Virus record (IMG/VR): IMGVR_UViG_3300028797_002668
Coordinates: 71,186 to 135,185 of that record
Source: a virus
Lineage: Duplodnaviria; Caudoviricetes
DNA: 64,000 nucleotides
Reading direction: 5' to 3' (one strand)
The number at the start of each line of letters is the position of its first letter. Positions within the stretch are counted from its first letter, which is position 1. Shown in pieces: positions 1-64,000 of this stretch. The position numbers and the translations under genes are program-made. The notes beneath the pieces were generated by a model, which saw only the letters and a list, made by a program, of their open reading frames with translations, ran no database searches and was not told the origin of the DNA.

Positions 1-806
1 CCAAGATCATTATCGAGGTCGTCGAGACCATCAAGACCACTAGCATCAAGTTCACCACCCTCAGCAGCGCCTGCCGCCGGTGCCGGTTCGCCTTCTACAC
101 CAAGGTCATCCGGAACGCCAACATCCTCGATACCAGTATCAAGAGCACCGAGACCATCATTGCCAGTCAACGGATCTGCACCAAGGCCGTCATCGACATT
201 CGGTTCAAGAGACGGTTCAGTCGGTTCGACTGTCGGTTCAACTGGGTCCATAACCGGAGCGGGTCCACCCAAAGCATTCGGGTCTTCAGCTGGGGCTGGG
301 GCAGCGGCATCGTCAGCAACCGGTGCAATGTCGTCGGCGACCGTACCATTCGGTTGCGCATCGGAAACATTCTGAGACTGCTGAGCGTTCTTTGCCTTGG
401 CAATAGTATCCTTGATAAATCCAACAAGGTCACCCTTGATAATTGTACCACCTTGTGCAAGCTGTGCACACTGCACAGCACCGCAAATGTCGGTGATGTC
501 TGCGGCAGTAATCGTTGTTCCCGGACGCTTTGCTGCTTCCTCGGCAAACTTGTCAATCACAAACTTTTGTGTCTGTTCATCCTGAAGGTCATCACCAAGA
601 TCGGCAAATTTTTCAGAAGAATCGCCATAGTTGGGATCGGTAGAAGGATTGACCGTCATCAACTCGTCAAAACCCTTCGGTTCATAATCTTCTTCCGGAG
701 GCAGACCAAGATCCAACTGGCTACCAAAAGACTCTAGCTGAGCCTTCGCATCGTCAATTGCGAAGATGCTCTTCACTGCGTTCTTGTTAAGTTCTGCTTG
801 TGTCAT
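1..806 (-). CDS. Acidic, Pro/Gly/Asp-rich protein, probably a head/prohead core protein; truncated at the window edge and absent from the ORF track
   Basis: Open frame read by hand from ATG 806 (MTQAELNKNAVKSIFAIDDAKAQLESFG...) to position 1 with no stop; TATAAACT motif upstream at 852-859. Confidence 0.7.
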   Translation of the reverse strand, partial: MTQAELNKNAVKSIFAIDDAKAQLESFGSQLDLGLPPEEDYEPKGFDELMTVNPSTDPNYGDSSEKFADLGDDLQDEQTQKFVIDKFAEEAAKRPGTTITAADITDICGAVQCAQLAQGGTIIKGDLVGFIKDTIAKAKNAQQSQNVSDAQPNGTVADDIAPVADDAAAPAPAEDPNALGGPAPVMDPVEPTVEPTEPSLEPNVDDGLGADPLTGNDGLGALDTGIEDVGVPDDLGVEGEPAPAAGAAEGGELDASGLDGLDDLDNDL

Positions 807-851
807 TGTTAAGTATCCTTATTTGTAGCCAATTAGGCTCATTTTCCGAAT

Positions 852-859
852 AGTTTATA
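852..859 (-). promoter_or_regulatory. Putative late promoter TATAAACT
   Basis: Recurring motif about 45 bp upstream of ATG 806; resembles T4 late promoter TATAAATA. Confidence 0.65.
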
Positions 860-874
860 ACGTGTCCCATATTT

Positions 875-2476
875 TTAATTTTCGTCATATGCAATTGCAA
901 TATCTGGTACACAGTAACCAGGGTTCGAGTTTCCACTTACTTCGAGTTGCAGATATACATAATCCGTTTCACCGGCTTGCAACGGGTTATATATGCCGCC
1001 GTCTACACGGCACATGTTATACTGGCCGCACATGAACAACTGCTGGTTAAATACGAAGCTTCCCATACCGGGTCTTGACACACACTGATAGGCATTGATA
1101 CACTTCCCAGCTTTAAGAACCTTTTCAGGGTCGACTTCAATAACTTCCTCATTCGTCCCCCCTTTATGTACGACTACACCATCAACGACTACGTCGTTCA
1201 CATAGTTCGCAATAGGAGAACGAGGATTTTCAATAAATCGAAGTGGATACTTGGCACCAGAATGATTATTAAACCGGTATATCTTGTTCAAGTCAAATGT
1301 GAGCATCGGGCATCGTATGCCACCAACCATATAGCTGAAATGTCCTAACTCATCACACTCAGCGGACACGTCATATACTTCATACATCTTACCGTTATGT
1401 GGAAGCGAACTATCATAATAAGACCGTTCCGACTCAGCAACACTAGTATATACTATACGACCTTCAGAATTAAGATCTGTAGTAAACCAACCATCATTAG
1501 GAACATATAAATCATGTAATGGAGTTCCTGGTCGAATGAAAGTCGGCACGAAGCTTTGGTCTTTAGTATTCATCAATCTAGCGGGAACTACTATATGTCC
1601 AGTGTTAAACCTAGGGTCTCCATTAGGTTCAGCCTTGATTTTATACACTAGACCATTACAACCATCATTACTAATAAGGTCTATTTTTTCTCCAGTAATT
1701 GGGTCATTCCCGTACACTATTAAAAACAATGAATTATCATCAATTTGTATATATTTTTCATCAAGCGGTCTGGTAGGGTCAAATTTTCCATCTATATATG
1801 GGAAAAACTGTATCATCGAATCAGTCGATGTCAACGAGTTATTTACAAACTCTATACGTATCGGTTCACCGGTTTCCTCAACGATACGGTCAGGGTCTGT
1901 ATATGACGGAATTGGAATAACCGGTTGTCGTTCGCCATTAAGATAGATAACATTGCCATATCCGCAATCCTTGTGCTCGACTACATACTTCTTGCATGCC
2001 AGCCGATGGTCTGGATACTGACCGTACAATCCAGCAACCGTCAAATAAAACGGATGTTCCTTACTGTAATTCCAGATATCATTTACAGCAATACCAGATT
2101 TTTGGTTAGTTGGACGGCTATACGAAACTGAATTCCCGATGTACAACCGGGCAGCAAGAGGATCAGTTGGGCGTTCGCCTATAGGATATATACGAATATT
2201 GCTGAGCTGTACATCGGGTGGATTAATCAAATGAATTTTGAACACACTTTCCATCGAATATGCATAGCAATTCGGGTCGTCTGGTCGATAAATGCAATAA
2301 AGAGCCGCTTCACTAGCGTCATCGGCTGGTATAGTCATTCCAGTACCTTGCAAATGTTCAGAACTATAGACCGACGGTACGCAAGTATCAACTCGCTTCA
2401 GACCGATGGACGACACCGGAGTTCCGAAATCTCCATCCTTGCCAGTATATTTCTTGATAATTACGCCAGCTGACAT
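875..2476 (-). CDS. Putative virion structural protein (533 aa)
   Basis: Long beta-rich ORF with a YMVGGIRCPMLTF..IYRF..YPLRF segment like T4-like virion proteins; late motif at 2505-2512. Confidence 0.55.
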   Translation of the reverse strand: MSAGVIIKKYTGKDGDFGTPVSSIGLKRVDTCVPSVYSSEHLQGTGMTIPADDASEAALYCIYRPDDPNCYAYSMESVFKIHLINPPDVQLSNIRIYPIGERPTDPLAARLYIGNSVSYSRPTNQKSGIAVNDIWNYSKEHPFYLTVAGLYGQYPDHRLACKKYVVEHKDCGYGNVIYLNGERQPVIPIPSYTDPDRIVEETGEPIRIEFVNNSLTSTDSMIQFFPYIDGKFDPTRPLDEKYIQIDDNSLFLIVYGNDPITGEKIDLISNDGCNGLVYKIKAEPNGDPRFNTGHIVVPARLMNTKDQSFVPTFIRPGTPLHDLYVPNDGWFTTDLNSEGRIVYTSVAESERSYYDSSLPHNGKMYEVYDVSAECDELGHFSYMVGGIRCPMLTFDLNKIYRFNNHSGAKYPLRFIENPRSPIANYVNDVVVDGVVVHKGGTNEEVIEVDPEKVLKAGKCINAYQCVSRPGMGSFVFNQQLFMCGQYNMCRVDGGIYNPLQAGETDYVYLQLEVSGNSNPGYCVPDIAIAYDEN

Positions 2477-2504
2477 AAAACCCTGCGAAGTGTACTTTCC
2501 TCGC

Positions 2505-2512
2505 AGTTTATA
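2505..2512 (-). promoter_or_regulatory. Putative late promoter TATAAACT
   Basis: Lies in a 20-mer (ctcgcagtttatataatttt, 2500-2519) repeated exactly at 7250-7269. Confidence 0.7.
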
Positions 2513-2525
2513 TAATTTTCATTTT

Positions 2526-5500
2526 CTAGCGTTTCAACAAGTCGTTCGCCGACGTCATCCTACCCTTTGTAATAAGCTTGTACAACTGCTCAGTAGTCAA
2601 GGCGGTTGCACGAGCGTCAACGTGGACATGCTCCTTGGTAAGTGAAGCCTTGCGTATTCCGGCCAACTGGGCATTCGACACTACTTTTTCGTAAATTGAC
2701 TCATCGCCGTCTTCCTCGTTGGCTCCAGCACCCTTGATAGAACCGTCCGTCGACTTCGGAGCGTTGTCGTTGATGTCCTTCTGCTTATATATATTACGAA
2801 GCTTGTCGAAGTCAATAAGGTCTTGACCAGCAATTAATCCGAATTCATTTTCTAGCATTGACTCCATAGTCGCGTTCGGACCGTCCTTGAAATGGTCGTA
2901 CATCAATTTTCCGCCAAAATTTTCGAACATTTCTCGAATCTTATCAAATTCGTTCTTAATCTGTGTAGCAATTAAAGAATGTATTAAACGAGCGTCACCT
3001 CGTTCAACATTTCCGTCCCGGTCAAACCCTTCAATGAAACTTTCATCACTTACAGTTTCCACTTGGTATCCCATAGCTACAAGCTGGTCTTCGGTATAGA
3101 AAACACCCTTTATCCACATACCACGTTTCATATTCTGCACATTGGCTTGCTTCTCTCCAAAGAAGTTCCCCTTTGAATTAGGGTTGTAGTCAGGAACCAA
3201 ATCAGTCGTCTTGATATGAATTCTGCCGTCATTTACAGAAATCCATGCGCCGCCGTCACCGACGGACTCAATATATATCTTTGCATCCGCATACAAGCTG
3301 CCAAGGTAATCTTGAACCATTGCAACATAGTCTTCAGAAAATTTGGAATCGACCGTATTCCGGTACTTCTCAACATATTCACCAGCAATAAGAGCCTTTG
3401 CTGCAGATAGACTTCCTATCATGCCATAATACATAATAAGTTGCTTATATGAACGGTCGTTAAGCGACTTCCACTCAGTCATACTTGCACGGGCGGTCTT
3501 GGAAGTACCATTAGCACCTTGCTTTGCGTTTACCAAGTTCACAAATTCAAGTATGTTCTGCAAAACCAAATCATTTGGAACCTTGTAGTTTCGAATATTT
3601 GCTGGGCTTACATAATGATGACCGTTAATAATGATAGCATTCGTGTAAGCAGACCCCTTCCGCAGAACATATGGTATCTTTGTATCTGGCGACTTGTCAT
3701 ACACATAACCAGCCGCATCTACGTCTACGAAACCAAGCGACATAACTGGGTCTTCTTGGTTGAACATAGCGTCGCGAAACTTAGGAGCATCCTTGTGATT
3801 TACACCAATAGGCAAAAATTCCCAATCAAATAGGTTGGCACCCATCTTGAGACGACCGCACCATACGACATTCAACGGCTTTCCAAATGCACCGTTAGCA
3901 CAAGCCACGGTAAATCCTTCAGCAATGTCGATAAGTTTTTTCATGTCATCACTACCGTCCTCGATAGCCAATCCAGTAATCGGGTCGTTAATTAAGATTT
4001 TTATTGCAAGGCCATAGTTATGCCATGACAAAAACGTGCTTTCCGCACTTCCAGTACACAATAGAGCTTGGTCATCAATAGAACGCATCGTATCGACAAC
4101 TTCGACTTGACGAGCACCGTAAGTATTACGTAAAATACCAAGCAATATGGAAACAGCGTCATATATTCCAAGCTGTGCTCGCATGTCACCTATACGCTTA
4201 GAACTCGGTCTGAAAATTCTCCATCCTTCCGTCTTGTCATCATTGGCCGGTACTTCGCGTGAAATACTCGCATACTTACTTTGGTCGAATGCTCCGTAAC
4301 TCTCAAACGCCCATCTACGGATTTCACTGTCGTAAGGTAAGTACGGCATCTTGTACTCAATACGAACTGGAGTAAGTTCATCTGACTTGCTAGTCGGATC
4401 AAGAGGTAAATATGCACCGTATACAAATACCACAGAACCTTCGGACAAATTACCATTTGTTATATGAAACTCGCGAGACGACTTTGTAATAGCAACGGTA
4501 ACACGAACTCCTTCGGCATTAGTCAGAACAAAATCTGAACTCTTAAACTTAGTTATGGTATGTGGCTGTATCTGTCCAGTCTCATTACCTTCTAAATCCA
4601 TATCAAACACTAATGAACCATTCTTGACATTAGCATTCTTATTAATTGGAACGAACTGCTGTGGCTCGTTCGTATTTTGTGGATAAGATTCATAAACATC
4701 ATTATCTACAAATGTCACTTCAGCCCATCTGACTCCAATTGAACGCTTGACCATCTTGTGACGCGTACGGAAAAATTTACGATAGCGAACACGAACCTTC
4801 TTATACATCAGCACCGGAACCATAAACCGAGCTGGCATATACAAGTAAGGACATGGACGGTCGTTACGATTATCAACATAAGACTTGTTATCAAATACCG
4901 ACTCACCTGTAAACGTCTGGTACCAGCGTATTTTATTAATGGTGTCCATTAATTCAGCATACTTTTCTTTGGCTTCACGCAGTTTCAACTTCTGCACTAA
5001 CAAGTACGCCGGCCCGAAAAACAGTGACTGGACGGTCAGTATATTATCAATTTCGTCAATCGATTCATCCATTACATCGGTAGCAAATTTGATACAACCA
5101 TCGATATCAGAATTCGGTATATCGCCTACATTGTCATACTTATCATATGCCGGAACAAAATCAGATTGCGACATTACATAACCAGCCAAAGAGCACGAAT
5201 CCCACTGTACCACTTTTATTTCAGTGTCATCAGTTAATCCACCATTAAATGCAATAGACTCGCTCCCAAATTTCTTGCGATTTATAGCATCCAGCATGCA
5301 AGTAATATTCCATTCGCATATATCAGCGAACTGCTTAGCCGAACCTCCATATTGAACCGAATCATTATTAAATTCAGCGGTCAAAGTCTCAACGCCTTGA
5401 ATCGTGCTATTACGTTCATTAGGAGCGAATGTTGGATTTACCGGCTTTGTCAAAGTTACCGAACCAGCATCGCCAACCGCAGTGATATCAACAAAAAATC

Positions 5501-7229
5501 CAACGTTACCTTCATATTCGCCATACCACCATTTTGAATACAAATGGTCGCCTTCAGATTTTCCATTTTTCTTGTTAATCATCACTGTAAAATAGTCACA
5601 CAGTTCCTTCTTAATTTCCGCCCAAGTCATCTTCTTCGACATAATAAGATTGTTTGCATATGCATTTGCCGATGACAAGCTATTTGTCGTGGAATAATAC
5701 ATCCACGGTCTATCAGACCGATTAGAAACCCCATACGTATAGTTAGGAGTCCATACATTTACCAAGAATTGGTGCGGCGTCACTGTATAATTTGCTTTAT
5801 GGACATCCATAACCGTGCCGCCATAATTAGCAATAGCACGAAAATGGACGTTTTCAAACCCATTTGTTGTCGGATATGCCGATATATATCCAGCATCCTT
5901 CATCTTGTCAAGTACATTAACACAAGAAGCCAAGTCTATGTAATATGTAACCTCTGTCCCCGGTGCAACCTTCTTCATAAGCCGATCGCTTTCACGACGT
6001 AACTTTCGACGAAGCGATGAAGACATGAATGTTTGTACTCCACCGATTTCCATTATACTATTGTATGTATCGAAATACCGGTCGTTGAACTCATCAGCAA
6101 GTTCGTCCGCATGGTAAAAATACTTCTTGAACGCATCAGAGACATTTGGAATTAGAGCCGTAGCATTCTGTATCGTATTTGTAGAACCGTCAGAACTAAC
6201 GACGGTTTCAGTACCCTTCATATTAGGCAATGGGTTATTATCGCCACGTGTGTAGCACTTGTTCACAAACGAATTCAAACGAGGGTAATAATCTTCCCAT
6301 TTAGCACGACGGTTGAAATCCTTATCGTACGTCCAATCACCGGGTTCAATAACATTCCCGACACTATCGCGTACTGGTTCAGCAAACGAATCGTCGTAAT
6401 AGGTCACTTTTAGACCCATGTTATTCTGTCCCAAGATTTTAGACATATCATTCAATCTGCGAACGAACGTATCATAACCAATTACCATTCCACGTTTTTT
6501 TGTTTTAGACTGGTTGACACTACGAGCGTACCATTTCCAGCCAAGATAACGCGAACCATAGAAACCAAGAGCACCAAGCGCACAGTTCACCCAGTTTTCA
6601 TCAAAATGCAAATCCCAAGGATTCTGATTCGTATCGTAAAACGACGGATCTAGTGGGTTCATCTCCAAACCGCCGGAAATCGGTTCGCGTGTCGCCACTG
6701 ATTTTACTTTTGTCAGGTTCTGCAGACGGACTCTCGGAACAAATGACACTGTAATACCATAGACTGGCGTCCGAAAACCGTCCTTACTAATGTACAGATT
6801 GTCGATAACAGCAACCTTATCTTGACCATCTTGAACATCGTACGCGGCATGTCCCATTGTCAAACTAACGCTTGGCATAGGCGAACTAGATTCTGGTATC
6901 TGTATCATGTTTGCTGACACTAGCTCGTCAATCGGACAACACTCAGCAATAGTTAAATTACGAGAAACATCCTCACCATCCAAATGGTACTCGATAACTA
7001 CCGACGCGTTCACGTCAATTAACGAATCTCCATACTTTATACCGCTGATTTTGTACATCACGTTATTTGTGACATACTCGTTCATACCGACATCGTCGGC
7101 TGTGCCATCTTCATTACCGGTTTCAGAACTGGCTGTACTTTTTAAGTCGATACCGCTCAGATCGAGATGAATCTCGGTCTTAACCGTTTTCTCGATGTAA
7201 AACTTCTCGAAATCAAAAAGGCCAGCCAT
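2526..7229 (-). CDS. Large virion (tail/baseplate?) protein with an internal degenerate peptidase M15-like domain (1567 aa)
   Basis: TMRSIDDQ..L / SWHNYGLAIKI / VWCG..FDWEF match the M15C pattern; late motif upstream. Confidence 0.6.
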   Translation of the reverse strand: MAGLFDFEKFYIEKTVKTEIHLDLSGIDLKSTASSETGNEDGTADDVGMNEYVTNNVMYKISGIKYGDSLIDVNASVVIEYHLDGEDVSRNLTIAECCPIDELVSANMIQIPESSSPMPSVSLTMGHAAYDVQDGQDKVAVIDNLYISKDGFRTPVYGITVSFVPRVRLQNLTKVKSVATREPISGGLEMNPLDPSFYDTNQNPWDLHFDENWVNCALGALGFYGSRYLGWKWYARSVNQSKTKKRGMVIGYDTFVRRLNDMSKILGQNNMGLKVTYYDDSFAEPVRDSVGNVIEPGDWTYDKDFNRRAKWEDYYPRLNSFVNKCYTRGDNNPLPNMKGTETVVSSDGSTNTIQNATALIPNVSDAFKKYFYHADELADEFNDRYFDTYNSIMEIGGVQTFMSSSLRRKLRRESDRLMKKVAPGTEVTYYIDLASCVNVLDKMKDAGYISAYPTTNGFENVHFRAIANYGGTVMDVHKANYTVTPHQFLVNVWTPNYTYGVSNRSDRPWMYYSTTNSLSSANAYANNLIMSKKMTWAEIKKELCDYFTVMINKKNGKSEGDHLYSKWWYGEYEGNVGFFVDITAVGDAGSVTLTKPVNPTFAPNERNSTIQGVETLTAEFNNDSVQYGGSAKQFADICEWNITCMLDAINRKKFGSESIAFNGGLTDDTEIKVVQWDSCSLAGYVMSQSDFVPAYDKYDNVGDIPNSDIDGCIKFATDVMDESIDEIDNILTVQSLFFGPAYLLVQKLKLREAKEKYAELMDTINKIRWYQTFTGESVFDNKSYVDNRNDRPCPYLYMPARFMVPVLMYKKVRVRYRKFFRTRHKMVKRSIGVRWAEVTFVDNDVYESYPQNTNEPQQFVPINKNANVKNGSLVFDMDLEGNETGQIQPHTITKFKSSDFVLTNAEGVRVTVAITKSSREFHITNGNLSEGSVVFVYGAYLPLDPTSKSDELTPVRIEYKMPYLPYDSEIRRWAFESYGAFDQSKYASISREVPANDDKTEGWRIFRPSSKRIGDMRAQLGIYDAVSILLGILRNTYGARQVEVVDTMRSIDDQALLCTGSAESTFLSWHNYGLAIKILINDPITGLAIEDGSDDMKKLIDIAEGFTVACANGAFGKPLNVVWCGRLKMGANLFDWEFLPIGVNHKDAPKFRDAMFNQEDPVMSLGFVDVDAAGYVYDKSPDTKIPYVLRKGSAYTNAIIINGHHYVSPANIRNYKVPNDLVLQNILEFVNLVNAKQGANGTSKTARASMTEWKSLNDRSYKQLIMYYGMIGSLSAAKALIAGEYVEKYRNTVDSKFSEDYVAMVQDYLGSLYADAKIYIESVGDGGAWISVNDGRIHIKTTDLVPDYNPNSKGNFFGEKQANVQNMKRGMWIKGVFYTEDQLVAMGYQVETVSDESFIEGFDRDGNVERGDARLIHSLIATQIKNEFDKIREMFENFGGKLMYDHFKDGPNATMESMLENEFGLIAGQDLIDFDKLRNIYKQKDINDNAPKSTDGSIKGAGANEEDGDESIYEKVVSNAQLAGIRKASLTKEHVHVDARATALTTEQLYKLITKGRMTSANDLLKR

Positions 7230-7254
7230 CTATGTACCAATTTAAACTACTCGC

Positions 7255-7262
7255 AGTTTATA
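7255..7262 (-). promoter_or_regulatory. Putative late promoter TATAAACT
   Basis: Motif 26 bp upstream of ATG 7229, same context as 2505. Confidence 0.7.
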
Positions 7263-7274
7263 TAATTTTGGCTG

Positions 7275-9542
7275 CTACACCTTCTGGTGCATCGGCAAAA
7301 TATCGCCCAAACGCGAGTAGATTCCGTTGTAGTTCACTTCGAGGTGATAGTCGAACTTGTCGGCCACGGTCTTACCACGGTGAGTGATAACCATAGCGCA
7401 ACCGATGTCGGCCATCATCAACTTTGCAAGGTCGAGCATTTCGCGCATAGCGGTGTCGTCGGTCGAAATGTCAAGCACTTCGTCAAGGGACAAGAAGTTG
7501 ACATTGAAGTTTCCGACCATAGACACGAAGTCACGGAACGCCATAGACACGGCAAAGCCCAGTCTACGCTTCTGACCTTGGGACAACATCGTGTAGTTCG
7601 GCGAAAGACCCGGAAGCGTCTGGAACGTGTAATCCATCGCGTCACCGAACGTGACGATGAACGGAAGACCAGCCTTCGCGAGGTTACGAGCCACAATCTT
7701 GTTGAATTCCGGCACGAACATACCGAACACCATTTTCTTCATACCGTCGTCGGCACAAATCTTGGTAATCGTGTCGCACAAGGCCATCGTGTCGGAATTG
7801 TCCGCCCGACGCTTTTTTGCATCGGCAAGCATCGCTTGGTTCTTCTTAATCTTCTTTTCCATAACGGCCACGGCATTATCGTCAGCCGACTCGGCCTTCT
7901 CGATATCGGCCTTCAGCTTGTCAGCGGAAGACTGCATCTGACGAATGGCCTCATCCAAGGTAGAATACTCACCGACAGCATCATTCAACTTGTCAGTAGC
8001 AGCGGAATAATCTTCGCGAATCTTCGGGAAGGTCGCCTTCTTTGCCTTTGCTTCATCGAGTTCCTTTTTCAAGGAGTCAACGTCCAGACCTTCAAGCATT
8101 TCCTCATACTTCGATACATTCAGCAAGGCAGCATTGAACGCGGAACGCGCCGGACGGAACACCTCAATATCAAGCTGTGAAATACGGCTTACCTCGGCGT
8201 CAAGGTTTTCAATATCCACGCGAACCTTTTCGGCTTCCTCCTTTGCGGTGTTAGCCTTTGCTTGGAGTTCGTCACGTTCCTTTGTCAGCGTAGTAACCTT
8301 CTTGTTCAGTTCCTTCCACTTTTCACGGAGCGCGGACTTGTGGGTGTTGACTTCTTCCTCGGTGGCAACGTGGCCGCAAGTCGGACACGGCTTACCAACG
8401 ACAAAGGACTTGCCTTCGTCAACGATACGGTCTAAATCTTTCTGCGTGAACTTGATTGTCATATCCTTTTCGGAGCAATCACTGGACAACGAATTGAACT
8501 CGGCCATATGCTTGTTATAGTCGGCCTCCAGCATGGAGCGTTGGCCAGTCAAGGACTGACGCTTCGCGAATTCCGGGTCGAGCTTCTTGGAAATATCGGC
8601 GAACTTTTCCTTCTTCTCGTCGGCATCGGCACGAGCAGATTCGAGCAGAGGGAAAGCGGAAATCTTCTTGTTGATGTCCTCAATCGTAGAATCAACCGTG
8701 ATTTCGGCGGCCAAGGAATTCTTCAGTTCCTTGGCGGTTTGTCGTAACTTGTTTACCTCGGTCTCCTTATCGGATAGCGAAGTCTTCTTTTCCGATATTT
8801 GCGAAAGAAGCGCGGTATAGTCAGTTTTCATCTGGGCAAGGTTAGCAGCGTGCTCGCTTTTCATTCGCTTATAAATTTCGACCAGTTCCGCAATTTCGGA
8901 GGAAATCTGCGCGATATCAGATTCAGCAATCGAAAAGGCTAGCTTCGCGTCGGAAGCCTTCTTTCCGTTCGCCTTCTTCCACTTGTCCAATGATAGTGAT
9001 ATGATCGACTCAAGAAGTTCGCGCTTCTTCGCTGCGGGGAGCATAAAGAACGGCTGGGTTTCTTGGGTGTTCATAGCAATTACGTTCTTGAACAGAACGT
9101 CGTTGAACTGGAGAACATTTTCCTCGAAATCCTTCTGCGTATATCCAGCTCGCTTGTTCTGTGCGACCCATGTGTCACCTTCAAGCTTTTCGAGCAAGAA
9201 CTTCATAGTGGACTTGGCACCAGAAATAGTTCTGGTCACGCGGTAGCTCTCGGTCGGAGACGGCGAATTCTCGATATCAAACAAGAGTTCGACAACCGTC
9301 GGCGGACCTTCCTCCGGACGATTCACGTTAAAATTCTTCGAGTTACGCAAATCGGCCATCGTACCGCCACGGTAGGACTTACCCAGCAAGGCAAACGTCA
9401 TCGCCTCGACGATGGTGGACTTACCGAACCCGTTGTCTCCGTGAACCCAAGTAAGACCGTCGTTGAACGTAAACTTGTTCAGCGTCGAGCCATAACTCAA
9501 AAAGTTTCGGAAGGTCACTTCCTTAAAAATCAGCTTGTGCAT
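7275..9542 (-). CDS. 46: SbcC/Rad50-like recombination ATPase, T4 gp46 homologue
   Basis: FRNFLSYG N-terminus, Walker A GDNGFGKST, coiled coils with CPTCG zinc hook, signature LSQGQ, Walker B LSLDE, H-loop ITHR. Confidence 0.93.
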   Translation of the reverse strand: MHKLIFKEVTFRNFLSYGSTLNKFTFNDGLTWVHGDNGFGKSTIVEAMTFALLGKSYRGGTMADLRNSKNFNVNRPEEGPPTVVELLFDIENSPSPTESYRVTRTISGAKSTMKFLLEKLEGDTWVAQNKRAGYTQKDFEENVLQFNDVLFKNVIAMNTQETQPFFMLPAAKKRELLESIISLSLDKWKKANGKKASDAKLAFSIAESDIAQISSEIAELVEIYKRMKSEHAANLAQMKTDYTALLSQISEKKTSLSDKETEVNKLRQTAKELKNSLAAEITVDSTIEDINKKISAFPLLESARADADEKKEKFADISKKLDPEFAKRQSLTGQRSMLEADYNKHMAEFNSLSSDCSEKDMTIKFTQKDLDRIVDEGKSFVVGKPCPTCGHVATEEEVNTHKSALREKWKELNKKVTTLTKERDELQAKANTAKEEAEKVRVDIENLDAEVSRISQLDIEVFRPARSAFNAALLNVSKYEEMLEGLDVDSLKKELDEAKAKKATFPKIREDYSAATDKLNDAVGEYSTLDEAIRQMQSSADKLKADIEKAESADDNAVAVMEKKIKKNQAMLADAKKRRADNSDTMALCDTITKICADDGMKKMVFGMFVPEFNKIVARNLAKAGLPFIVTFGDAMDYTFQTLPGLSPNYTMLSQGQKRRLGFAVSMAFRDFVSMVGNFNVNFLSLDEVLDISTDDTAMREMLDLAKLMMADIGCAMVITHRGKTVADKFDYHLEVNYNGIYSRLGDILPMHQKV

Positions 9543-9567
9543 ATCAAATTCCTATAGAAACACCACC

Positions 9568-9596
9568 AATATAGTCCATTGGTGGTTGAATTGCAA
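9568..9596 (-). promoter_or_regulatory. Sigma70-type promoter TTGCAA-17bp-TATATT, replication-gene class
   Basis: TTGCAAttcaaccaccaatggacTATATT on the minus strand upstream of gp46; the -10 lies inside a 9-bp inverted repeat. Confidence 0.7.
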
Positions 9597-9664
9597 GTTT
9601 GGCTATTTCGGTTTAAACTGGTTAATCCTTTCCAAACCTTCCTTCTGTTTAAGCATTTTCCAGC

Positions 9665-11326
9665 CTACTTGTTAACAAATGCGCTCAAATCGACATTATC
9701 GAGCAGATTTGTGCTTTCCTCGCCGACCTCGGCGTCCAAAGCCTTGTCAATATCAGCTTCGGTAGAGTCCGGCTCCGTAACCGGCGGAAGCTCCGCTTCG
9801 TTTTCCTTGCATTCCTTTACAAGGTCACGCAGCTCGGCCTTTTCTTCAGGAGATACGGCGGATTCGACCGCAGCCTTCTGGGCTGCTTCCTTCTCCGCCT
9901 TCTTCTTTTCGCGGTACTTCTTGCGAGACTCGCGAGCCTTGGCGCGTTTGGCTTCTTCCTTATCAATCACGACTTGCTGTTCTTCGGCGGTCTGCTTCTC
10001 CACGGTCACTTGCTCGTCATAAGAAGCGGCAAGCGAGGCAATGTCGTCATTAGCGACATATTCCTTCGTCTTGGTTTCCTCGGCGACCATATCCGGAGTG
10101 GGTTCTTCCGGAGCAATGTCTTCGATAGTAATGTTTGCGTCTGCATCGTAGGCATCGATATCCAAGACCTTCAAGCAACGCTTCATATTCTCAAGCGCAT
10201 AGCCGCCGACACCAAGTGCGGACATCAAGCTCGCGTTGGTATGGCCACCTTCTTTGAGCATATCGTGCAGCTTGCGGTATTCCGGAGCCGACTCGATAAT
10301 CATACGGCGTTCACGGTTATAAATACGCTCGATGGTCTTGCGATGTTCCGGAGTGTCCTGATAGGTCGAGCTGCAGACATACTTAACCATTTCATCCAAA
10401 GTACGACCGTTGAGGATAGCGGAATCGAAACGAGCCAGCGGAACAGGAATCTCGTTTTCAGCAATCTCTTCCGGAGTAAGCTCGCGCTTCTCGGTGACGG
10501 CTTCGACAACCGGAGCGTCCTTGGCGAACAGTTCCTCGGTATTGGCGTTCATCGGAATATGGAGAAGAAGTTCACGAGCCTTCTGCATCGATGGGTCATA
10601 AACGGTATAACCTATGGGTTTCGTACCCGGCTTACGATCCATCTCCACGCCGGACTTCAACGCGTACTTGTAGACACGGAGCGGATATGCAGTAGGCTCG
10701 AAGGTATCACTCATAAGGTACGAATTGAACTTCGCATCATTCTGAATAACACCGCGAGTGTCCGTCCAGTTCGGTGCCGTCGGATGAATAGGGTCACGGA
10801 GCGGTCTGAACTGGTTATTTGGAACGTGGAACAAAGTCACAGCCGTATTGGGCGTGTTCTCATTCGGCGACACCTTTCCTTGCGGATTCGGGCGGCAATG
10901 CTGGAAGCAGTCGATAAGCGTACCGACACGGCTTACCATCGGATGTTCCGAAGACAGATACTTCACGTAAATGGAAATCGCCTCGCAGCGAACCATCGAC
11001 ATATACTGCTTGAAGCTACGGAACTTCTGGAAGTCGAGCCACAAGAACTCGTCATCATCAAGGCAAACCGCCCAGCACGGACCAGTACGGCGAGATACGT
11101 ACGAACTAATCATACGGCTCTTGAACTTCCAGTCGTCGTTACGCGGAACCATCGTGACGTGCTCGCGATACTTTTCGCAAACGCCGTCAAGCCAACCGCG
11201 ATGACCGGTATCAAAAACAAAGATGCAGTCGAAACCCATAGCGATATGGTATTCCAACCATTCGACAAAATCTTGCTGGTTGTCCGTAGACACCCTGACA
11301 AGGCAATTAACAAGAAGATTTTCCAT
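9665..11326 (-). CDS. GT-A glycosyltransferase (GT2/GT92-like) domain with a long charged C-terminal extension
   Basis: FVEWLEYHIAMGFDCIFVFD and WAVCLDDDEFLW (DxD) motifs. Confidence 0.75.
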   Translation of the reverse strand: MENLLVNCLVRVSTDNQQDFVEWLEYHIAMGFDCIFVFDTGHRGWLDGVCEKYREHVTMVPRNDDWKFKSRMISSYVSRRTGPCWAVCLDDDEFLWLDFQKFRSFKQYMSMVRCEAISIYVKYLSSEHPMVSRVGTLIDCFQHCRPNPQGKVSPNENTPNTAVTLFHVPNNQFRPLRDPIHPTAPNWTDTRGVIQNDAKFNSYLMSDTFEPTAYPLRVYKYALKSGVEMDRKPGTKPIGYTVYDPSMQKARELLLHIPMNANTEELFAKDAPVVEAVTEKRELTPEEIAENEIPVPLARFDSAILNGRTLDEMVKYVCSSTYQDTPEHRKTIERIYNRERRMIIESAPEYRKLHDMLKEGGHTNASLMSALGVGGYALENMKRCLKVLDIDAYDADANITIEDIAPEEPTPDMVAEETKTKEYVANDDIASLAASYDEQVTVEKQTAEEQQVVIDKEEAKRAKARESRKKYREKKKAEKEAAQKAAVESAVSPEEKAELRDLVKECKENEAELPPVTEPDSTEADIDKALDAEVGEESTNLLDNVDLSAFVNK

Positions 11327-11337
11327 TTTTCCACTCC

Positions 11338-12723
11338 TTAAATCTCGCCGACATCAACATCGGCCATATTCATCACGTCGCGAATAGCGTCGTCAATAGT
11401 GTCGGCATCACCCATAATCGAACCGTTGCCTCGCGTGAGCTGAGACATTACGCCAGCCTCACGCTGCACAAGAACGTCACCCTTGAAATTCTCTGGGTCA
11501 GCGGAGTCTCGGCTCAACACGGCAAAGAAACCGAACTGCTGCAAGGTCTTGTAGTAATCGGTCTTCGATTCTGGAATACCCCATTCTGCAGTCTTATCCC
11601 AGTCCACAGCAAGCTCAGGAGCTGGCTGGTCAATAATCTGGTTGACCTGTTCGGAGATGTCTTGCGGAATCCACGACAAGTCAATAAGAGTACGGTTACG
11701 GATATACTGACCACTCCAGCCGTTGGCCTTCGCAACCTCAAAAATATTCGGACAATTTTCAAGAAGCTGTACGGCAGCTCCTTCGGAAATCAAGGTTTCC
11801 TTGGTCGGCTTGTACGCACCGGTCTTCGGATCGACGAAAGCCATTCCACGGATGTTATCCGAAGTATCGCCAGAAAGTACCTTTGCGGCAAGGTACTGCT
11901 GCGGATAGGCGCAACGGACAAAGTTACCGCTGGTGTGGTTGAAAATCTTAACACCCGGAATGTCAATCTGCGACATATCGGAGTCTCGTGTGATGATAAT
12001 GACATCGTCATAGTCCGGAGCGTACTTCTTCGCGGACGCATAAATCATATCGTCACCTTCAGCGACTTCACATCGGACGGCCTTCGCTCGGAAGAACGGA
12101 GCAATCTGCATCGCATACTGATCCTTGTACTCTTGCCAGTATTTCTTGTCGACGGAGAAGTCCCAAGCGGACGCGGCTCGCTTTCCCTTGTAAGAAGGAA
12201 GAATCGGAGTACCAGTCGTCGTCTTAATACTCCATAGCATATCGCGCTTTTCTTCGGGCATATCGCAAAGCTGGCGATGCTTCAACGATTCGTAAATGGC
12301 CTTCTGTTTCAGAGGAATCTTGACAACGTCGTACTGGTCGTCGCCAATCTTATCAACTTTGAAGGTATAATTGTCGCTGCTTACGTAGTAACTGGTCGAA
12401 TCGTAGTAAATCGTCGCTTCCTTGTTGTAGTAGTCGCGGACGAAATTGCGACGCCACGCCTTCTTGCCTTCCAAGCAGAGAATGATGTCCATCGGATTGA
12501 AAAGCTTGATGTAGTCAAGCATACGGTTGAACATCTTGGTACGCCAGATAATCATCTCCTCGTCTTCCGGGAGAATGCTTCCTAGAGTCTGCTTGCTGGA
12601 CTTTGTCCTCATAGACCACAACTGGTGATACGAAAGAGAAGCCCAGTCAATCACCAGCAAGCGTTTATTCTTGTACGGATAACTCCGTATAGGTTGTTCC
12701 TTAAAATCCATAATCATCCTCAT
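11338..12723 (-). CDS. rnh: T4 RNase H-like 5'-3' exonuclease (FEN/PIN fold); start may be ATG 12711
   Basis: LLVIDW, AWRR, YKGKR, EGDDMI, ITRDSDMSQ, LSGDTSDNIRG, RNRTLIDL motifs. Confidence 0.9.
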   Translation of the reverse strand: MRMIMDFKEQPIRSYPYKNKRLLVIDWASLSYHQLWSMRTKSSKQTLGSILPEDEEMIIWRTKMFNRMLDYIKLFNPMDIILCLEGKKAWRRNFVRDYYNKEATIYYDSTSYYVSSDNYTFKVDKIGDDQYDVVKIPLKQKAIYESLKHRQLCDMPEEKRDMLWSIKTTTGTPILPSYKGKRAASAWDFSVDKKYWQEYKDQYAMQIAPFFRAKAVRCEVAEGDDMIYASAKKYAPDYDDVIIITRDSDMSQIDIPGVKIFNHTSGNFVRCAYPQQYLAAKVLSGDTSDNIRGMAFVDPKTGAYKPTKETLISEGAAVQLLENCPNIFEVAKANGWSGQYIRNRTLIDLSWIPQDISEQVNQIIDQPAPELAVDWDKTAEWGIPESKTDYYKTLQQFGFFAVLSRDSADPENFKGDVLVQREAGVMSQLTRGNGSIMGDADTIDDAIRDVMNMADVDVGEI

Positions 12724-14513
12724 AAGAAGAACTTCTTCTTAAACGGAGATCCAGTCTTGTTGACCTTGCTCTCATTTTTCTTTCGTGCCTTCTCGGCAGC
12801 CTTGCGCTTACGCTCGGCAATCATCGCTTCATCGACAGTAGCCTCGTAGATACCGTCTAGACGAATTTCATTAACCGGAATATCGTCCTTCGCATAGTAA
12901 GTCTTACGAGTTTCATAATGTTGCATCATGTAGTTATACTTGAGACGAGGAGGTCCACCACGGCGAGGATTCGTAAAGTATGACGCGTCGTCGACCAAGT
13001 CATATACATAAGCCATCTTCTTATCCTTATGCGGACGAACTATACGACCGATTGACTGCATCACCATGTAAACTGATTTTGCTGGGTCAGCCATAACCAA
13101 ATTATGAAGTAACTTGATGTTCACCCCTTGCTTCATGCATCCATAGGTTGCAAGAATCATATGACCAGTTGAATACTCTATGGACTTACGAATAGTCTCA
13201 CGCTCGTCCACGGTCACGTCACCCTTGATGATGTGGCAAGTGAACTGTGGGAAGTTCTTCTCTATGAACTCGTGCATAAGTTCCAAGTTCTCAATAGCCT
13301 TGAACAAGATGACCGTATTCTGCTCAGTCGTTATCTTTCCGGAATCTATCAAGAGCTTCAAAACATCACGTCGTGAACTTGTACTGGAACAGAAAGCTCG
13401 CTCGTCGTCAAACGTCGAATATCCAATCGAACGTCGTAATGCGTGAGGGTACGGAATAAAAATCGTGTTAACAGTAACCGGCGTCAAGATTCCCTTCTCG
13501 ACCAGTTCCTTTAATCGAACAATCTCTTCCTTTCGGCCAAGCTGGCTCTCGATGTAACCAGCATCGATACCGTCATCAGGCAACGTACCAGATACGCCGA
13601 CCTTGAAATCGACGGCGTTTACACACTTCATCAAGATATCTCGTAACTTGATGCCACGAGTCGAATGAGCCTCGTCAACGATTACAGCAGTGAACGCCTC
13701 GAAAAACTTCGCTGGCTTGTTCTGGAGCGACTGCCAAGTAGAAATCGTAATAGGCTTGAGCATCACCTCTTCGCCAATATTGGCTGCCGCAAGACGCTCC
13801 TTCTGAGCCTTCGTCAACTTGTCGTCAGAATCTGCATAAATCAATGTGCAATACTTACGAGCATCTTCCCAACCGTAATCGTCATGAAAATCGGAGAACA
13901 ACTGTTCCACCAAGTTAGTAGACGGAACCACAATCAAAATCTTCTTACGCTCACGTTCCAACAAATATCGAGCCATGATGCACATCGATAGTGACTTACC
14001 AGCACTCGTACAAGCGAGCAATGAAATTCGGCGACCGTTCAAGGCACGTTCCACCAGTTTCACTTGATGTTCGTACGGCTTAATCTCGAAGCCTTCCTTC
14101 AAGTTGTGAAGCTTCAATGTCGCAGCGTAGGCGGCAACATCGTCGCTAGTCAATGCACCCCTAGGCGGTGTGTATATATCACGGATAGCCTTCGTCAAAC
14201 CGATTTTGGTTCCGAAACGGTTCTTGAGCAACGCACTGACTCTCGGAATAAGACCGATAGGCAACAAGTGGGTCGCCTTGTTGTAGAAATACACGAACGG
14301 TGTCTTAAAACCTTCACGGACTGCCCATGTGTTCGCAACAGCCTTGTCGTAGAAGGTCATGCTACCAAAAATGAAATTGTTCAGCTTGTTTCCAGCAGTC
14401 GAGTCGGTAGCCGAAATTTTGATAACGGAAAATACGTCGTCGGCCTTGTCAAAGACAACAGACGTAGACGGCTCCGGGTTCTTAACCTCGGTTACTTCGA
14501 CTTCTTCGGACAT
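12720..14513 (-). CDS. uvsW: UvsW-like superfamily 2 helicase
   Basis: PYEHQ, ACTSAGKS, IVVPSTNLVEQ, ISTWQS, DEAH, SGT, QSIGR, VYDLVDD motifs. Confidence 0.92.
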   Translation of the reverse strand: MSEEVEVTEVKNPEPSTSVVFDKADDVFSVIKISATDSTAGNKLNNFIFGSMTFYDKAVANTWAVREGFKTPFVYFYNKATHLLPIGLIPRVSALLKNRFGTKIGLTKAIRDIYTPPRGALTSDDVAAYAATLKLHNLKEGFEIKPYEHQVKLVERALNGRRISLLACTSAGKSLSMCIMARYLLERERKKILIVVPSTNLVEQLFSDFHDDYGWEDARKYCTLIYADSDDKLTKAQKERLAAANIGEEVMLKPITISTWQSLQNKPAKFFEAFTAVIVDEAHSTRGIKLRDILMKCVNAVDFKVGVSGTLPDDGIDAGYIESQLGRKEEIVRLKELVEKGILTPVTVNTIFIPYPHALRRSIGYSTFDDERAFCSSTSSRRDVLKLLIDSGKITTEQNTVILFKAIENLELMHEFIEKNFPQFTCHIIKGDVTVDERETIRKSIEYSTGHMILATYGCMKQGVNIKLLHNLVMADPAKSVYMVMQSIGRIVRPHKDKKMAYVYDLVDDASYFTNPRRGGPPRLKYNYMMQHYETRKTYYAKDDIPVNEIRLDGIYEATVDEAMIAERKRKAAEKARKKNESKVNKTGSPFKKKFFL

Positions 14514-14514
14514 A

Positions 14515-15069
14515 CTAAAGCTCCTGATAATAACGATTCAGCGGTTCCGAATGAATATCGAGATTTGGGTTTATATCACCAGACACGATGATGTTATCAC
14601 GGAAAAATGTCGGTGTTCCAATTACAATTCCAAGCTTGTTATCAGTCTTATCCAGAGTAAAAATCATCCGATAAGTAGCGTCATTGGAAAAATGGTTTCC
14701 GCTCTGGTTATAAATATTCCAAGCGGCACGGTCGCACCCAGCCGGGCATGGAATGCGGTTAAGAAAACCTAAATATCTGCGAACCTCGTTCAAGTCATCT
14801 TCAGCACGGCGCTGTACCGCAATCGTAATACGGTTGACAATATCGTCAGGCATATCGTCAGCAAATTCACGACGAACTACTTCAGGTAAAGCCAAAAAAC
14901 CTTCCTTTGGTGCATTAGGCGGCCACTTGAACATGTCCAGAGTATCTACGTAGAAATCGATATCGGACGGCAATTCGGTTGACGGAGTCGAAAACCCAGC
15001 GTCCTTCCACGTATAAAGCGATATGAGGTTCACCCTGAACTTAATCTTGTGAGAATACTTATAGGCCAT
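14515..15069 (-). CDS. Hypothetical protein (184 aa), first gene of the uvsW-rnh-GT operon
   Basis: AAGGA RBS; abuts uvsW; promoter motif upstream. Confidence 0.65.
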   Translation of the reverse strand: MAYKYSHKIKFRVNLISLYTWKDAGFSTPSTELPSDIDFYVDTLDMFKWPPNAPKEGFLALPEVVRREFADDMPDDIVNRITIAVQRRAEDDLNEVRRYLGFLNRIPCPAGCDRAAWNIYNQSGNHFSNDATYRMIFTLDKTDNKLGIVIGTPTFFRDNIIVSGDINPNLDIHSEPLNRYYQEL

Positions 15070-15096
15070 TCCTTATTCCATCGTTAGGTTATGTCG

Positions 15097-15125
15097 AATA
15101 TAGCCATTACCAATTTGAAACTCAA
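15097..15125 (-). promoter_or_regulatory. Sigma70-type promoter TTGAGT-17bp-TATATT with the TTCAAA element
   Basis: TTGAGTttcaaattggtaatggcTATATT on the minus strand. Confidence 0.6.
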
Positions 15126-15152
15126 ATTACTCCATTCCGCCATAAAAACAGC

Positions 15153-15334
15153 ATAAAACATGAAACATATATTTGGTTGACGTTCGGACGGCTACGTACT
15201 GCTCTACCGAGCACCAGTCTCAAGTCCGGGTTGGACTAGCACACCAAGTCCGACTCAAAGTTGTTTCTAGGCTCCATCTCAGGGAGCATTTTTGTACATT
15301 TTCGTCCCAATAAAACATGAAACATATATTTGGT
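15153..15334 (+). repeat. Perfect 25-bp direct repeat ATAAAACATGAAACATATATTTGGT at 15153-15177 and 15310-15334, in a hairpin-rich intergenic region
   Basis: Read directly from the sequence; copies start 157 bp apart. Confidence 0.9.
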
Positions 15335-15484
15335 ACTTCCGTAGGCACTGTTCGCGAGTTAACAGTTTGGCATAGTTTAGACTGTCGGATGATGGAATAA
15401 ACTATCGACCGAGGAATATGGATATGACAAGGAAAGCCCATATATATGTAATCGAAAGGATCTCAAAGGTACAAGTGGAAAGAG

Positions 15485-15513
15485 TTGACGATCAAATTTG
15501 GTTTTTATAGCTT
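15485..15513 (+). promoter_or_regulatory. Sigma70-type promoter TTGACG-17bp-TAGCTT for the family-A-like polymerase
   Basis: TTGACGatcaaatttggtttttaTAGCTT, ending 12 bp before ATG 15526. Confidence 0.55.
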
Positions 15514-15525
15514 TGTTCCACGAAA

Positions 15526-17115
15526 ATGAGACCTCGTCAATACAAAATACTGCTTCCAGAACCGGTCTTGAACGATTTTAAGGTTCTTATCTCGGACTAC
15601 TACCGCCAGTACGGTGACGGCAAGAAATCACGTACTTTCGTGGATAGTGCGGCATTCTTCCTTTCTATGCTGACCAACTCGCTTGTGACCGACCACAAGA
15701 AGAACGAGATTACTTCGCTTGATCACCGTGTGCCAAAGGAGCATTGGTGTACACATCTATACTCCCCTATACTTCGCGATATACTTGGGAACGATTATTT
15801 GCTTGTCATCGGTTACCTTGCTAATAAAGGCTTCGTAGGTCGTTCTAACCATTACGAAATCGGTACATGTAATTGCCGTGGACGTAGCAAGGCTTATTGG
15901 TTTACGGCCAAGTATGGTACATACCTTGCAAAGTACCTCAATTCGCGTTCGGTACGTCGTTATTCAAACGAGTCGGTAAAAGTATTCGGTAAGTTCCGTT
16001 CATACACGATTAAGTCCAAGACCGTCCTCGACCGTTGGTTCGCCGTTTTGGAAAAGCGCAAGGAATTTTCGATGTCCGACCCGGTAGTTGAGGATTGTTA
16101 CAACAACTTGTCCCATTTTACCATAGATATGGAAGCTGCGGATGCTACGTTCGACAAGCTCCGTTCTGAGGGTAAGCTATCGAAATACAAGGAGAAGCTG
16201 GAAAGAGCCAAGATACAGCGTTTTAGCGATGTTGGATCTGAGCCGTACGCTATGTACGTCAAGCACGACCGATACGGGCGTATTCATACGAATGTTACTT
16301 GCATGAAGAAGGAGATACGTGCCACCGCATTGCGCTGTGATGGAAAAGAAGTTGGCGAGGTCGACATCAAGTCCAGTCAAGTAGCGTTCATCGTACCCGT
16401 GTTCAGGCGTTATATTGACGTATTCCGTAGTGGATTGACTGAGCAGTGTTCGGATACGTTTATCCAGTTCAAGCCGTTCTGGTACGATGGGCAATGTGAT
16501 TCTACCTTGGACCGCATGGAATCTGAGCTGTGCCAGTTTACTGATTTGGTTAATTCACACCAGATTTATGAGTATTTTGCCAATGAACTGAGTGAGGATT
16601 TTGATCTTGATCGTACAGTTTCTCGTGAAGAGGCTAAATGCGGCGTGGTTTCTTTTTTGTTCTCGCCGAGATACTTCAACGAGGAAAAAGAACCAGTTCG
16701 TGCTGCGGTTAAGCGGGTTTGGGAAGACCGGTTTCCGACACTACTCCGCTGTTTGTACTCTATGAAACAGAACTGCCATGCGGCATTGGCATATGAGTTG
16801 CAGAAAGTAGAGAGCTGGTTCATTTTTGAACGAGTTTGTCCACGTATAACCAACGAAATTGGCTGCCCGTTCTGTACGGTACATGACTCGGTAATCGTTC
16901 CGAAGGACTATTGCGGACATTTGAAAAAAATAATGGATTCCGAACTATTGGAACTTGGTATACCGACTATTACCGAAGTTGAGTATTACGATATGGTAGA
17001 GGCGTCTATGCCTTGTTTGGCCGACGAGGGTTTCTTTGCCGAGATGAGCCGACGCGGAATAAAAACGGTAGACACCTTGTCTTTGGTAGACGAAAACGTA
17101 GCAACTGAGGAATAA
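15526..17115 (+). CDS. Stand-alone family-A DNA polymerase / T7 RNAP-related polymerase (TV-Pol-like), with no exonuclease domain
   Basis: GRIHTN, motif A EVDIKSSQ, motif B REEAKCGVVSFLF, LQKVES, motif C TVHDSVIV, in the correct order. Confidence 0.75.
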   Translation: MRPRQYKILLPEPVLNDFKVLISDYYRQYGDGKKSRTFVDSAAFFLSMLTNSLVTDHKKNEITSLDHRVPKEHWCTHLYSPILRDILGNDYLLVIGYLANKGFVGRSNHYEIGTCNCRGRSKAYWFTAKYGTYLAKYLNSRSVRRYSNESVKVFGKFRSYTIKSKTVLDRWFAVLEKRKEFSMSDPVVEDCYNNLSHFTIDMEAADATFDKLRSEGKLSKYKEKLERAKIQRFSDVGSEPYAMYVKHDRYGRIHTNVTCMKKEIRATALRCDGKEVGEVDIKSSQVAFIVPVFRRYIDVFRSGLTEQCSDTFIQFKPFWYDGQCDSTLDRMESELCQFTDLVNSHQIYEYFANELSEDFDLDRTVSREEAKCGVVSFLFSPRYFNEEKEPVRAAVKRVWEDRFPTLLRCLYSMKQNCHAALAYELQKVESWFIFERVCPRITNEIGCPFCTVHDSVIVPKDYCGHLKKIMDSELLELGIPTITEVEYYDMVEASMPCLADEGFFAEMSRRGIKTVDTLSLVDENVATEE

Positions 17116-17155
17116 TAAGCTAGTTTTCATAAGGAAACTAGGTATCGAGTATTCT

Positions 17156-17641
17156 ATGGCTACTTACATTCGTGAAATTATTTTTGAGAATGAACCTAAT
17201 ATTGGTCGTATACCGGGTACATCCGGTTACATACTTGACAAGGATATGATTGTTGATATCAAGCTGGTCTACCATACAGAAATGACAGACGGTGGTGAGG
17301 ATTTCATTGAAAATGATGAGCACCGTGTCATAGTCCGGAAAGGCTTGACGATGAAGTCGCATCCGTTTCCGAAGTGGTTAATTAGAATGTTGAAATTTTT
17401 AGGTTTAGACCTGTCGCTTGGTATGTCGATGCTTTTGACTGCACTTTACGAGGAAGGTGGCTTGGATGCGTATACTCGTGATCAAATCGACCGCATGTAC
17501 ATTAATTACACGCTCAAGGCAGTAAAGAATCCGGTTAAACGCGGGTTCTTGGACGTATTGATGGGGTTGTTTATTGGCTCTAACCTTGGTTGGAAATGGA
17601 ATTCAGAGGAAACCAAGGTTGCAAGTATAGAGCCTATTTAA
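17156..17641 (+). CDS. Hypothetical protein (weak DUF1353-like resemblance)
   Basis: 161-aa ORF; IVRKGLTM...P.W and DQIDRMY segments. Confidence 0.5.
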   Translation: MATYIREIIFENEPNIGRIPGTSGYILDKDMIVDIKLVYHTEMTDGGEDFIENDEHRVIVRKGLTMKSHPFPKWLIRMLKFLGLDLSLGMSMLLTALYEEGGLDAYTRDQIDRMYINYTLKAVKNPVKRGFLDVLMGLFIGSNLGWKWNSEETKVASIEPI

Positions 17642-18702
17642 ACAGGAAGTCGGAGCGGAGCGTCTTTCAGATCTTCGTTGTCCTCGTCTTCGTAATCCGG
17701 CTCGGATTCATCATCAAGTGGCTGGTTGAACATATCCAATTCAGACTCCTCAGCGAGGTCGGCAAGATTGTTCGGCTTCGCTTCTTTTTCTTCTGGTTCA
17801 CCGCCAATTATACCGTCTAGTGGATGCTCATCGGTTATGTCGTTTTCTTCGGTCGGTTCGTTTACGTTTGGATCGGCACCTATTACGTTCATACCCGGAT
17901 TTTCCTTTGCCTCATCGGACATTTCGTCGGAAAGCTTTCCCAATGCTTCGGACGTTTCCTCTGTCTTGAAACCGGGTACGTTATCAAAGAATTCCTTTGC
18001 TTGCGCCTCGGCTTTCTGTTCTTCCGGTTCCTCTTTTTTACCGAGCGGCATATCTACGGGTTTTTCTGGTTCTTCGGTTCGTTCTTGTACATAATTGCGT
18101 GCATCTTTCATGATGGAAGCCGCATTAGTCAGCAAACCGCTACAAGCGGCAACTAAGTGTTTGCACATTATGGTCTTGTGCTCAGGGTCTCTGATTGACG
18201 GATTGATATCTTCGCCGTGGTCGTCACGGTCATCGGCGGAGTGTTGTCCAGATAGGAGACTGTCGTTTATGTGCTTAGCGTTATACCGCATACCAGACCA
18301 GTTAAAGTCTGGACACGTGCAGAAAAATTTGATGTCGGCGTCCTTCAGTATTTGGATACGTTCACCTAGTCTTGCTTTTGCCTTGGCTAGGTTAAACAAT
18401 GTAGTGTCTTTCGGAATTATGTCGATAAAGCAATAGTAAAACTTGTAGTCAGCCGGGTTGGCGTTCTTGTTCTTGGACGACGGAATCTTGAATATAACAA
18501 CTGTGTTTCCGTCGTTATCGGCTGTCACACCTTGATAATAATGTTCAAGCTGCTTGCCACTAGTATAGCGGTCAACATGTCGACGGTTCTTTTTCTTGAA
18601 CATAGCTTCTGAATCCTTTACCCTCTTGATAAAGTCTGCCGTGTTTGCTTCGAGTTGCGTACGGCCTAAATAAAGCTGAGACAAGAATAAGGTTTTATCC
18701 AT
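17638..18702 (-). CDS. SWIM-type zinc-finger protein with an acidic tail
   Basis: FFCTCPDF ... MCKHLVAA (CxC-xn-CxH). Confidence 0.7.
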   Translation of the reverse strand: MDKTLFLSQLYLGRTQLEANTADFIKRVKDSEAMFKKKNRRHVDRYTSGKQLEHYYQGVTADNDGNTVVIFKIPSSKNKNANPADYKFYYCFIDIIPKDTTLFNLAKAKARLGERIQILKDADIKFFCTCPDFNWSGMRYNAKHINDSLLSGQHSADDRDDHGEDINPSIRDPEHKTIMCKHLVAACSGLLTNAASIMKDARNYVQERTEEPEKPVDMPLGKKEEPEEQKAEAQAKEFFDNVPGFKTEETSEALGKLSDEMSDEAKENPGMNVIGADPNVNEPTEENDITDEHPLDGIIGGEPEEKEAKPNNLADLAEESELDMFNQPLDDESEPDYEDEDNEDLKDAPLRLPV

Positions 18703-18704
18703 AT

Positions 18705-20261
18705 TTAACCTAGATCGAATAGTTGTTCGCGTTCCTTGGTAGAGATGAAGTATCCAGTAGCCTTGTTCGGACCGGCGACCGATTTCACCAAGTACATTCC
18801 ATTGAGAAGCGGCTTAGGCGTAACCTTGAGAAGTTCCTTCGGTTCATCTCGCGGTGTAAGGATATAGTAGGGCAGTATACCGTCGTTCATCTTCACATAG
18901 GTATACAGTATAGCCGCCTTGAACGACATGTTGGATTTTTTCGCCTCTTCGACCGCTTCCGGACCGATGGCGTTGCAGATGTCATCCAAGTTTTCCTTAG
19001 ACATGTAGCGAGTATACTTTTCCATGCCTTGTGGCGACGAGGGTTTATTTATCTGGTAGAACTGTGTCAAGTATGGAATCGGAATTTCGATTTCCGGACC
19101 GTCCATAAAATAGTTCTTGTCTTGGGTTTCGCCACGGAATTTATCGAGTAAGCCTTCGGTCAGTGTCTGTTCGTCGATGGGATTTACTGATTCAGTAATC
19201 TGTGTGGAACGTGTGTTTATTGGGTTGACAAAGACCGTGTTGTTTCCACCATCTAGACTGTTTTGTGCACCGTTGAATAATGCTTCTATATTTTCTCCGC
19301 CAGTTATTTTTAACGGTTTATGTACGATTGGAATGCACTTGGCACGACCGCAGTTCCGAACGCGCTGTATGATGCTTTTCCATCCACCGAACATAGTACG
19401 ATTTCCAAGTGCCTTAGCGATTGGTGTATTCTTTATTTCTTTAACAAACTCTTTGACAAGCGTTTTTAAATAACCAATGTCGTCTGCTGGTTTTAACAAT
19501 TCCTTCACTGTACCGCTAGCGAAGTTAATCATAGGAAATCCAAACCGATTAGACGTACAGAATTCACCCAGAACTGATGGCGGTTGGTTAAATCCTTTTG
19601 GAATTTTTATAACCGGAATTTCTTTTGGCATTACCGTATTGGTTTCTTGATTAATGTTTGCCGTGTTTGCCGTACGGAACGGCAATGTAATCTTGTCTTT
19701 TTGATTACCGTTGTAGTAGTTGGTTAAAGCGCCTACTAGTTTAGTGTCGATGGTTACGTTTTCGTCACCAAACGTTTTTAACTTCTCAGCAATTTGCTTT
19801 ACATGCTTATTCAAAAACTTGATAAGCTTTTGGCCATCTTCGGGATTAGACTTGTAACGTCGTTTGATACCGTCGGCAACTTTAGGAAACTGTAGTTCGA
19901 ATGCACCGATTTCTGGAGCTTGTTGTTCGGTAGATGAAGGTTTGCCAGATGGTTCGCCAGACGGTTTGTCAGACTGTTCGCTAGATGGTTTGCTGGATGG
20001 TTTGTCAGACGGTTCACCAGACGGTTCAGATTGAGTTGAAGTTTGTTGCTTTGAATCATTTTGATCGTCTGACGGATTGATAATATTTCCGTTACCGTCA
20101 CGTAAGGATTCGGTCAGAACCTTGGTATTAGGAACTGATTCGATACCGCCTTCAATTGCGTCGATGATAGACCGCATTCCTTCTACGCTGACAGCGTCGA
20201 TTTCCGGTTCATTGTCATCAAAATCGTCATTGAGGTCGGTATTGAACATATACTCCAACAT
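18705..20261 (-). CDS. Putative internal head protein; paralogue of 20339..22228
   Basis: Late motif at 20286-20293; LTES/ITES/LTEG motifs; shared C-terminal domain. Confidence 0.6.
   Translation of the reverse strand: MLEYMFNTDLNDDFDDNEPEIDAVSVEGMRSIIDAIEGGIESVPNTKVLTESLRDGNGNIINPSDDQNDSKQQTSTQSEPSGEPSDKPSSKPSSEQSDKPSGEPSGKPSSTEQQAPEIGAFELQFPKVADGIKRRYKSNPEDGQKLIKFLNKHVKQIAEKLKTFGDENVTIDTKLVGALTNYYNGNQKDKITLPFRTANTANINQETNTVMPKEIPVIKIPKGFNQPPSVLGEFCTSNRFGFPMINFASGTVKELLKPADDIGYLKTLVKEFVKEIKNTPIAKALGNRTMFGGWKSIIQRVRNCGRAKCIPIVHKPLKITGGENIEALFNGAQNSLDGGNNTVFVNPINTRSTQITESVNPIDEQTLTEGLLDKFRGETQDKNYFMDGPEIEIPIPYLTQFYQINKPSSPQGMEKYTRYMSKENLDDICNAIGPEAVEEAKKSNMSFKAAILYTYVKMNDGILPYYILTPRDEPKELLKVTPKPLLNGMYLVKSVAGPNKATGYFISTKEREQLFDLG
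19938..20029 (-). repeat. 12-bp tandem repeat encoding SEPSGEPSDKPSSKPSSEQSDKPSGEPSGKPS
   Basis: About 7-8 degenerate units visible in DNA and protein. Confidence 0.75.
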
Positions 20262-20285
20262 ATGAAAGCCTACTACTTTTACTGC

Positions 20286-20293
20286 AGTTTATA
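20286..20293 (-). promoter_or_regulatory. Putative late promoter TATAAACT
   Basis: 25 bp upstream of ATG 20261. Confidence 0.7.
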
Positions 20294-20338
20294 TAGTTAT
20301 TGCTAATTGAAAAGCCTTGCTCGTCGCAAGGCTTGATT

Positions 20339-22228
20339 TTAGTTGATGTCGGAGTAGAGGCTTTTTGCCGACTTCTTGTCTATCAAGAAGCAACCTCTCT
20401 TACCTTTGAAGATTGTCTTGAGCATAATGCAACGAGTTCCGCCGAACAGTGCCGAGAACAAAGAACCCGGAGAAACGTCAGTACGACTGAACTTAGCCTG
20501 TTTGGGGATGAGGAGATAGAACGGACTACGTCCTCCGTTATCGAGAATTTCTTCATAAAATTCTTGCATGGACAATCCATCGGTAAACTTTGCATAAGTT
20601 TTGAACGCTTTTGTATAGTCAAGCACGTCGTAGAAGTTTTCCAAGAATTCCCTTGGGACGTCAACGCTAGGCTGATATGCTGGGTCTACGCTGAAATACA
20701 TGATAGGCGTTACGGTTACCGTATCGGCGTTTTCATCCAAGATGTCAGCATCAACCTTCAGAAAGTTCGGTACACAGCGGGTACCTGGGTCGTTGGCGAA
20801 TTTCTTGAATAGTTCGAGCGGAGCACCGTAGATAGCTTTCCAGATTCCACCGTAGCGTTTCTTGGCTTCCTTAAGCATCTTTTTGATGTGCTTGAAGGTA
20901 CGCTTCTTGTCATCTAAGTCCTTTGTCTTGAACAAGTGCTGGATAGCCTCGCTGCTGAAGTTTAGGAACGGGTATCCGAAGTCTGTTATAACTGGGGTGT
21001 TCCAAATCGCAGTGCTTACCGAATGTCTAAACCCTTCGGGAAGTCTGAAATGAATAGGAGTACGCCGTGTATTTACAGCTTGAGGGGGATTGTCGTTGTT
21101 TTGCTTCAGTTCGGACGGAATAGGATTTGCTTCGGGTGTTACCGTGGGATCTGGTTCTGGTTCTGGATTAGTATCCGGAATATCCACTGGTTCTATAACA
21201 TGTTTAACGGGTTCTATAGCCGGAGATTTGATTGGTTCAGTGTTGAATACGTTATCCGAATTTACTAGCTCGGAATCTGGTACTAACGAGTCGTCTACTT
21301 TAGTTTGGGTTACAACATTGTTAACATTGTTTTTAGGTTCGTTAACAATGTTTGTAGGTTCGACTTTGCTGTCTGGTTCTTGTGGCGTATCAACCGGATT
21401 GTCAATATCAGTCTTTGGGGTAACATCGTTCGAGTTACCATCCGTATTTACCGGACTGGTTGTTTTCGGGACATCTTCATTTGTAACGGTGTCTTGATTG
21501 ACTTCAGAACTTGGACTAGGTACGGGTTCTTTCAAATTGTCAGCTTGGATGGTCGGTACTTGCGTTTTTTCCTCGGCCGGTGTTTCTGTTTTTTGAACCG
21601 TAGCCGTTTGTTCTGGCGGTACCGTTTCACTGGAATCGGGTTGTTGTTCCGCTGGTATATTGTTGTTATGTTTAGCTTGGTTATCTAATTCATCGCTCCC
21701 AAGATTTTGAGCGGTAATCGTACCTTTAATCGAGTTTAAATGTTGGATAAATACGATTAACGAATCTTTAGTAACCCACGGTTCAATCTGGTAATTATCT
21801 AAAATTTCCGAAAACGTAGAAAAATCGACGGATTTAGAATTTGAAATTTTAGATTGAAACGCCAAGTACAATTTTCGAACTACTTCCAAATCTACATCAT
21901 GTACTGATGAATATGCACAAAGGTAAGATATAGTTGCTGTTATTGCGATAAGTTCTTCGGTATTCGTTAACCAATCCTGCGTATTTTTTTTATTAGATTT
22001 TGAGCTGGTAATCAAGTCAGCAATACTATTTAAAACGCTGGATTTGATATCAGCTTTGGCTCTTTCTGTACTTTTATCGGTTGACGAAACTGAATCGATA
22101 CAAGCATCTACAGCTTTATTGATACCATCACGGATGGCAGCTTCTAATCCGACCTTCGGTTCGGATGACAATGCGTTTTTGATATTATTTAGGTATTTTT
22201 CCTTTTCCGCCGCTGTAATACTTGCCAT
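20339..22228 (-). CDS. Putative internal head protein with a low-complexity linker; paralogue of 18705..20261
   Basis: Late motif at 22257-22264; P/T/N/E-rich linker; shared C-terminal domain. Confidence 0.6.
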   Translation of the reverse strand: MASITAAEKEKYLNNIKNALSSEPKVGLEAAIRDGINKAVDACIDSVSSTDKSTERAKADIKSSVLNSIADLITSSKSNKKNTQDWLTNTEELIAITATISYLCAYSSVHDVDLEVVRKLYLAFQSKISNSKSVDFSTFSEILDNYQIEPWVTKDSLIVFIQHLNSIKGTITAQNLGSDELDNQAKHNNNIPAEQQPDSSETVPPEQTATVQKTETPAEEKTQVPTIQADNLKEPVPSPSSEVNQDTVTNEDVPKTTSPVNTDGNSNDVTPKTDIDNPVDTPQEPDSKVEPTNIVNEPKNNVNNVVTQTKVDDSLVPDSELVNSDNVFNTEPIKSPAIEPVKHVIEPVDIPDTNPEPEPDPTVTPEANPIPSELKQNNDNPPQAVNTRRTPIHFRLPEGFRHSVSTAIWNTPVITDFGYPFLNFSSEAIQHLFKTKDLDDKKRTFKHIKKMLKEAKKRYGGIWKAIYGAPLELFKKFANDPGTRCVPNFLKVDADILDENADTVTVTPIMYFSVDPAYQPSVDVPREFLENFYDVLDYTKAFKTYAKFTDGLSMQEFYEEILDNGGRSPFYLLIPKQAKFSRTDVSPGSLFSALFGGTRCIMLKTIFKGKRGCFLIDKKSAKSLYSDIN

Positions 22229-22256
22229 AACGTACCTAACTTTTTACCTGTACGTC

Positions 22257-22264
22257 AGTTTATA
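22257..22264 (-). promoter_or_regulatory. Putative late promoter TATAAACT at the IS left end
   Basis: 29 bp upstream of ATG 22228. Confidence 0.7.
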
Positions 22265-22265
22265 A

Positions 22266-23773
22266 CATAGCGGCGAGAAAACTCACCCATCTTCAGTGGG
22301 TGAGATGAAAGCCGCTTGACAAATGGGCGGTCGCAAGCTCACGCCCTTCAGGGCGTGGGTAAGACCCGCCGGGTGCAAATGTAAGAAATAAATAACAATT
22401 CAAGGCTATTAAAATAGATATAGTTATTGAGTAAAACTTCTAAACTATAAGTATAGTCAAGAAACTTGATATGGAACTGATAAGAAGCGAAGATACGAAG
22501 GCGAGGATTAAGGCGAGCATGGCTGAGACGCATGCCCGTCGTAAGACGCAGATATGCCGTGTCTTCGAGCTTAAGGTGTCCATACGGCACAATCCCAAAT
22601 CGGTGTTCGAGAAGTTATCCAACTGCTTCAAGGAGGCAAAGTGGGTAATCAACGACATGCTGTCGTTGTCCAAGGACAATCCCGACAACAGCATGTTCGA
22701 TTACAAGTACACCGAGCATAAGGACGTTGTTCACTACGACAAGGACAAGAACCCAGTAACTTCGCCAATCACCTTGCCGTCTGTTCTCCACAGGGCTACT
22801 GTAGCCCAGAAGAAGACCGACATTGTCAACCTTGCCAAGGCCAAGAAGAAGGGTATAAAGGTCGGTGCGCTGAAGTTCAAAAGCGAAGTGAACTGCATTC
22901 CCATCATTACGGGTTTCACGAAGATTTTGGATGCAAGCCATATCACCATTCCTGGTTTCAGGAAATTGAAAGTGAACGGCTTGCATCAGATAGAGTTTGA
23001 GGAATACGAGATAGCGGACGCCAAGCTAATTCGCAAGGCGTCCGGCTACTATGTAAAGCTCACCATTATGTTGCCGAAGGAACCGAGAAACCGCACCCGC
23101 AAGAGTGTCGGCCTGGACTTCGGCATCAAGAACACGATAACGACATCGGACAACAAGACCTACGATTGCAAAGTGCAAGAAACCGAGTACCTGAAGTACC
23201 TATCAAAGATGTTGAATAGGCACAAGAAAGAGAAGGACTCCAAGCGGCGATGGAACTGTAGGAAGCAGCTTGCCCGTGAGCATGAACATGTCGCGAATAT
23301 CCGCAAGGACATCTGCAACAAAATATACCACGACCTTGTGTCCAACTACGATGTCATCTACATACAAGACGAGCAAATCAAGAACTGGCACCAGACGTGG
23401 TTCGGCAAGCAAGTGCAGCATTCTTGCATGGGTGCCCTTAAACAGCGCATTAAGATGCTGGTTAAGGCAGACCGTGCATTCGTGCTGTCCAAGTGGCTGC
23501 CGACAACCAAGATGTGTCCGGTCTGCGGTGCCGTCAATCAGATAGGTTTGGATGAACGCACATATCACTGCGATTGCGGTTATACCAAGCCGAGGGATTG
23601 GCATTCCGCCTGTAATGTACTCTTGTTTGGCACGACTAAACGTGCTGAGTGCGTGGAACACGCCTCCGCTGAGGTAGCCGCCTCTATGCCTCCCGGTTCT
23701 ACTGGGTTAGCACAAGCGGCTCCGTCGAAGCGAAAACTCGAAGCTCACCGCCTTTAGGCGGTGGGTAGTTCAC
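22266..23773 (+). mobile_element. IS200/IS605-family tnpB-only (IS1341-like) element; left boundary approximate
   Basis: Left hairpins 22270-22315 and 22326-22370; right hairpin CTCACCGCC-TTTA-GGCGGTGGG followed by TTCAC (23769-23773); no tnpA in the window. Confidence 0.85.
22471..23757 (+). CDS. tnpB: TnpB RNA-guided endonuclease family protein
   Basis: RuvC-I VGLDFGIK, RuvC-II region IYIQDE, zinc finger CPVCG..CDCG, RuvC-III RDWHSACNV. Confidence 0.92.
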   Translation: MELIRSEDTKARIKASMAETHARRKTQICRVFELKVSIRHNPKSVFEKLSNCFKEAKWVINDMLSLSKDNPDNSMFDYKYTEHKDVVHYDKDKNPVTSPITLPSVLHRATVAQKKTDIVNLAKAKKKGIKVGALKFKSEVNCIPIITGFTKILDASHITIPGFRKLKVNGLHQIEFEEYEIADAKLIRKASGYYVKLTIMLPKEPRNRTRKSVGLDFGIKNTITTSDNKTYDCKVQETEYLKYLSKMLNRHKKEKDSKRRWNCRKQLAREHEHVANIRKDICNKIYHDLVSNYDVIYIQDEQIKNWHQTWFGKQVQHSCMGALKQRIKMLVKADRAFVLSKWLPTTKMCPVCGAVNQIGLDERTYHCDCGYTKPRDWHSACNVLLFGTTKRAECVEHASAEVAASMPPGSTGLAQAAPSKRKLEAHRL

Positions 23774-23793
23774 TGAAAAGCTTATAAACTACG
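23640..23793 (+). ncRNA. Predicted omegaRNA/reRNA: scaffold overlaps the tnpB 3' end; guide about 23774-23793 (TGAAAAGCTTATAAACTACG)
   Basis: Known TnpB architecture plus the visible right-end hairpin and TCAC; 5' boundary is a guess. Confidence 0.6.
23783..23790 (+). promoter_or_regulatory. Putative late promoter TATAAACT
   Basis: 27 bp upstream of ATG 23817. Confidence 0.7.
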
Positions 23794-23816
23794 GTTAAGA
23801 ATTTTGTGGTAGCATT

Positions 23817-26800
23817 ATGATGTCTCGTAATCTAATTGAAAGCGTCGATCCAGGTACAGTTAATGCCTATGCTAAGCAAGCGTATCAGACTATAGACGAT
23901 TTCCTCGGAAGCGGTAAATCTTTAGATGTAAAACGTCCGTTTGCGTATGGCATGATTAGCGCAAACCCGATTGCTGTATCGATTTTAGACGATATTAGAA
24001 AAAGAGTCAATACAATGACGCCGACTAACGAGCAACAGAATACGGACAACGGCATTGATAATAGTCCGTACAGCTCTGGTATTCGTTATACGGCGGAAAA
24101 TAAAGCCTATTATGTTCGAGGCTGTATTTATTTGGTTTCTACCGTTATCCCAAGCTTGGCTAAATATCTGTTTGATAGAGTTCAAGCGTTTAATGATAAG
24201 TCGGTTCCGAACGAAGCCGTTAACTATGCTTATCTAGTTTTTAAGAATAACTATTTGAACGCATCTGGTAGACAGTCAAATAATCCGATGGCTGTCGCAT
24301 CTCAAAAATTTAGTATTGCGTTTATTAGTGCGGCTGAACTCGGTACAAAATCACGTCCTAATACGGCTGTTGAAGATGATACCTCGGCGTCAAGTGCACT
24401 TTTTAACAAATTCGACAATATCGTATATAGACTTAATTCTGCCGCTGATTTTATTAATGCGGTGTTGATGGCAACTGTAGGAACTGACAAGGCGACCGAG
24501 CAACAAGTAAATTTAGCGGCAAACTTGTTGCTTGCTCGTTATATCGCTGAAGATAATGCCATAAAAAATTCCGGAATTCCGGAAATGGGACGGTTCCTTA
24601 ATAATTTCGCCGAGCGCACTAAAAGTAGTTTGTCTAAGACAAAGAATGTAGCTCGGATAGATGATAATGACACTAGCGATAGCATTAATCAGTCTAATGA
24701 TGATAATACATCCGAAAATATAGTACCTAAAAACATTGACATTCCAGAAGATAAAGCTAACCAGCATACTGTTATTTCTGGCCAAACTCGATTCTTCGCG
24801 AACTCTTATATCAAATTGTTTGCGGCAAACTTTGCCGAGCGCCTTTCTATGCAACCTACGGGTTCTATTGATAGTAAGAATCCGCGAGTCACTCAGAATG
24901 ACGTTATGACGGCAATGCGACTTATTTTCAAGAATTGTATTCCACAAGTGAAGCCAGAACAGCTTACTCCGAAACTAGTTGATGTGATAACTGCCGATAC
25001 ATTGGCTAATAACACAGATGACGCTTTGTTTGTTCACCAGAAAATGGCTGAATATGTGTCTACACAACTGTTCGATGACTTGTTGAAGGAATACAAGAGT
25101 GAAAAATATTGCTCGAAAATTATTGATACAGTGCGTTTGATCTATTTAGCGATGACCAATACACCGCCTGATTACTTGGCTGAACCCGTATATGGTTATG
25201 GTGATTACAACGCTAATGACCGTGTTAAAAAGACTGGACAAACCTCGATTGGTGATGAACTTGCAGCATTATTCGTTAATGATGGAACGGATGTCCATAT
25301 TATGAATATGAACGCCAAATCGAAAAATAATGCAGACAATGACAAAAATAAAAAAGAAGACCCTAGGTTAAAAAGGTTGTCTACGATATCGCTTCATGAG
25401 ATCGATTCGATTCCACTTAGTGATATCCGTTCAGTTGCCAAAAACTATCAATCTCCTAAGTTGGTTCTAATCAAGAATACTTGGGGTGTTCTTAATGGAA
25501 TCGTACCAGCGTCTGAAGTCACCGGCGAAGATTTTGAAGATGCGAAAGAAATTAGTCCGCTGGTGACTAATGTTCAAACGCGTCTAGGTGACCAAGACCC
25601 TGCATTCAGTTTGGCTGATCTAAAGAAAAAACAACAGATTGTCAAGTCGAGAATTTACACGGCTGACAACCGTAGAAAATTGAAGAATGCCGGTTTTGCC
25701 ACGGGTAATGAGAGTGGCTCTGATTTGGAAAACCTTGCTAATACGGTTCTTGAAAAGGCCACTACGGTTGCTGACGGAAATAAATATGATGTTTTGCCAG
25801 CAATCACACGTACCGCTGCCATAGCAAAGGCGTTCACAAATGTCGTTAACACTTATATTCGTAGCTGCACTAATATCAAAAGTGACGCGTTAACGAGTAT
25901 CCAGCGTAAGAAGATTTATGAAGCTACACCAACAGCCGAAGCTTTTGTTATCCAAGGTCAAAGTGCGGTTGACTTCGCTGTATATCGTTTCTTGACTTCC
26001 GAAAAGAATCGAGTAGGTAGCGCCACTAATAAAGCTGACCAAGACGCTGTTACTGCGTTGACGCTTGCCATTAAGAATGCCATATTCTTAAGAGACGGAG
26101 AAGGAGAATATGACGACAAAACCACGAACGATTTGCTAAATAAGACTGTTGGCTATTTTGATAGTTTTGCTTCTTGGAATGCACAGGCTCAAAAAGTTAA
26201 ATTGGATATGTCTGATAATGCTATAGTTAACGCTGATAGTGGCCAGATATCCAACATTATTAAGTTGATTGTTAATCCAGAAACTACTAATCGTTGGTCC
26301 GGTTATTTGAAAACAGTTACTAATGAATCAATTGATCAGAAAACCGGAGACCCTATTGTTGACCAAGAAATTGCAAACCGTAATATTTTGATCGACGGCT
26401 GGAATACAATATTTACTGGAAGTGAGTATACGACCGATGACTTGTATACTGTTCAAGACCTTTGCGATGAGTTTGCTAAAGTAAATCGACCGTATGAAAA
26501 GTTCAACGAGTTGTATACCCCTACTCAGCTATTAATTACTTTGAGTGGGGTTGGTGAAGCAAATCAGACTGATATAGAAGCTGATGGAGAAAACCATGAA
26601 TTCGAGTATGATAATGTACCGACTGAGAATTTGACCCAAGCCGCTCCAGTATCAATATTTGATAAGGAAAATCGGAACGCATTGGATTTGAATCAGCTCG
26701 ATGAAAATCTTGATGATAATAGCTTGCAGCAAGTGTATGGCGATGAAGTTGATGAGCAAGACGTTGCTAAAGACCCAATTGGTTCGTTTGATGACGTTAT

Positions 26801-29786
26801 AAGCAAGATTAAGATTGATACCAATCCATACCGTAGAGCTATGGAACTATTGGATACTATCTCTGTAATGAAGAACACCATTAATCGGTTGAATGACCAA
26901 CTTGGTGTTCTAACAGAGGATGATTCTGACTTAACCGAAACTCAGCAGAACGCGGTTTGGGATTTACAAAAACGAATTAAGGTAATTAACGGATTAGTAA
27001 ATACCTCTACTGAACTGCTTGATAAAGAGACTAATAGAACTCCGGTAATTCGTCAAATGATTACGGCAATTAAAACGGGTTCTATTACGCCGATTGACGT
27101 TAAAAAAGCAAGCCATTACTGGGAAGTCGCTCATGCGAACGCAGATAGTCGTTACAACGTAAAGGCGCAAAGCGAGAACGCTTATACGAATGACGATGTT
27201 TCTACGGTGTCCCACGTAGTGACTGTTCTCGGTAATGAACTGTTCAGTCCGTCTGGCATGGACATTTCTGATGTCTATGACAATATTAAGACTATTCGTA
27301 CTTATGTCGGTAACGCAAGCGGAAACCCAGGGTCAATGAAGGTCATCAATTATGTGATGGATGCTGTCGGCAAACTTGTCAATGCCGACGAAACGCAAGT
27401 ATATGTTGGCTTGGTTTCATTGATTAACAAGATTGGTCGTATCATCGCAAGCGACGATAATGTTATCGAACGTTTGGATAACACATCGAAGATTCATGAT
27501 GCTAATAAGGATGCTTATGCAAAGGATGATGAATTAGATAACCCGATTGACGCATTTGCGCGTGCTCGACTCCGTCCTAAGAACTTTAAGACAACCGGTA
27601 TTGTTTCAGACGCCGAAAAGGCTGAACGTCTTGCCTTCAAAGACAACTTGCGTGCTGCTATGAGTAAGAATCTGGAACTTGCCAAGTATGCATATGCACT
27701 TGGTAAGGCTATGGAGACTTTTGAGCATAGCATTGTCGATGATGATGAACGTTATAGCGACAACGAACGTGCCGAACGTATGTTCAACAGTATTGAAAGC
27801 AGCTTGATCAATGGTAACATGCTGTATGGCGAGATTGCTCCGTCGCTTCCACAACGTATTATCTACAACGCCATTTTTGACGATGAACGTGCTGGTAAGT
27901 TGAACTATCCAGCTACCATGACTGCGGTTAACCACATGGCTAACGGTTACAACCTCCGTCTGCTTGCCAAGGAATTTGTAAAGCCGGGTGGCAATAACGG
28001 ACGTACCACTGGTGCCGAGTGGGCTTCTAAGCGTGACAAAGCCACGTTTACTTACTCTAATACCAATAATTCGTTAACTCCAGTTAAGGCGAATTCTTCT
28101 ATCAATTCCGGCGTAGGCATTGACCCTGATGTGGATAAGTCGGTCATTATTGCGTCTTGGTTTAACCCGGACAATCCGATTACGTTTAACTTGTCGGAAT
28201 CTGAATCGACGGGTGACGTAATAATTTCTAAATATGCTATGACAAGTCTTGTGAAGTCGGCTCGCCGATACATCTGCTCTAAGATTGCGGACAATATTGG
28301 TAAAATAGATGAAATGACTGGTGAAGTCACATTGTCTAATAAGAAGACTTCTGACGCACTCAAGTCCGCCGTTAAATCTATTCACGCGCTGGCCGATGAT
28401 CTTGAAACTCCTATTGCCGACGTTATTGTTGCAACGACTTCTCTAGGCCAGAAGAGTGCTCGTGCTGGTCTTATCGACCGTGCAAAGACGGCGCTTATCA
28501 ACAATGACGAATCGTACACAATCGAAGACATGGGTGATATCGCTTCCGAAACCAACGTGTTTCCTGAACGTGTGTCCAAGGATTTGTCTAAGGTTGACCA
28601 AGACTGGGTCGAAAAGATGACGAGCCTTGTGGCGGCGATTCCTGACGAATTGTCTATCAAGGATGTGATGGCTGCGACGATGATGTACTGCGGTTCTAGG
28701 GCAAGCCAGATGCAGATGATGACTAGACCGTCGTTTAAGGCTATGTTCTCGATTTTGAGACAGTTCCAGAATATGAATAGCCAGTCGGGCGCTCCAATTG
28801 GCTACTTTGGTGATACTAGCGATGCCGAAGTGAAGAATCTTCAAACGCTTATCGAGAATATCTGCAGCTTTAAGCGTAGCAGTAAGACGTGGAGCGAAGC
28901 CGCTGCCAAGATGAAGAATCAGCTAATGGCTTCTATCGACGAAGGCAATACGTCTCGCCGAGTCGGTACTGATTTGCCATCTAGTCCGGCTCGTCAGCGT
29001 CTTGCCCACCTCCGTATGGACCCGAATTACTCTGTTAAGCACGGTTTGGATAGTAACGTATTGGTTAAAAAGATGAACTTGGCGTTGACTCGTTCTAACT
29101 ACCTTAGCCAAGGTAAGTCTAGCCAAACTGTTCGTTTTACAGACTATGATTTGGTAATCGATGTGAAAACATTGGTGTACTGGTTATACATTGCATCCAA
29201 CCAGATGCTTTCGTCTGGTGTAGATATGGACGACATTTACGACGAAGATTTCGTTAACATGGCCGAGTCGTATATGGATAACATCATCATGACGTATATC
29301 ACTGGTGTCAGTCCGAAGCGTTTAGGCTATGTCAAGAATTCGGCTTCTGAATCGAAGGTTCCTGAATCCATTGTATTGGGTGAAGATATGATGGGTCTAA
29401 CTAATACGAAATCTGTTAATAGCAATATGGTGTATGTAGATGGTGTTGGGTTATTGACCAAGGATGCTTATGTTGCCGCTGTCCGTACAGCATATGACAT
29501 GGCGTCTGCTGAAGCGAACGGTAAACCGTCTGACCAGGATATTGCACAAGACTTCAATGTTCAGATGGGCGTGCTTACTGGAAAGTCTTATAATCGTAAG
29601 ACCAATAGCTACGACTCCGAAGCTCCTGTTTATGACGTAGATAAGCTACCGAAGGTGAACCGTCCGAAGGAAACCAAACAGCCTACGGTAATCAAGCAAC
29701 CCGAAAAGGATCCTAAGCCTCAACCGGTAGAGGAAACTGACAAGGACGACGAGTTCCAGCCAGAAGTACATGCGGCTAACGATTAA
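23817..29786 (+). CDS. Giant hypothetical protein (1989 aa), probably an internal virion/ejection protein
   Basis: Late motif upstream; N-terminal NLIES motif; N/D/A-rich; no catalytic motif recognised. Confidence 0.6.
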   Translation: MMSRNLIESVDPGTVNAYAKQAYQTIDDFLGSGKSLDVKRPFAYGMISANPIAVSILDDIRKRVNTMTPTNEQQNTDNGIDNSPYSSGIRYTAENKAYYVRGCIYLVSTVIPSLAKYLFDRVQAFNDKSVPNEAVNYAYLVFKNNYLNASGRQSNNPMAVASQKFSIAFISAAELGTKSRPNTAVEDDTSASSALFNKFDNIVYRLNSAADFINAVLMATVGTDKATEQQVNLAANLLLARYIAEDNAIKNSGIPEMGRFLNNFAERTKSSLSKTKNVARIDDNDTSDSINQSNDDNTSENIVPKNIDIPEDKANQHTVISGQTRFFANSYIKLFAANFAERLSMQPTGSIDSKNPRVTQNDVMTAMRLIFKNCIPQVKPEQLTPKLVDVITADTLANNTDDALFVHQKMAEYVSTQLFDDLLKEYKSEKYCSKIIDTVRLIYLAMTNTPPDYLAEPVYGYGDYNANDRVKKTGQTSIGDELAALFVNDGTDVHIMNMNAKSKNNADNDKNKKEDPRLKRLSTISLHEIDSIPLSDIRSVAKNYQSPKLVLIKNTWGVLNGIVPASEVTGEDFEDAKEISPLVTNVQTRLGDQDPAFSLADLKKKQQIVKSRIYTADNRRKLKNAGFATGNESGSDLENLANTVLEKATTVADGNKYDVLPAITRTAAIAKAFTNVVNTYIRSCTNIKSDALTSIQRKKIYEATPTAEAFVIQGQSAVDFAVYRFLTSEKNRVGSATNKADQDAVTALTLAIKNAIFLRDGEGEYDDKTTNDLLNKTVGYFDSFASWNAQAQKVKLDMSDNAIVNADSGQISNIIKLIVNPETTNRWSGYLKTVTNESIDQKTGDPIVDQEIANRNILIDGWNTIFTGSEYTTDDLYTVQDLCDEFAKVNRPYEKFNELYTPTQLLITLSGVGEANQTDIEADGENHEFEYDNVPTENLTQAAPVSIFDKENRNALDLNQLDENLDDNSLQQVYGDEVDEQDVAKDPIGSFDDVISKIKIDTNPYRRAMELLDTISVMKNTINRLNDQLGVLTEDDSDLTETQQNAVWDLQKRIKVINGLVNTSTELLDKETNRTPVIRQMITAIKTGSITPIDVKKASHYWEVAHANADSRYNVKAQSENAYTNDDVSTVSHVVTVLGNELFSPSGMDISDVYDNIKTIRTYVGNASGNPGSMKVINYVMDAVGKLVNADETQVYVGLVSLINKIGRIIASDDNVIERLDNTSKIHDANKDAYAKDDELDNPIDAFARARLRPKNFKTTGIVSDAEKAERLAFKDNLRAAMSKNLELAKYAYALGKAMETFEHSIVDDDERYSDNERAERMFNSIESSLINGNMLYGEIAPSLPQRIIYNAIFDDERAGKLNYPATMTAVNHMANGYNLRLLAKEFVKPGGNNGRTTGAEWASKRDKATFTYSNTNNSLTPVKANSSINSGVGIDPDVDKSVIIASWFNPDNPITFNLSESESTGDVIISKYAMTSLVKSARRYICSKIADNIGKIDEMTGEVTLSNKKTSDALKSAVKSIHALADDLETPIADVIVATTSLGQKSARAGLIDRAKTALINNDESYTIEDMGDIASETNVFPERVSKDLSKVDQDWVEKMTSLVAAIPDELSIKDVMAATMMYCGSRASQMQMMTRPSFKAMFSILRQFQNMNSQSGAPIGYFGDTSDAEVKNLQTLIENICSFKRSSKTWSEAAAKMKNQLMASIDEGNTSRRVGTDLPSSPARQRLAHLRMDPNYSVKHGLDSNVLVKKMNLALTRSNYLSQGKSSQTVRFTDYDLVIDVKTLVYWLYIASNQMLSSGVDMDDIYDEDFVNMAESYMDNIIMTYITGVSPKRLGYVKNSASESKVPESIVLGEDMMGLTNTKSVNSNMVYVDGVGLLTKDAYVAAVRTAYDMASAEANGKPSDQDIAQDFNVQMGVLTGKSYNRKTNSYDSEAPVYDVDKLPKVNRPKETKQPTVIKQPEKDPKPQPVEETDKDDEFQPEVHAAND

Positions 29787-29789
29787 AAC

Positions 29790-29821
29790 AAGAGAGGCGG
29801 TAATAAACCGCCTCTCTTTTT
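29790..29821. terminator. Intrinsic terminator between convergent genes
   Basis: AAGAGAGGCGGT-AATAA-ACCGCCTCTCTT followed by a T-run. Confidence 0.85.
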
Positions 29822-29838
29822 AACAATGCGAATTTTAT

Positions 29839-30408
29839 TTATTTTCGAAAAGTAGTGTAGTCGAATCCAGTATAATTCTTGAATGCGTTGAGAGCGGCCT
29901 CGCACGATGCCGCTAGAGCGGACAGTTGCGAGTTGTCGATGGCAGCCGGATTGGCCGATTCTGTCTTTGCGTTGGACATGCCGTCACAACCGTGGTATAG
30001 GATTCCTTGTCCTTTCTTCACGTTTTCGAAAAGTTGACGGATTTCGGTAACAACGTCTGAAGAAGGATGTTCCTTTTCGAAATTTTCAAGGATTGCGTCT
30101 ATACCTAGATTTCCCACGGATGAACAGCAAGCGGAACCGCCAGCGTCTCCGGAACCCATGCCGATGTCGGCAACCGGTCCTGACGTTCCAATCGAGCTAG
30201 TACCCATAACGACAGGGCTGGTACTTCCGCCAGAAGACGATGACGCTAGGTGACCGAAGCCGGGATTACTGTCGAATCCATATTCCTTGAAGCCGACCTT
30301 GGCGTGTTTACGCTTTTCCTTGTCCTTTTGTGGCTGGAAAGATTCGCGGATCTGTTTTCCGTTCTTGCACTTGCCTATACAATCTTTGATGAATTGGAAT
30401 GCGTCCAT
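29839..30408 (-). CDS. Hypothetical late protein (189 aa) with a Gly/Ser-rich linker
   Basis: Late motif at 30434-30441; IRES/ILEN/LFEN motifs. Confidence 0.6.
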   Translation of the reverse strand: MDAFQFIKDCIGKCKNGKQIRESFQPQKDKEKRKHAKVGFKEYGFDSNPGFGHLASSSSGGSTSPVVMGTSSIGTSGPVADIGMGSGDAGGSACCSSVGNLGIDAILENFEKEHPSSDVVTEIRQLFENVKKGQGILYHGCDGMSNAKTESANPAAIDNSQLSALAASCEAALNAFKNYTGFDYTTFRK

Positions 30409-30426
30409 ATAGCGTTACCGGTACTT

Positions 30427-30443
30427 TTGAACTAGTTTATAAT
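30427..30443. promoter_or_regulatory. Overlapping divergent signals: TATAAACT (minus) and TTGAACTAGTTTA/TATAAT (plus, for dnaJ)
   Basis: Both motifs lie within a 51-bp intergenic gap. Confidence 0.55.
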
Positions 30444-30459
30444 TTCGACGAGGTTTAAT

Positions 30460-31413
30460 ATGACTGCTTACGAAGTTTTAGGTGTAGAATTCAACGCTAC
30501 CCAAGAAGAAATCGACAAGGCGTACAAGAACTTGGCTAGACAGTATCACCCGGACAAGAACAACGGTGACGATACCAAGATGGTCGAACTTAACGAGGCT
30601 TACAAACTTATAGGAAAGCCGGACGCCCGAAAGAAGTATGACGAGTCGAACGCCAATACGGCGATGTTCGAGATGATGTCCACTGTGTTTGGAAAGCCAA
30701 CAGTTGCTCGTGACTTCGGGAAGGCTCCTACTAAGGATCCTCGTATGAAAAACGGCACTAATATCAAGCTGAATGTCAGTATTCCGCTAGACATCTATTT
30801 GGCTGGATGTGAAAAAATGCCGGTTAAGTTCACTCGTATATGTGAATGTCTAGACTGTGGCGGTACTGGTGGAAACCGTGAGTGCAAGTGTCCGGTTTGC
30901 GGCGGTTACAGCTATGTCATCAAGGACGGTAAGAAGCGTGGTTGTAACAGGTGTAATGCGACTGGTACTATCAAAGTCAATCCATGTAAAACGTGCGATG
31001 GAAGGGGTTTCTTGAAGAAAAAGGTCAGCAAGACTATTTTCTACCGTCCGGGTGTGCTTACCGAGACTATCAAGGGTGCCGGAAACAATGGTTTATTCGG
31101 CGGTACGAATGGCGATTTGGTCGTTACCTACAAGCCGAAGGATATAGATGGCACTAAATTTACCGAAGATGGCGTAATCGAGACCGGACTGATATTGAAT
31201 GTCGAAGACTTGGTTTTGGGTGTAACGAAGATGGTTAGAATCGGAAACTGGTCGGCTTATATAAGTTTTGAACCGAAAGAAATGAAATCTATACCAATAG
31301 TGAAAGAGATTGGTAAGTTCAAGTTCCGTTTCAGGGTAAGCTTGGAAATAAACCAAAATGATGTTAATTTTGCTCAGAATTTGCGTAACAATCGCATAAA
31401 CGACATAATTTAG
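30460..31413 (+). CDS. dnaJ: DnaJ-like co-chaperone (J domain plus zinc finger)
   Basis: AYEVLGV..QYHPDKN..LNEAY; four CxxCxGxG-type repeats. Confidence 0.9.
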   Translation: MTAYEVLGVEFNATQEEIDKAYKNLARQYHPDKNNGDDTKMVELNEAYKLIGKPDARKKYDESNANTAMFEMMSTVFGKPTVARDFGKAPTKDPRMKNGTNIKLNVSIPLDIYLAGCEKMPVKFTRICECLDCGGTGGNRECKCPVCGGYSYVIKDGKKRGCNRCNATGTIKVNPCKTCDGRGFLKKKVSKTIFYRPGVLTETIKGAGNNGLFGGTNGDLVVTYKPKDIDGTKFTEDGVIETGLILNVEDLVLGVTKMVRIGNWSAYISFEPKEMKSIPIVKEIGKFKFRFRVSLEINQNDVNFAQNLRNNRINDII

Positions 31414-31430
31414 TAAATACCGAGGTTTTT

Positions 31431-31847
31431 ATGAATACTGAAGAAACCAAACAGAAAAAGATTATCAAAATGTCGGTGGTTGACCGCGTGTTCGCCATTG
31501 GTTACATCCATACGCTGCCGTGTACGTGGCAACGTCGTATTGAATATGAGACAGTTCATAAGCTTTTGTCTCCTACAGAGGAGGAGAAGGTCAAGGCTGG
31601 CTTTACTATGAGCAAGGACGGCCAACCAGTTGCCGAAACAGATTTCCTTGTAGATATCGACGTTACCGATTTTCCGCCGGGTATATCATTCGCTGTTAAG
31701 AGACAGCTCGATGACCTTCAGCAGTCTCGCTTGACCGAGCAGGGCGATTTCCTTCACAAGATGTACCACAACTGGTGCCGTGTCATGGGTCCGTTGGTAG
31801 GTTATGTTGAAATCGAAGATACAAAACGTACAGACATCGTTTACTAA
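31431..31847 (+). CDS. Hypothetical protein (138 aa)
   Basis: GAGG RBS; follows dnaJ. Confidence 0.6.
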   Translation: MNTEETKQKKIIKMSVVDRVFAIGYIHTLPCTWQRRIEYETVHKLLSPTEEEKVKAGFTMSKDGQPVAETDFLVDIDVTDFPPGISFAVKRQLDDLQQSRLTEQGDFLHKMYHNWCRVMGPLVGYVEIEDTKRTDIVY

Positions 31848-33003
31848 TTTCGTCAGACGAATAGTTTCAAAAGTGACCGCCATACCCGGTCGCTTATCTG
31901 AGTTTTTAGTGGTCGGTTGGAAACTATCCAGTACAGGAAAGCTAGTCCAGCGAGCAATGGACTACATTTCCGCCGGATTATCGTCGGCAAGCAGTATGAC
32001 ATCCATCGAACATGGATTTACAACGTTAGATTCAAATTACATGGTATTTTTATCTGATTTGGACGGATCTGACATGAAATCGGAGTTCAAGGACTTTGTT
32101 GACGTTGCAATCGGCGAGACGGTCATTGATGGCAAGAAAACATACGACAAGAAATACTGGAATCGTCCGATAAAGATATTCTGTACATCTGGTGTATTGG
32201 GCATGTATGCATGGTGCGAATACGCTATACTGTTCATACTTGAGGGAGTTCCGTTTATTTTGTCCAGCCGTGTTCGTTTGGAAGGTATTGACGAGTTCGA
32301 CCCAACATTTAAAACGTCTGAGCATGCAACGTTGTCGTCGCTTATGGCTGAAAACTGTAAAAAGGTAGTATCGCTTGGGTTTATTGACCCTTCGAGCGAT
32401 GTTAGGTCGTACGTAAGTGATTACATGCAAAAAAATCCAGCAATTCCGTCACACGATATCGGCTTTGACTTGGCTAAATCTATGGCGGCAAACGAATCTA
32501 TGCGGTATTACGGCGCTATTTACCGTCCGGGTGGATATCTATACGATATATATACTGCCGACCGAACGGTCTCCAGAGCTATCCGTCCAAACAAGGAATA
32601 TCGAGATGACCCGCTTAATGAGGTGGATAATTTGCCCAACGGTATGGAAGTGTTGCTTATAGGTGGTGAACCTGATATTGTACCTATTGGTACGTTGGTT
32701 AACAAAGCTGGATTCTTGTTCGATGTATGGGTACCAAACCATAGGCAATACTACAAGATGGCGATGAAATATTTATATACAGGTTGCGTACCTAACGACA
32801 TATTTTACTTTGATGACGATGACCTTATCGAGAATTACGCCATCCTTATAAAGAGCATGCGTACGCTGGACGAGGAGGCAAATGGTCCGGTGGACGATGG
32901 CGGTGATACAGAATCTGATACAGTTCCTATAATAACTGACGACAGCTTGGACGATAGTGGTGAGGCGCCAGTTTTAATCGAACTGCCTGAATATTTGGTT
33001 TAA
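31804..33003 (+). CDS. Hypothetical protein (up to 399 aa; start uncertain)
   Basis: Long ORF with an acidic tail, followed by a terminator. Confidence 0.6.
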   Translation: MLKSKIQNVQTSFTNFVRRIVSKVTAIPGRLSEFLVVGWKLSSTGKLVQRAMDYISAGLSSASSMTSIEHGFTTLDSNYMVFLSDLDGSDMKSEFKDFVDVAIGETVIDGKKTYDKKYWNRPIKIFCTSGVLGMYAWCEYAILFILEGVPFILSSRVRLEGIDEFDPTFKTSEHATLSSLMAENCKKVVSLGFIDPSSDVRSYVSDYMQKNPAIPSHDIGFDLAKSMAANESMRYYGAIYRPGGYLYDIYTADRTVSRAIRPNKEYRDDPLNEVDNLPNGMEVLLIGGEPDIVPIGTLVNKAGFLFDVWVPNHRQYYKMAMKYLYTGCVPNDIFYFDDDDLIENYAILIKSMRTLDEEANGPVDDGGDTESDTVPIITDDSLDDSGEAPVLIELPEYLV

Positions 33004-33022
33004 ATTTGTATTTCCTATGAAT

Positions 33023-33048
33023 GCGACTGGCTTTGCCGGTCGCTTTTT
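33023..33048 (+). terminator. Intrinsic terminator
   Basis: GCGACTGGC-TTT-GCCGGTCGC-TTTTT. Confidence 0.8.
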
Positions 33049-33069
33049 GGTTTTTAGTAACTAAAAACT

Positions 33070-33077
33070 TATAAACT
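33070..33077 (+). promoter_or_regulatory. Putative late promoter TATAAACT
   Basis: 25 bp upstream of ATG 33102. Confidence 0.7.
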
Positions 33078-33101
33078 GCGTATAGCATTTGGGACGTTTC
33101 T

Positions 33102-34115
33102 ATGCCAAACAATTCAAGCGTTACGGTGAGAAAAATAATCAATAGTACCCCAGAAAGCTATGCGTTGAATATCATAGCTAACATGCTGGTGTATTTTAAG
33201 TATGGCGAGTCGGACGGTTTGACCGACAATGATATTTGGGATAGTTTTAATGAATTGCGTGAATCTCCGGTAAATAAAAAAGATATACCAGATAGCTTGA
33301 TGATTTCTATGGGACAAGCAATGCGAGTCTTCGGTGAGGAACGTCGTAAAAATATCGAAGGACGCCGTGACGAACGGTTGGCGAATATCGAAAAAGTACA
33401 GCAAGCCACCGCTGAAAAGAAAAAGGCGGTCGAATCAAATAAAAAGTTTAGTGACTCATCCAAAATCACTATTGGTGCTCTATATGCCGAAGCTGAGATG
33501 AATGACGGCTACTTGTATGCAAAAGAGTTTTCCGAAGAATTTTGGAACAAAATTATCTCGTATCGTGAGATGGTTCATCGATATCTTTCGCAGATAGACG
33601 AAACCGATAACGTACTTTATCAAGACGCGTCGGAAAGAACTGACCGAATATACTTTGTTAATCCGTATTATCAAACAGCCTTGGAATATGGCTCTATAAC
33701 AAAGTATGCAAGCAGAGCGTTGAAATATAAAGCGCTTGATGATTCGGAATTTTCTTTACTCTATAAGCAGCATGCATTTGATGAAAATGGCGGAAAAATT
33801 AACTTGGGCTGCTATGTGTTAGTTGGCTCCAATGAAACTCGTGGAGATAATAACAATATTGTGCTGGCTGACGGAGCGTATGCTACGTTGAATGGTATCA
33901 TAATCGACGATGGTACTAATCGACCGTCTTATTACGAACAAATGCTAGGTATTGGTCTTGGCCTAGAAGTGAAAGTTGAAGATGAAAGTTATAGTATAAC
34001 TGGTGTTGGTTCTCTGTTGTTTGATTATGGTTATAAATATACGGAATATCGTGTTAATAATGCCGATATATTCAGCCCATCATACGATCCGTTTGATGAG
34101 CAGTCTGACGCGTAA
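33102..34115 (+). CDS. Hypothetical late protein (337 aa)
   Basis: ORF downstream of the late motif. Confidence 0.6.
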   Translation: MPNNSSVTVRKIINSTPESYALNIIANMLVYFKYGESDGLTDNDIWDSFNELRESPVNKKDIPDSLMISMGQAMRVFGEERRKNIEGRRDERLANIEKVQQATAEKKKAVESNKKFSDSSKITIGALYAEAEMNDGYLYAKEFSEEFWNKIISYREMVHRYLSQIDETDNVLYQDASERTDRIYFVNPYYQTALEYGSITKYASRALKYKALDDSEFSLLYKQHAFDENGGKINLGCYVLVGSNETRGDNNNIVLADGAYATLNGIIIDDGTNRPSYYEQMLGIGLGLEVKVEDESYSITGVGSLLFDYGYKYTEYRVNNADIFSPSYDPFDEQSDA

Positions 34116-34126
34116 TTGGAGGCAAT

Positions 34127-36382
34127 ATGGAAGCGTTTGAAGATGAAATCGTATCGATGAAAGATGTTCGCGCCGCATTGATGGTTTTGGTTAATGCGTG
34201 GTATCGAAAAATGAAGTTACCAAATCTGGCACGAACGCAAGTTAAGCCTCCGGTGTTAACGGTTCATAAAGTGGCGTCTCTACTTAACGATATGGCGAGT
34301 CTTAGTTATATGAGGCCGGTCATAGATCCAAAGAGCGGTAAGACGGTATATCAAGAAACTGAACCTATGGATGATAAATCTGGAAAACTAGAACGTTTTA
34401 ACAAAATTCATGAACGTATTAACGACATAGAGTGCCTGAAAGATATAGCTCTTAAGCTAAACAAGGCAATGCTAACTGATAATACGCATTCTAATTTTCT
34501 AGAAAAAATGCACGGTAGTTTGCTTGCCGCCATCGTCAATGACAAAAATACTACTAACAATCTAACTGAGCTTCATGAAACGAATGAGCCACTTAAGCAA
34601 GGTCAGACTTGTTGGTTTACATTGGATTCCGTGGTAAATAGTTTAAAGATGCGTGGTAAATCTTTAGATGAATTAAATGGACATCTATGTACATATACCT
34701 TGTATCATAATAACGACGTTAAAGGTGGTCGTACTGGAAAGGTAATTGTATGCGCCCAATCGGCGGTAGGTATAGACCATATACCTGAACGTGTCGCTAA
34801 AATGATTAACGAATCACTACGTAAGTATTACAATGCGGACAGTGATTATGCGATGCCAGTAGACTTGGATCAAGTCCAATATAATTTGGATGGTGGCGTT
34901 GATGTGAATACTGGTATTCGAAAGTTGATTCGTAGGACCGGAATTAAAGGAACCGGTATGAAGAAAGGTGTTGTAATTGCTGATACACCATTAATTAAAG
35001 ACCGTGGTAGTGACAATCTCATAGAACCGCGAAAAGCGGTAAGTGACATGTTCATGCGTGGCGAACTTGATATTACTAGGTTTTCGGCTTTAGTTAACAA
35101 GGCAATTACACAACAGGTGAAATCACTAGAAGAAAAAGACGACGAAAATAGTTCTGAAAATAAACAGACCGCTGATATTACTAAAGGACATGAAGAGCTT
35201 CAAAATATGGGTAGTGATGAAGCTCGTCAACACTTGTTTAACACCTTAAAAGCCCATATGGGTAACATACCGTCATATATAAAACTTCTTAATGCGGTTG
35301 CGTCGAGTATGACGGTTGACCAAGACTCACTGGATACCGCGTGGAAGGTTGTTGATGGCTATGAGAATCCAGCGATGACTGATGACGATTATGTAAATCT
35401 GGCTAATACCGTATCTCGTGTAAGTAAATACATTATTGAATCGACTAATGGTGCATTTAGTAAAGAACATGCACCGTTTGCGGTCGAAAAACTTTTTGAT
35501 AATGAAAACGTCGTTTTTGCCTCTAATGTATACCCAAGTAAATCTGGTAGTACCTTGGAACATGCTATTAGTCTCGATGAATATTTATCCGTTATGTCAC
35601 AGATATTTAACATAACATTATCAGACAATACGGATAATGCGCTTCAACGCCTTTTGAAAAGTGCAAAAAATGCTTGCAGTAATATTGCGTCATTTGTAAC
35701 CGGCGTCTATGCGTTACTTGAACCAGCTTTGCAAGATTACGGGACTGTTGATTCAAGTACGCTTAGTGCTAGAAAAGAATCTAATGCTCTTGCGAAACAG
35801 TTCAGTGCTACTGAAATTGACGTTGCCAAGATGGATAAATATATCGGGTTTGATTCCATTAAGACGATTCAAGACTTGACTGGTAAAACAGTTAACTCAA
35901 TATTGCCGCTTAGCCAATATCTGAATAACGTCGACATGTGCATTAACGAACTTGCTCAGAGTTCAGACGGTAATGTAGACTTGGCGTTGGAAAAATATAC
36001 ACCGGAAAAGTTGCTTGAAGTTAATGATGCCCTAAATACACTTATTAACGGCAATTCTAAGAAAGGTATGTCATTAGATAAAGCTAAGCAGTTGTTGGTA
36101 AACATGTTACGTACAGTTACCGTAACAACCGCAGAACCAAAAGCTCATAACCAAGCTCAGCAAACTACGCCAGTACAACCAGAAAACACGAATGAAACAG
36201 AGCAAGCTCCTACGAAAGCTAATCCGGTAACGACTGAACCAAGCACTGACAAAACTCAGCAACCAGAAGCGCCGACAACTGATGAACCACCTAAACAGGC
36301 GGTATCTTCTACGATGACACCGTCAGAAGATATCAAACCAGCTAGAAGACGTACTGGACGCTTTAATATGGATAAGGTTTAA
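34127..36382 (+). CDS. Hypothetical late protein (751 aa) with a P/T/Q-rich tail
   Basis: GGAGG RBS; operonic with the gp25-domain gene. Confidence 0.6.
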   Translation: MEAFEDEIVSMKDVRAALMVLVNAWYRKMKLPNLARTQVKPPVLTVHKVASLLNDMASLSYMRPVIDPKSGKTVYQETEPMDDKSGKLERFNKIHERINDIECLKDIALKLNKAMLTDNTHSNFLEKMHGSLLAAIVNDKNTTNNLTELHETNEPLKQGQTCWFTLDSVVNSLKMRGKSLDELNGHLCTYTLYHNNDVKGGRTGKVIVCAQSAVGIDHIPERVAKMINESLRKYYNADSDYAMPVDLDQVQYNLDGGVDVNTGIRKLIRRTGIKGTGMKKGVVIADTPLIKDRGSDNLIEPRKAVSDMFMRGELDITRFSALVNKAITQQVKSLEEKDDENSSENKQTADITKGHEELQNMGSDEARQHLFNTLKAHMGNIPSYIKLLNAVASSMTVDQDSLDTAWKVVDGYENPAMTDDDYVNLANTVSRVSKYIIESTNGAFSKEHAPFAVEKLFDNENVVFASNVYPSKSGSTLEHAISLDEYLSVMSQIFNITLSDNTDNALQRLLKSAKNACSNIASFVTGVYALLEPALQDYGTVDSSTLSARKESNALAKQFSATEIDVAKMDKYIGFDSIKTIQDLTGKTVNSILPLSQYLNNVDMCINELAQSSDGNVDLALEKYTPEKLLEVNDALNTLINGNSKKGMSLDKAKQLLVNMLRTVTVTTAEPKAHNQAQQTTPVQPENTNETEQAPTKANPVTTEPSTDKTQQPEAPTTDEPPKQAVSSTMTPSEDIKPARRRTGRFNMDKV

Positions 36383-36384
36383 TT

Positions 36385-38658
36385 ATGCAAATTACAGCTT
36401 CCTACACGAACGGAACATATAGTATTAACGGAGTGCCGGTATCTGCGTCCGAGCTTTACCGTGTTAGGCTATTCTTGAACTACTCCGGTATTTTGTCGTA
36501 TGTTGGTGATTCTGAACATCCCGGAAAAGGTTTAGTCGTTGATGGAATATCCGGCGTTTTGTATGACGACTGGAATTGCTCGTTTCGACCGCCTCGCATT
36601 ATTGACGACCATCGATTCAACTGTGAGTTGGTCGTTCCGCTAAGAAACGCTAACAACGAATTTTCTATCAATACAAGCGGTAACGTTGTCGACGGAGAAT
36701 CTTTATTGTCTTCCGAAGCGACAAATCCGGTCAATATGCTTATTGAAAAGTGTTCAATGTCCGATCTGTATGCGGTCAACTTGATATCGGTTGATGGAAA
36801 TAATGTTACCGTAACGACTAGTGTACCGCATGGGTTGAAAAAAGGCGACGCGGTAACTATCAGAAATAACACGTATTCTAGCATTCATACGCTTGGTCCG
36901 GATGGCCTCCGATTACTAGGTACTTATAAGGTAGTGGCTGTGACAGCAACAACGTTTACATACGTGTCGAGTCATTATGTTATGCCTAATAATACGCTGG
37001 AAATCGAAGGAGATGACGACTGGGTATGCGAAAAGTGGACGGCGGTTGTATACAAGGATTCGTCAGTGGTCGCACAAAGTACCGATGGTGTTACGAAGCT
37101 GACTTATGCATCACTGCCATCGTATGTAGCTAACGATTATGTCAACTTGCTGAACAAATCGATACATAATCAAGTTCAAGTATCTCGTGTAGACCATATC
37201 GATTCGTCGTACGTTGTTGAAATTGACAATTGCGAAATCCCAGTCGACTCGGAAATTGATGTATATTTTTCGCCAAGAACACCGTCGGCTGCTGTTCCCA
37301 CAAACTGGTATAATAATGGCGACGGTTCGGAGATGGAAAGAGTATCTAACCCGTCTCAGTATGACCATACGATGAACACGTATTTTGTGTCGCCTTACCT
37401 TGATACGTATTTTACGAAGGGTGACGGTGCGGTTCATGTCGGTGAAAAGAAGCTGAAATGTGCTGGCGGAGATATTCCGTCCATCGTATGTATTAAATTC
37501 CCAAACATAACGATGGATGTCGATTATGGACAGAATGCGACCCTTCGCATGTATGTATCAAAAATGAGCTACAGCGAGGCTACGGTTTCTTTATACCAGA
37601 TGGATTCCAATGGTTGGCGTGATGACATGTCCTATGAGGAAGTTCTTGAACATGTTACTCAGATACCCGTAGGTATAGCCGAGTTAACTAATCCAGCATT
37701 GAAGGATATAAACCGTTCTGAAAATACACCGGTATTGGGAAGCTATAACAGCTATGTAGATTTTATAATCGACCCTGCGATACTAGGACAGTGGTTATCT
37801 GGAAATACCTTGTATTCGCCTACGGTATGCATGGTTATGCTCAGTGATGGAAATCCGGTTATCGAGTTCAATTCTACTGAATCCGGTGAGCAAGTTCCAT
37901 ACTTTATCGTTACGGGTGGCGAAGCCGCATTGCTTGATATTGAACCATTTGATATTGTTGTAGAAAACTCGTCTATTGAATCCGGTAAGGTGATGCGAAT
38001 CGAGGTTGATGATCCAGATGCTTCGTTCGGCAACTCACTATACGACAACGTCGTTAAGATACAGAATGAAAATGCCGTCATCATGAACGGGTCTCCATAT
38101 TATATAGATGTGTTGGTTCCAGATTCTGTAGCTGGTGTATCTTCGGTACAAGTATTCAAAAAGGTACGCAACAAGGAAGTCGTTCTTACAAACCCAACAA
38201 CGATATATGTTAATAACGACTTGACAAAACGAAATATAAGACTTGCCGCTAAGAAGAATCCTGGCAAAATTGCTGGAAAAACTAGTCGTTCAGCTATTTA
38301 TAACCGTGACCTGGGGTACAGTAATTTTAAGGAAGTCACCGACGAGACCAGTCTTCTTCAGAATGTGTATTCTTGTTTGCTTACTTCACAAGGTGAGCGA
38401 TTGTTTAATCAAAATTTCGGTACACATATCGAAGAGCGTATATTCACACTTGGGTCAACTACGGATGAAGTAGATTTGCTTAAGGAATGCATAGAAGCGG
38501 TCAAAAAATACGAGCCTAGGGTTACTATTGACCCAGAACGTAGTTCTTGCGAATTTGACGATAACGGATGTTATAATTTAGTTCTTGCGGTTGTCTTGCC
38601 TACATCTCGCACCGAGATGCTGAAATTTACGTTCAAGAACCGTGGTAGGATTGTCTAA
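36385..38658 (+). CDS. 25: Multidomain baseplate protein with a C-terminal gp25/GPW domain
   Basis: C-terminal LLQNVYSCLLTSQGERLFNQNFGT..IF..IEAVKKYEPRV is the gp25 signature. Confidence 0.8.
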   Translation: MQITASYTNGTYSINGVPVSASELYRVRLFLNYSGILSYVGDSEHPGKGLVVDGISGVLYDDWNCSFRPPRIIDDHRFNCELVVPLRNANNEFSINTSGNVVDGESLLSSEATNPVNMLIEKCSMSDLYAVNLISVDGNNVTVTTSVPHGLKKGDAVTIRNNTYSSIHTLGPDGLRLLGTYKVVAVTATTFTYVSSHYVMPNNTLEIEGDDDWVCEKWTAVVYKDSSVVAQSTDGVTKLTYASLPSYVANDYVNLLNKSIHNQVQVSRVDHIDSSYVVEIDNCEIPVDSEIDVYFSPRTPSAAVPTNWYNNGDGSEMERVSNPSQYDHTMNTYFVSPYLDTYFTKGDGAVHVGEKKLKCAGGDIPSIVCIKFPNITMDVDYGQNATLRMYVSKMSYSEATVSLYQMDSNGWRDDMSYEEVLEHVTQIPVGIAELTNPALKDINRSENTPVLGSYNSYVDFIIDPAILGQWLSGNTLYSPTVCMVMLSDGNPVIEFNSTESGEQVPYFIVTGGEAALLDIEPFDIVVENSSIESGKVMRIEVDDPDASFGNSLYDNVVKIQNENAVIMNGSPYYIDVLVPDSVAGVSSVQVFKKVRNKEVVLTNPTTIYVNNDLTKRNIRLAAKKNPGKIAGKTSRSAIYNRDLGYSNFKEVTDETSLLQNVYSCLLTSQGERLFNQNFGTHIEERIFTLGSTTDEVDLLKECIEAVKKYEPRVTIDPERSSCEFDDNGCYNLVLAVVLPTSRTEMLKFTFKNRGRIV

Positions 38659-39560
38659 TGCTTATTCAGCAAGTTGGCGATAGGCAGATTGTCTATGTGT
38701 CCGATTATAAATCGGAATACATGGACGTAGCCAAGGAATTTGGGATGGTTGATGATTTCGGCCAGTTCCATAATTATGTGCAAGGAAAAGAGGAACCTTA
38801 CCGGAACTCTAACGGAATATCCATACCGGCGTTCCATTTGATAGGAAAGACCGTTAATCTGTTTATTGTTGATGATCATGTAACTGCAAAATCTAATGAC
38901 GTCCAAGACATTGTGAACGCTTTAAATTACTTTCCAGAAGATTCAAGAATTACCGTTTCTGGGCATACCTTTGTGTCGAAGTTTAAAGTCGAGTCTGGTT
39001 GTATAAAGGATGTAGCAAAACGCGGCATTACAGTACGTGGCGGGTTTAAAAAAGACCTTGCAAAAATCCATGATTTGATGACTCACCTCAATTTGAATAA
39101 TGGAAAGTTATTTGAACCGGTAATTGCTCGATATGTATATACGAGTCGTGAAATGCCGAAACGAATGCATTTAGTTGGGTATTTTGATCTTGAACGGTAT
39201 CTTCGTATAATTAGTAGTCCCGACGCGGCTGCGTTTTACCATATCGATAGCAATCTTATCATATATATGGAACTTGGTACCAGTCCAATTTCTGTAAAAG
39301 TGAAAAATGTGGTCAAAGATTGTTGCGAATTGCAATTAACCGGGCCGAAAGGTATGTACGATTTGAAGAAAATGGCTGATTTTAAGCCATTGGTTATACT
39401 AACTAAGACACCTTTAACTATAAAAGACGCCAAATTTCCGTGGTGCAAGGTTAGGTTTGACCATACTGACGTGTTTATGACCCCACTGATGTCCAAGGAA
39501 GATGCTTGGAAAACCCTCCAAGGAGGACTCGATTTGCTTTCAGTTCCAGAGAAAAAGTGA
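38658..39560 (+). CDS. Hypothetical protein (300 aa)
   Basis: TAATG translational coupling to the upstream gene. Confidence 0.6.
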   Translation: MLIQQVGDRQIVYVSDYKSEYMDVAKEFGMVDDFGQFHNYVQGKEEPYRNSNGISIPAFHLIGKTVNLFIVDDHVTAKSNDVQDIVNALNYFPEDSRITVSGHTFVSKFKVESGCIKDVAKRGITVRGGFKKDLAKIHDLMTHLNLNNGKLFEPVIARYVYTSREMPKRMHLVGYFDLERYLRIISSPDAAAFYHIDSNLIIYMELGTSPISVKVKNVVKDCCELQLTGPKGMYDLKKMADFKPLVILTKTPLTIKDAKFPWCKVRFDHTDVFMTPLMSKEDAWKTLQGGLDLLSVPEKK

Positions 39561-39604
39561 TAAGCTATCCATTGCGACACCCCAAAACCCCCTGTGTCAC
39601 CAGT

Positions 39605-39633
39605 TTGTAATTCAAATTGCTTTTAGTTATCTT
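39605..39633 (+). promoter_or_regulatory. Sigma70-type promoter TTGTAA-17bp-TATCTT with the TTCAAA element
   Basis: Upstream of uvsX ATG 39659. Confidence 0.7.
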
Positions 39634-39658
39634 AAACCAAAACATAAGGAAAACCCAT

Positions 39659-40957
39659 ATGGCAACTAAAAAAACATCAAAACCCGCAGTAACTCCCTCC
39701 GTCGCCGATGACGATTACTCTTTCTTCAAGAAAATCAAGGTTGGCGACCGTTACGCCGACAAACTTATCCGCCACCCGAATTTCGGATATTGCGATTCCG
39801 GTTCGTACATCTTCAACGCCTTACTATCTGGCGATTTGTTCGGCGGATTCCCTCTCAACAAAATCATTATGGTTGCTGGTAAACAGCAGTCCGGTAAGTC
39901 CTTCATTGCGAAGAACAACTTCGCGTATGGATTAATGCAGAAGGGTTACTTCATCTATTGGTATGACACCGAAGGTGAAACTACAGAAGAAGAATTGGAA
40001 GAACAGAATGGCTTCAATCCAGATCAGTACAAATTGGTTAAGGAAATCACGACCGTTGAAGATTACTTCATTTCCGTTAACGGTGTGATTAACGACCTCG
40101 AAGTAGACCGTGGTGACAGCATTGAAGTGAAGCGTAAGTGCGCTATCGTGCTGGACTCTCAAGGTGAACTTTCTACTGAAAAGGCCATCAACGACGCCAC
40201 CAAGGGTGAAATCAAGTCCGATATGACCAAGGCCAAGCTTTTGGCTGGTATGTATCGTTCCATCACCAACCGTTGCGCTAACCTCGGAATTCCGATGTTC
40301 ATCACTAACCACATATATATGGACTCCAGTGGAGCTATGTACGGCAACCCGGAAAAGATCGCTGGTGGTGAAGGTGCTCAGTTCTCCGCTTCCATCATTC
40401 TTAGCCTCCACAAGAGCTACCAGAAGAAAGGTAAGGACGATGAAATTACTGGCGTTATCCTTAATGCTACGGTGACCAAGAGCCGTATGGTCAAGGCTAA
40501 GCTCAAGGCTCCGATTTATGTCGACTACAACCGTGGTATCGACCGTTACTATGGTCTGCAGCAGATTGCTGAACATGCTGGTCTCATTGAAAAATGGAAT
40601 AAGGATGATTATGGCCATCTTGCTAAGCCGATTGACAAGACTACTGGCAAGACCACTCGTAAGGATTGCTGGGTTGTTAAGGACCCGAACAAGGACCCGT
40701 CTGAATGGCGTGTGTTTACCGAAATGGGTCTTTACTGCAAGGCCGGTCTCGGTTCCATCCTTGAACCGCTGAACGAGTACATCAAGGCCGAATTCAAGTT
40801 CCGTCCGCCGAAACTCCGTCGTGACGACGAAGAGCTTGACCTCGATGAATCTGAAGTCGAAGCAGCCGAAAAGGATGCCGAAAAGGACATCAAGGCTGAA
40901 ATCAAGTACCTTGAAGAGGCTGAAAAGAAGATGATGCAGCCCGACAAGGATGCCTAA
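39659..40957 (+). CDS. uvsX: UvsX/RecA-like recombinase
   Basis: DSGSYIFNALLSG, Walker A AGKQQSGKS, YDTE, IVLDS, ITNHIY, GGEGAQFSAS, KSR; AAGGA RBS before MATKK. Confidence 0.92.
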   Translation: MATKKTSKPAVTPSVADDDYSFFKKIKVGDRYADKLIRHPNFGYCDSGSYIFNALLSGDLFGGFPLNKIIMVAGKQQSGKSFIAKNNFAYGLMQKGYFIYWYDTEGETTEEELEEQNGFNPDQYKLVKEITTVEDYFISVNGVINDLEVDRGDSIEVKRKCAIVLDSQGELSTEKAINDATKGEIKSDMTKAKLLAGMYRSITNRCANLGIPMFITNHIYMDSSGAMYGNPEKIAGGEGAQFSASIILSLHKSYQKKGKDDEITGVILNATVTKSRMVKAKLKAPIYVDYNRGIDRYYGLQQIAEHAGLIEKWNKDDYGHLAKPIDKTTGKTTRKDCWVVKDPNKDPSEWRVFTEMGLYCKAGLGSILEPLNEYIKAEFKFRPPKLRRDDEELDLDESEVEAAEKDAEKDIKAEIKYLEEAEKKMMQPDKDA

Positions 40958-40965
40958 TGGATCTT

Positions 40966-40993
40966 GGGTGTCGCGGATGGCGACACCCCTTTT
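40966..40993 (+). terminator. Intrinsic terminator after uvsX
   Basis: GGGTGTCGC-GGATG-GCGACACCC-CTTTT. Confidence 0.75.
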
Positions 40994-41021
40994 CCTCCTT
41001 ACACTCATTTGATTTTGAACT

Positions 41022-42536
41022 ATGCAAGAAGTCTATAATTTAACTCGCGAAGATATGGTTATCCGCACGTTCTTTAGTGACAAGATTCTGTCACAAAAGA
41101 TGATGCCTTACCTAGACCCTACATTGTATGAGGATAAGACTAACCAGCAAGTGGTGTCTATTGTCAACAAGTTCATTAGGAAGCATCACCGTTCGCCGGA
41201 AGCTCAGGAGCTGGTTCTGTGTCTTGACAACACAGGGTTCGCCGACGAAGCGCGTAACCGTATAATGGACCTTTGCAACGCGAAGATAGCTACTACGAAG
41301 CAAGACTTCTTGGTGCAGATGCTTGAAAAGTTTTACCAAGAAAAGGCATCTACCAATATTCTCAAGCAGTCCGCCGTCCATATTTTTGAAAACAATATCG
41401 AGGCGGTTCGCGACCTTTTACCAGCACTCAGAAACAAGCTGAACTTCTCGTTGCATATGTCTCTCGGTCTCGACCTTGTCGATGACATTGACGAGGCCAA
41501 ACGCCGATTGAAAGAAGTCTCCAAGCCGATTCCGTCCGGTATTACTGACATTAACGTGTTCACCGCGCAGCGCAAGGATGACCCTACTACCGGAGGCTAT
41601 CCTAAAAAGACGCTCTGTTTGTATGTCGGTCAGCCGAACGTCGGTAAGACGCTCGTGCTTTGCTCCGAATCTTGTTATGCGGTACGAGCTGGCTATAACG
41701 TGATGTACATCTCCTTGGAACTTTCCGAGGAATACCTCTGGCGTCGTATGGCGGCAAACCTTACCGGTATCGACCAGTATGAAGTTACTGAACTCTCTAC
41801 CGAGGAATGTAAGGCCAAGATTGAAGCAGCTCGACTTTCTAGTGTAGAGAAGATGGGTCGATTGAAGATCAAGCGAATGAAGACTACGACCACTCCGTAC
41901 GAAATAGACGCCTTGCTTGACGAGTACGAGACGGAAGTTGGCGCACCAGCCGATATGCTCGTAATCGACTATATCGGTATTATGAAACCGAACCAGCGTC
42001 CGGGTATGATTGAGAATATGTACAAGGACGGTCAGGCAAAGGCTGAACAGATTCGCGAAATATGTATCGAGCGCAATATGGTCGGTCTTTCTGCTATCCA
42101 GTTCGGTCGTTCTGGTTATTCGTCGCTCGATGCTGGCCTTGAGTCGGTGCGAGAATCGTCTGGTTATAACGAAACCGCTGACTTGATGATTACCATCACG
42201 ATTGACCATATCCTCAAGGGTCTCAATATGTACTACCATATGATTAAGAAGAACCGCTTCGGCGAGAACGAGGTTCCGTTCTATACCAAGCGCGACTATG
42301 GTACGATGTTGTGGTATCCGGCAACCGAGGAGGATGTACAAGAGGAACATCGTGCTCGTGAGGAGTTCGAGGTGGTTCAGAACTCGACTGGCGCGATGTT
42401 TGGCGGCAATAGCGTTGGTTCCGGAAAGATGAACCGAGCTAAACCGGTTGCTCCGAAGAAGAGCCGACCGCCACAAACTGGTGCCGAACAAGAGGCCGCT
42501 CTGGCAAATTTGAGCGATATGAGTGCGCTGATGTAA
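41022..42536 (+). CDS. 41: Replicative DnaB-family helicase, T4 gp41 homologue
   Basis: GQPNVGKT, YISLELSE, LVIDYIGIM, SAIQFGRSG, ESSG..ETAD, KNRFG motifs. Confidence 0.92.
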   Translation: MQEVYNLTREDMVIRTFFSDKILSQKMMPYLDPTLYEDKTNQQVVSIVNKFIRKHHRSPEAQELVLCLDNTGFADEARNRIMDLCNAKIATTKQDFLVQMLEKFYQEKASTNILKQSAVHIFENNIEAVRDLLPALRNKLNFSLHMSLGLDLVDDIDEAKRRLKEVSKPIPSGITDINVFTAQRKDDPTTGGYPKKTLCLYVGQPNVGKTLVLCSESCYAVRAGYNVMYISLELSEEYLWRRMAANLTGIDQYEVTELSTEECKAKIEAARLSSVEKMGRLKIKRMKTTTTPYEIDALLDEYETEVGAPADMLVIDYIGIMKPNQRPGMIENMYKDGQAKAEQIREICIERNMVGLSAIQFGRSGYSSLDAGLESVRESSGYNETADLMITITIDHILKGLNMYYHMIKKNRFGENEVPFYTKRDYGTMLWYPATEEDVQEEHRAREEFEVVQNSTGAMFGGNSVGSGKMNRAKPVAPKKSRPPQTGAEQEAALANLSDMSALM

Positions 42537-42576
42537 CTTTGAACTAGTTTAACTGATAACTCCATCAGGTTCAATT

Positions 42577-43185
42577 ATGGATTTATCGCGCTATCTCAAA
42601 GATGATACACCAGAAGATATCGACGAACAGACCACTCCGGGCGCAAGTCTCGATGAAATGGTATTGACCGACTCGAAACCCGCATCAATCGTTGAAATTT
42701 TAGATGCTTATTTGAAGACTCCTAGGTTTGATGGTGACGCTTGTATAGTTCTGTCTATGCCAGACGCGACCTTGAAAAAGTATAGGGAAAAGCTTAACTC
42801 GGCTTTATGGTGGTTCTACAATCGCTACTGTAAGAAGGATTTCGGAATGATGGAAATCCTTGTTGCTGTAGAACGGATGGTAGACGCCACAAAGTTGACC
42901 GTGATGCTGGATAACGACATTAAGCTTCTTGTTGCAAAGGAACGTGGTCTAGTAGTGACTGAGGATGACTTGGAAATTGCGGCGAAGTCGACCAGTTCTA
43001 AAAAAACTGAAAAAGTCGATGAAACTCCAGTCGATGAAGACGTTCCAAAGTACACGACAATCAACGACGATGACTTTATGGAGAAACTAATGGAAGACAA
43101 CCCCGAAGAGGAAGCCGAAATGCTGGCTGGCTTGGGGGTAATGGACGACGAAGACGAGGAAGGTGAAGATAATGTCCAAATTTAA
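42577..43185 (+). CDS. Acidic hypothetical protein, possibly a gp33-like late-transcription coactivator
   Basis: Central helical segment MEILVAVERM..LTVMLDNDIKLLVAKERGL loosely resembles gp33; lies near gene 32. Confidence 0.35.
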   Translation: MDLSRYLKDDTPEDIDEQTTPGASLDEMVLTDSKPASIVEILDAYLKTPRFDGDACIVLSMPDATLKKYREKLNSALWWFYNRYCKKDFGMMEILVAVERMVDATKLTVMLDNDIKLLVAKERGLVVTEDDLEIAAKSTSSKKTEKVDETPVDEDVPKYTTINDDDFMEKLMEDNPEEEAEMLAGLGVMDDEDEEGEDNVQI

Positions 43186-43858
43186 CGTGCAAAAGAGCTT
43201 TACGGTTATTTCTGACCAACACAAGGCCGATATGGCCGTAAAGGAAGAGAAGGCCAAGGAAGAGTCCAAGGAACTCACCAACGCCATCGTGAATATGGGC
43301 AGTAATAAGGCTGGTGGAGCGGGAACAGGCGTTCTCGTCGAAACCCCGGCTTACAAGAAGTGGCTCGCCCAAGTCCAGTCCAGAAACTGTTTCATCGGAA
43401 AGTCCTATATGCAGTCGGCTCCGGAATTCGAGCGTGACGACGAAGAGGCCACCGAGCAGACCAAGATGGAAGATGTCGATGCGGCCAAGATTATGTTCAA
43501 GGACAAGGACGGCACTCTCCATATTCGTGACGACTACGACCCGAACAACATCGACGACGAAGTCGAGAACGAAAAGCTTACTGGCGATGCGTCTAAGTTC
43601 GCCGACCTTTGCGAAATCAACAAGATTGTGGCTAACCAGATTACGTGGGACTTTGACGCTATCTTGAAGGAAGTTGAAGCCAAGCTTGAAGAGATTCACG
43701 CTGACGAGGATGATTACTCGCTACCTGAGAACCTTGCCGATCAGTTGGAAGCTTCCATTTCGCACGCGAAGTCTGTTGCAGCACTTACCTATCACAAGGA
43801 AATGCATGACGCAGCTCAAAAGGATGAGGCCGCTCGTGGCAGTGACGCAAGAGCCTAA
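43172..43858 (+). CDS. Acidic hypothetical protein
   Basis: ORF with strong codon bias; likely start MSKFNV. Confidence 0.65.
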   Translation: MSKFNVQKSFTVISDQHKADMAVKEEKAKEESKELTNAIVNMGSNKAGGAGTGVLVETPAYKKWLAQVQSRNCFIGKSYMQSAPEFERDDEEATEQTKMEDVDAAKIMFKDKDGTLHIRDDYDPNNIDDEVENEKLTGDASKFADLCEINKIVANQITWDFDAILKEVEAKLEEIHADEDDYSLPENLADQLEASISHAKSVAALTYHKEMHDAAQKDEAARGSDARA

Positions 43859-44042
43859 TAGATGGTCACGGATAACCGAAGGTGAGAGTATTGTAGATAC
43901 TATCATCTCGGTGTCCAATAAAATCGAGGCGGCAACTCGCCGTGGAAGGCCGTCTGGCGGCATTATTATAGGCGATAACCCGGTGCTTGAAAAAATCTTT
44001 AAAGACGCTGGTTATACAATAGTTGATATTAACCAAAAGTGA
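43842..44042 (+). CDS. Small hypothetical protein (about 66 aa, GTG start)
   Basis: 3' part of track ORF 43674..44042; fills the gap before the gene 32 leader. Confidence 0.4.
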   Translation: MTQEPNRWSRITEGESIVDTIISVSNKIEAATRRGRPSGGIIIGDNPVLEKIFKDAGYTIVDINQK

Positions 44043-44086
44043 TAAACTTCGGTTGAATTGGCGGAAAATGGGCTTTTTTGGCTTGC

Positions 44087-44115
44087 TTGCAATTCAAATT
44101 TCCTTTTTCTACAAT
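44087..44115 (+). promoter_or_regulatory. Sigma70-type promoter TTGCAA-17bp-TACAAT with the TTCAAA element; late-type GATAAACT also at 44041-44048
   Basis: Upstream of the SSB gene. Confidence 0.75.
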
Positions 44116-44172
44116 TCAAACCATCAGTAAAAACCCATAACCCTAAGAAACCCTTAGAAAGGAAAAATCCCT

Positions 44173-45306
44173 ATGTCTACTGATATGAACTCCCTTGATT
44201 TCCTCACCATTGATGGTGTTTCCAACCTTGCCCAAGTTACGGGCAAAACCTACGAATCCGACCCGCGTCTTTGGAAGCCTCGCGTTAGCGCGAAAAGCCC
44301 GACTTATGACGCCGTCGTCCGTCTCCTTCCGCAGGGCATTGAAGGTCTCAAGAATCAGACCTATCCTGGTGTGAAGGTTATGTATCACCATTTACGATCT
44401 GGTCAGATGCACCGCGAGGTGAAATGCTGCAAGTCCATTCCCGGTCAGACTCGCTGCCCGATTTGTGACGCATTGTGGAACCGCTACGATGAATTTGTCA
44501 AGCTCTATGGTAAGGACGATGCTCGTACGAAGGCCGTGTCTTCGATGGGTGCACGTGCAGAATGGTTCACTAACGTCCTCGTTCGCGAAGACGATATTGA
44601 CCCGAACAACAACGGTCAGGTGAAGGTCTGGCGTCATACCGACGCTATCGATCGTGAACTCCGCGCACCGTTTGATGACTCTGCCAACACCGAGTCCAAG
44701 GGTAACGATCAGACTGCTCGTCCGGGTAGCCTCCGTGACCGCAAGAACAAGGAAAAGCGTCGTTTCTTCCCGCATTCTCCGACCAATGGCGTCGACTACG
44801 AAGTCACTGTGTCTTGGGATTCGGCAAAGAAGATGACTTCTTACGACGGTTCTTGCTACGCCAGCGAATCTACTCCGTTGGCTGACACCAAGGAAGAAAT
44901 GCTCGACATCCTCAACAAGTGCCACGACCTTACTGAATTCCTCAAGGACGTTCCGACCGAAGAAGAAGCCAGCAAGATCTACGTGGAATTTATGAACGAT
45001 GCAGCAAAGCGTTCTGAAAACGCTGCCTTTAACAAGGCTGGCTTTGCCCCGGAAGCTAATCCTAACTACGCCGCTGCTGAACAGCCGCGCACCACTAGCG
45101 TCAACGCTACGGAATTCTTTGGCAACGCCGCTCCGGCTGCCGCTTCTTTCCAGAAGCCGGTTGCTGAAGCTGCCGCTCCGAAGTCTGCCGACGAAGACCT
45201 CGTAAACTTCGCCAAGAGCACCAAGGCCGCTCCGGCTGCCCCGGCTGCTCCCGCCGTTGAGGAACAACTTCCGACGCTTGACGAAGACGCCGACCTTCCG
45301 TTCTAA
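44173..45306 (+). CDS. 32: Single-stranded DNA-binding protein, T4 gp32 homologue
   Basis: DPRLWKP, AVVRLLP, H..C..S.PG..CPIC zinc site, NVLVREDD.DP.NNGQVKVW, SYDGS; acidic tail. Confidence 0.9.
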   Translation: MSTDMNSLDFLTIDGVSNLAQVTGKTYESDPRLWKPRVSAKSPTYDAVVRLLPQGIEGLKNQTYPGVKVMYHHLRSGQMHREVKCCKSIPGQTRCPICDALWNRYDEFVKLYGKDDARTKAVSSMGARAEWFTNVLVREDDIDPNNNGQVKVWRHTDAIDRELRAPFDDSANTESKGNDQTARPGSLRDRKNKEKRRFFPHSPTNGVDYEVTVSWDSAKKMTSYDGSCYASESTPLADTKEEMLDILNKCHDLTEFLKDVPTEEEASKIYVEFMNDAAKRSENAAFNKAGFAPEANPNYAAAEQPRTTSVNATEFFGNAAPAAASFQKPVAEAAAPKSADEDLVNFAKSTKAAPAAPAAPAVEEQLPTLDEDADLPF

Positions 45307-45333
45307 TTGGCAACGTCAGATAGGTTAAACCAT

Positions 45334-45365
45334 TGGCGGCCATCGTAATTGGTGGCCGCCATTTT
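45334..45365 (+). terminator. Intrinsic terminator after gene 32
   Basis: TGGCGGCCATC...GGTGGCCGCCA-TTTT. Confidence 0.75.
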
Positions 45366-45381
45366 CAATAGGTTTAATGAT

Positions 45382-46527
45382 ATGGCTTTTTCATACGATA
45401 ACATACCTTATGCGGCCTTGGATGAAGCTGTTAGCACTCATTTCGCCGATCGTGCGATGAAGGAAACTAATAGCGAGTATAATTTTGTGTGTCCGTTCTG
45501 TGGCGACATGAATCGTCCGAATAAGAAGAAGGCTTATGTATACAAGGACAGTTGGCAATTTATTTGTTATAAGTGCGGCCACCAGCAGCATGTTATGAAG
45601 TATTTCAAGGAAAATGCTGATGATATTTACACAAAGCTCTTGTTTATGGGATTCGACGACGAAGGAAAGGAACGCAAAGAAAAGAAAACCGAGAAAAAGA
45701 CCGTTCCGTCGGACTTGCCATTTATGGAAGGTGAGCTGATTTCGATTCTCGACAACCATCCGCTTGCAAAGCGTGGTCTGGAACTGTGCAAGCACCGTAT
45801 GATTCGTCCGGTTGTTTATGAGAAATGGTATGTTTGTCTGGAAGGAGAGCAGTTCTTGATGAAAGATTCCGGCGGTGCATATCTACTCGATGAAAACGGA
45901 CGACCGATTGGCAACAAGTACAAGAACCGTTTGATTATTCCTTTCTTCAAGTTTGGCGGTGCTTGGCACCAGTTCGATGCGCGTGACCTTAATCCAGATA
46001 GTACGCGCCGTTATTTGAACTTCAAGGGTGCAAAGCGCGAAGCTTACAATATTGATTTTATTGACTATGACAAGCCGTTCTACATTCTTGAAGGAACGAT
46101 TGACTCGACGTTTATCAAGAATTCGATTGCGATCGGTGGGATCAAGTTCTTGAAGGAAGTTATGGAAGCCAATCCAGAAATCGAACCCCATAAAGAAAAT
46201 TGTACTATTATCTGGGATAACGACGATCCAGGAAGGAATGCACGGCTGGATTCTGTCAAGATGGGATTCAAGTGGTTCGACTGGACTGATATAACCGAGA
46301 AGGATGTCAATGGTGCGGTGATGAAAGGCGAGATGCCGATTGACAAATATGGATTCGTAGACAGTGAATTTATAGAGTCTCGAAGCCGTCCAGCTGAAGG
46401 TGCCGAGATTCTGTTCTCGCTTCAGTACGGTGATATGAAACGTCGCGATTATCTCGAACGTCGAGCTAATCGTCAGATGTTACGCGAAAAAATGAACTCG
46501 AAAAACGTATTGGGGATTCATTTCTAA
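45382..46527 (+). CDS. 61: DNA primase, T4 gp61 homologue
   Basis: YNFVCPFCGD..KKKAY..CYKC zinc finger, RLIIPF, YILEGTIDS, WDND TOPRIM, KDVN. Confidence 0.92.
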   Translation: MAFSYDNIPYAALDEAVSTHFADRAMKETNSEYNFVCPFCGDMNRPNKKKAYVYKDSWQFICYKCGHQQHVMKYFKENADDIYTKLLFMGFDDEGKERKEKKTEKKTVPSDLPFMEGELISILDNHPLAKRGLELCKHRMIRPVVYEKWYVCLEGEQFLMKDSGGAYLLDENGRPIGNKYKNRLIIPFFKFGGAWHQFDARDLNPDSTRRYLNFKGAKREAYNIDFIDYDKPFYILEGTIDSTFIKNSIAIGGIKFLKEVMEANPEIEPHKENCTIIWDNDDPGRNARLDSVKMGFKWFDWTDITEKDVNGAVMKGEMPIDKYGFVDSEFIESRSRPAEGAEILFSLQYGDMKRRDYLERRANRQMLREKMNSKNVLGIHF

Positions 46528-48639
46528 ATGCTTCAGAACCTTCGTAGATTTGGTGTACCTGAATATGTAGTTCCGCAACATATTGCGGACTATGCCGGTC
46601 GTCCCGTTGATGCTTTGATTAATAGCGGGTTTTTCGAGGGTATTCCTTACAAGCTTACTGCTAACCGAATCAAGCATTACCATTACAAGACTTGCTTGCA
46701 GATGCTACGTGTCTACCAGATAGACCCGCCGTGTAAGACCCATCCATATGCTAAATGGAGACCGTCTGAAATAATAGCCGACTTGGACGTTACCGCGTTT
46801 GCATACCTAAATCTTATAAAAAAGGGTAAACTTGTCGAGGAAGGTCCGGATGAACGTGGAAAGTTCATATATTACAAAGATTACGAAAGGTTCTTAAAAA
46901 ATTATGTTCCGTACAAGATGTTGCAGTGGCTTCCACCAAAAATGAAGATGCGCGATGCCGCTGAATTTATAGGAATAAGTCCCGGTCGTCTGAAAGGTGA
47001 AGTAAGACGTGGAAAAGCAGAAGCGGTTTGGTGGATTCGTAGTACCGACGGCAAGCGACGTTATAAATGGATGACGCGTGACCAGATTATCCAGTATGTG
47101 ACAAGTCAAGTTGACGGCGCCACACATAAATCTAAGAAACTTATACGAAACACGCCGCTTGCTGATCGTCTTTCGATTCCTTTGACTGCAATGTACTTGA
47201 AGACGACTGAGACAAAGGTAAAATATCTTATTCACCGTGGATACCTTGAACCAGAAAAGACATCGGACGCGAGAAGCCCGTGGCGAAAGTATGATGTGTT
47301 CGGTAAGACCTATCTAGACGAAAAATATGACTATTACTGCCGTGGCAAGTTCTATAACGAGGGAAAGTCTTATTACAATCGAGCTGCTATTAGGAATAAA
47401 TTCGGTAAGACAAATTTTTGGATTAGTACATATATAGTGGGAAAGTGTCATGAAATGCTTACAAATGATGGTAAGCCAATGACGGTTGAGGAACGTACTG
47501 CTGAAAATTTGAAGCTAAATCGACTTCCGACTACGAGTCTTGGTTGGGTTCAATCTGAAGTAGATGAAATTGTCAAATCTGGTGTCGAGATCGATCCCAC
47601 TGTAGAATTGTCCGAATACCGTAAACGCCATATAGATGCTCTAGACAAGACGAACTATAATGAGCTTCGTAGCAAGCTGAAAGCGTATCGCGAAAAGAAG
47701 TTTGCTAAGATTACCATAAAACCAATAGCGGATGAAGTCGAACTTGCGTTAAAAGCTGCGTTCGAGGAAAAGGAATACCGACGTGATGCGCATCGTCGAG
47801 AGATGTGGGAAAAGGCAGCGCAAGAAATTGCCGAACGGAACCAAATTAGGGAAGTGCTCGGCATAAAACTACAGCAAGATGTTCCAATGAACCCGAAGAC
47901 AATACTCCGTTTCAGCAACGAACCGGAGAAGGTGACTATTGTCTATAGCCGTACTGGATGGGACATTTATTCCAAGCATTCACTCGAACCCACCGACTGC
48001 ACGTTCAAGGCGAAAGACACGAATATGGTCATATGTCGGATTAAGCCGAAGGTGTTTTCCGTATTCGCTAACATAGCTCGCGTTGCCAATTCCATAATCC
48101 GACTTGAACCAAAAACAGTGCCGTCATGGATTATATTAGTACCGTCCAGCACGATTATTTCCGACCCGTCTTTCTACATGAAACTAGACGAGGTACCTCC
48201 AGAATACGGCGCAGTCGGACCTTACGGTTATGAATATACACTTCCGGACGGAAGTTGGGTAAAGTGTCCAGCGACTTACGGAATGTACAGCGAGTATTCT
48301 ATGGAAAATTCACTGCGTTGCAAACGGGTGGCCGGAACTAGAAGTTCTATAGGAAATCACGAGGTCGCGGTTCTTGATGGTCCTTTCGTAGCTGTACGAG
48401 GTGGCTATCTAAAGATGATTGCTGAGTTCAAAAAGTTCCATGTTCTTGGTGACGGTCGCTCGTATGTTCCTTATGCGGTTTCGATGATTATGAAACGACT
48501 TGGTGTCAAGATGTTGCAGATTGAGGTAGATTCGCTAGGATGTAATGACTTTGACCCGGAAAATGTAAGTCTTGAATGGCACCGGGCAGAAAGGATGCTG
48601 ATTAGTTTTGCAAACCCGAATTTGCAATTCAAACTTTAA
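46528..48639 (+). CDS. Fusion of repeated HTH (MerR/excisionase-like) modules and a degenerate GT2-like glycosyltransferase domain
   Basis: DAAEFIGISPGRLK and TAMYLKTTETKVKYLIHRGYL; C-terminal GAVGPYG..EVAVLDGPFVAV..FH. Confidence 0.55.
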   Translation: MLQNLRRFGVPEYVVPQHIADYAGRPVDALINSGFFEGIPYKLTANRIKHYHYKTCLQMLRVYQIDPPCKTHPYAKWRPSEIIADLDVTAFAYLNLIKKGKLVEEGPDERGKFIYYKDYERFLKNYVPYKMLQWLPPKMKMRDAAEFIGISPGRLKGEVRRGKAEAVWWIRSTDGKRRYKWMTRDQIIQYVTSQVDGATHKSKKLIRNTPLADRLSIPLTAMYLKTTETKVKYLIHRGYLEPEKTSDARSPWRKYDVFGKTYLDEKYDYYCRGKFYNEGKSYYNRAAIRNKFGKTNFWISTYIVGKCHEMLTNDGKPMTVEERTAENLKLNRLPTTSLGWVQSEVDEIVKSGVEIDPTVELSEYRKRHIDALDKTNYNELRSKLKAYREKKFAKITIKPIADEVELALKAAFEEKEYRRDAHRREMWEKAAQEIAERNQIREVLGIKLQQDVPMNPKTILRFSNEPEKVTIVYSRTGWDIYSKHSLEPTDCTFKAKDTNMVICRIKPKVFSVFANIARVANSIIRLEPKTVPSWIILVPSSTIISDPSFYMKLDEVPPEYGAVGPYGYEYTLPDGSWVKCPATYGMYSEYSMENSLRCKRVAGTRSSIGNHEVAVLDGPFVAVRGGYLKMIAEFKKFHVLGDGRSYVPYAVSMIMKRLGVKMLQIEVDSLGCNDFDPENVSLEWHRAERMLISFANPNLQFKL

Positions 48640-48650
48640 ACAACTACATT
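48622..48650 (+). promoter_or_regulatory. Sigma70-type promoter TTGCAA-17bp-TACATT with the TTCAAA element
   Basis: Upstream of the clamp ATG 48674. Confidence 0.75.
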
Positions 48651-48673
48651 ATGGTATTGAAAAGGATTTTTAT

Positions 48674-49546
48674 ATGGCCACAGATGAACTCAAGTCTATC
48701 GAAATAACTTACAGTGAGCAGTACGCAAACTTGCTCAAGACGGTTACAAATGTTACTAAGGCAAACTGCACTATTTTGCAGCACAGAGACGATAAGTATC
48801 GAATAACCATCCCGAACCAAGCATTGTTGACCCATATTGCTGCTGGTCCGAAGGATATGTGCTTTGATACAGACCGAATCAATGTGTTCTCTCTGACGGA
48901 ATTTATGAAGTATTCCGATGCGGTCAATTACCCGAAGCGCGGTAGTGTTTCGCTTGCACAAGAGATTTCCGTCACCGGAAAACGGTATGAGTACATCAAG
49001 TTTTCTTCACCGGGGATTACGTGCCGTACCCCTACAGCCGACCCAAGCTGCTTCAAGAAGACTGACGAAAAGATTCCACAGCCTCGCGATAAGCAGAATA
49101 TGGTTCGCGTAGTCGAAGTATGTTTCACCGAGGATGCGTTGAAGGATTTCGATAAGAAGTTAAAGCTAGTCCCCACATGCAAGTTCGTGACATTGTTCAT
49201 CGACGAAGGCGGTGTCAAGCTTTACATTAAAGGTAAGCTTGCTCAGCAGATTACCTATTGTGTAGACGGTACATGCACCCGTCATCTAGACGAACATTTG
49301 GTACGAAAAGTGTTTAGACCGGGTCGTGTCGCTATGTTCCCGGCCGCCTATTTTAGTATGCTGAAGGGGTTTGGGGGTAACTTCGATATCGACATAATGC
49401 ATAGCCAAAAGGCCGACGGTACCGAACAGATGGCATTGAAAGGCTATAGTTTTGTTCCCGGTGTTGACGCTGATGAGCCAATTTTACTATATTCTGCGGC
49501 AGCGGAATGCTCTGCCGCTGCAAACGGTTTTGATTTGATAATGTAA
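48674..49546 (+). CDS. 45: Sliding clamp, T4 gp45 homologue
   Basis: SEQYANLLK.V, INVFSLTEFM and TADPSCF..KIPQP match gp45 segments (AIYDLNGFL, AADPSTV..PIPFP). Confidence 0.8.
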   Translation: MATDELKSIEITYSEQYANLLKTVTNVTKANCTILQHRDDKYRITIPNQALLTHIAAGPKDMCFDTDRINVFSLTEFMKYSDAVNYPKRGSVSLAQEISVTGKRYEYIKFSSPGITCRTPTADPSCFKKTDEKIPQPRDKQNMVRVVEVCFTEDALKDFDKKLKLVPTCKFVTLFIDEGGVKLYIKGKLAQQITYCVDGTCTRHLDEHLVRKVFRPGRVAMFPAAYFSMLKGFGGNFDIDIMHSQKADGTEQMALKGYSFVPGVDADEPILLYSAAAECSAAANGFDLIM

Positions 49547-49574
49547 TTTTTCAAATAAGTGGTCTCATTTTTAT

Positions 49575-49602
49575 AAGCCAGCCTTTTAGGCTGGCTTTCT
49601 TT
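49575..49602 (+). terminator. Intrinsic terminator
   Basis: AAGCCAGCCT-TTT-AGGCTGGCTT-TCTTT. Confidence 0.8.
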
Positions 49603-49611
49603 GTCGAAACG

Positions 49612-49619
49612 TATAAACT
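49612..49619 (+). promoter_or_regulatory. Putative late promoter TATAAACT
   Basis: 29 bp upstream of ATG 49648. Confidence 0.7.
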
Positions 49620-49647
49620 TTGGTTAAACGCATGCGAGATTTTTGCT

Positions 49648-51219
49648 ATGGAAGTAAAATTTAATAAGGATGCCCTGATTAAGGCGATGAAGGAAATGAG
49701 CTACGTGTCTAACCAGAGCGGACCGGTTGAACCTTCGAAGGCAAAGGTCATCAAGATGCTCACCGATAAGATCTTGAAGCCGGTTTCTAAGCCACAAGAC
49801 GGTGACGACTGGGACAAGCGAGAGTACAAGATGAACGGAGACCTTTCATATGGAAAGAACCTCATTACGACCAAGACGTTGTATAAGAAGGTTGTTACGG
49901 AGGCCGTATCCAATACCGAATACCGTGGTTGCCGCTTGAATCTGCAGTCAATCGACATGAAGGAAACTCACTGTAAGTTCCTTATCGACCGTCATGGACA
50001 CGAGGTTTTGGTTGAAATGTATTTTCCGAACAAGAACAAGAATATTACCGTAAAGCTGGAAAGCGATAACAATCTGTCCAATCTTTACGAAGTGTCGCTC
50101 GATTCTGAACAGTTCCAGAACAACTTCGGTTATACTATCCTAAAGACATGTGACGAACTGCTTGAAAGCAATTCTAAGTATGATCTTGGTTCCGACCTTG
50201 ACACTATGCAGTATACAAACGGCATGGGTACTGATGTTATCGATGTGAACGATTCTATGTTGCAACAGAGTAACCTATTGCGTGAGTCGGTGGACAGTGG
50301 TCTTGCCAAGCTACGTAACTTATGTGAAGCGGTCAACTTAATGGAAGCTGAAGTCGAAGATGGACAAGACCCGAATGCGGCTAAGTTCAATATAGGTGGC
50401 GGCGATGCCACTCCGGCAGATCCGCCAGCTATGACTGGTGACCAAATGGCTCAGATTGGTGCTGGTGACGTAAATGGTGACGGCAGCGAACAGAACGAGG
50501 ACGTTATGTTCGAGGATTGGCTTGAAGACGAAGGTCTTGATTCTACTGAAACGGTGGACGCTAGCGGAGACTCCCCCAACGGCGGTTCATCCGAGCTTGA
50601 CCGATTGGCGCAGATAGTGTCAAAGCAGATGGCGGCTAGAGGTGAAACCGATGACAAGAATCGTGTTGCGCTGACCGGAGACGACTTCTATACTGGCTTC
50701 AGCGGTATGAAGCAGAAGGGTGCAAAGGAAATATGGAACTTATTCCTCAACTTTAACGACAAGCTTACGCAGAAGCCGGTCAAGAGGGAACATATCAAGG
50801 AGTTCAAGGCATTCTTGCAGAACCCTGGAATGGACGAGCTGTCTCTAGAAAAAGTTGAACGCAAGCTTCACGAAATATTCCCCGAAGCTTACGGAGAAGA
50901 AGGCGAGTCTAAGCTGAGTACGGACAATGTCGACTTGTTAGGTAGCCAAGATGGTACGAATGAACCGAGCATCGGTAACGAAGACGCGGCGGTCGGTGAT
51001 ATGCTTGCCGGAAGTGGCGATTTTGGTGGCGGATTCATGAACGACGGTTCGACGGCTGCCATGATGGACCAAGTCAACCCGAATGCATTCGGAGCTGGCG
51101 AAAATGATAGCTTTATGGACGAACTGAACTCACCGGATGACCAGTCCGGAGATATCAAGTTTGGCGGAACGGCTGTGTCAGACGAAGAAAATATTGCGAA
51201 CTCGCTGACCGGAATCTAA
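49648..51219 (+). CDS. Acidic putative prohead core/internal protein (523 aa)
   Basis: Late motif upstream; LLES, LRES, LCEA, LMEA cluster; D/G-rich tail. Confidence 0.6.
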   Translation: MEVKFNKDALIKAMKEMSYVSNQSGPVEPSKAKVIKMLTDKILKPVSKPQDGDDWDKREYKMNGDLSYGKNLITTKTLYKKVVTEAVSNTEYRGCRLNLQSIDMKETHCKFLIDRHGHEVLVEMYFPNKNKNITVKLESDNNLSNLYEVSLDSEQFQNNFGYTILKTCDELLESNSKYDLGSDLDTMQYTNGMGTDVIDVNDSMLQQSNLLRESVDSGLAKLRNLCEAVNLMEAEVEDGQDPNAAKFNIGGGDATPADPPAMTGDQMAQIGAGDVNGDGSEQNEDVMFEDWLEDEGLDSTETVDASGDSPNGGSSELDRLAQIVSKQMAARGETDDKNRVALTGDDFYTGFSGMKQKGAKEIWNLFLNFNDKLTQKPVKREHIKEFKAFLQNPGMDELSLEKVERKLHEIFPEAYGEEGESKLSTDNVDLLGSQDGTNEPSIGNEDAAVGDMLAGSGDFGGGFMNDGSTAAMMDQVNPNAFGAGENDSFMDELNSPDDQSGDIKFGGTAVSDEENIANSLTGI

Positions 51220-51244
51220 AAAAAAAATAATTCTCGATAACCGC

Positions 51245-51297
51245 AATCCTTGCGATTGAACTAATTTAAGGTTAGTAAACAATCGCAAGGATTTTTT
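51245..51297 (+). promoter_or_regulatory. 14-bp hairpin that may act as a terminator and hide the next RBS, with TTGAACTAATTTA at the arm/loop
   Basis: AATCCTTGCGATTG (51245-51258) pairs with CAATCGCAAGGATT (51280-51293); then TTTT-ATG. Confidence 0.75.
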
Positions 51298-52509
51298 ATG
51301 TCCATAACAAGCAAAACTCTAAGTGATATGATGCTCGACAGTCAAGAACAAGAAGAGACTAAGGCCATCAACGTTGATATAAACAATGGCGATGAAACCG
51401 AAATTATGATGTTTCTTACCAACGGTCGTCTCGGTCAAGGACTTGCCTTGATTGAATCAGCAACCGAAGATAAGGACGAAATTGCTCGTGTTCGAACTGC
51501 GGTTGATACAGAGGGAAAAATTTGGCTCGAAATAGAGACTTATTCTGGTGTTAACATTATGGCCGACGCACTTCCTTTGTCTAACCGGTTTACCGAAACC
51601 GTTTACATCAAAGTATTTGACCTTGCCCGCGCCGTAAAAGAACTTGCTAAGGAACAGACGGTAGCACTTTGGGTGTCCGAAGGTAAACTTTATTTAGGTG
51701 GTTACTATAACGATGACATCGGTGGATTTGAACTTGAAGTCGGTTTTGAATCATGCGAACCGTTTTCTACGTTACATGAGACGGAGTTTGATACGGTGCT
51801 TGAAATTGACCAGATGACGTTCAATACGGTTCTCGATTCTATCTACGAATTTGATTGCGTCGAAATCTACCGAATGAACAATACGGTATCGTATCGCACT
51901 GGTAACGATAAGTGTACTATTGCTACTGTTATGCAAAATCAGACTCCAAGTACAGATAAGCTTAAAAATTTGAGCATTCGTATACCAGCACGTATTTTCA
52001 AGACACTTCCTCTTGTCAACGCAATGGACGATGAACTTGGTCTCTATGTAAAACTGAAGTTTAACATGCAGTTCCTAGTATTGAAAGTTGAAGGTCAGTA
52101 TGCAAGCTTAGTATGTGATTTTTCCGAAGGTTCTTTGAAGACATTCAACAACGATGGTATGGAACGTCAGTTTACCATTATGTCGGACGCCATTGCTGCG
52201 GCAATTGGTACTTATTTTAATATCCACAGCACTGATCCGACCGGTCTTGTGAAACTGTACACGGTCAATGATGGCTTGTTAGGTATCGAAACTGTTAAGA
52301 CTGACCGTATGGATGTGAACTTGACGGTTGGTAACGTGACAATCGACAACCCGGAAATGAACATCGAAGTTCCTATGGATGTTCTTACTATGATGATTCG
52401 TAAGTCTGGTTGCCCCAAGCTCGACCTCCTTTATAACAAGGAAGCAAACCGCTTGATGATGGTTTACGGAAATGGCCTATTTCTCCGAAAGTGCTGCTAC
52501 CAAGCATAG
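51298..52509 (+). CDS. Divergent DnaN/beta-clamp-like protein (403 aa)
   Basis: Repeated clamp-like units: YIKVFDLARAVKEL, EIDQMTFNTVLDSI, RIPARIFKTL, TIMSDAIAAAI, EVPMDVLTMMIR. Confidence 0.5.
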   Translation: MSITSKTLSDMMLDSQEQEETKAINVDINNGDETEIMMFLTNGRLGQGLALIESATEDKDEIARVRTAVDTEGKIWLEIETYSGVNIMADALPLSNRFTETVYIKVFDLARAVKELAKEQTVALWVSEGKLYLGGYYNDDIGGFELEVGFESCEPFSTLHETEFDTVLEIDQMTFNTVLDSIYEFDCVEIYRMNNTVSYRTGNDKCTIATVMQNQTPSTDKLKNLSIRIPARIFKTLPLVNAMDDELGLYVKLKFNMQFLVLKVEGQYASLVCDFSEGSLKTFNNDGMERQFTIMSDAIAAAIGTYFNIHSTDPTGLVKLYTVNDGLLGIETVKTDRMDVNLTVGNVTIDNPEMNIEVPMDVLTMMIRKSGCPKLDLLYNKEANRLMMVYGNGLFLRKCCYQA

Positions 52510-52510
52510 C

Positions 52511-52543
52511 AAAAGACCGAGCGTTTCGCTCGGCCTTTTCTTT
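52511..52543. terminator. Bidirectional intrinsic terminator
   Basis: AAAAGACCGAGCG-TTT-CGCTCGGCCTTTT between convergent genes. Confidence 0.8.
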
Positions 52544-53121
52544 TAGAATTCAAATCCTTCAATTTTTTCTGGTTCGGTTGGTTCGCTAGGTGGCTCTGAA
52601 TCGTTCGGCATTTCGACTTCGTTGTCTTCACCTTTGGCGATTTCACCCAGTTCATCCATTCCTAGGGGAGCAAGGTCGGATTCGGTTTCGGTTGGATTTT
52701 CTGCATTAATCTTATTAATGTCGTCTTGTACTTGTTGGTATAGCGGTTGCTCTTCGGGGGTAAACAAGTTGAAATCGGGATTATCGAATTCCTGGTTCAT
52801 TGGGTCTTGTGCAACCAAGTCATCATAGGTAATTTCATCCGATTCGCCTTTATGTTCGCCGTTCTGATAAATATCTAGTAGCTGGTCAAAACTCATGTCC
52901 TTAATTTTCGAATTGATGTCCTCGTCGTCATTCATACTTGGAGGGTCTTGCATAACCTTGTCATTGGCTATACGCTCTTGCTCGTCAAGTTCGACCTTGA
53001 CTTCATTCGGACCCTTTCCGGATTCCTTCTCAAGTGTCTTCAGATATTGCGGCTGGTCGTCATCCATCACCGACTTCTTTGGGACATTGATAGTATTGTC
53101 GTAAATTCCGTTAAATAGCAT
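52543..53121 (-). CDS. Very acidic hypothetical late protein (192 aa)
   Basis: GAGG RBS; GATAAACT at 53146-53153. Confidence 0.6.
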   Translation of the reverse strand: MLFNGIYDNTINVPKKSVMDDDQPQYLKTLEKESGKGPNEVKVELDEQERIANDKVMQDPPSMNDDEDINSKIKDMSFDQLLDIYQNGEHKGESDEITYDDLVAQDPMNQEFDNPDFNLFTPEEQPLYQQVQDDINKINAENPTETESDLAPLGMDELGEIAKGEDNEVEMPNDSEPPSEPTEPEKIEGFEF

Positions 53122-53145
53122 TATTTGACCTCGCCGTATGCTTGT

Positions 53146-53185
53146 AGTTTATCAAGCGAACGAAAAAATGACCAAGGTATAAACT
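53146..53185. promoter_or_regulatory. Divergent pair of late motifs: GATAAACT (minus, 53146-53153) and TATAAACT (plus, 53178-53185)
   Basis: Each lies 25-35 bp from its start codon. Confidence 0.65.
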
Positions 53186-53218
53186 CGTATTTAAACGAAC
53201 ATTATAGTAGGTACCAAT

Positions 53219-53821
53219 ATGTTCCACGTAACTGACGAAGATAAATTCCTGGGTCTAATCGACACGGTCGCAGCTGAACCGATCGATGATGAACCATACA
53301 GCATCGTCAAAGACCCTAAACCAGTAGTGGAGACCGTCTGCACGTTCGATGGCGTCCAGATTGATCTCGAAAGCTGGTCTAAGAGCGATGGCGTTGCAAC
53401 AGACTCAAACAAGGTCGGCAAGGCCAAAACGGCTCCAGATCCGAAACTGACAAAGGCTGCACCTAAGACTTCTTCCGAAAAGAAGGATGATGGCAAGCTT
53501 GTGGAAAAGGACGAGGTCGACGACAAGAAAAAGAAAGACCAGATTGTTGAAGTCAACGCTGAAGCTGAAGTGAAAGCCGAAAAGGCTCCTGAAGCTGGTA
53601 AGGGTGGTGAATTCGACAAGGCTGCCAAGTCTGCCGCTACGTCTCAAGAAAGCGAAGCCAAGTCCAACAAGAAGTTCGCTCCGGGTTGCGATATCCAGAA
53701 GCGAATCGACATGTTCAAGAAGGGTGTAGCTAAGCTCGGTGTCGATGAAAAGACTAAGGCGGATACTACCAAGATCTTGAAGGAATTTGACCAGATTTCT
53801 TCGTATCTAACTGGTAAGTAA
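53219..53821 (+). CDS. Lys/Glu-rich hypothetical late protein (200 aa)
   Basis: Late motif upstream; DLES motif. Confidence 0.6.
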   Translation: MFHVTDEDKFLGLIDTVAAEPIDDEPYSIVKDPKPVVETVCTFDGVQIDLESWSKSDGVATDSNKVGKAKTAPDPKLTKAAPKTSSEKKDDGKLVEKDEVDDKKKKDQIVEVNAEAEVKAEKAPEAGKGGEFDKAAKSAATSQESEAKSNKKFAPGCDIQKRIDMFKKGVAKLGVDEKTKADTTKILKEFDQISSYLTGK

Positions 53822-53835
53822 TATCCATAAAAATT

Positions 53836-53866
53836 GGCAAAACCGTCAGAAATGGCGGTTTTTGTC
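53836..53866 (+). terminator. Intrinsic terminator
   Basis: AAAACCGTCA-GAAA-TGGCGGTTTTT. Confidence 0.75.
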
Positions 53867-53881
53867 GTCTTGTGACATAAT

Positions 53882-53910
53882 TTGCAATTCAAACTCCTTA
53901 TTGCTAACTT
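53882..53910 (+). promoter_or_regulatory. Sigma70-type promoter TTGCAA-17bp-TAACTT with the TTCAAA element
   Basis: Upstream of the polymerase ATG 53931. Confidence 0.75.
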
Positions 53911-53930
53911 CAACCCATTAAGAATCCCTT

Positions 53931-56900
53931 ATGCCCGTAGTAAACGAAGAACAGAAACCACAAGTGAGACCGATGTACCGCTCGGTCTACCACGATACCG
54001 ATAACGACCGTATGTACGTATGGTATGTTGACGGTACTTTTGACGCTGTACCCGTCAAGCACGAGTTTTATACTACCATTAAGGGTCAGTACAATGCCGT
54101 CGAATGCGGAATGAAGAACATCTGGGACCAAGATGTCTACAAGATTGAAATCAAGAAGCGCGAAGGATTGTCTGCCTACGAATTTGAAAAGCGCATCCGC
54201 CAAGACCATAGCGGACCGAACAACAACCTCGCGGAAATCGATATCGACCCGCGATGCCGTTTCCTACAAGACCATTATAAAGACGCTGGAATGATGTCTC
54301 CGAAGATGGAGGACATCAATCTGTGCTTTATGGATATTGAAAACGCCACCACCGGACGATTCTCCGCGCCGGTCGAGGCGTTGTACCCAATCAACGTAGT
54401 TACCCTATCGTTTTCTAAAGGGAAAAAGCGTTACACTTTCGGCTTGCAGCGCGATATCGATGAAAAGTCGAAAGAGTTTTTACGATCCAAGAATTGCGAA
54501 TATGTTTTGTGCAGTAGCGAAGCTGACCTTATTTCGAAGGTGATGTATTGCATCGGTTCAAACGATGTAGACATCCTCTCCGGTTGGAACTTCGGGTACG
54601 ATACCGTGTATATGGCCACTCGTATCAAGAAGCTTAACGAAGGTCTTCCTCGCGCACAGCAGTTGTCCCTAGACTTGATGTCCAGAATGCGTGGGCATAA
54701 CAAGCACGCCTATTTGAACAAGGAGAATGAACTTGTCATTAACGGTACTGAAGTTATCGACTTCCTTGCCTTGTACAAGAAATATACGTTTTCCGAAGAA
54801 TCTTCTTATAAGTTGGACTATATCGGTGGAAAGGTCGTCGGTCAGCACAAGGCTCCGCTTCCTGACGGCTACCAGTCTTGGATTAACCACTGGTCTGACT
54901 ATGTAGTGTATAACTTTATCGACGTGGAACTTCTGGAACTCATTAACGAGAGGACCCAGATGTTCAAGCTTGCCGTTACCTCGGCTGCCGCCGCTCGTGT
55001 TCCTGTTTCGTTCGTGTTTGAGTCCAAGAAGATGCTGACTGGCTTCGTGCTGGATCACTTGCATCATACTGGACGCGTGTTCCCTCCGTACAAGACCCAG
55101 ACCAAGGAAGAGTTCCCCGGTGCTTTCGTTTACTCCGTTCCGGGCTACAAGGAATATTTGGTTTCGTATGACTACCGTTCACTATATCCGTCGATTATGA
55201 TGACTTTCAATACCTCTCCGGAGATGAAGGTCACTTTCCCGATTGATTATGTGCTGACGGAGGAAGAACGCAAGAATCTTATCAAGTCTCCTTGGGACCA
55301 CAATGGCCGTTACCAAGTCTACTTCCGCAAGGACAAAATCGGCGTCGTTCCCGAAGTTACTCGTCTTCTTTTCGACGGTCGTTCGGACTTGAAAAAGAAG
55401 ATGAAGAAGGCGAAGAAAGCCGGTGACAAGGAAGGTGCCGCAGTTTATGACATGATGCAGAAGGTGTACAAGGTATTGGGTAACTCTTTGTACGGTCTTC
55501 TCGGTTCCAACTTCTTTGCACTTTACGACGTTGACAATGCAGCTTCGATCACTGCTTACGGTCGTAGTCTTATCAAGTTCACTATCAAGTGCTTGACTGA
55601 GTATATCAACAACGACATAAGCACGGACGACCGTTTCTACAACGTATTCGGCTACCGTCCAGAAATCGACCCGGAACTGGTTGGTTCATTTACGGCTTCG
55701 GAACTCAATGATAAGTACCAGCGTATAAGCCATTTTGAAGACGACGATATGGAAGAAACTGAACTAGCCGACTCGTTTTCTGATGCGGAAAGCGACGTAT
55801 ATTACAAGAGAATGAGCCACGGTGATACCGACTCATTCTTCGTGAAGTTCGGCGATATTTTCGAGCCGTTCAGGTTGAAGCAAGGAACTGGAACATCGGT
55901 TCTTGTATTCAAGGGTCATGAACTTGTCGAGCACGAGAAGTTCGACAATGAGCATGAGCTTGATTCCAAGAAGTTCTTTAATAAGATGTGCCTCAAGTAT
56001 GGCAAGGACGGATGGACGTCCGCAGAGATGCGTACACCAGACGAACATACTGGATTCACCAAGTGCCAGATTACGTTTGCCGACGGTATCTATTTCTGTG
56101 GTGACTATAGGGTTATATACAACCGCTATCGTCTCACTGATTTCTGCCGTATTCTTGATGCTTGCATCCTTGAAGAGGAACTGGATAAGTACATGCTTGC
56201 CTACGCTAACAAGTGGAACTACTTAACAAACGAGCTGTTCCTCAAGCGTGAAAAATGCATCTACAAGTCCATTGTTACGGCCAAGAAAAAGTATATCTGC
56301 TTGGTCGAGTCAATGGAAGACATCGTTTACCTTAATCAAGGTCACAAGGACGAGAATGGTAAGTGGATTCAAGGCGATTTGTCAGTCAAGCCAGAATACG
56401 CTATCACCGGTCTTGAACTAGTCCGTAGTTCCACCGCTGTATTCGGTCGTGACCGTATGATGGAAATGGTGGACTTGATGATGGATGGTCTTGACCGTAC
56501 TAAAGTTCGCAACCGCTTGCTTGAAATGAAGAAGGAATTTTTCAAGGCTGTTGCTGACAATGACATCAACTACATCGCTTGTCCTAGCGGCGTCAAGACG
56601 GCACCGCCTCCGTTCGAAGTCCTTGAAAAGATGACGACCGAGGAAAAGCTCGCAAACAAGTACGAATGGCGTTGCCAAGGTGCGTCCGTTTGGAACTACT
56701 TGATTCTGCACGACCCGGAACTGTCCAAGCACACCTACGAACCGGTTGCCGCTGGCTCCAAGATCCGTTTCATCAAGAAAGCTGACAAGTTGTTCGGTGT
56801 GTCTATCATCTGCTACACTGGTGATGAATGTCCAGCTAGACTGCTCGAAATATTCCATCCGGACTGGGAAGAACACTGGAAGACCAGCGTCGCCCAAATT

Positions 56901-56981
56901 CTTGGAAGACTGTTTGAGGCCGTAGGCTGGGATGAACAGCTAGAATATGACGAAAGCGACTTTATGATGGAGTATTTCTAA
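53931..56981 (+). CDS. 43: Family B DNA polymerase, T4 gp43 homologue
   Basis: ExoI DIE, ExoII GWN..YD, ExoIII YNFID, DYRSLYPS, KVLGNSLYG, HGDTDS, KKKY, GLELVRSST. Confidence 0.95.
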   Translation: MPVVNEEQKPQVRPMYRSVYHDTDNDRMYVWYVDGTFDAVPVKHEFYTTIKGQYNAVECGMKNIWDQDVYKIEIKKREGLSAYEFEKRIRQDHSGPNNNLAEIDIDPRCRFLQDHYKDAGMMSPKMEDINLCFMDIENATTGRFSAPVEALYPINVVTLSFSKGKKRYTFGLQRDIDEKSKEFLRSKNCEYVLCSSEADLISKVMYCIGSNDVDILSGWNFGYDTVYMATRIKKLNEGLPRAQQLSLDLMSRMRGHNKHAYLNKENELVINGTEVIDFLALYKKYTFSEESSYKLDYIGGKVVGQHKAPLPDGYQSWINHWSDYVVYNFIDVELLELINERTQMFKLAVTSAAAARVPVSFVFESKKMLTGFVLDHLHHTGRVFPPYKTQTKEEFPGAFVYSVPGYKEYLVSYDYRSLYPSIMMTFNTSPEMKVTFPIDYVLTEEERKNLIKSPWDHNGRYQVYFRKDKIGVVPEVTRLLFDGRSDLKKKMKKAKKAGDKEGAAVYDMMQKVYKVLGNSLYGLLGSNFFALYDVDNAASITAYGRSLIKFTIKCLTEYINNDISTDDRFYNVFGYRPEIDPELVGSFTASELNDKYQRISHFEDDDMEETELADSFSDAESDVYYKRMSHGDTDSFFVKFGDIFEPFRLKQGTGTSVLVFKGHELVEHEKFDNEHELDSKKFFNKMCLKYGKDGWTSAEMRTPDEHTGFTKCQITFADGIYFCGDYRVIYNRYRLTDFCRILDACILEEELDKYMLAYANKWNYLTNELFLKREKCIYKSIVTAKKKYICLVESMEDIVYLNQGHKDENGKWIQGDLSVKPEYAITGLELVRSSTAVFGRDRMMEMVDLMMDGLDRTKVRNRLLEMKKEFFKAVADNDINYIACPSGVKTAPPPFEVLEKMTTEEKLANKYEWRCQGASVWNYLILHDPELSKHTYEPVAAGSKIRFIKKADKLFGVSIICYTGDECPARLLEIFHPDWEEHWKTSVAQILGRLFEAVGWDEQLEYDESDFMMEYF

Positions 56982-57496
56982 TGATTAAGCCAACCATAAT
57001 CGAAAAAATTCTGGCTAGACTCCAGTATTCAACAATCGGTAGGAAAGTCGAGTTGTGGTTTCGCCGTCGTCGTAACAAGAAGCTTGTCGATGAGCTTCCG
57101 TTTTTGCGTCCGTTGAATTATGACGGTTCGGTCGATACTAAGTACGACTATGATTGGACTCAATTGGACAATTTTCCAAACGGTTGGCGTAAGCTCATTA
57201 TGAAGCATCTGAAAGCCGTGAAGGAAGTCTTGGTAAAGTATGGACAGATGGACAAGCTGATAATTGTCGAATCAAAGGAGAAGTGGGGTGAAGCTCGAAT
57301 CTACTACTCCGGTCTGGACAATGCCGACTGCTACGATGAAATAGACGAAATCTTTAACCGTATGAGTGCGGAGAGCGGTAAGACGTGTTGCGTCTGCGGA
57401 AAGAAAGCGGAATACCAGACGATTGGCTGGATTCTGCCGTTCTGCGGGAAGTGCATCAAGCGTACGACTGGTCGTAACCGCAAGATCGAGAATTAG
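56981..57496 (+). CDS. Conserved-type phage hypothetical protein with zinc-binding motifs
   Basis: GWRKLI, KEKWGEARIY, CCVCG..GW...CGKC. Confidence 0.65.
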   Translation: MIKPTIIEKILARLQYSTIGRKVELWFRRRRNKKLVDELPFLRPLNYDGSVDTKYDYDWTQLDNFPNGWRKLIMKHLKAVKEVLVKYGQMDKLIIVESKEKWGEARIYYSGLDNADCYDEIDEIFNRMSAESGKTCCVCGKKAEYQTIGWILPFCGKCIKRTTGRNRKIEN

Positions 57497-57816
57497 GAGC
57501 TTGCCGTGCTGGTATCTGCCGAAACATTCTCAGGGAATCCGTTGCCCATAATGCCGAGCGACGTGCGACCAGCTGCCGGATATACGGCTGCTTTTGCGCC
57601 TTGTTTGGCAGCATGGCAACGTGCCAGTGCCTTGTCGGAGACCGTCTGCTTGTCGAAGTATTCGTTCTCGTCAAGCTCGTCGGTACAAGTACGCGGCTGC
57701 GGAATGTTCTGCGGTGGGTTCACGTCGGAACATACTTGTTCGTACAGCGATGTTGCGGCCTTGCCGCATTCGCTTTTAAGATTAGAAACATAGGAATAAA
57801 AATTAACCTTCGACAT
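57493..57816 (-). CDS. Small hypothetical late protein (107 aa)
   Basis: Fills the gap exactly; GATAAACT at 57823-57830. Confidence 0.55.
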   Translation of the reverse strand: MSKVNFYSYVSNLKSECGKAATSLYEQVCSDVNPPQNIPQPRTCTDELDENEYFDKQTVSDKALARCHAAKQGAKAAVYPAAGRTSLGIMGNGFPENVSADTSTASS

Positions 57817-57830
57817 ACTAGGAGTTTATC

Positions 57831-58847
57831 ATGATATCTATTGGAAACACTGGATTTAACGACGAAAACGGAATCGGAGCTGAAATCCGCAAGAATGAAC
57901 CTTGGACTAAAAAGTACGAAGGTCACGACCTTACTGGTATTATATTACCGACCGACATCCATAATGAAATCGAGTTCGCTCTGGAGAACAATTCTCTGAC
58001 GGACTACATTTTCCATTCTGGTGCTCCGGGAACTGGTAAGACATCCCTTGCGAAGGCCATTCCGGAAATGCTCGGCGTTGACAGCAAGTTCTTCAAGTGT
58101 ACGAAGGATAGCGAAATTATGGACTCCATCGAGGAGTACATTATGTACAGCTCTCCCAACGGAAAGCCGCGCTTTATCATCATCGACGAAGCCGACAAGC
58201 CGAAGGATGCCGACCGTCTGTTCCGTTTCCTCCAGTCTACGATTTCCGAAGAGACCAGAACTGTGCGTTTTATCTTGACGATGAACGATTTCTGGCGTAT
58301 TCCGGATGCCATTGTGTCACGATGCCATCCTATCGAGTTCACGGTTCCGTCTCTTGAAGACCGTGATTACAAGAATCGCCTTTACAAGCACTTGATGAAA
58401 ATCGCTATGAGGGAAACCGAGCCGTTTGGCTGCAAGGTTGACAAGAACACGATTGTCCGCTTGATTAACGACTATTTCCCGGACATCCGTCAGATGATTG
58501 TCTGTATGCAGTCGATCTTCAACAAGAACCGTGGTAGCATAACCGGTGAACCTCCTCGTATTGGTGGGGAGATGATTTCCGAGCTTTTCCGCTTGACCAC
58601 GACGTACCAAGTCGTCCCGCTCCGGCAGTACATTTCGGCACAGGTCAAGTTCCCTCGCAGCATCTATACTCCGTTCTGCGACTATGCCGTTGAACACTTG
58701 CCGCAAGATGTTTTGCTTCCGTTTGGAATCCTCGCTGCAGATTACATTTTCAAGTCTGCTCACGCGGTCGACCAAGAAATCAACCTATGGGGATTCTTGC
58801 TGAACGTGATGAAGGTTCTCCAGTCCGCCAAGAAAGAGGTCAAGTAA
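57831..58847 (+). CDS. 44: Clamp loader AAA+ subunit, T4 gp44 homologue
   Basis: PWTKKY, GAPGTGKTS, IIIDEAD, RFILTMN, SRC, YFPDIR. Confidence 0.92.
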   Translation: MISIGNTGFNDENGIGAEIRKNEPWTKKYEGHDLTGIILPTDIHNEIEFALENNSLTDYIFHSGAPGTGKTSLAKAIPEMLGVDSKFFKCTKDSEIMDSIEEYIMYSSPNGKPRFIIIDEADKPKDADRLFRFLQSTISEETRTVRFILTMNDFWRIPDAIVSRCHPIEFTVPSLEDRDYKNRLYKHLMKIAMRETEPFGCKVDKNTIVRLINDYFPDIRQMIVCMQSIFNKNRGSITGEPPRIGGEMISELFRLTTTYQVVPLRQYISAQVKFPRSIYTPFCDYAVEHLPQDVLLPFGILAADYIFKSAHAVDQEINLWGFLLNVMKVLQSAKKEVK

Positions 58848-59317
58848 TGTCGTTTGACCACAAGAAGTTCATAGCCGACCGACAGCTTGGCAACCCGGTC
58901 ACAGGAGCCGACGTTGCGGATTTCGACTCATATGCCGCGCTGTACACCTTGTCGATGACGCCGGGTCTAATCAATGCCATTACCGCTATCAATACTATTC
59001 AATTTACTAAATTGTCTAAGCATACCCAAGCTAAGGTGATGGAATGGTTCAACAAGAAGCCAATTAGCGACGGCTATATACGGGCATATCCGTCAGAGAT
59101 TAACGCGGTTAATCAAAGACGCGAACGTATAATGGACGTTTACGACGTTTCTATGCTTGAGGCCGATATGCTGCAGCGTTACGGACTTGTCGATATGGAT
59201 CTGATAAACGAGTTCTATGAGTACAAGACGAATGGTATTCTTCCGAAGGCGAAGAAGGCCAAGAAATATAAAAAAGAGGATAAATCTAATGGAACCGAAT
59301 TGGAAGAAAGTCATTGA
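58847..59317 (+). CDS. 62: Probable clamp loader small subunit, gp62-like
   Basis: TAATG-coupled to gp44; FDSY...LSM and IMDVYDVSMLEA resemble gp62. Confidence 0.65.
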   Translation: MSFDHKKFIADRQLGNPVTGADVADFDSYAALYTLSMTPGLINAITAINTIQFTKLSKHTQAKVMEWFNKKPISDGYIRAYPSEINAVNQRRERIMDVYDVSMLEADMLQRYGLVDMDLINEFYEYKTNGILPKAKKAKKYKKEDKSNGTELEESH

Positions 59318-59525
59318 CGAACTGCCGTCCCACGGAAGAGCGGTCGCCATTTTTCCGCATCACAATGGCAACGAGTTCGCTTGTTGGAATGATTACCACC
59401 AGTGCTGGGACACGCCGGACGGGGATGACTACATGTGCGATAAGGATTCCGTGTTTTGTTGGTTCGAAATTCCGGACGTTCCCCAAGAATTGAAAGATGA
59501 ATGGGCAAATGGTAAATCCAAATAG
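59289..59525 (+). CDS. Small hypothetical protein (DUF551-like)
   Basis: MEPNWKKVIDELP ... WFEIPDVP pattern; GAGGA RBS. Confidence 0.55.
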   Translation: MEPNWKKVIDELPSHGRAVAIFPHHNGNEFACWNDYHQCWDTPDGDDYMCDKDSVFCWFEIPDVPQELKDEWANGKSK

Positions 59526-59739
59526 TGAAGATGTCCAGCTTCTGATGGACACGTTCCACGTCGACAAGGACAAGGCTATCCGTATGATCGAGGGTGGCTG
59601 GAATGTCGACTATATGAAAAAAGGCATCTTTGATACAATAGATGCCGAGGTTAATTTGGAGAGTAAGGTCAATGACCTGAAGAAGGCCGTCGACTCGTCA
59701 CTGCAGAAGACTGCCGAGTTTCAGAAGGACTTTAAGTAG
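59509..59739 (+). CDS. Small hypothetical protein
   Basis: Operonic ORF beginning MVNPNSEDVQLLM. Confidence 0.5.
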   Translation: MVNPNSEDVQLLMDTFHVDKDKAIRMIEGGWNVDYMKKGIFDTIDAEVNLESKVNDLKKAVDSSLQKTAEFQKDFK

Positions 59740-60540
59740 GTTCTGGGTCTGGTCACCGTTGGCGTTGCCGTCGGTTTCGTCTTCCTCTGGTTCTTTCGGT
59801 CTGTAGTTACCATTCTCGTCGAGTTCAACTGCGCTATCGGTGTCGTCCAGCTTTTCAGTCTGCTGGGCGACATTTTCTTCATTAGAAACCATTTCCGGAG
59901 TCTGTTCTTCATCCTTGACCTTATCGAACGAAAGGTCTTCTCCTTCGATTCGTAGAGCGGTATCAGCATATTGCGAAATCAAGTCTAGTAATTGTTCGTC
60001 GGGAGGATTCCCACGAAAATCGCCTTCTCCAGACGCGAAATCATATAAATATTCAGCTACGGTCTTACCTTCGACATCTTGTTCAAACCATGCGTTTCCC
60101 GGTTCAGTATTCTCGGTATCTCCCGGAACTGTAACCGCGTTATAGCACATATCCTTCTGCAGAAGTTCTTTCAGTAGCTGATAGTTGACAACTTGTGTGG
60201 TTTTTCCGAGTGCTGCTTGAACGAGTGTTTTTAACACGGTGTCATAGTTAGAATCCTTTGCCGTAAGTACGATAGGGTCGATTTTGAGCAAGTCTTTCAG
60301 CTGTAACGCGGCCCATATATGAAGTTGGGTCGTCCATTCGCCGTCCGACGTGCGGATAGGCTGTACAAACTGCATGGGAAATTTCAGCAGAGCGCGACGT
60401 GATGTCGGAGAAATTATGTCTGAATTGTTGTTCATAGCGTTCTGAAACGCCTCGATAATCGCCTTGTCGTTTGGACGTGCTGCCTTCAGCTCGTTCAGCT
60501 TGTAGTTCATAATCGTGCAAATTTCTGCGGTTTCTGACAT
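59698..60540 (-). CDS. Hypothetical late protein with ankyrin-like motifs and an acidic tail
   Basis: TQLHIWA, KDSNYDTVL, QDVEGKTVAEY; GATAAACT at 60570-60577. Confidence 0.55.
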   Translation of the reverse strand: MSETAEICTIMNYKLNELKAARPNDKAIIEAFQNAMNNNSDIISPTSRRALLKFPMQFVQPIRTSDGEWTTQLHIWAALQLKDLLKIDPIVLTAKDSNYDTVLKTLVQAALGKTTQVVNYQLLKELLQKDMCYNAVTVPGDTENTEPGNAWFEQDVEGKTVAEYLYDFASGEGDFRGNPPDEQLLDLISQYADTALRIEGEDLSFDKVKDEEQTPEMVSNEENVAQQTEKLDDTDSAVELDENGNYRPKEPEEDETDGNANGDQTQNLLKVLLKLGSLLQ

Positions 60541-60569
60541 TTTGGCGCCGTCTTTGATGTTCTAAACGG

Positions 60570-60616
60570 AGTTTATCAGTTTTGAGCGACAAAAAATCGT
60601 GACCACGCCATAAACT
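60570..60616. promoter_or_regulatory. Divergent pair of late motifs: GATAAACT (minus, 60570-60577) and CATAAACT (plus, 60609-60616)
   Basis: Each lies about 30 bp from its start codon. Confidence 0.65.
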
Positions 60617-60647
60617 TTGTGGAAACAAACGTACCATGAGGTAAACT

Positions 60648-63600
60648 ATGGGAACTAAAATGGGTTTTCCGCCGGGTGTACGAATCCAGCTGCGCGATAA
60701 TTCTGGCTACTCTGTAGTCGAGAATCCGGCTACGACAGCCGGTATCGTCGGTTTTGCTTCTAAGGGTGAATTGAACAAAATCATCCAAGTGAATACGACC
60801 GCCGAACAGGACGCTAAGCTTGGTTATGGCTACCAGAGCTACAAGTACAACCAAGGAATGTATGCTGCTCGTGCGGTGCTCGACGCTGGCGGCGTTGTCG
60901 AATTTGTCCGTCCGTATGGCGAAGAAATCGACCGTACAGACCCGCGTAAGCGTGATTTGAAGACTGACGCCTTTGTGGTTGCGTTCGACAAGAATGCTGG
61001 TCAGTATGCGCAAAAAGATAAGCGAGATTCCTTTAAGATTGAACATTTTGCTGCTACTCGTTTCAAAACGGATGGTGCCGCCGCGTATGGTGTTAAACGT
61101 AAGATTAACAACATCGCCGAAGCTGTTGTTTCAGGAAGCAACGTAGACTTCGGTCTTACGGCTGCCGAAGACTATGCCGATAGCGAAAAGTCTCGTAAGT
61201 GGGATGGTGAACATTGTACTGATATGGTACTCTTTTCCATCTTGAACCGTGACCCAAGTTATGCCTACCGAGCATATGACCGTTTTGAAGTTGTTGGTAC
61301 TCCACAATATCAAGATAATTCTACGGTTGAAGTGACACTTGCGTCTAATCCGACGTTCGTCATCGGCGACAAGGTGTTGTTGCCAGCGTCTGGTGGTCGC
61401 AATAACATCGACTTGACGGCAACTGTGACAGATATTTTGGATGATCACAAGGTTGAACTTAAGATAGATGAACCGCCGTCTAGCGGAAATCAGTTCTTTA
61501 CATCCGTAATCTTTTCTCCCGATAAGGCATCTGCTATCGAGGACGGTTTCGACTACATGACCATCAAGACCGCTGTTGCCGGCCAAGGTGTTAAGAAATT
61601 TGATGCGATTCAGTGGGGTGTTCAGAGGGATAATAACAACGCTAATTTCGTCACGTTTAATCCTTCTAGCATAAAGATTGGTTCTTCGTTCATGTTTAAG
61701 AACAGGCAAGGCAATCTTGAAGAAATCCGTCTTTGGATGTCTACCCCAGTTACCGTTAATGTCGCAGTTGATACCGATACATTGACCATCCCTGCGACAG
61801 ATATGCAATTTGTTGAAGGTGACGTTCTATCGTTTAAAATGGGTGATGTGCTTTATTCAGATCTTGTTGTTAAAACTGTTGACGATAATGGTGCTGCGGT
61901 AGTAGATTCACCGTTTACTCAAAGTGAACCAGCTAGTATATCTGTTCAGTTGACCATTACAGAATGTTCTGAAGATGTGCTTTATGCTGACATTACGGAC
62001 GCTAATTCGTGGACTGATGTTGCTAACGCCGTCGTGAAGGTGATGAATAGCTCTAAACTTGGTTTTGCTAAGAATGCAGTTACCAACGACATCAATAGTG
62101 CTAGCGGTAATAAGTTCATCGTTGATCCGAATGCGGCATTTGACTATGCAATCGGCGACAAGGTTGTTGTGGTATTGGGTAGTGATGAAAGTATTCCGGA
62201 TGCATCGATTGTTGACGCGGTGCTATCTACCAAGCTTGAAGTCACAGATGTCAATACGTTCAACGGTGAAATTACGGTAAACGCCGCGCATGGTGTCGTC
62301 ATGACACCTGGTGTTCGCTTGCAACTTCTCAACCTTTCTACTACATCTGCTACAGCGTACAATGCGGTAACATCTGTAAACGGTGTTGAAGACGGTAGTC
62401 AAACAGATATTTCAATAACGGTTCCAGCTAATCAAACTGATGGCACGGCATCATGTGCTTTAGAAAATGGTTATGACCGAGTAGTTGTATCGACGACCTA
62501 TGCTAATGCTGTTGTTAGTTGGTCAAATAATACGATTACGGTTAGCTTTGATAACGAATCCGACCAACCTCGAACGGTTACCGTTAAAGCTACGCAGCAA
62601 CGTGACGTGGTTATCGACGTTGTGACGACCTATATCGTTTCTAGCTACACGATGTACGTAAGCTCGGCTGACCAAAAGCTTGAAGTAATTAACAACGATG
62701 AACTTTCTGAGATTACGTCTAAGAAGGACGTTTGGAATATCGACGTGGAAAAGTCCAAGAAGGTACTTGCTGACAGCGATATCGGCGCGACTTTCCTTGG
62801 ACTCGGTCTTGCCAAGACTGATTACATTGATGTCGACTTTGACAACAATCCTCATCAAGTCTATGTGTTGACCGACGAAGGTGCTACAATCGCACGTATG
62901 TACCTTTCTATCCGTTACCGCTTTAATGGCAAGGTTTACGAGTTCGACGGTACGATTGTTCCTTACAGCACTTCCACTAAGGTTCAGCTCGGAATCAAGT
63001 ATTCTGCTGATTATGAGCTTACTGACAGTGGTCTAGAATTCGTCATGAATGATTCTGGTGTTCTCGACTACTTCCTCGAAAATAGCTCTTACGACTTGTC
63101 TCAGTCGCTTGTCGGCGGTACACTCAACGGTTCTGTCATGGCGATTGCATACAACCAGGAAGACCCTGCTATCAAGAACGACGCAGTCTGGACTTACAAT
63201 CCGTTGAACAACCGTTCTGGCAGCACTCTCTCGACGGTATGGAACCTCTTCCTCAACAAGGACGGTTCTGACGTCGATATGCTAGTATCTGCTGGTATGG
63301 CTATCAATAACCCGTTCATGAACAAAATTGAAACCTTGAACACTCAGGTTATGCAAGCTATGTTGAACGTGTGTGAAGCTCGTAAGGACTGCTTCGCAAT
63401 CTTCGACGGTGTGTCTGAACCGGATATTACCAAGGCTCTCAAGAAGGACATTGCTGCTACCGGTTTCGTATCGAATCTTGGCCGTTGGGGTATGCTTTAC
63501 GACGGTCGTGGTCTCGTCCATGACTCTGTGTACACCAATGGTGAAGCGGAAATCATGAAGTCCGTACAGTTGGCTTCTATCATTACTGGCAACCGTCAGT

Positions 63601-64000
63601 CTGGCATCTACTGGATTCCGCCTAGCGGTTACGACCAAGCTCCGGTTCCTTCTGCTTGGGGTACCAAGGAAAAGTTCCAGCGTACCTACAACTCCGAAGA
63701 CAAGAACTGCGACGTTGGTAAGCTCAGCGACATCCACGTCAACGCAACTCGTGTGAACCGCGAAGGTATGTTCATCTGGGGTGACTACACTCTCCAGATG
63801 GAAGACACTGCCTTCAACCAAGCACACGTCGCAATGCTCGTGGCTGGCATCCACAAGACGTTCTACAAGTATCTCGACCACAAGGTCTTCCGCTTGAACA
63901 CGACCAACCTTCGTGCTCAGATTACGTCTGACCTTCAGGATAAGCTCAACATGATTAAGCGTTCTAATCCGGCTGGCTTGATTGACGGCGTCGTGATTTG
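60648..64000 (+). CDS. 18: Contractile tail sheath protein, T4 gp18 homologue; more than 1117 aa, truncated at the window end and absent from the ORF track
   Basis: N-terminus MGTKMGFPPGVRIQLRD..AGIVGFASKG; C-terminal WIPPSG, WGDYTLQ..AFNQAHV..LNTTNLRAQI in the same frame (spot-checked); GAGG RBS. Confidence 0.9.
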   Translation, partial: MGTKMGFPPGVRIQLRDNSGYSVVENPATTAGIVGFASKGELNKIIQVNTTAEQDAKLGYGYQSYKYNQGMYAARAVLDAGGVVEFVRPYGEEIDRTDPRKRDLKTDAFVVAFDKNAGQYAQKDKRDSFKIEHFAATRFKTDGAAAYGVKRKINNIAEAVVSGSNVDFGLTAAEDYADSEKSRKWDGEHCTDMVLFSILNRDPSYAYRAYDRFEVVGTPQYQDNSTVEVTLASNPTFVIGDKVLLPASGGRNNIDLTATVTDILDDHKVELKIDEPPSSGNQFFTSVIFSPDKASAIEDGFDYMTIKTAVAGQGVKKFDAIQWGVQRDNNNANFVTFNPSSIKIGSSFMFKNRQGNLEEIRLWMSTPVTVNVAVDTDTLTIPATDMQFVEGDVLSFKMGDVLYSDLVVKTVDDNGAAVVDSPFTQSEPASISVQLTITECSEDVLYADITDANSWTDVANAVVKVMNSSKLGFAKNAVTNDINSASGNKFIVDPNAAFDYAIGDKVVVVLGSDESIPDASIVDAVLSTKLEVTDVNTFNGEITVNAAHGVVMTPGVRLQLLNLSTTSATAYNAVTSVNGVEDGSQTDISITVPANQTDGTASCALENGYDRVVVSTTYANAVVSWSNNTITVSFDNESDQPRTVTVKATQQRDVVIDVVTTYIVSSYTMYVSSADQKLEVINNDELSEITSKKDVWNIDVEKSKKVLADSDIGATFLGLGLAKTDYIDVDFDNNPHQVYVLTDEGATIARMYLSIRYRFNGKVYEFDGTIVPYSTSTKVQLGIKYSADYELTDSGLEFVMNDSGVLDYFLENSSYDLSQSLVGGTLNGSVMAIAYNQEDPAIKNDAVWTYNPLNNRSGSTLSTVWNLFLNKDGSDVDMLVSAGMAINNPFMNKIETLNTQVMQAMLNVCEARKDCFAIFDGVSEPDITKALKKDIAATGFVSNLGRWGMLYDGRGLVHDSVYTNGEAEIMKSVQLASIITGNRQSGIYWIPPSGYDQAPVPSAWGTKEKFQRTYNSEDKNCDVGKLSDIHVNATRVNREGMFIWGDYTLQMEDTAFNQAHVAMLVAGIHKTFYKYLDHKVFRLNTTNLRAQITSDLQDKLNMIKRSNPAGLIDGVVI

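Follow-up and report, generated by a model that had tools for sequence, protein, structure and literature searches.

The window (the whole stretch of 64,000 nucleotides analysed here) contains a polymerase gene (15526-17115, plus strand, 529 aa) preceded by a gap of 456 bp (15070-15525), which is the longest credible intergenic gap, as the preliminary description had pointed out. The sequence originates from a huge cattle-rumen phage with a genome of about 0.4-0.5 Mb. On the other side of the gap lies a leftward operon that starts, as previously described, with a homologue of T4 UvsW (Table 1). UvsW, small ORF, gap and polymerase follow one another in a conserved order: the UvsW-like helicase gene is syntenic in every relative examined, and the small ORF has counterparts of 146-188 aa in L002, L004, L006, L008 and L009, always located between the helicase gene and the gap. 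No assignable fold was found for the 184-aa product of this ORF, and searches of Pfam, PHROGs and NCBIfam gave nothing for it or for the 161-aa protein encoded downstream of the polymerase. The gene of this 161-aa protein is syntenic only in relatives with at least 49% identity, and its inclusion in the module is doubtful.

The phage also encodes a PolB-type DNA polymerase, a DnaB-like helicase, a primase, an SSB and a clamp loader, in agreement with the earlier statement that it already possesses a replicative polymerase and a primase. Since a full replisome is encoded elsewhere, the polymerase adjoining the gap is an extra enzyme. Its neighbourhood includes recombination/repair functions (UvsW, a 5'-3' exonuclease and SbcC).

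Table 1. Positions of the features recognised in the gap and its flanking genes
Feature	Position	Strand	Basis or remark
UvsW-like SF2 helicase, first large gene of the leftward operon	12720..14513	-	PDB 2oca (T4 UvsW), E 1.6e-48; Pfam DEAD/ResIII/Helicase_C
Conserved small protein, 184 aa, between helicase and gap	14515..15069	-	synteny
Promoter-like site for the leftward operon, TTGAGT-17-TATATT	15097..15125	-	consensus scan; inside a block conserved in relatives
Box 1, ATAAAACATGAAACATATATTTGGT	15153..15177	+	perfect 25-nt direct repeat
3'-terminal remnant, stop codon included, of a deleted endonuclease V (nfi) gene	15192..15239	+	75-90% identity to the end of the L013 PF04493 gene
Terminator-like hairpin and T-run of the nfi cassette	15271..15296	+	scan
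Box 2, identical to box 1	15310..15334	+	perfect 25-nt direct repeat
Third conserved element, ATAAACT, ~77 nt after box 2	15397..15403	+	conserved spacing
Proximal promoter-like block for the polymerase gene, TTGACG ... TAGCTTTG	15485..15515	+	block conserved in close relatives
N-terminal domain of the polymerase, residues 1-178	15526..16059	+	winged-helix-like; candidate box reader
Minimal family-A/T7-RNAP-like core: thumb helices, Arg hairpin, palm, fingers; short C-terminal tail	16060..17115	+	invariant R252, D280, Q285, K371, E429, H453, D454
DUF1353-like 161-aa gene, downstream, co-oriented	17156..17641	+	Atlas feature score 0.94 to PF07087 clusters

Twin boxes and the GC-skew minimum

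The gap had been presented as rich in repeats and hairpins. The repeat is real, as only 0.01 matches would be expected by chance for a perfect 25-nt direct repeat such as that at 15153 and 15310. The hairpins did not hold up: RNA folding of the two units is no better than that of shuffled sequences (z -1.46 and -0.15). Together with Rfam and tRNA searches that returned no match, this rules out a small structured RNA between the boxes. The terminator-like hairpin has an equivalent after the nfi gene or its remnant in L004 and L015/L006 and is lacking in other clades. What homologues keep beside the gene is the pair of direct boxes, the hairpin being restricted to the closest clade. The stretch between the boxes is the remnant of an endonuclease V cassette, and in relatives a 0.7-kb endonuclease V gene separates the boxes. 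Hence, the boxes need no fixed spacing, which weakens the picture of cooperative iterons. For the same reasons (a cassette remnant that tolerates a 0.7-kb gene and shows no excess structure), the earlier idea of a polymerase acting on a structured noncoding RNA or single-stranded DNA template is not supported.

Each box consists of a core, AAACAT, followed by six AT-rich bases and then mostly GG, and this arrangement (AAACAT-N6-GG) is kept in relatives. Two direct boxes precede the gene, on the polymerase strand, in about 17 loci whose proteins share 25-83% identity. Over this whole range, the polymerase gene is always directly downstream and co-oriented, both boxes pointing into it. Boxes within one genome resemble each other more than they resemble those of other genomes. 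The boxes occur in two copies only and nowhere else in the 135-kb contig or, each taken in its own genome, in the near-complete relatives (260-480 kb). This pairing, maintained down to 25% identity with genome-unique boxes, bears out the proposal of a dedicated module made of a polymerase and a noncoding region. Furthermore, a third element, [AG]TAAACT, is found 76-134 nt beyond box 2 in 17 of 19 loci.

Various promoter interpretations of the boxes were considered. As each genome holds just two copies, a general phage promoter is ruled out. A Bacteroidota -7 promoter (TATATTTG inside the box) was also rejected, as the match is confined to the clade of the window. The boxes could also be promoters read by a cellular-type RNA polymerase together with a special sigma factor, the polymerase gene being their regulated target. 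Promoters of ECF sigmas resemble a TGAAAC-N16-CG(T/A)A-type layout, the one seen in the clade of the window: box 2 of the window, box 1 of L013 and the boxes of L004, L014 and L006 fit TGAAAC/GGAAAC-N16-CGTA/CGAA, and small autoregulated regulons are typical of ECF sigmas. However, other clades keep AAACAT-N6-GG and not the CGT element, a genome of 260-480 kb holds only two sites, and no sigma gene was found near the locus, so that this explanation appears very unlikely. The polymerase gene has, closer to its start, a promoter-like block whose second element fits TAnnTTTG, the Bacteroidota -7 promoter consensus; the sigma-70 scan did not flag this block.

The GC-skew analysis proposed in the preliminary description for an origin near 15.3 kb places the global cumulative minimum of the 135-kb contig at 15340, just past box 2. 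The plus-strand skew is negative to the left of this point for the genes of both strands (-0.084 and -0.093) and positive to its right, again for both (+0.080 and +0.042). Since the skew is the same for both gene strands on a given side, it tracks the replication side and not transcription. Moreover, this point is where gene directions diverge. Four related near-complete genomes (260-422 kb) have their global minimum at a distance of 0.02-3.3 kb from the module. For instance, that of G004 (a 70% relative) is at 83551, 4 nt past its box 2 (83529-83547). These five results share synteny and are therefore not independent. A strand-independent global skew minimum from which genes diverge is what characterises a bidirectional origin. 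Hence, the locus is read as a replication origin, and the gap (15070-15525) is the predicted bidirectional replication origin of the phage. Two distant members of the polymerase family, of about 400 aa (G006 and G008), have no twin boxes and are not at a skew minimum, and the link with an origin is thus not a property of the whole family.

Polymerase core and active site

The palm and finger motifs previously noticed in the 529-aa ORF (DIKSSQ, REEAK..F, LQKVES and VHDS), and the lack of an exonuclease, are confirmed. Motif A is D280-IKSS-Q285, motif B is R367xxxK371...F379 and motif C is T-V-H453-D454-S455, with Q426xxE429 between motifs B and C. All are invariant or nearly so among 235 relatives: K371, H453 and D454 are found in all of them, R252 and D280 in 234 and S455 in 222. 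The fifth position after the motif A aspartate is Gln in 234 of the 235, and the eighth after the motif B lysine is Phe in 198 and Tyr in 34. The structural model displays an RRM-type palm with the two catalytic Asp on the strands of motifs A and C, and a fingers insertion bearing RxxxK, i.e. the fold of family-A/T7-like RNA polymerases. It also displays all parts of a minimal core: two helices (202-214 and 220-237), a hairpin (245-255) with R252, D280, D454 and R367xxxK371. The enzyme is not "stand-alone" as first stated, since it carries an extra N-terminal domain of 178 aa. This domain is winged-helix-like, and the 3'-5' exonuclease, even vestigial, that defines canonical Pol I is missing. 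A weak search for longer or fused forms found none.

The label "family A/T7-like" stands as regards fold and motifs and finds no echo at the sequence level. Pfam gave nothing at E values up to 10 (PF00476 DNA_pol_A and PF00940 RNA_pol included), NCBIfam no match, and PDB no sequence match with either a single sequence or a profile. The assignment to family A is thus a prediction from fold and motifs. Likewise, hhalign comparisons of the family profile with the single sequences of E. coli Pol I, T7 RNAP and AUR84708 produced only meaningless alignments, so that the motif equivalences rest on spacing and on the topology of the model.

The active-site residues give mixed signals about the substrate. 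Motif C ends in HDS, as in T7 RNAP (IHDS), whereas Klenow has VHDE (both read from the T7 and E. coli sequences). On the other hand, T7-like RNAPs have a Gly at D+5 and a Tyr at K+8 that admit and sense the 2'-OH. By motif spacing rather than superposition, the bulky Q285 would occupy the position of Klenow E710 and T7 RNAP G542, and F379 that of T7 Y639; both residues would lean towards dNTPs.

These signals bear on two other explanations. First, the enzyme may be a dedicated single-subunit RNA polymerase with the two boxes as its only promoters, transcribing its own and neighbouring genes with a secondary effect on replication. Promoters of phage single-subunit RNAPs comprise a specific core, an AT-rich stretch and then GG, a layout that the boxes share, and both boxes face into the gene. 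Motif C also fits, and an RNAP was among the functions raised by Yutin et al. for the related divPolA2 proteins (PMC11348598). However, the nearly invariant Gln and the predominant Phe differ from the Gly and Tyr of T7-like RNAPs, a conserved promoter block of host type belongs to the gene itself, it is not obvious what purpose a private enzyme would serve for one or two genes, and the exact match with the skew minimum is left unexplained. We consider this explanation unlikely. Sequencing runs are uninformative on expression: in four runs, only two short contigs were obtained, both inside the polymerase ORF and out of a probable DNA library, and three bovine RNA runs gave nothing.

Second, the protein may be an auxiliary DNA polymerase for repair or gap filling that happens to adjoin the origin, the boxes being bound by another initiator such as the 184-aa protein or a host factor. 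Repair was the role proposed for divPolA2 (PMC11348598), and Q285, at the steric-gate position, and F379 favour the use of dNTPs. In addition, a repair gene (endonuclease V) occupies the same gap in relatives, the neighbouring genes belong to recombination/repair, and distant family members are not at origins. Nevertheless, the gene lies invariably just 3' of the boxes and in their direction from 25 to 83% identity. A sequence-reading N-terminal domain would be unexpected in it (a weak point), and no other candidate box-binder was found among the neighbour proteins searched. A repair polymerase is therefore rather improbable, though it deserves consideration.

Proposed role and known relatives

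We give about an even chance to the polymerase being an origin-specific initiator, and its position with the boxes at the GC-skew origin favours the origin-priming option among those first suggested. We infer that the protein binds the boxes and initiates de novo, and that its product primes replication. The N-terminal winged-helix-like domain would read the two genome-unique boxes (AAACAT, six AT-rich bases, GG), and the minimal palm-fingers core would start synthesis de novo, at the GG or close to it, and proceed rightwards. This product, either RNA or DNA, would be a short primer, or would form an R-loop or D-loop, passed to the PolB replisome of the phage, and the displaced strand would allow the DnaB-like helicase and the primase to establish the leftward fork. 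The UvsW-like helicase encoded next door could later take such loops apart, which is what UvsW does in T4. Against this role, the proximity of gene and origin could reflect a mere clustering of replication genes.

Very little is known about the replication origins and initiators of huge phages. The present locus offers a precise candidate origin that spans about 200 bp and contains the two boxes and the third motif, together with a candidate initiator from the superfamily behind both Pol I and T7 RNAP. If chains start at the boxes, one small protein would unite origin recognition and priming, a function would emerge for the so far unexplained "second polymerases" of divPolA2-like type in phages, and a compact sequence-specific polymerase of possible biotechnological use would become available. 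More tentatively, this would be a new mode of starting replication in a large dsDNA phage: a self-contained initiator of about 530 aa, combining a sequence-reading domain and a minimal family-A polymerase with two private start sites, would itself make the initial strand de novo (perhaps as a DNA primer, in view of Q285 and F379), in place of an origin-binding protein plus primase or of transcript-primed routes. Such an enzyme would represent an extant intermediate form between DNA polymerase I and the RNA polymerases of T7 type.

Among described families, divPolA2 (Yutin et al. 2024, Virol J 21:200, PMC11348598) comes closest. Both are palm-fingers cores devoid of exonuclease and canonical thumb, have an unrelated globular N-terminal domain and are encoded besides a regular DNA polymerase. 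The window polymerase fits the description of divPolA2 as palm-only PolA with an N-terminal globular domain and with mtRNAP and N4 RNAP among the top structural matches. Direct comparison with the divPolA2 protein AUR84708 gave an hhalign probability of 0.5% and no match with the 235-sequence HMM. However, the family HMM matches ORF100 of phage ICP1 (31 bits, E 4e-10, among 68 ORFs), and ORF100 in turn matches AUR84708 (BLASTP, 2e-11), which provides a transitive sequence link. The two families also differ. The neighbourhood of divPolA2 is variable and no origin link has been described for it, whereas the window gene is fixed beside twin boxes at a skew origin. Moreover, divPolA2 is known in marine phages of 80-130 kb and the window family in rumen huge phages.

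The ORF100 homologue of ICP1_2006_E lies at 58,951-60,618, and the coverage peak of early theta replication of ICP1 was reported "near the 60 kb position" (PMC7145576), a position taken from the text of that paper with a precision of about 1 kb and obtained with a CRISPR-deleted derivative. The GC skew of ICP1 follows transcription modules and locates no origin. Since ICP1 is a cultivable phage with a distant homologue, the idea is testable at the bench.

The designation "TV-Pol type" proved apt for architecture only. As in the TV-Pol family and the CCPol-MP primase-polymerase of SCCmec (Iyer 2008, PMC2579912; Bebel 2020, PMC7581432; Rice 2023, PMC10061031), the model suggests a minimal family-A core with a two-helix thumb, an Arg hairpin, two Asp and RxxxK, in accordance with the definition of Iyer, Abhiman and Aravind (2008), and priming of mobile-genome replication has been proposed or shown for these enzymes. 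For instance, CCPol-MP primes with dNTPs and has its preferred site adjoining its operon. The association or fusion of TV-Pol with a D5-like helicase was not found, the neighbour being a UvsW SF2 helicase on the opposite strand. Furthermore, the window polymerase has its own putative DNA-reading N-terminal domain, and a sequence and feature search of its neighbours recognised no OB-fold SSB partner such as that of CCPol-MP. The kinship with TV-Pol would thus be at the level of minimal-core architecture only.

T7 RNAP belongs to the same superfamily and shares HDS in motif C. In T7, phi1.1A and phi1.1B are two tandem enzyme-specific sites of the same direction directly beside the RNAP gene, and they constitute the primary origin, used to start replication. 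However, the window core is one third smaller, lacks a T7-type N-terminal domain and specificity loop, and has Q for G542 and F for Y639. Its boxes are found at the origin only, whereas T7 promoters are distributed genome-wide. Mitochondrial RNA polymerase is the primase at mtDNA origins and also a general transcriptase that requires accessory factors; in contrast, the putative role of the window enzyme would be restricted to the origin.

An additional polymerase in a huge phage

The window is the final 64 kb of a 135-kb IMG/VR viral contig that is 36% complete according to CheckV. Since a protein 99% identical to P0001, the 529-aa polymerase, was found on a 486-kb contig, the virus is a huge phage; the DNA runs containing it are bovine gut/rumen samples. 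As the preliminary description had stated, P0001 is an extra polymerase, since the window already encodes a PolB-type DNA polymerase, a DnaB-like helicase, an SSB, a primase and a clamp loader. Across a 456-bp gap, its gene diverges from a leftward operon that begins with a 184-aa protein without assignment and a homologue of T4 UvsW (PDB 2oca, E 1.6e-48), and that also encodes a 5'-3' exonuclease, a glycosyltransferase-domain protein and SbcC. Other genes of the window are listed in the table. The one following the polymerase gene had no match in Pfam.

Searches with P0001 gave no match in Pfam (E up to 10), NCBIfam or the PDB (single sequence and profile), and one weak match in PHROGs to a family of no known function. 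Its family comprises 111 clusters by word-indexed search and 1,829 representative clusters at E up to 1e-3, all without a name and many of them on contigs of 250-500 kb. In one distant member, on a low-GC phage contig of 314 kb, the matching region contains a single in-frame TGA, which could be a recoding, a sequencing error or a mark of a pseudogene.

The AlphaFold2 model, for which 45 relatives were used, is confident (pLDDT 85.7, pTM 0.74), and Foldseek ranks only family-A DNA polymerases at the top (prob 0.99-1.0). Furthermore, the first 21 rows obtained with VIA-align for residues ~176-480 all belong to the Pol I/T7 RNAP superfamily, including yeast mitochondrial RNAP (13.0), Klenow fragment (12.5), Pol theta (12.3), T7 DNAP (12.3), T7 RNAP (10.4) and N4 RNAPII (8.6), which places the core in this superfamily as anticipated. 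The topology is the minimal core defined for TV-Pols by Iyer et al. (PMC2579912). Its thumb consists of two antiparallel helices (residues 202-237), and R252 lies in a hairpin; D280 ends the motif A strand, R367xxxK371 belongs to the fingers insertion and H453-D454-S455 to the motif C hairpin. The exonuclease domain is indeed absent. Among 235 aligned relatives, R252, D280 and Q285 are each conserved in 234, and K371, E429, H453 and D454 in all. Since these catalytic residues are essentially invariant, P0001 is under selection to stay catalytically active; it is very probably an active template-dependent polymerase of the Pol I/T7 RNAP superfamily.

Residues at the positions governing substrate choice were taken from the E. 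coli Pol I and T7 RNAP sequences themselves, and motif spacing was used to find their equivalents in P0001. At D+5 of motif A, Klenow has E710 (the steric gate), T7 RNAP G542 and the P0001 family an invariant Gln; at K+8 of motif B, Klenow has Y766, T7 RNAP Y639 and the family Phe in 198 members and Tyr in 34; motif C is HDE, HDS and HDS, respectively. If this equivalence holds, the Gln and the Phe would lean towards dNTPs, and motif C would be RNAP-like. The product may thus be RNA or DNA. As a reading of the locus, a private RNA polymerase with the boxes as its promoters appears improbable.

Boxes of the intergenic gap

The gap contains a perfect 25-nt direct repeat, ATAAAACATGAAACATATATTTGGT (chance expectation, 0.01 matches), and no third copy of this box was found in the whole 135-kb contig. 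Relatives, obtained by identity look-up and a scan of viral contigs, carry two direct copies 96-186 nt apart; both lie upstream of the polymerase gene and on its strand, a layout seen in about 17 loci with 25-83% protein identity. Their common core is AAACAT, six AT-rich bases and GG (AG or GT in a few loci). Both boxes are nearly identical within one genome and differ between clades, and the box is genome-unique in near-complete relatives. Moreover, 17 of 19 loci have a third element, [AG]TAAACT(C), at a distance of 76-134 nt past box 2. This element has TAAAC in common with the box core and abuts the polymerase-gene promoter in some clades. That the boxes themselves are sigma-dependent promoters is very improbable. 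In one relative (L009), the called GTG start of the polymerase homologue is probably wrong, the conserved N-terminus starting 37 codons later in the alignment; box 2 would then precede the corrected start by ~130 nt.

The preliminary description had considered the gap to be both repeat- and hairpin-rich. The twin boxes are kept in relatives, but the hairpin-rich part of this description is not borne out: when folded as RNA, neither unit does better than shuffles (z -1.46 and -0.15), and no Rfam family or tRNA was found in the gap. The 83% and 69% relatives harbor, between box 1 and box 2, an endonuclease V gene (nfi; PF04493, E about 1e-64) with its own host-type promoter and terminator. The window phage has lost this gene except its end and the terminator. 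Hence, the inter-box stretch is cassette debris rather than a conserved ncRNA. These relatives also indicate that the boxes tolerate a separation of 0.8 kb.

Coordinates of the features in the window, in relatives and in ICP1
Feature	Location	Strand	Remark
Polymerase ORF (P0001)	15526-17115	+	529 aa
Gap	15070-15525		456 bp
Box 1	15153-15177
Box 2	15310-15334
Third element	15397-15403
nfi 3' remnant	15192-15239		last ~48 nt, including stop codon
nfi cassette terminator	15271-15296		kept
nfi between boxes, relative L013	2027-2710
nfi between boxes, relative L006	2047-2733
Gene after polymerase	17156-17641	+	like DUF1353 (PF07087) phage proteins, language-model feature score 0.94
TnpB/IS605 OrfB-type gene	22471-23757	+	PF01385 and Cas12f1-like TNB domain; phrog_506 transposase, E 4e-45; ~7 kb right of the probable origin
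Very large ORF	2526-7229	-	1567 aa; no match in PHROG search
Very large ORF	23817-29786	+	1989 aa
Start region of homologue, relative L009	3001-3111		called GTG start
Distant member with in-frame TGA	G008:C1:55582-56700
ORF100 homologue	ICP1_2006_E 58,951-60,618
AUR84708 homologue	MW794152.1 57744-59033		full-length, 41.7% identity

The gap as a probable replication origin

For the contig as a whole, cumulative GC skew is lowest at window position 15340, just past box 2, in agreement with the origin previously suspected near 15.3 kb. The sign of the plus-strand skew is set by the side of this position and not by gene strand: it is -0.084 in plus-strand and -0.093 in minus-strand genes on the left, and +0.080 and +0.042 on the right. 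Most genes on the left side are directed leftwards, and most of those on the right side rightwards. Since skew sign follows the side and genes mostly diverge from 15340, this constitutes the signature of a bidirectional origin.

Four related genomes that are 81-100% complete were compared. In the 308-kb genome the minimum is located 4 nt beyond box 2; its distance to the boxes is about 0.4 kb in the 260-kb genome and about 1.9 kb in the 348-kb one, and in the 422-kb genome, which has direct terminal repeats, about 3 kb separate it from the start of the gene. These genomes, which share synteny and are therefore not independent trials, show that a skew minimum near the module is a stable feature. 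Two distant ~400-aa family members from low-GC phages lack twin boxes, and neither of them coincides with a skew minimum; therefore, the link with an origin belongs to the ~500-550-aa clade and not to the whole superfamily. Very probably, the gap is the replication origin.

Linkage, direction, uniqueness and precedent suggest that P0001 may act at the boxes to start replication, a role to which we give an even chance. That it is instead a repair polymerase, its linkage to the origin being fortuitous, is rather unlikely.

Comparison with known systems

In T7, the tandem promoters phi1.1A and phi1.1B adjoin the RNAP gene and constitute its primary origin. CCPol-MP of SCCmec, a minimal family-A polymerase, can use dNTPs to prime de novo at a preferred site (PMC7581432; PMC10061031). 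No SSB-like partner is evident beside P0001.

Our literature search found no paper connecting a divPolA2-like enzyme with an origin. Direct sequence comparison of the P0001 family with AUR84708, the divPolA2 representative (PMC11348598), gave no match. However, an HMM built from 235 sequences of the family matches ICP1 ORF100 (31 bits, E 4e-10 among 68 ORFs), which itself matches AUR84708 (BLASTP, 2e-11), and the link between both families is therefore transitive. Barth et al. (PMC7145576) described an early theta-replication coverage peak of ICP1_2006_E 'near the 60 kb position'; its agreement with the position of ORF100, although low in resolution, is suggestive. Some ICP1 isolates carry, besides ORF100 and a few kb from its position, a homologue of AUR84708. 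Isolates with both genes would then harbor two paralogues near the mapped theta origin.

What the first reader, a model, noticed from the sequence alone, without database searches (positions are those of the whole stretch)
22257..23793. tnpB element inserted between two back-to-back late promoters, so its predicted guide contains the late-promoter motif
Seen: TATAAACT (minus, 22257-22264) is a few bases from the left hairpin, and TATAAACT (plus, 23783-23790) begins 10 bp after the right-end TTCAC. The predicted guide TGAAAAGCTTATAAACTACG matches another promoter region (33061-33080, CTAAAAACTTATAAACTGCG) at 16 of 20 positions, but the first two seed bases mismatch. Known: TnpB guides derive from the 3' flank and cut element-free alleles. 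Inference: the element could home against co-infecting sibling phages at an essential promoter pair; a TAM such as TTTAT, the reverse strand of the promoter core, would bias insertion to late promoters; a binding-only TnpB could modulate late transcription.
Basis: partly seen in the sequence, partly recalled or inferred. Interest (0 to 1): 0.7.

Follow-up and report, generated by a model that had tools for sequence, protein, structure and literature searches.

The report
Nested TnpB transposon between phage promoters
A small transposase-less jumping gene carrying the RNA-guided nuclease TnpB really does sit between two back-to-back promoters of a giant T4-like rumen phage. It got there by riding behind a fragment of a second transposon family whose target is the promoter signal itself, and the promoter sequence in its guide is a by-product of position, not a sign of a regulatory role.

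Summary
Observation confirmed. TATAAACT is a genuine phage promoter core: 27 copies in the 135-kb record, each 5-57 nt upstream of an ATG ORF. The tnpB gene (22471-23757) is intact. The right end is exactly ...GTTCAC (23773), so the guide starts TGAAAAGCTTATAAACT.

Interpretation only partly supported.
- The resident TnpB element (IS-A, 22321-23773) has the TAM TTGAC, seen as NTGAC in 14 of 15 copies, not TTTAT.
- None of its 13 other mapped copies lies near an exact promoter core.
- No other promoter in the record combines a TAM with a good guide match.
- The 56 nt to its left (22265-22320) are the start of the left end of a second TnpB family (IS-B). That family's target, TTTAT(A), is the reverse of the promoter core, and 6 of 9 IS-B insertions abut AGTTTATA.
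- A 98.5%-identical phage contig from another study lacks the whole 1.5-kb composite and has a 21-bp spacer there, with TTAAC rather than TTGAC.

TnpB is under strong purifying selection (dN/dS 0.08). It has a clade-wide non-canonical RuvC-II motif (QDE). A nuclease-dead regulator is unlikely.

The scan had already found promoter-docked TnpB elements on other rumen-phage DNA. This is a new variant of a known kind, of moderate interest.

The parts
22257..22264 (-). Promoter core TATAAACT of the 629-aa gene (ATG at 22228). Its + strand reading TTTATA (22259-22264) is also the target/TAM of the IS-B left end.
   Evidence: motif statistics and downstream ORFs. (present in both empty alleles). (all 9 IS-B copies begin after TTTATA).
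22265..22320 (+). 56-nt fragment of the left end of a second TnpB element family (IS-B). Outer stem GCGGC 22270-22274 / GCCGC 22311-22315, hairpin CTCACCC...GGGTGAG 22282-22304, ending in TTGAC. The rest of IS-B (leader, tnpB-B, right end) is absent.
   Evidence: Near-identical to the first 56 nt of 9 full IS-B copies in IMG/VR jumbo-phage contigs. Absent from the empty allele. Repeated in rumen metagenomes at about 10x the phage depth, with loose ends at 22259 and 22320.
22316..22320 (+). TTGAC: TAM / target site of the resident element (IS-A), supplied by the IS-B left-end fragment.
   Evidence: TTGAC x9, CTGAC x3, GTGAC, ATGAC in 15 copies. TTGAC sits at the same place in every IS-B left end without IS-A.
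22321..23773 (+). Resident non-autonomous IS200/IS605-type element 'IS-A' (1453 bp). Left-end hairpin 22338-22359, tnpB, omega-RNA region, right-end hairpin 23744-23765, terminus TAGTTCAC.
   Evidence: Boundaries from 14-15 independent copies whose flanks diverge exactly here.
22439..22446 (+). Promoter-like core TCTAAACT (one mismatch) 24 nt upstream of the tnpB ATG.
   Evidence: Read. The 70%-identity subfamily (L011, L012, L014-L016) has an exact TATAAACT at the same place.
22471..23757 (+). tnpB, 428 aa. RuvC-I D216, RuvC-II Q299-D300-E301 (non-canonical), zinc finger C349/C352/C367/C369, RuvC-III D376.
23574..23773 (+). Probable omega-RNA scaffold, overlapping the tnpB 3' end and the right end. 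Its 5' limit is not determined.
   Evidence: RNAalifold on 14 copies gives 48 pairs, 18 with compensatory changes. The single-sequence fold has z = -3.3. No Rfam match.
23774..23793 (+). Predicted guide / target-matching flank TGAAAAGCTTATAAACTACG (first 16 nt: 23774-23789).
   Evidence: Follows the right-end boundary. Unique in the 135-kb record.
23783..23790 (+). Promoter core TATAAACT of the 1989-aa gene (ATG 23817), at guide positions 10-17.
   Evidence: Conserved in relative L002.

Best explanation
The stretch is a composite of two IS200/IS605-type, transposase-less TnpB elements in a T4-like jumbo phage of the ruminant gut.

Shown:
- The outer left junction is the first 56 nt of the left end of family IS-B. 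Its insertions always follow TTTAT(A), the reverse strand of the phage promoter core TATAAACT. They therefore dock at the upstream edge of promoters and leave the core intact.
- That fragment contains TTGAC, which is the TAM of the resident family IS-A. IS-A (22321-23773) sits immediately after it.
- The native spacer of close and distant relatives has no TTGAC.

Inferred:
- IS-A could reach this place only after, or together with, the IS-B fragment.
- TnpB with its omega-RNA, whose guide is the 16-20 nt right flank, works as in ISDra2 and other IS605 elements. It would cut an allele from which IS-A has been lost (TTGAC + TGAAAAGCTTATAAAC...), so that recombination with an occupied sibling genome restores the element.
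- The promoter core inside the guide is a by-product of where the element landed. It has no regulatory role.
For: - TnpB identity and fold.
- Right end and TAM from 15 copies.
- IS-B identity of 22265-22320 and its TTTATA junction in 9 copies. Six of 9 junctions read AGTTTATA. Five of those have a divergent ORF of 157-629 aa starting 18-37 nt downstream; the sixth (L031) has a 96-aa ORF at 6 nt. P = 0.013 to 1e-5, depending on the TAM length assumed.
- Motif enrichment in 4 of 5 host phages of these elements.
- Empty alleles: a relative at 40-50% aa identity, and a 19.5-kb contig about 98.5% identical from an independent study that joins 22264 to 23772 with 19 other letters between.
- Other IS-A copies are not at promoters. 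There is no TAM-bearing off-target.
- Purifying selection on tnpB, with all 10 close copies intact: median dN/dS 0.077 over 45 pairs.
- Omega-RNA covariation.
- Y1 TnpA is present in two complete related phage genomes.
- The homing role of TnpB is taken from PMC10055086.
Against: - The canonical RuvC-II glutamate is a glutamine (Q299), so nuclease activity is inferred, not shown.
- No TnpA is found in the 135-kb record, which is only 36% complete.
- The 21-bp native spacer is missing, which neither clean insertion model predicts.
- No IS-A-free allele (a 22320 to 23774 joint) was seen in four runs. These were contig data that drop rare variants.
- Omega-RNA expression and its ends are untested.
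- The order of events that produced the composite is unresolved.
Confidence: 0.75

Rival explanations
1. The composite (IS-B left-end fragment plus IS-A) is itself a mobile chimera. IS-A first inserted into the left end of an IS-B copy elsewhere. A Y1 transposase then used the IS-B left end with the IS-A right end and moved the whole unit to TTTATA at this promoter. This concerns history only and is compatible with the mechanism above.
For: - The two families have nearly the same right-end hairpin and terminus (GGTGGGTAGTTCAC versus GGTGGGTAGTTCAT) and similar left-end architecture, so one TnpA could serve both.
- The left junction is a perfect IS-B junction, and the right flank is native phage DNA.
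- No remainder of IS-B is present.
Against: - No second copy of the junction was found in IMG/VR.
- An extra 21-bp deletion at the right end is still needed.
- The sequential route (IS-B insertion, microhomology deletion TTGACT/TTAACT, then IS-A insertion at TTGAC) needs no unusual step.
Confidence: 0.3
2. One reading: the resident TnpB has a TTTAT-like TAM, so the element is biased to late promoters. It homes into co-infecting sibling phages by cutting their essential promoter pair.
For: - The element lies between two promoters, and the guide covers one of them.
- The outermost left junction does follow TTTATA.
Against: - The TAM of this TnpB family is NTGAC in 14 of 15 copies.
- The 13 other mapped copies are not at exact promoter cores.
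- The TTTATA junction belongs to a different family whose tnpB is absent here.
- The closest empty allele has TTAAC before the guide match.
Confidence: 0.07
3. The TnpB is a nuclease-dead, TldR-like RNA-guided DNA binder. Through its promoter-containing guide it represses or tunes the 1989-aa gene or other TATAAACT promoters.
For: - The canonical RuvC-II Glu is replaced by Gln in all 137 relatives examined.
- The guide overlaps a promoter core.
- TldR repressors derived from TnpB are known (PMC10705468).
Against: - D216, D376 and the zinc finger are invariant. An acidic residue (E 114, D 23 of 137) is conserved two positions after Q299, which looks like the 'rearranged' active sites described in PMC10691335.
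- Both transposon ends are intact, and 15 copies carry 15 unrelated guides. The guide is therefore not selected for promoters.
- The self-locus has TTCAC rather than a TAM, and the other promoters have no TAM and only 13-16/20 matches.
Confidence: 0.04

Closest known systems
ISDra2 / IS608-type IS200/IS605 elements with TnpB and omega (re)RNA (Karvelis 2021, PMC8612924; Meers 2023, PMC10055086; structures 8EXA, 8H1J, 8IAZ)
   Same: TnpB fold and domains. Asymmetric ends with subterminal hairpins. Insertion 3' of a 5-nt target that doubles as the TAM (TTGAC here, TTGAT in ISDra2). No target duplication. A structured RNA overlapping the tnpB 3' end, with the guide being the right flank.
   Different: No tnpA in the element (IS1341-like, non-autonomous). 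It resides in lytic T4-like jumbo phages. The RuvC-II motif is QDE instead of E-D-L. The left side is fused to a left-end fragment of another family.
Catalytically 'rearranged' TnpB branches (RIIr groups; Altae-Tran et al. 2023, PMC10691335)
   Same: The canonical RuvC-II glutamate is replaced clade-wide while the rest of the site is conserved. The paper notes that some such branches are virus-specific.
   Different: The paper's main example has Gly with a Glu on a distant loop. Here it is Gln with Asp/Glu at +1/+2. Which published branch this clade corresponds to could not be determined.
TldR, TnpB-like nuclease-dead repressors (Wiegand et al., PMC10705468)
   Same: A TnpB-family protein whose guide matches a promoter.
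   Different: TldRs have lost catalytic residues and transposon ends and keep a conserved guide. Here both ends are intact, guides differ in every copy, and RuvC-I and RuvC-III are intact.
Promoter-docked TnpB elements of rumen jumbo phages, noted earlier in this scan (e1-5709361)
   Same: TnpB-only elements sitting at the upstream edge of the TATAAACT-type promoter core, with empty sites in near-identical phages. This appears to be the same behaviour as the IS-B family characterised here.
   Different: Here only 56 nt of that family's left end remain. A second, non-promoter-targeting family (TAM TTGAC) occupies the site.
T4 late promoters (TATAAATA, read by gp55/gp33/gp45)
   Same: An 8-bp A/T-rich core with no conserved upstream element, about 25-35 bp before the start codon. 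The phage is T4-like (Gp23). The motif heads baseplate and head-closure genes and a homing-endonuclease gene.
   Different: The core is TATAAACT. Its temporal class is untested, and the major capsid gene lacks it within 400 bp.

Membership tests
IS200/IS605 family, TnpB-only (non-autonomous) element | TnpB ORF with OrfB_IS605 RuvC core and zinc-finger TNB domain | tested here: met
   Pfam PF01385 (3.6e-11) and PF07282 (3.3e-7), both above cut-off. PDB TnpB matches.
IS200/IS605 family, TnpB-only (non-autonomous) element | Asymmetric ends with subterminal hairpins, precise boundaries shared by copies, no terminal inverted repeats, no target duplication | tested here: met
   Left-end hairpin 22338-22359 and right-end hairpin 23744-23765. 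Flanks of 14-15 copies diverge exactly at 22320|22321 and 23773|23774, and no duplicated flank is seen.
IS200/IS605 family, TnpB-only (non-autonomous) element | Insertion 3' of a conserved 4-5 nt target (TAM) abutting the left end | tested here: met
   NTGAC in 14 of 15 copies, TTGAC in 9. The TTGAC is shown to be target, not element, because every IS-B left end has it without IS-A.
IS200/IS605 family, TnpB-only (non-autonomous) element | Y1 (HUH) TnpA transposase available in cis or trans | tested here: inconclusive
   No PF01797 match in the 135-kb record, which is 36% complete. Matches were found in two complete related phage genomes.
IS200/IS605 family, TnpB-only (non-autonomous) element | Omega/reRNA scaffold at the 3' end, continuing into a flank-derived guide | tested here: inconclusive
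   Conserved structure with 18 of 48 pairs showing compensatory change. No expression data, and no Rfam family.
Catalytically active TnpB nuclease (RuvC D-E-D) | RuvC-I Asp, RuvC-II Glu, RuvC-III Asp | tested here: inconclusive
   D216 and D376 are invariant. The canonical Glu position is Q299 in 137 of 137 relatives, with D300 (123 D, 12 N) and E301 (114 E, 23 D) following. The model is confident (pLDDT 90.7), but no coordinates were available to measure the site geometry.
TldR-like nuclease-dead RNA-guided regulator | Loss of RuvC catalytic residues and transposon ends, with a conserved guide against a promoter | tested here: not met
   RuvC-I, RuvC-III and the zinc finger are intact, both ends are intact, and the guides differ in all copies.
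T4-type late promoter | Conserved -10-like octamer without a -35 element, upstream of late (virion) genes, read by a gp55-type factor | tested here: inconclusive
   27 sites, all with downstream ORFs. The motif heads baseplate-wedge and head-closure genes. The phage has Gp23, but the Gp23 gene lacks the motif. No gp55 homologue was searched for, and timing was not tested.

The most novel reading that the evidence does not exclude
Two TnpB transposon families of rumen jumbo phages form a relay. One family (IS-B) has evolved a target/TAM equal to the phage's own promoter core, giving it harmless 'safe-harbour' docking sites upstream of promoters. Its left end in turn carries the TAM of a second family (IS-A), which thereby piggy-backs into promoter regions. 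Both families drive tnpB from copies of the phage promoter. If the composite also moves as a unit, nested left ends would let one TnpB element switch target specificity.
Probability: 0.25. Interest if true: 0.6.

Novelty: new variant of a known kind. Interest (0 to 1): 0.42.

Why it matters
- TnpB/IS605 elements are active and diversified inside lytic T4-like jumbo phages of the rumen. Fifteen insertion sites of one family and nine of another were seen, with strong purifying selection on tnpB.
- For one family, the target motif coincides with the phage's own promoter core. Such a site tolerates insertion because the core stays intact.
- Nested ends of different target specificity are a plausible route by which such elements reach new sites.
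- The clade-wide Q-D-E RuvC-II motif offers a natural test of how flexible the TnpB active site is.
- For the specific claim handed over, a guide that carries a late-promoter motif, the result is deflationary. The guide content is positional, and nothing supports promoter regulation or promoter-directed homing by the resident TnpB.

Tried and rejected
- Megablast of 20000-26000 against GenBank phages found no match.
- An exact-pattern search for the right promoter region found nothing in IMG/VR or in JGI metagenomes. The second metagenome scan, with the 629-aa protein, found only the distant L002-type empty site again.
- A pattern search for the IS-B-fragment/IS-A junction found nothing in IMG/VR, so it is unknown whether the chimera is mobile.
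- Rfam at gathering threshold gave no family in the window.
- PHROGs on 18 of the neighbouring or promoter-headed proteins searched gave no hit, so the temporal class of most promoter-headed genes stays unknown.
- The genome-contig scan for a host found a 95% copy on a 317-kb contig of a 'Bacteroidaceae' MAG and a 70% copy on a 266-kb contig of a 'Bacilli' MAG. The second contig itself carries a Gp23 capsid gene and is a binned phage, so no host can be inferred.
- In the four runs laid (Logan contigs, which drop rare variants), no contig joined 22320 to 23774. This says nothing about rare IS-A-free alleles.
- The structure model could not be used to measure the active-site geometry because no coordinates are exposed.
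- Simple slippage or direct-repeat deletions do not reproduce the window's left junction from the empty allele. Only 5/6-nt microhomologies (TTGACT or TTCACT versus TTAACT) were found by eye.

Full report
**What is there**

The window is the last 64 kb of a 135-kb IMG/VR virus record, estimated 36% complete. It comes from bovine gut samples. The phage encodes a T4-type Gp23 major capsid protein and a family-B DNA polymerase, so it is an uncultured T4-like jumbo phage.

The octamer TATAAACT occurs 10 times in the window against 2.7 expected, and 0 of 100 shuffles reach 10. It occurs 27 times in the whole record. Every copy is followed within 5-57 nt by an ATG ORF of at least 53 aa in the same orientation, and the extended consensus is wTATAAACTrcg.

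One, at 22257-22264 (-), heads the 629-aa gene. The other, at 23783-23790 (+), heads the 1989-aa gene. A phage related at 40-50% aa identity in both genes keeps the two cores back to back with a 31-bp spacer and nothing inserted.

**The resident element (IS-A)**

ORF 22471-23757 is a TnpB. It matches Pfam OrfB_IS605 and the Cas12f1-like TNB zinc finger and PHROG 506. It gives sequence matches to ISFba1 and ISDra2 TnpB in the PDB. The AlphaFold model has pLDDT 90.7, and its best folds are 8IAZ, 8H1J and 8EXA.

IMG/VR holds 16 further copies in 15 other jumbo-phage contigs, eight of them at 92-96% aa identity. Comparing flanks gives three results.
- All copies end in ...GGTGGGTAGTTCAC, and their flanks diverge at the next base.
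- On the left, the shared sequence starts at AAATGGGCGG (22321). It is preceded by TTGAC in 9 copies, CTGAC in 3, GTGAC in 1 and ATGAC in 1; one copy is aberrant.
- The TAM is therefore NTGAC, preferably TTGAC. This is close to ISDra2's TTGAT and unrelated to TTTAT.

**Is the TnpB functional?**

Ten close copies are all intact, and the median pairwise dN/dS is 0.077 at dS 0.3-0.7. The last 200 nt fold into a conserved structure, with 18 of 48 pairs showing compensatory changes. That is what an omega-RNA scaffold should look like.

RuvC-I D216, RuvC-III D376 and the CxxC...CxC finger are invariant. The canonical RuvC-II glutamate, however, aligns with Q299. In 137 cluster representatives at 33-70% identity the motif is Q (137/137), then D (123 D, 12 N), then E/D (114/23). 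This is a conserved clade feature and not decay. It resembles the 'rearranged' catalytic sites described for several TnpB branches, some of them virus-specific (PMC10691335). Activity is nevertheless an inference.

**The left 56 nt belong to another transposon (IS-B)**

The hairpin beside the left promoter (22282-22304) is not part of IS-A. An exact-match search found it in two other phage contigs. In one of them it is the start of the left end of a different TnpB element.

That element's TnpB-B is 442 aa. It is 29% identical to TnpB-A over the RuvC core and has a canonical RuvC-II Glu. Nine full IS-B copies were retrieved.
- All start with TTTATA-A(Y)(R)T(A/G/C)G..., followed by the same hairpin.
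- All contain an internal TTGAC 56 nt in.
- All then continue with GATTTTCGGAAATTTTGCTACATATATAAACTG... and tnpB-B.
- All end in ...CCGGTGGGTAGTTCAT.

In the window, IS-A begins exactly after that internal TTGAC. The TTGAC is therefore target DNA, which fixes the IS-A left boundary independently of the flank comparison. The rest of IS-B is absent from the record.

**Empty allele**

Laying Logan contigs of four rumen runs on 21300-24800 gave two observations.
- A 19.5-kb contig from an independent study is about 98.5% identical to both flanks. It joins 22264 to 23772 with 19 other letters between (TATTTTTGGCTATAATTTA). The whole composite 22265-23773 is therefore absent from a near-identical phage, which instead has a 21-bp spacer resembling that of the distant relative.
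- The 5 nt in front of the guide-matching sequence in that allele are TTAAC. In the distant relative they are TCGAC. Neither is a TAM.

Three things follow.
- IS-A could not have entered the native spacer through its own TAM. It needed the IS-B fragment.
- The resident TnpB is unlikely to cut this sibling allele.
- The window has lost 21 bp that neither clean insertion model predicts.

Two histories remain open.
- Sequential: IS-B insertion at TTTATA, then deletion of most of IS-B plus 21 bp, then IS-A insertion at TTGAC.
- Chimera: the unit was mobilised through the IS-B left end and the IS-A right end, followed by a 21-bp deletion.

Both deletions would have 5/6-nt microhomology. No second copy of the junction exists in IMG/VR.

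The same read data show that the end sequences are about 10 times more abundant than the phage itself. They occur in several other contexts, with loose ends at 22259, 22316, 22320 and 23773.

**Promoter association**

For IS-A there is none.
- Of the 13 other copies with both ends mapped, none has an exact TATAAACT within 120 bp of either end. Three (L006, L009, L016) have a one-mismatch match.
- The 14 other guides are unrelated to one another.
- No site in the 135-kb record combines NTGAC with more than 13/20 guide matches.

For IS-B the association is real.
- All nine left junctions follow TTTATA.
- Six read AGTTTATA, the exact reverse of the promoter core. Five of these have a divergent ORF of 157-629 aa starting 18-37 nt beyond the core; the sixth (L031) has a 96-aa ORF at 6 nt.
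- In this genome 27 of 102 TTTATA sites, and 27 of 365 TTTAT sites, are promoter cores. That gives P = 0.013 to 1e-5 for 6 of 9.
- TATAAACT is enriched in four of five phages that host these elements.

Whether this reflects a longer TAM or survival of harmless insertions cannot be told. The scan reported the same docking behaviour earlier on other rumen-phage DNA.

**Is the promoter 'late'?**

It is plausible but unproven.
- For: the core resembles T4's TATAAATA. It heads a baseplate-wedge gene, a head-closure-like gene and a homing-endonuclease gene. The unit at 53178 ends at a terminator before the DNA polymerase gene.
- Against: the Gp23 gene has no such core within 400 bp upstream. Most promoter-headed proteins have no annotation.

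**Mechanism and verdict**

The best-supported reading (about 0.75) is an ordinary IS605-type TnpB/omega-RNA maintenance system in an unusual setting.
- The IS-B target equals the promoter core and explains why the site lies between promoters.
- The IS-B left end supplies the TAM for IS-A.
- The guide's promoter content follows from position.
- TnpB would act on an allele that has lost IS-A but kept TTGAC.

The transposase must come in trans. None is in this partial record, but two complete related phages encode a Y1 TnpA.

They hold, by coincidence, for the outer left-end fragment of the other family. A TldR-like regulatory role is unlikely (about 0.04). Novelty is that of a new variant of a known kind.

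Noticed in passing
L019:3900-3976; L011-L016 about 27 nt upstream of tnpB; window 22439-22446: Both TnpB families carry a copy of the phage promoter core just upstream of tnpB. It is an exact TATAAACT in IS-B and in the 70%-identity IS-A subfamily, and TCTAAACT in the window's copy. This suggests tnpB is transcribed by the phage's own machinery.
   Followed up: partly
window 22471-23757, residues 299-301: A large TnpB clade (327 representatives at E<1e-30) has an invariant Gln at the canonical RuvC-II Glu position, followed by Asp and Glu/Asp. It is probably one of the 'rearranged' catalytic sites of PMC10691335, but the branch could not be assigned.
   Followed up: partly
G000:C1:45188-45227 (outside the window; L047:5188-5227): A second back-to-back promoter pair, with cores 24 bp apart and a GC-rich palindrome (GGTCGCCCGACC) between them. 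It drives a baseplate-wedge gene and a head-closure-like gene.
   Followed up: partly
L049:1449-1884 (G004) and L050 (G005): Two complete related jumbo-phage genomes encode a 136-144-aa Y1 TnpA. In G004 the gene starts 18 nt after an AGTTTATA and is followed by a convergent 457-aa ORF. This is a possible source of transposase for the TnpB-only elements.
   Followed up: no
L020:11960-12030 (-): A solo IS-B-like left-end hairpin (same CTCACCCATCTTCAGTGGGTGAG) without any tnpB, in an intergenic region of another jumbo phage. Remnants of these ends seem common.
   Followed up: no
L008:2740-3000 and 4285-4303: This IS-A copy has an intact tnpB (94% aa) but lacks the left-end hairpin and has a degenerate right-end hairpin (GGCGGTGAACAGTTCAC). 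It is probably an immobilised copy.
   Followed up: no
L006:2830-2860 and 4304-4325: One IS-A copy sits after CATAAACTGAC, between a promoter-like core and the RBS/ATG of the downstream gene. Promoters of the form TATAAACTGAC contain the IS-A TAM, and the window's left promoter also reads TATAAACTGAC.
   Followed up: partly
window 53821-53875: An intrinsic-terminator-like hairpin (AAAACCGTCAGAAATGGCGGTTTTT) separates the TATAAACT-headed 200-aa gene from the DNA polymerase gene (53931-56981).
   Followed up: no
G000:C1:6447-7226 (-) (L045): A homing-endonuclease gene (PHROG 655) is headed by TATAAACT, as are many T4 homing-endonuclease genes by late promoters.
   Followed up: no
G008:C52 (JAZLKX010000052.1, 266 kb): A contig binned in a 'Bacilli' MAG carries a Gp23 capsid gene and a 70%-identical IS-A TnpB. 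It is almost certainly a jumbo-phage contig mis-binned into a bacterial MAG.
   Followed up: partly
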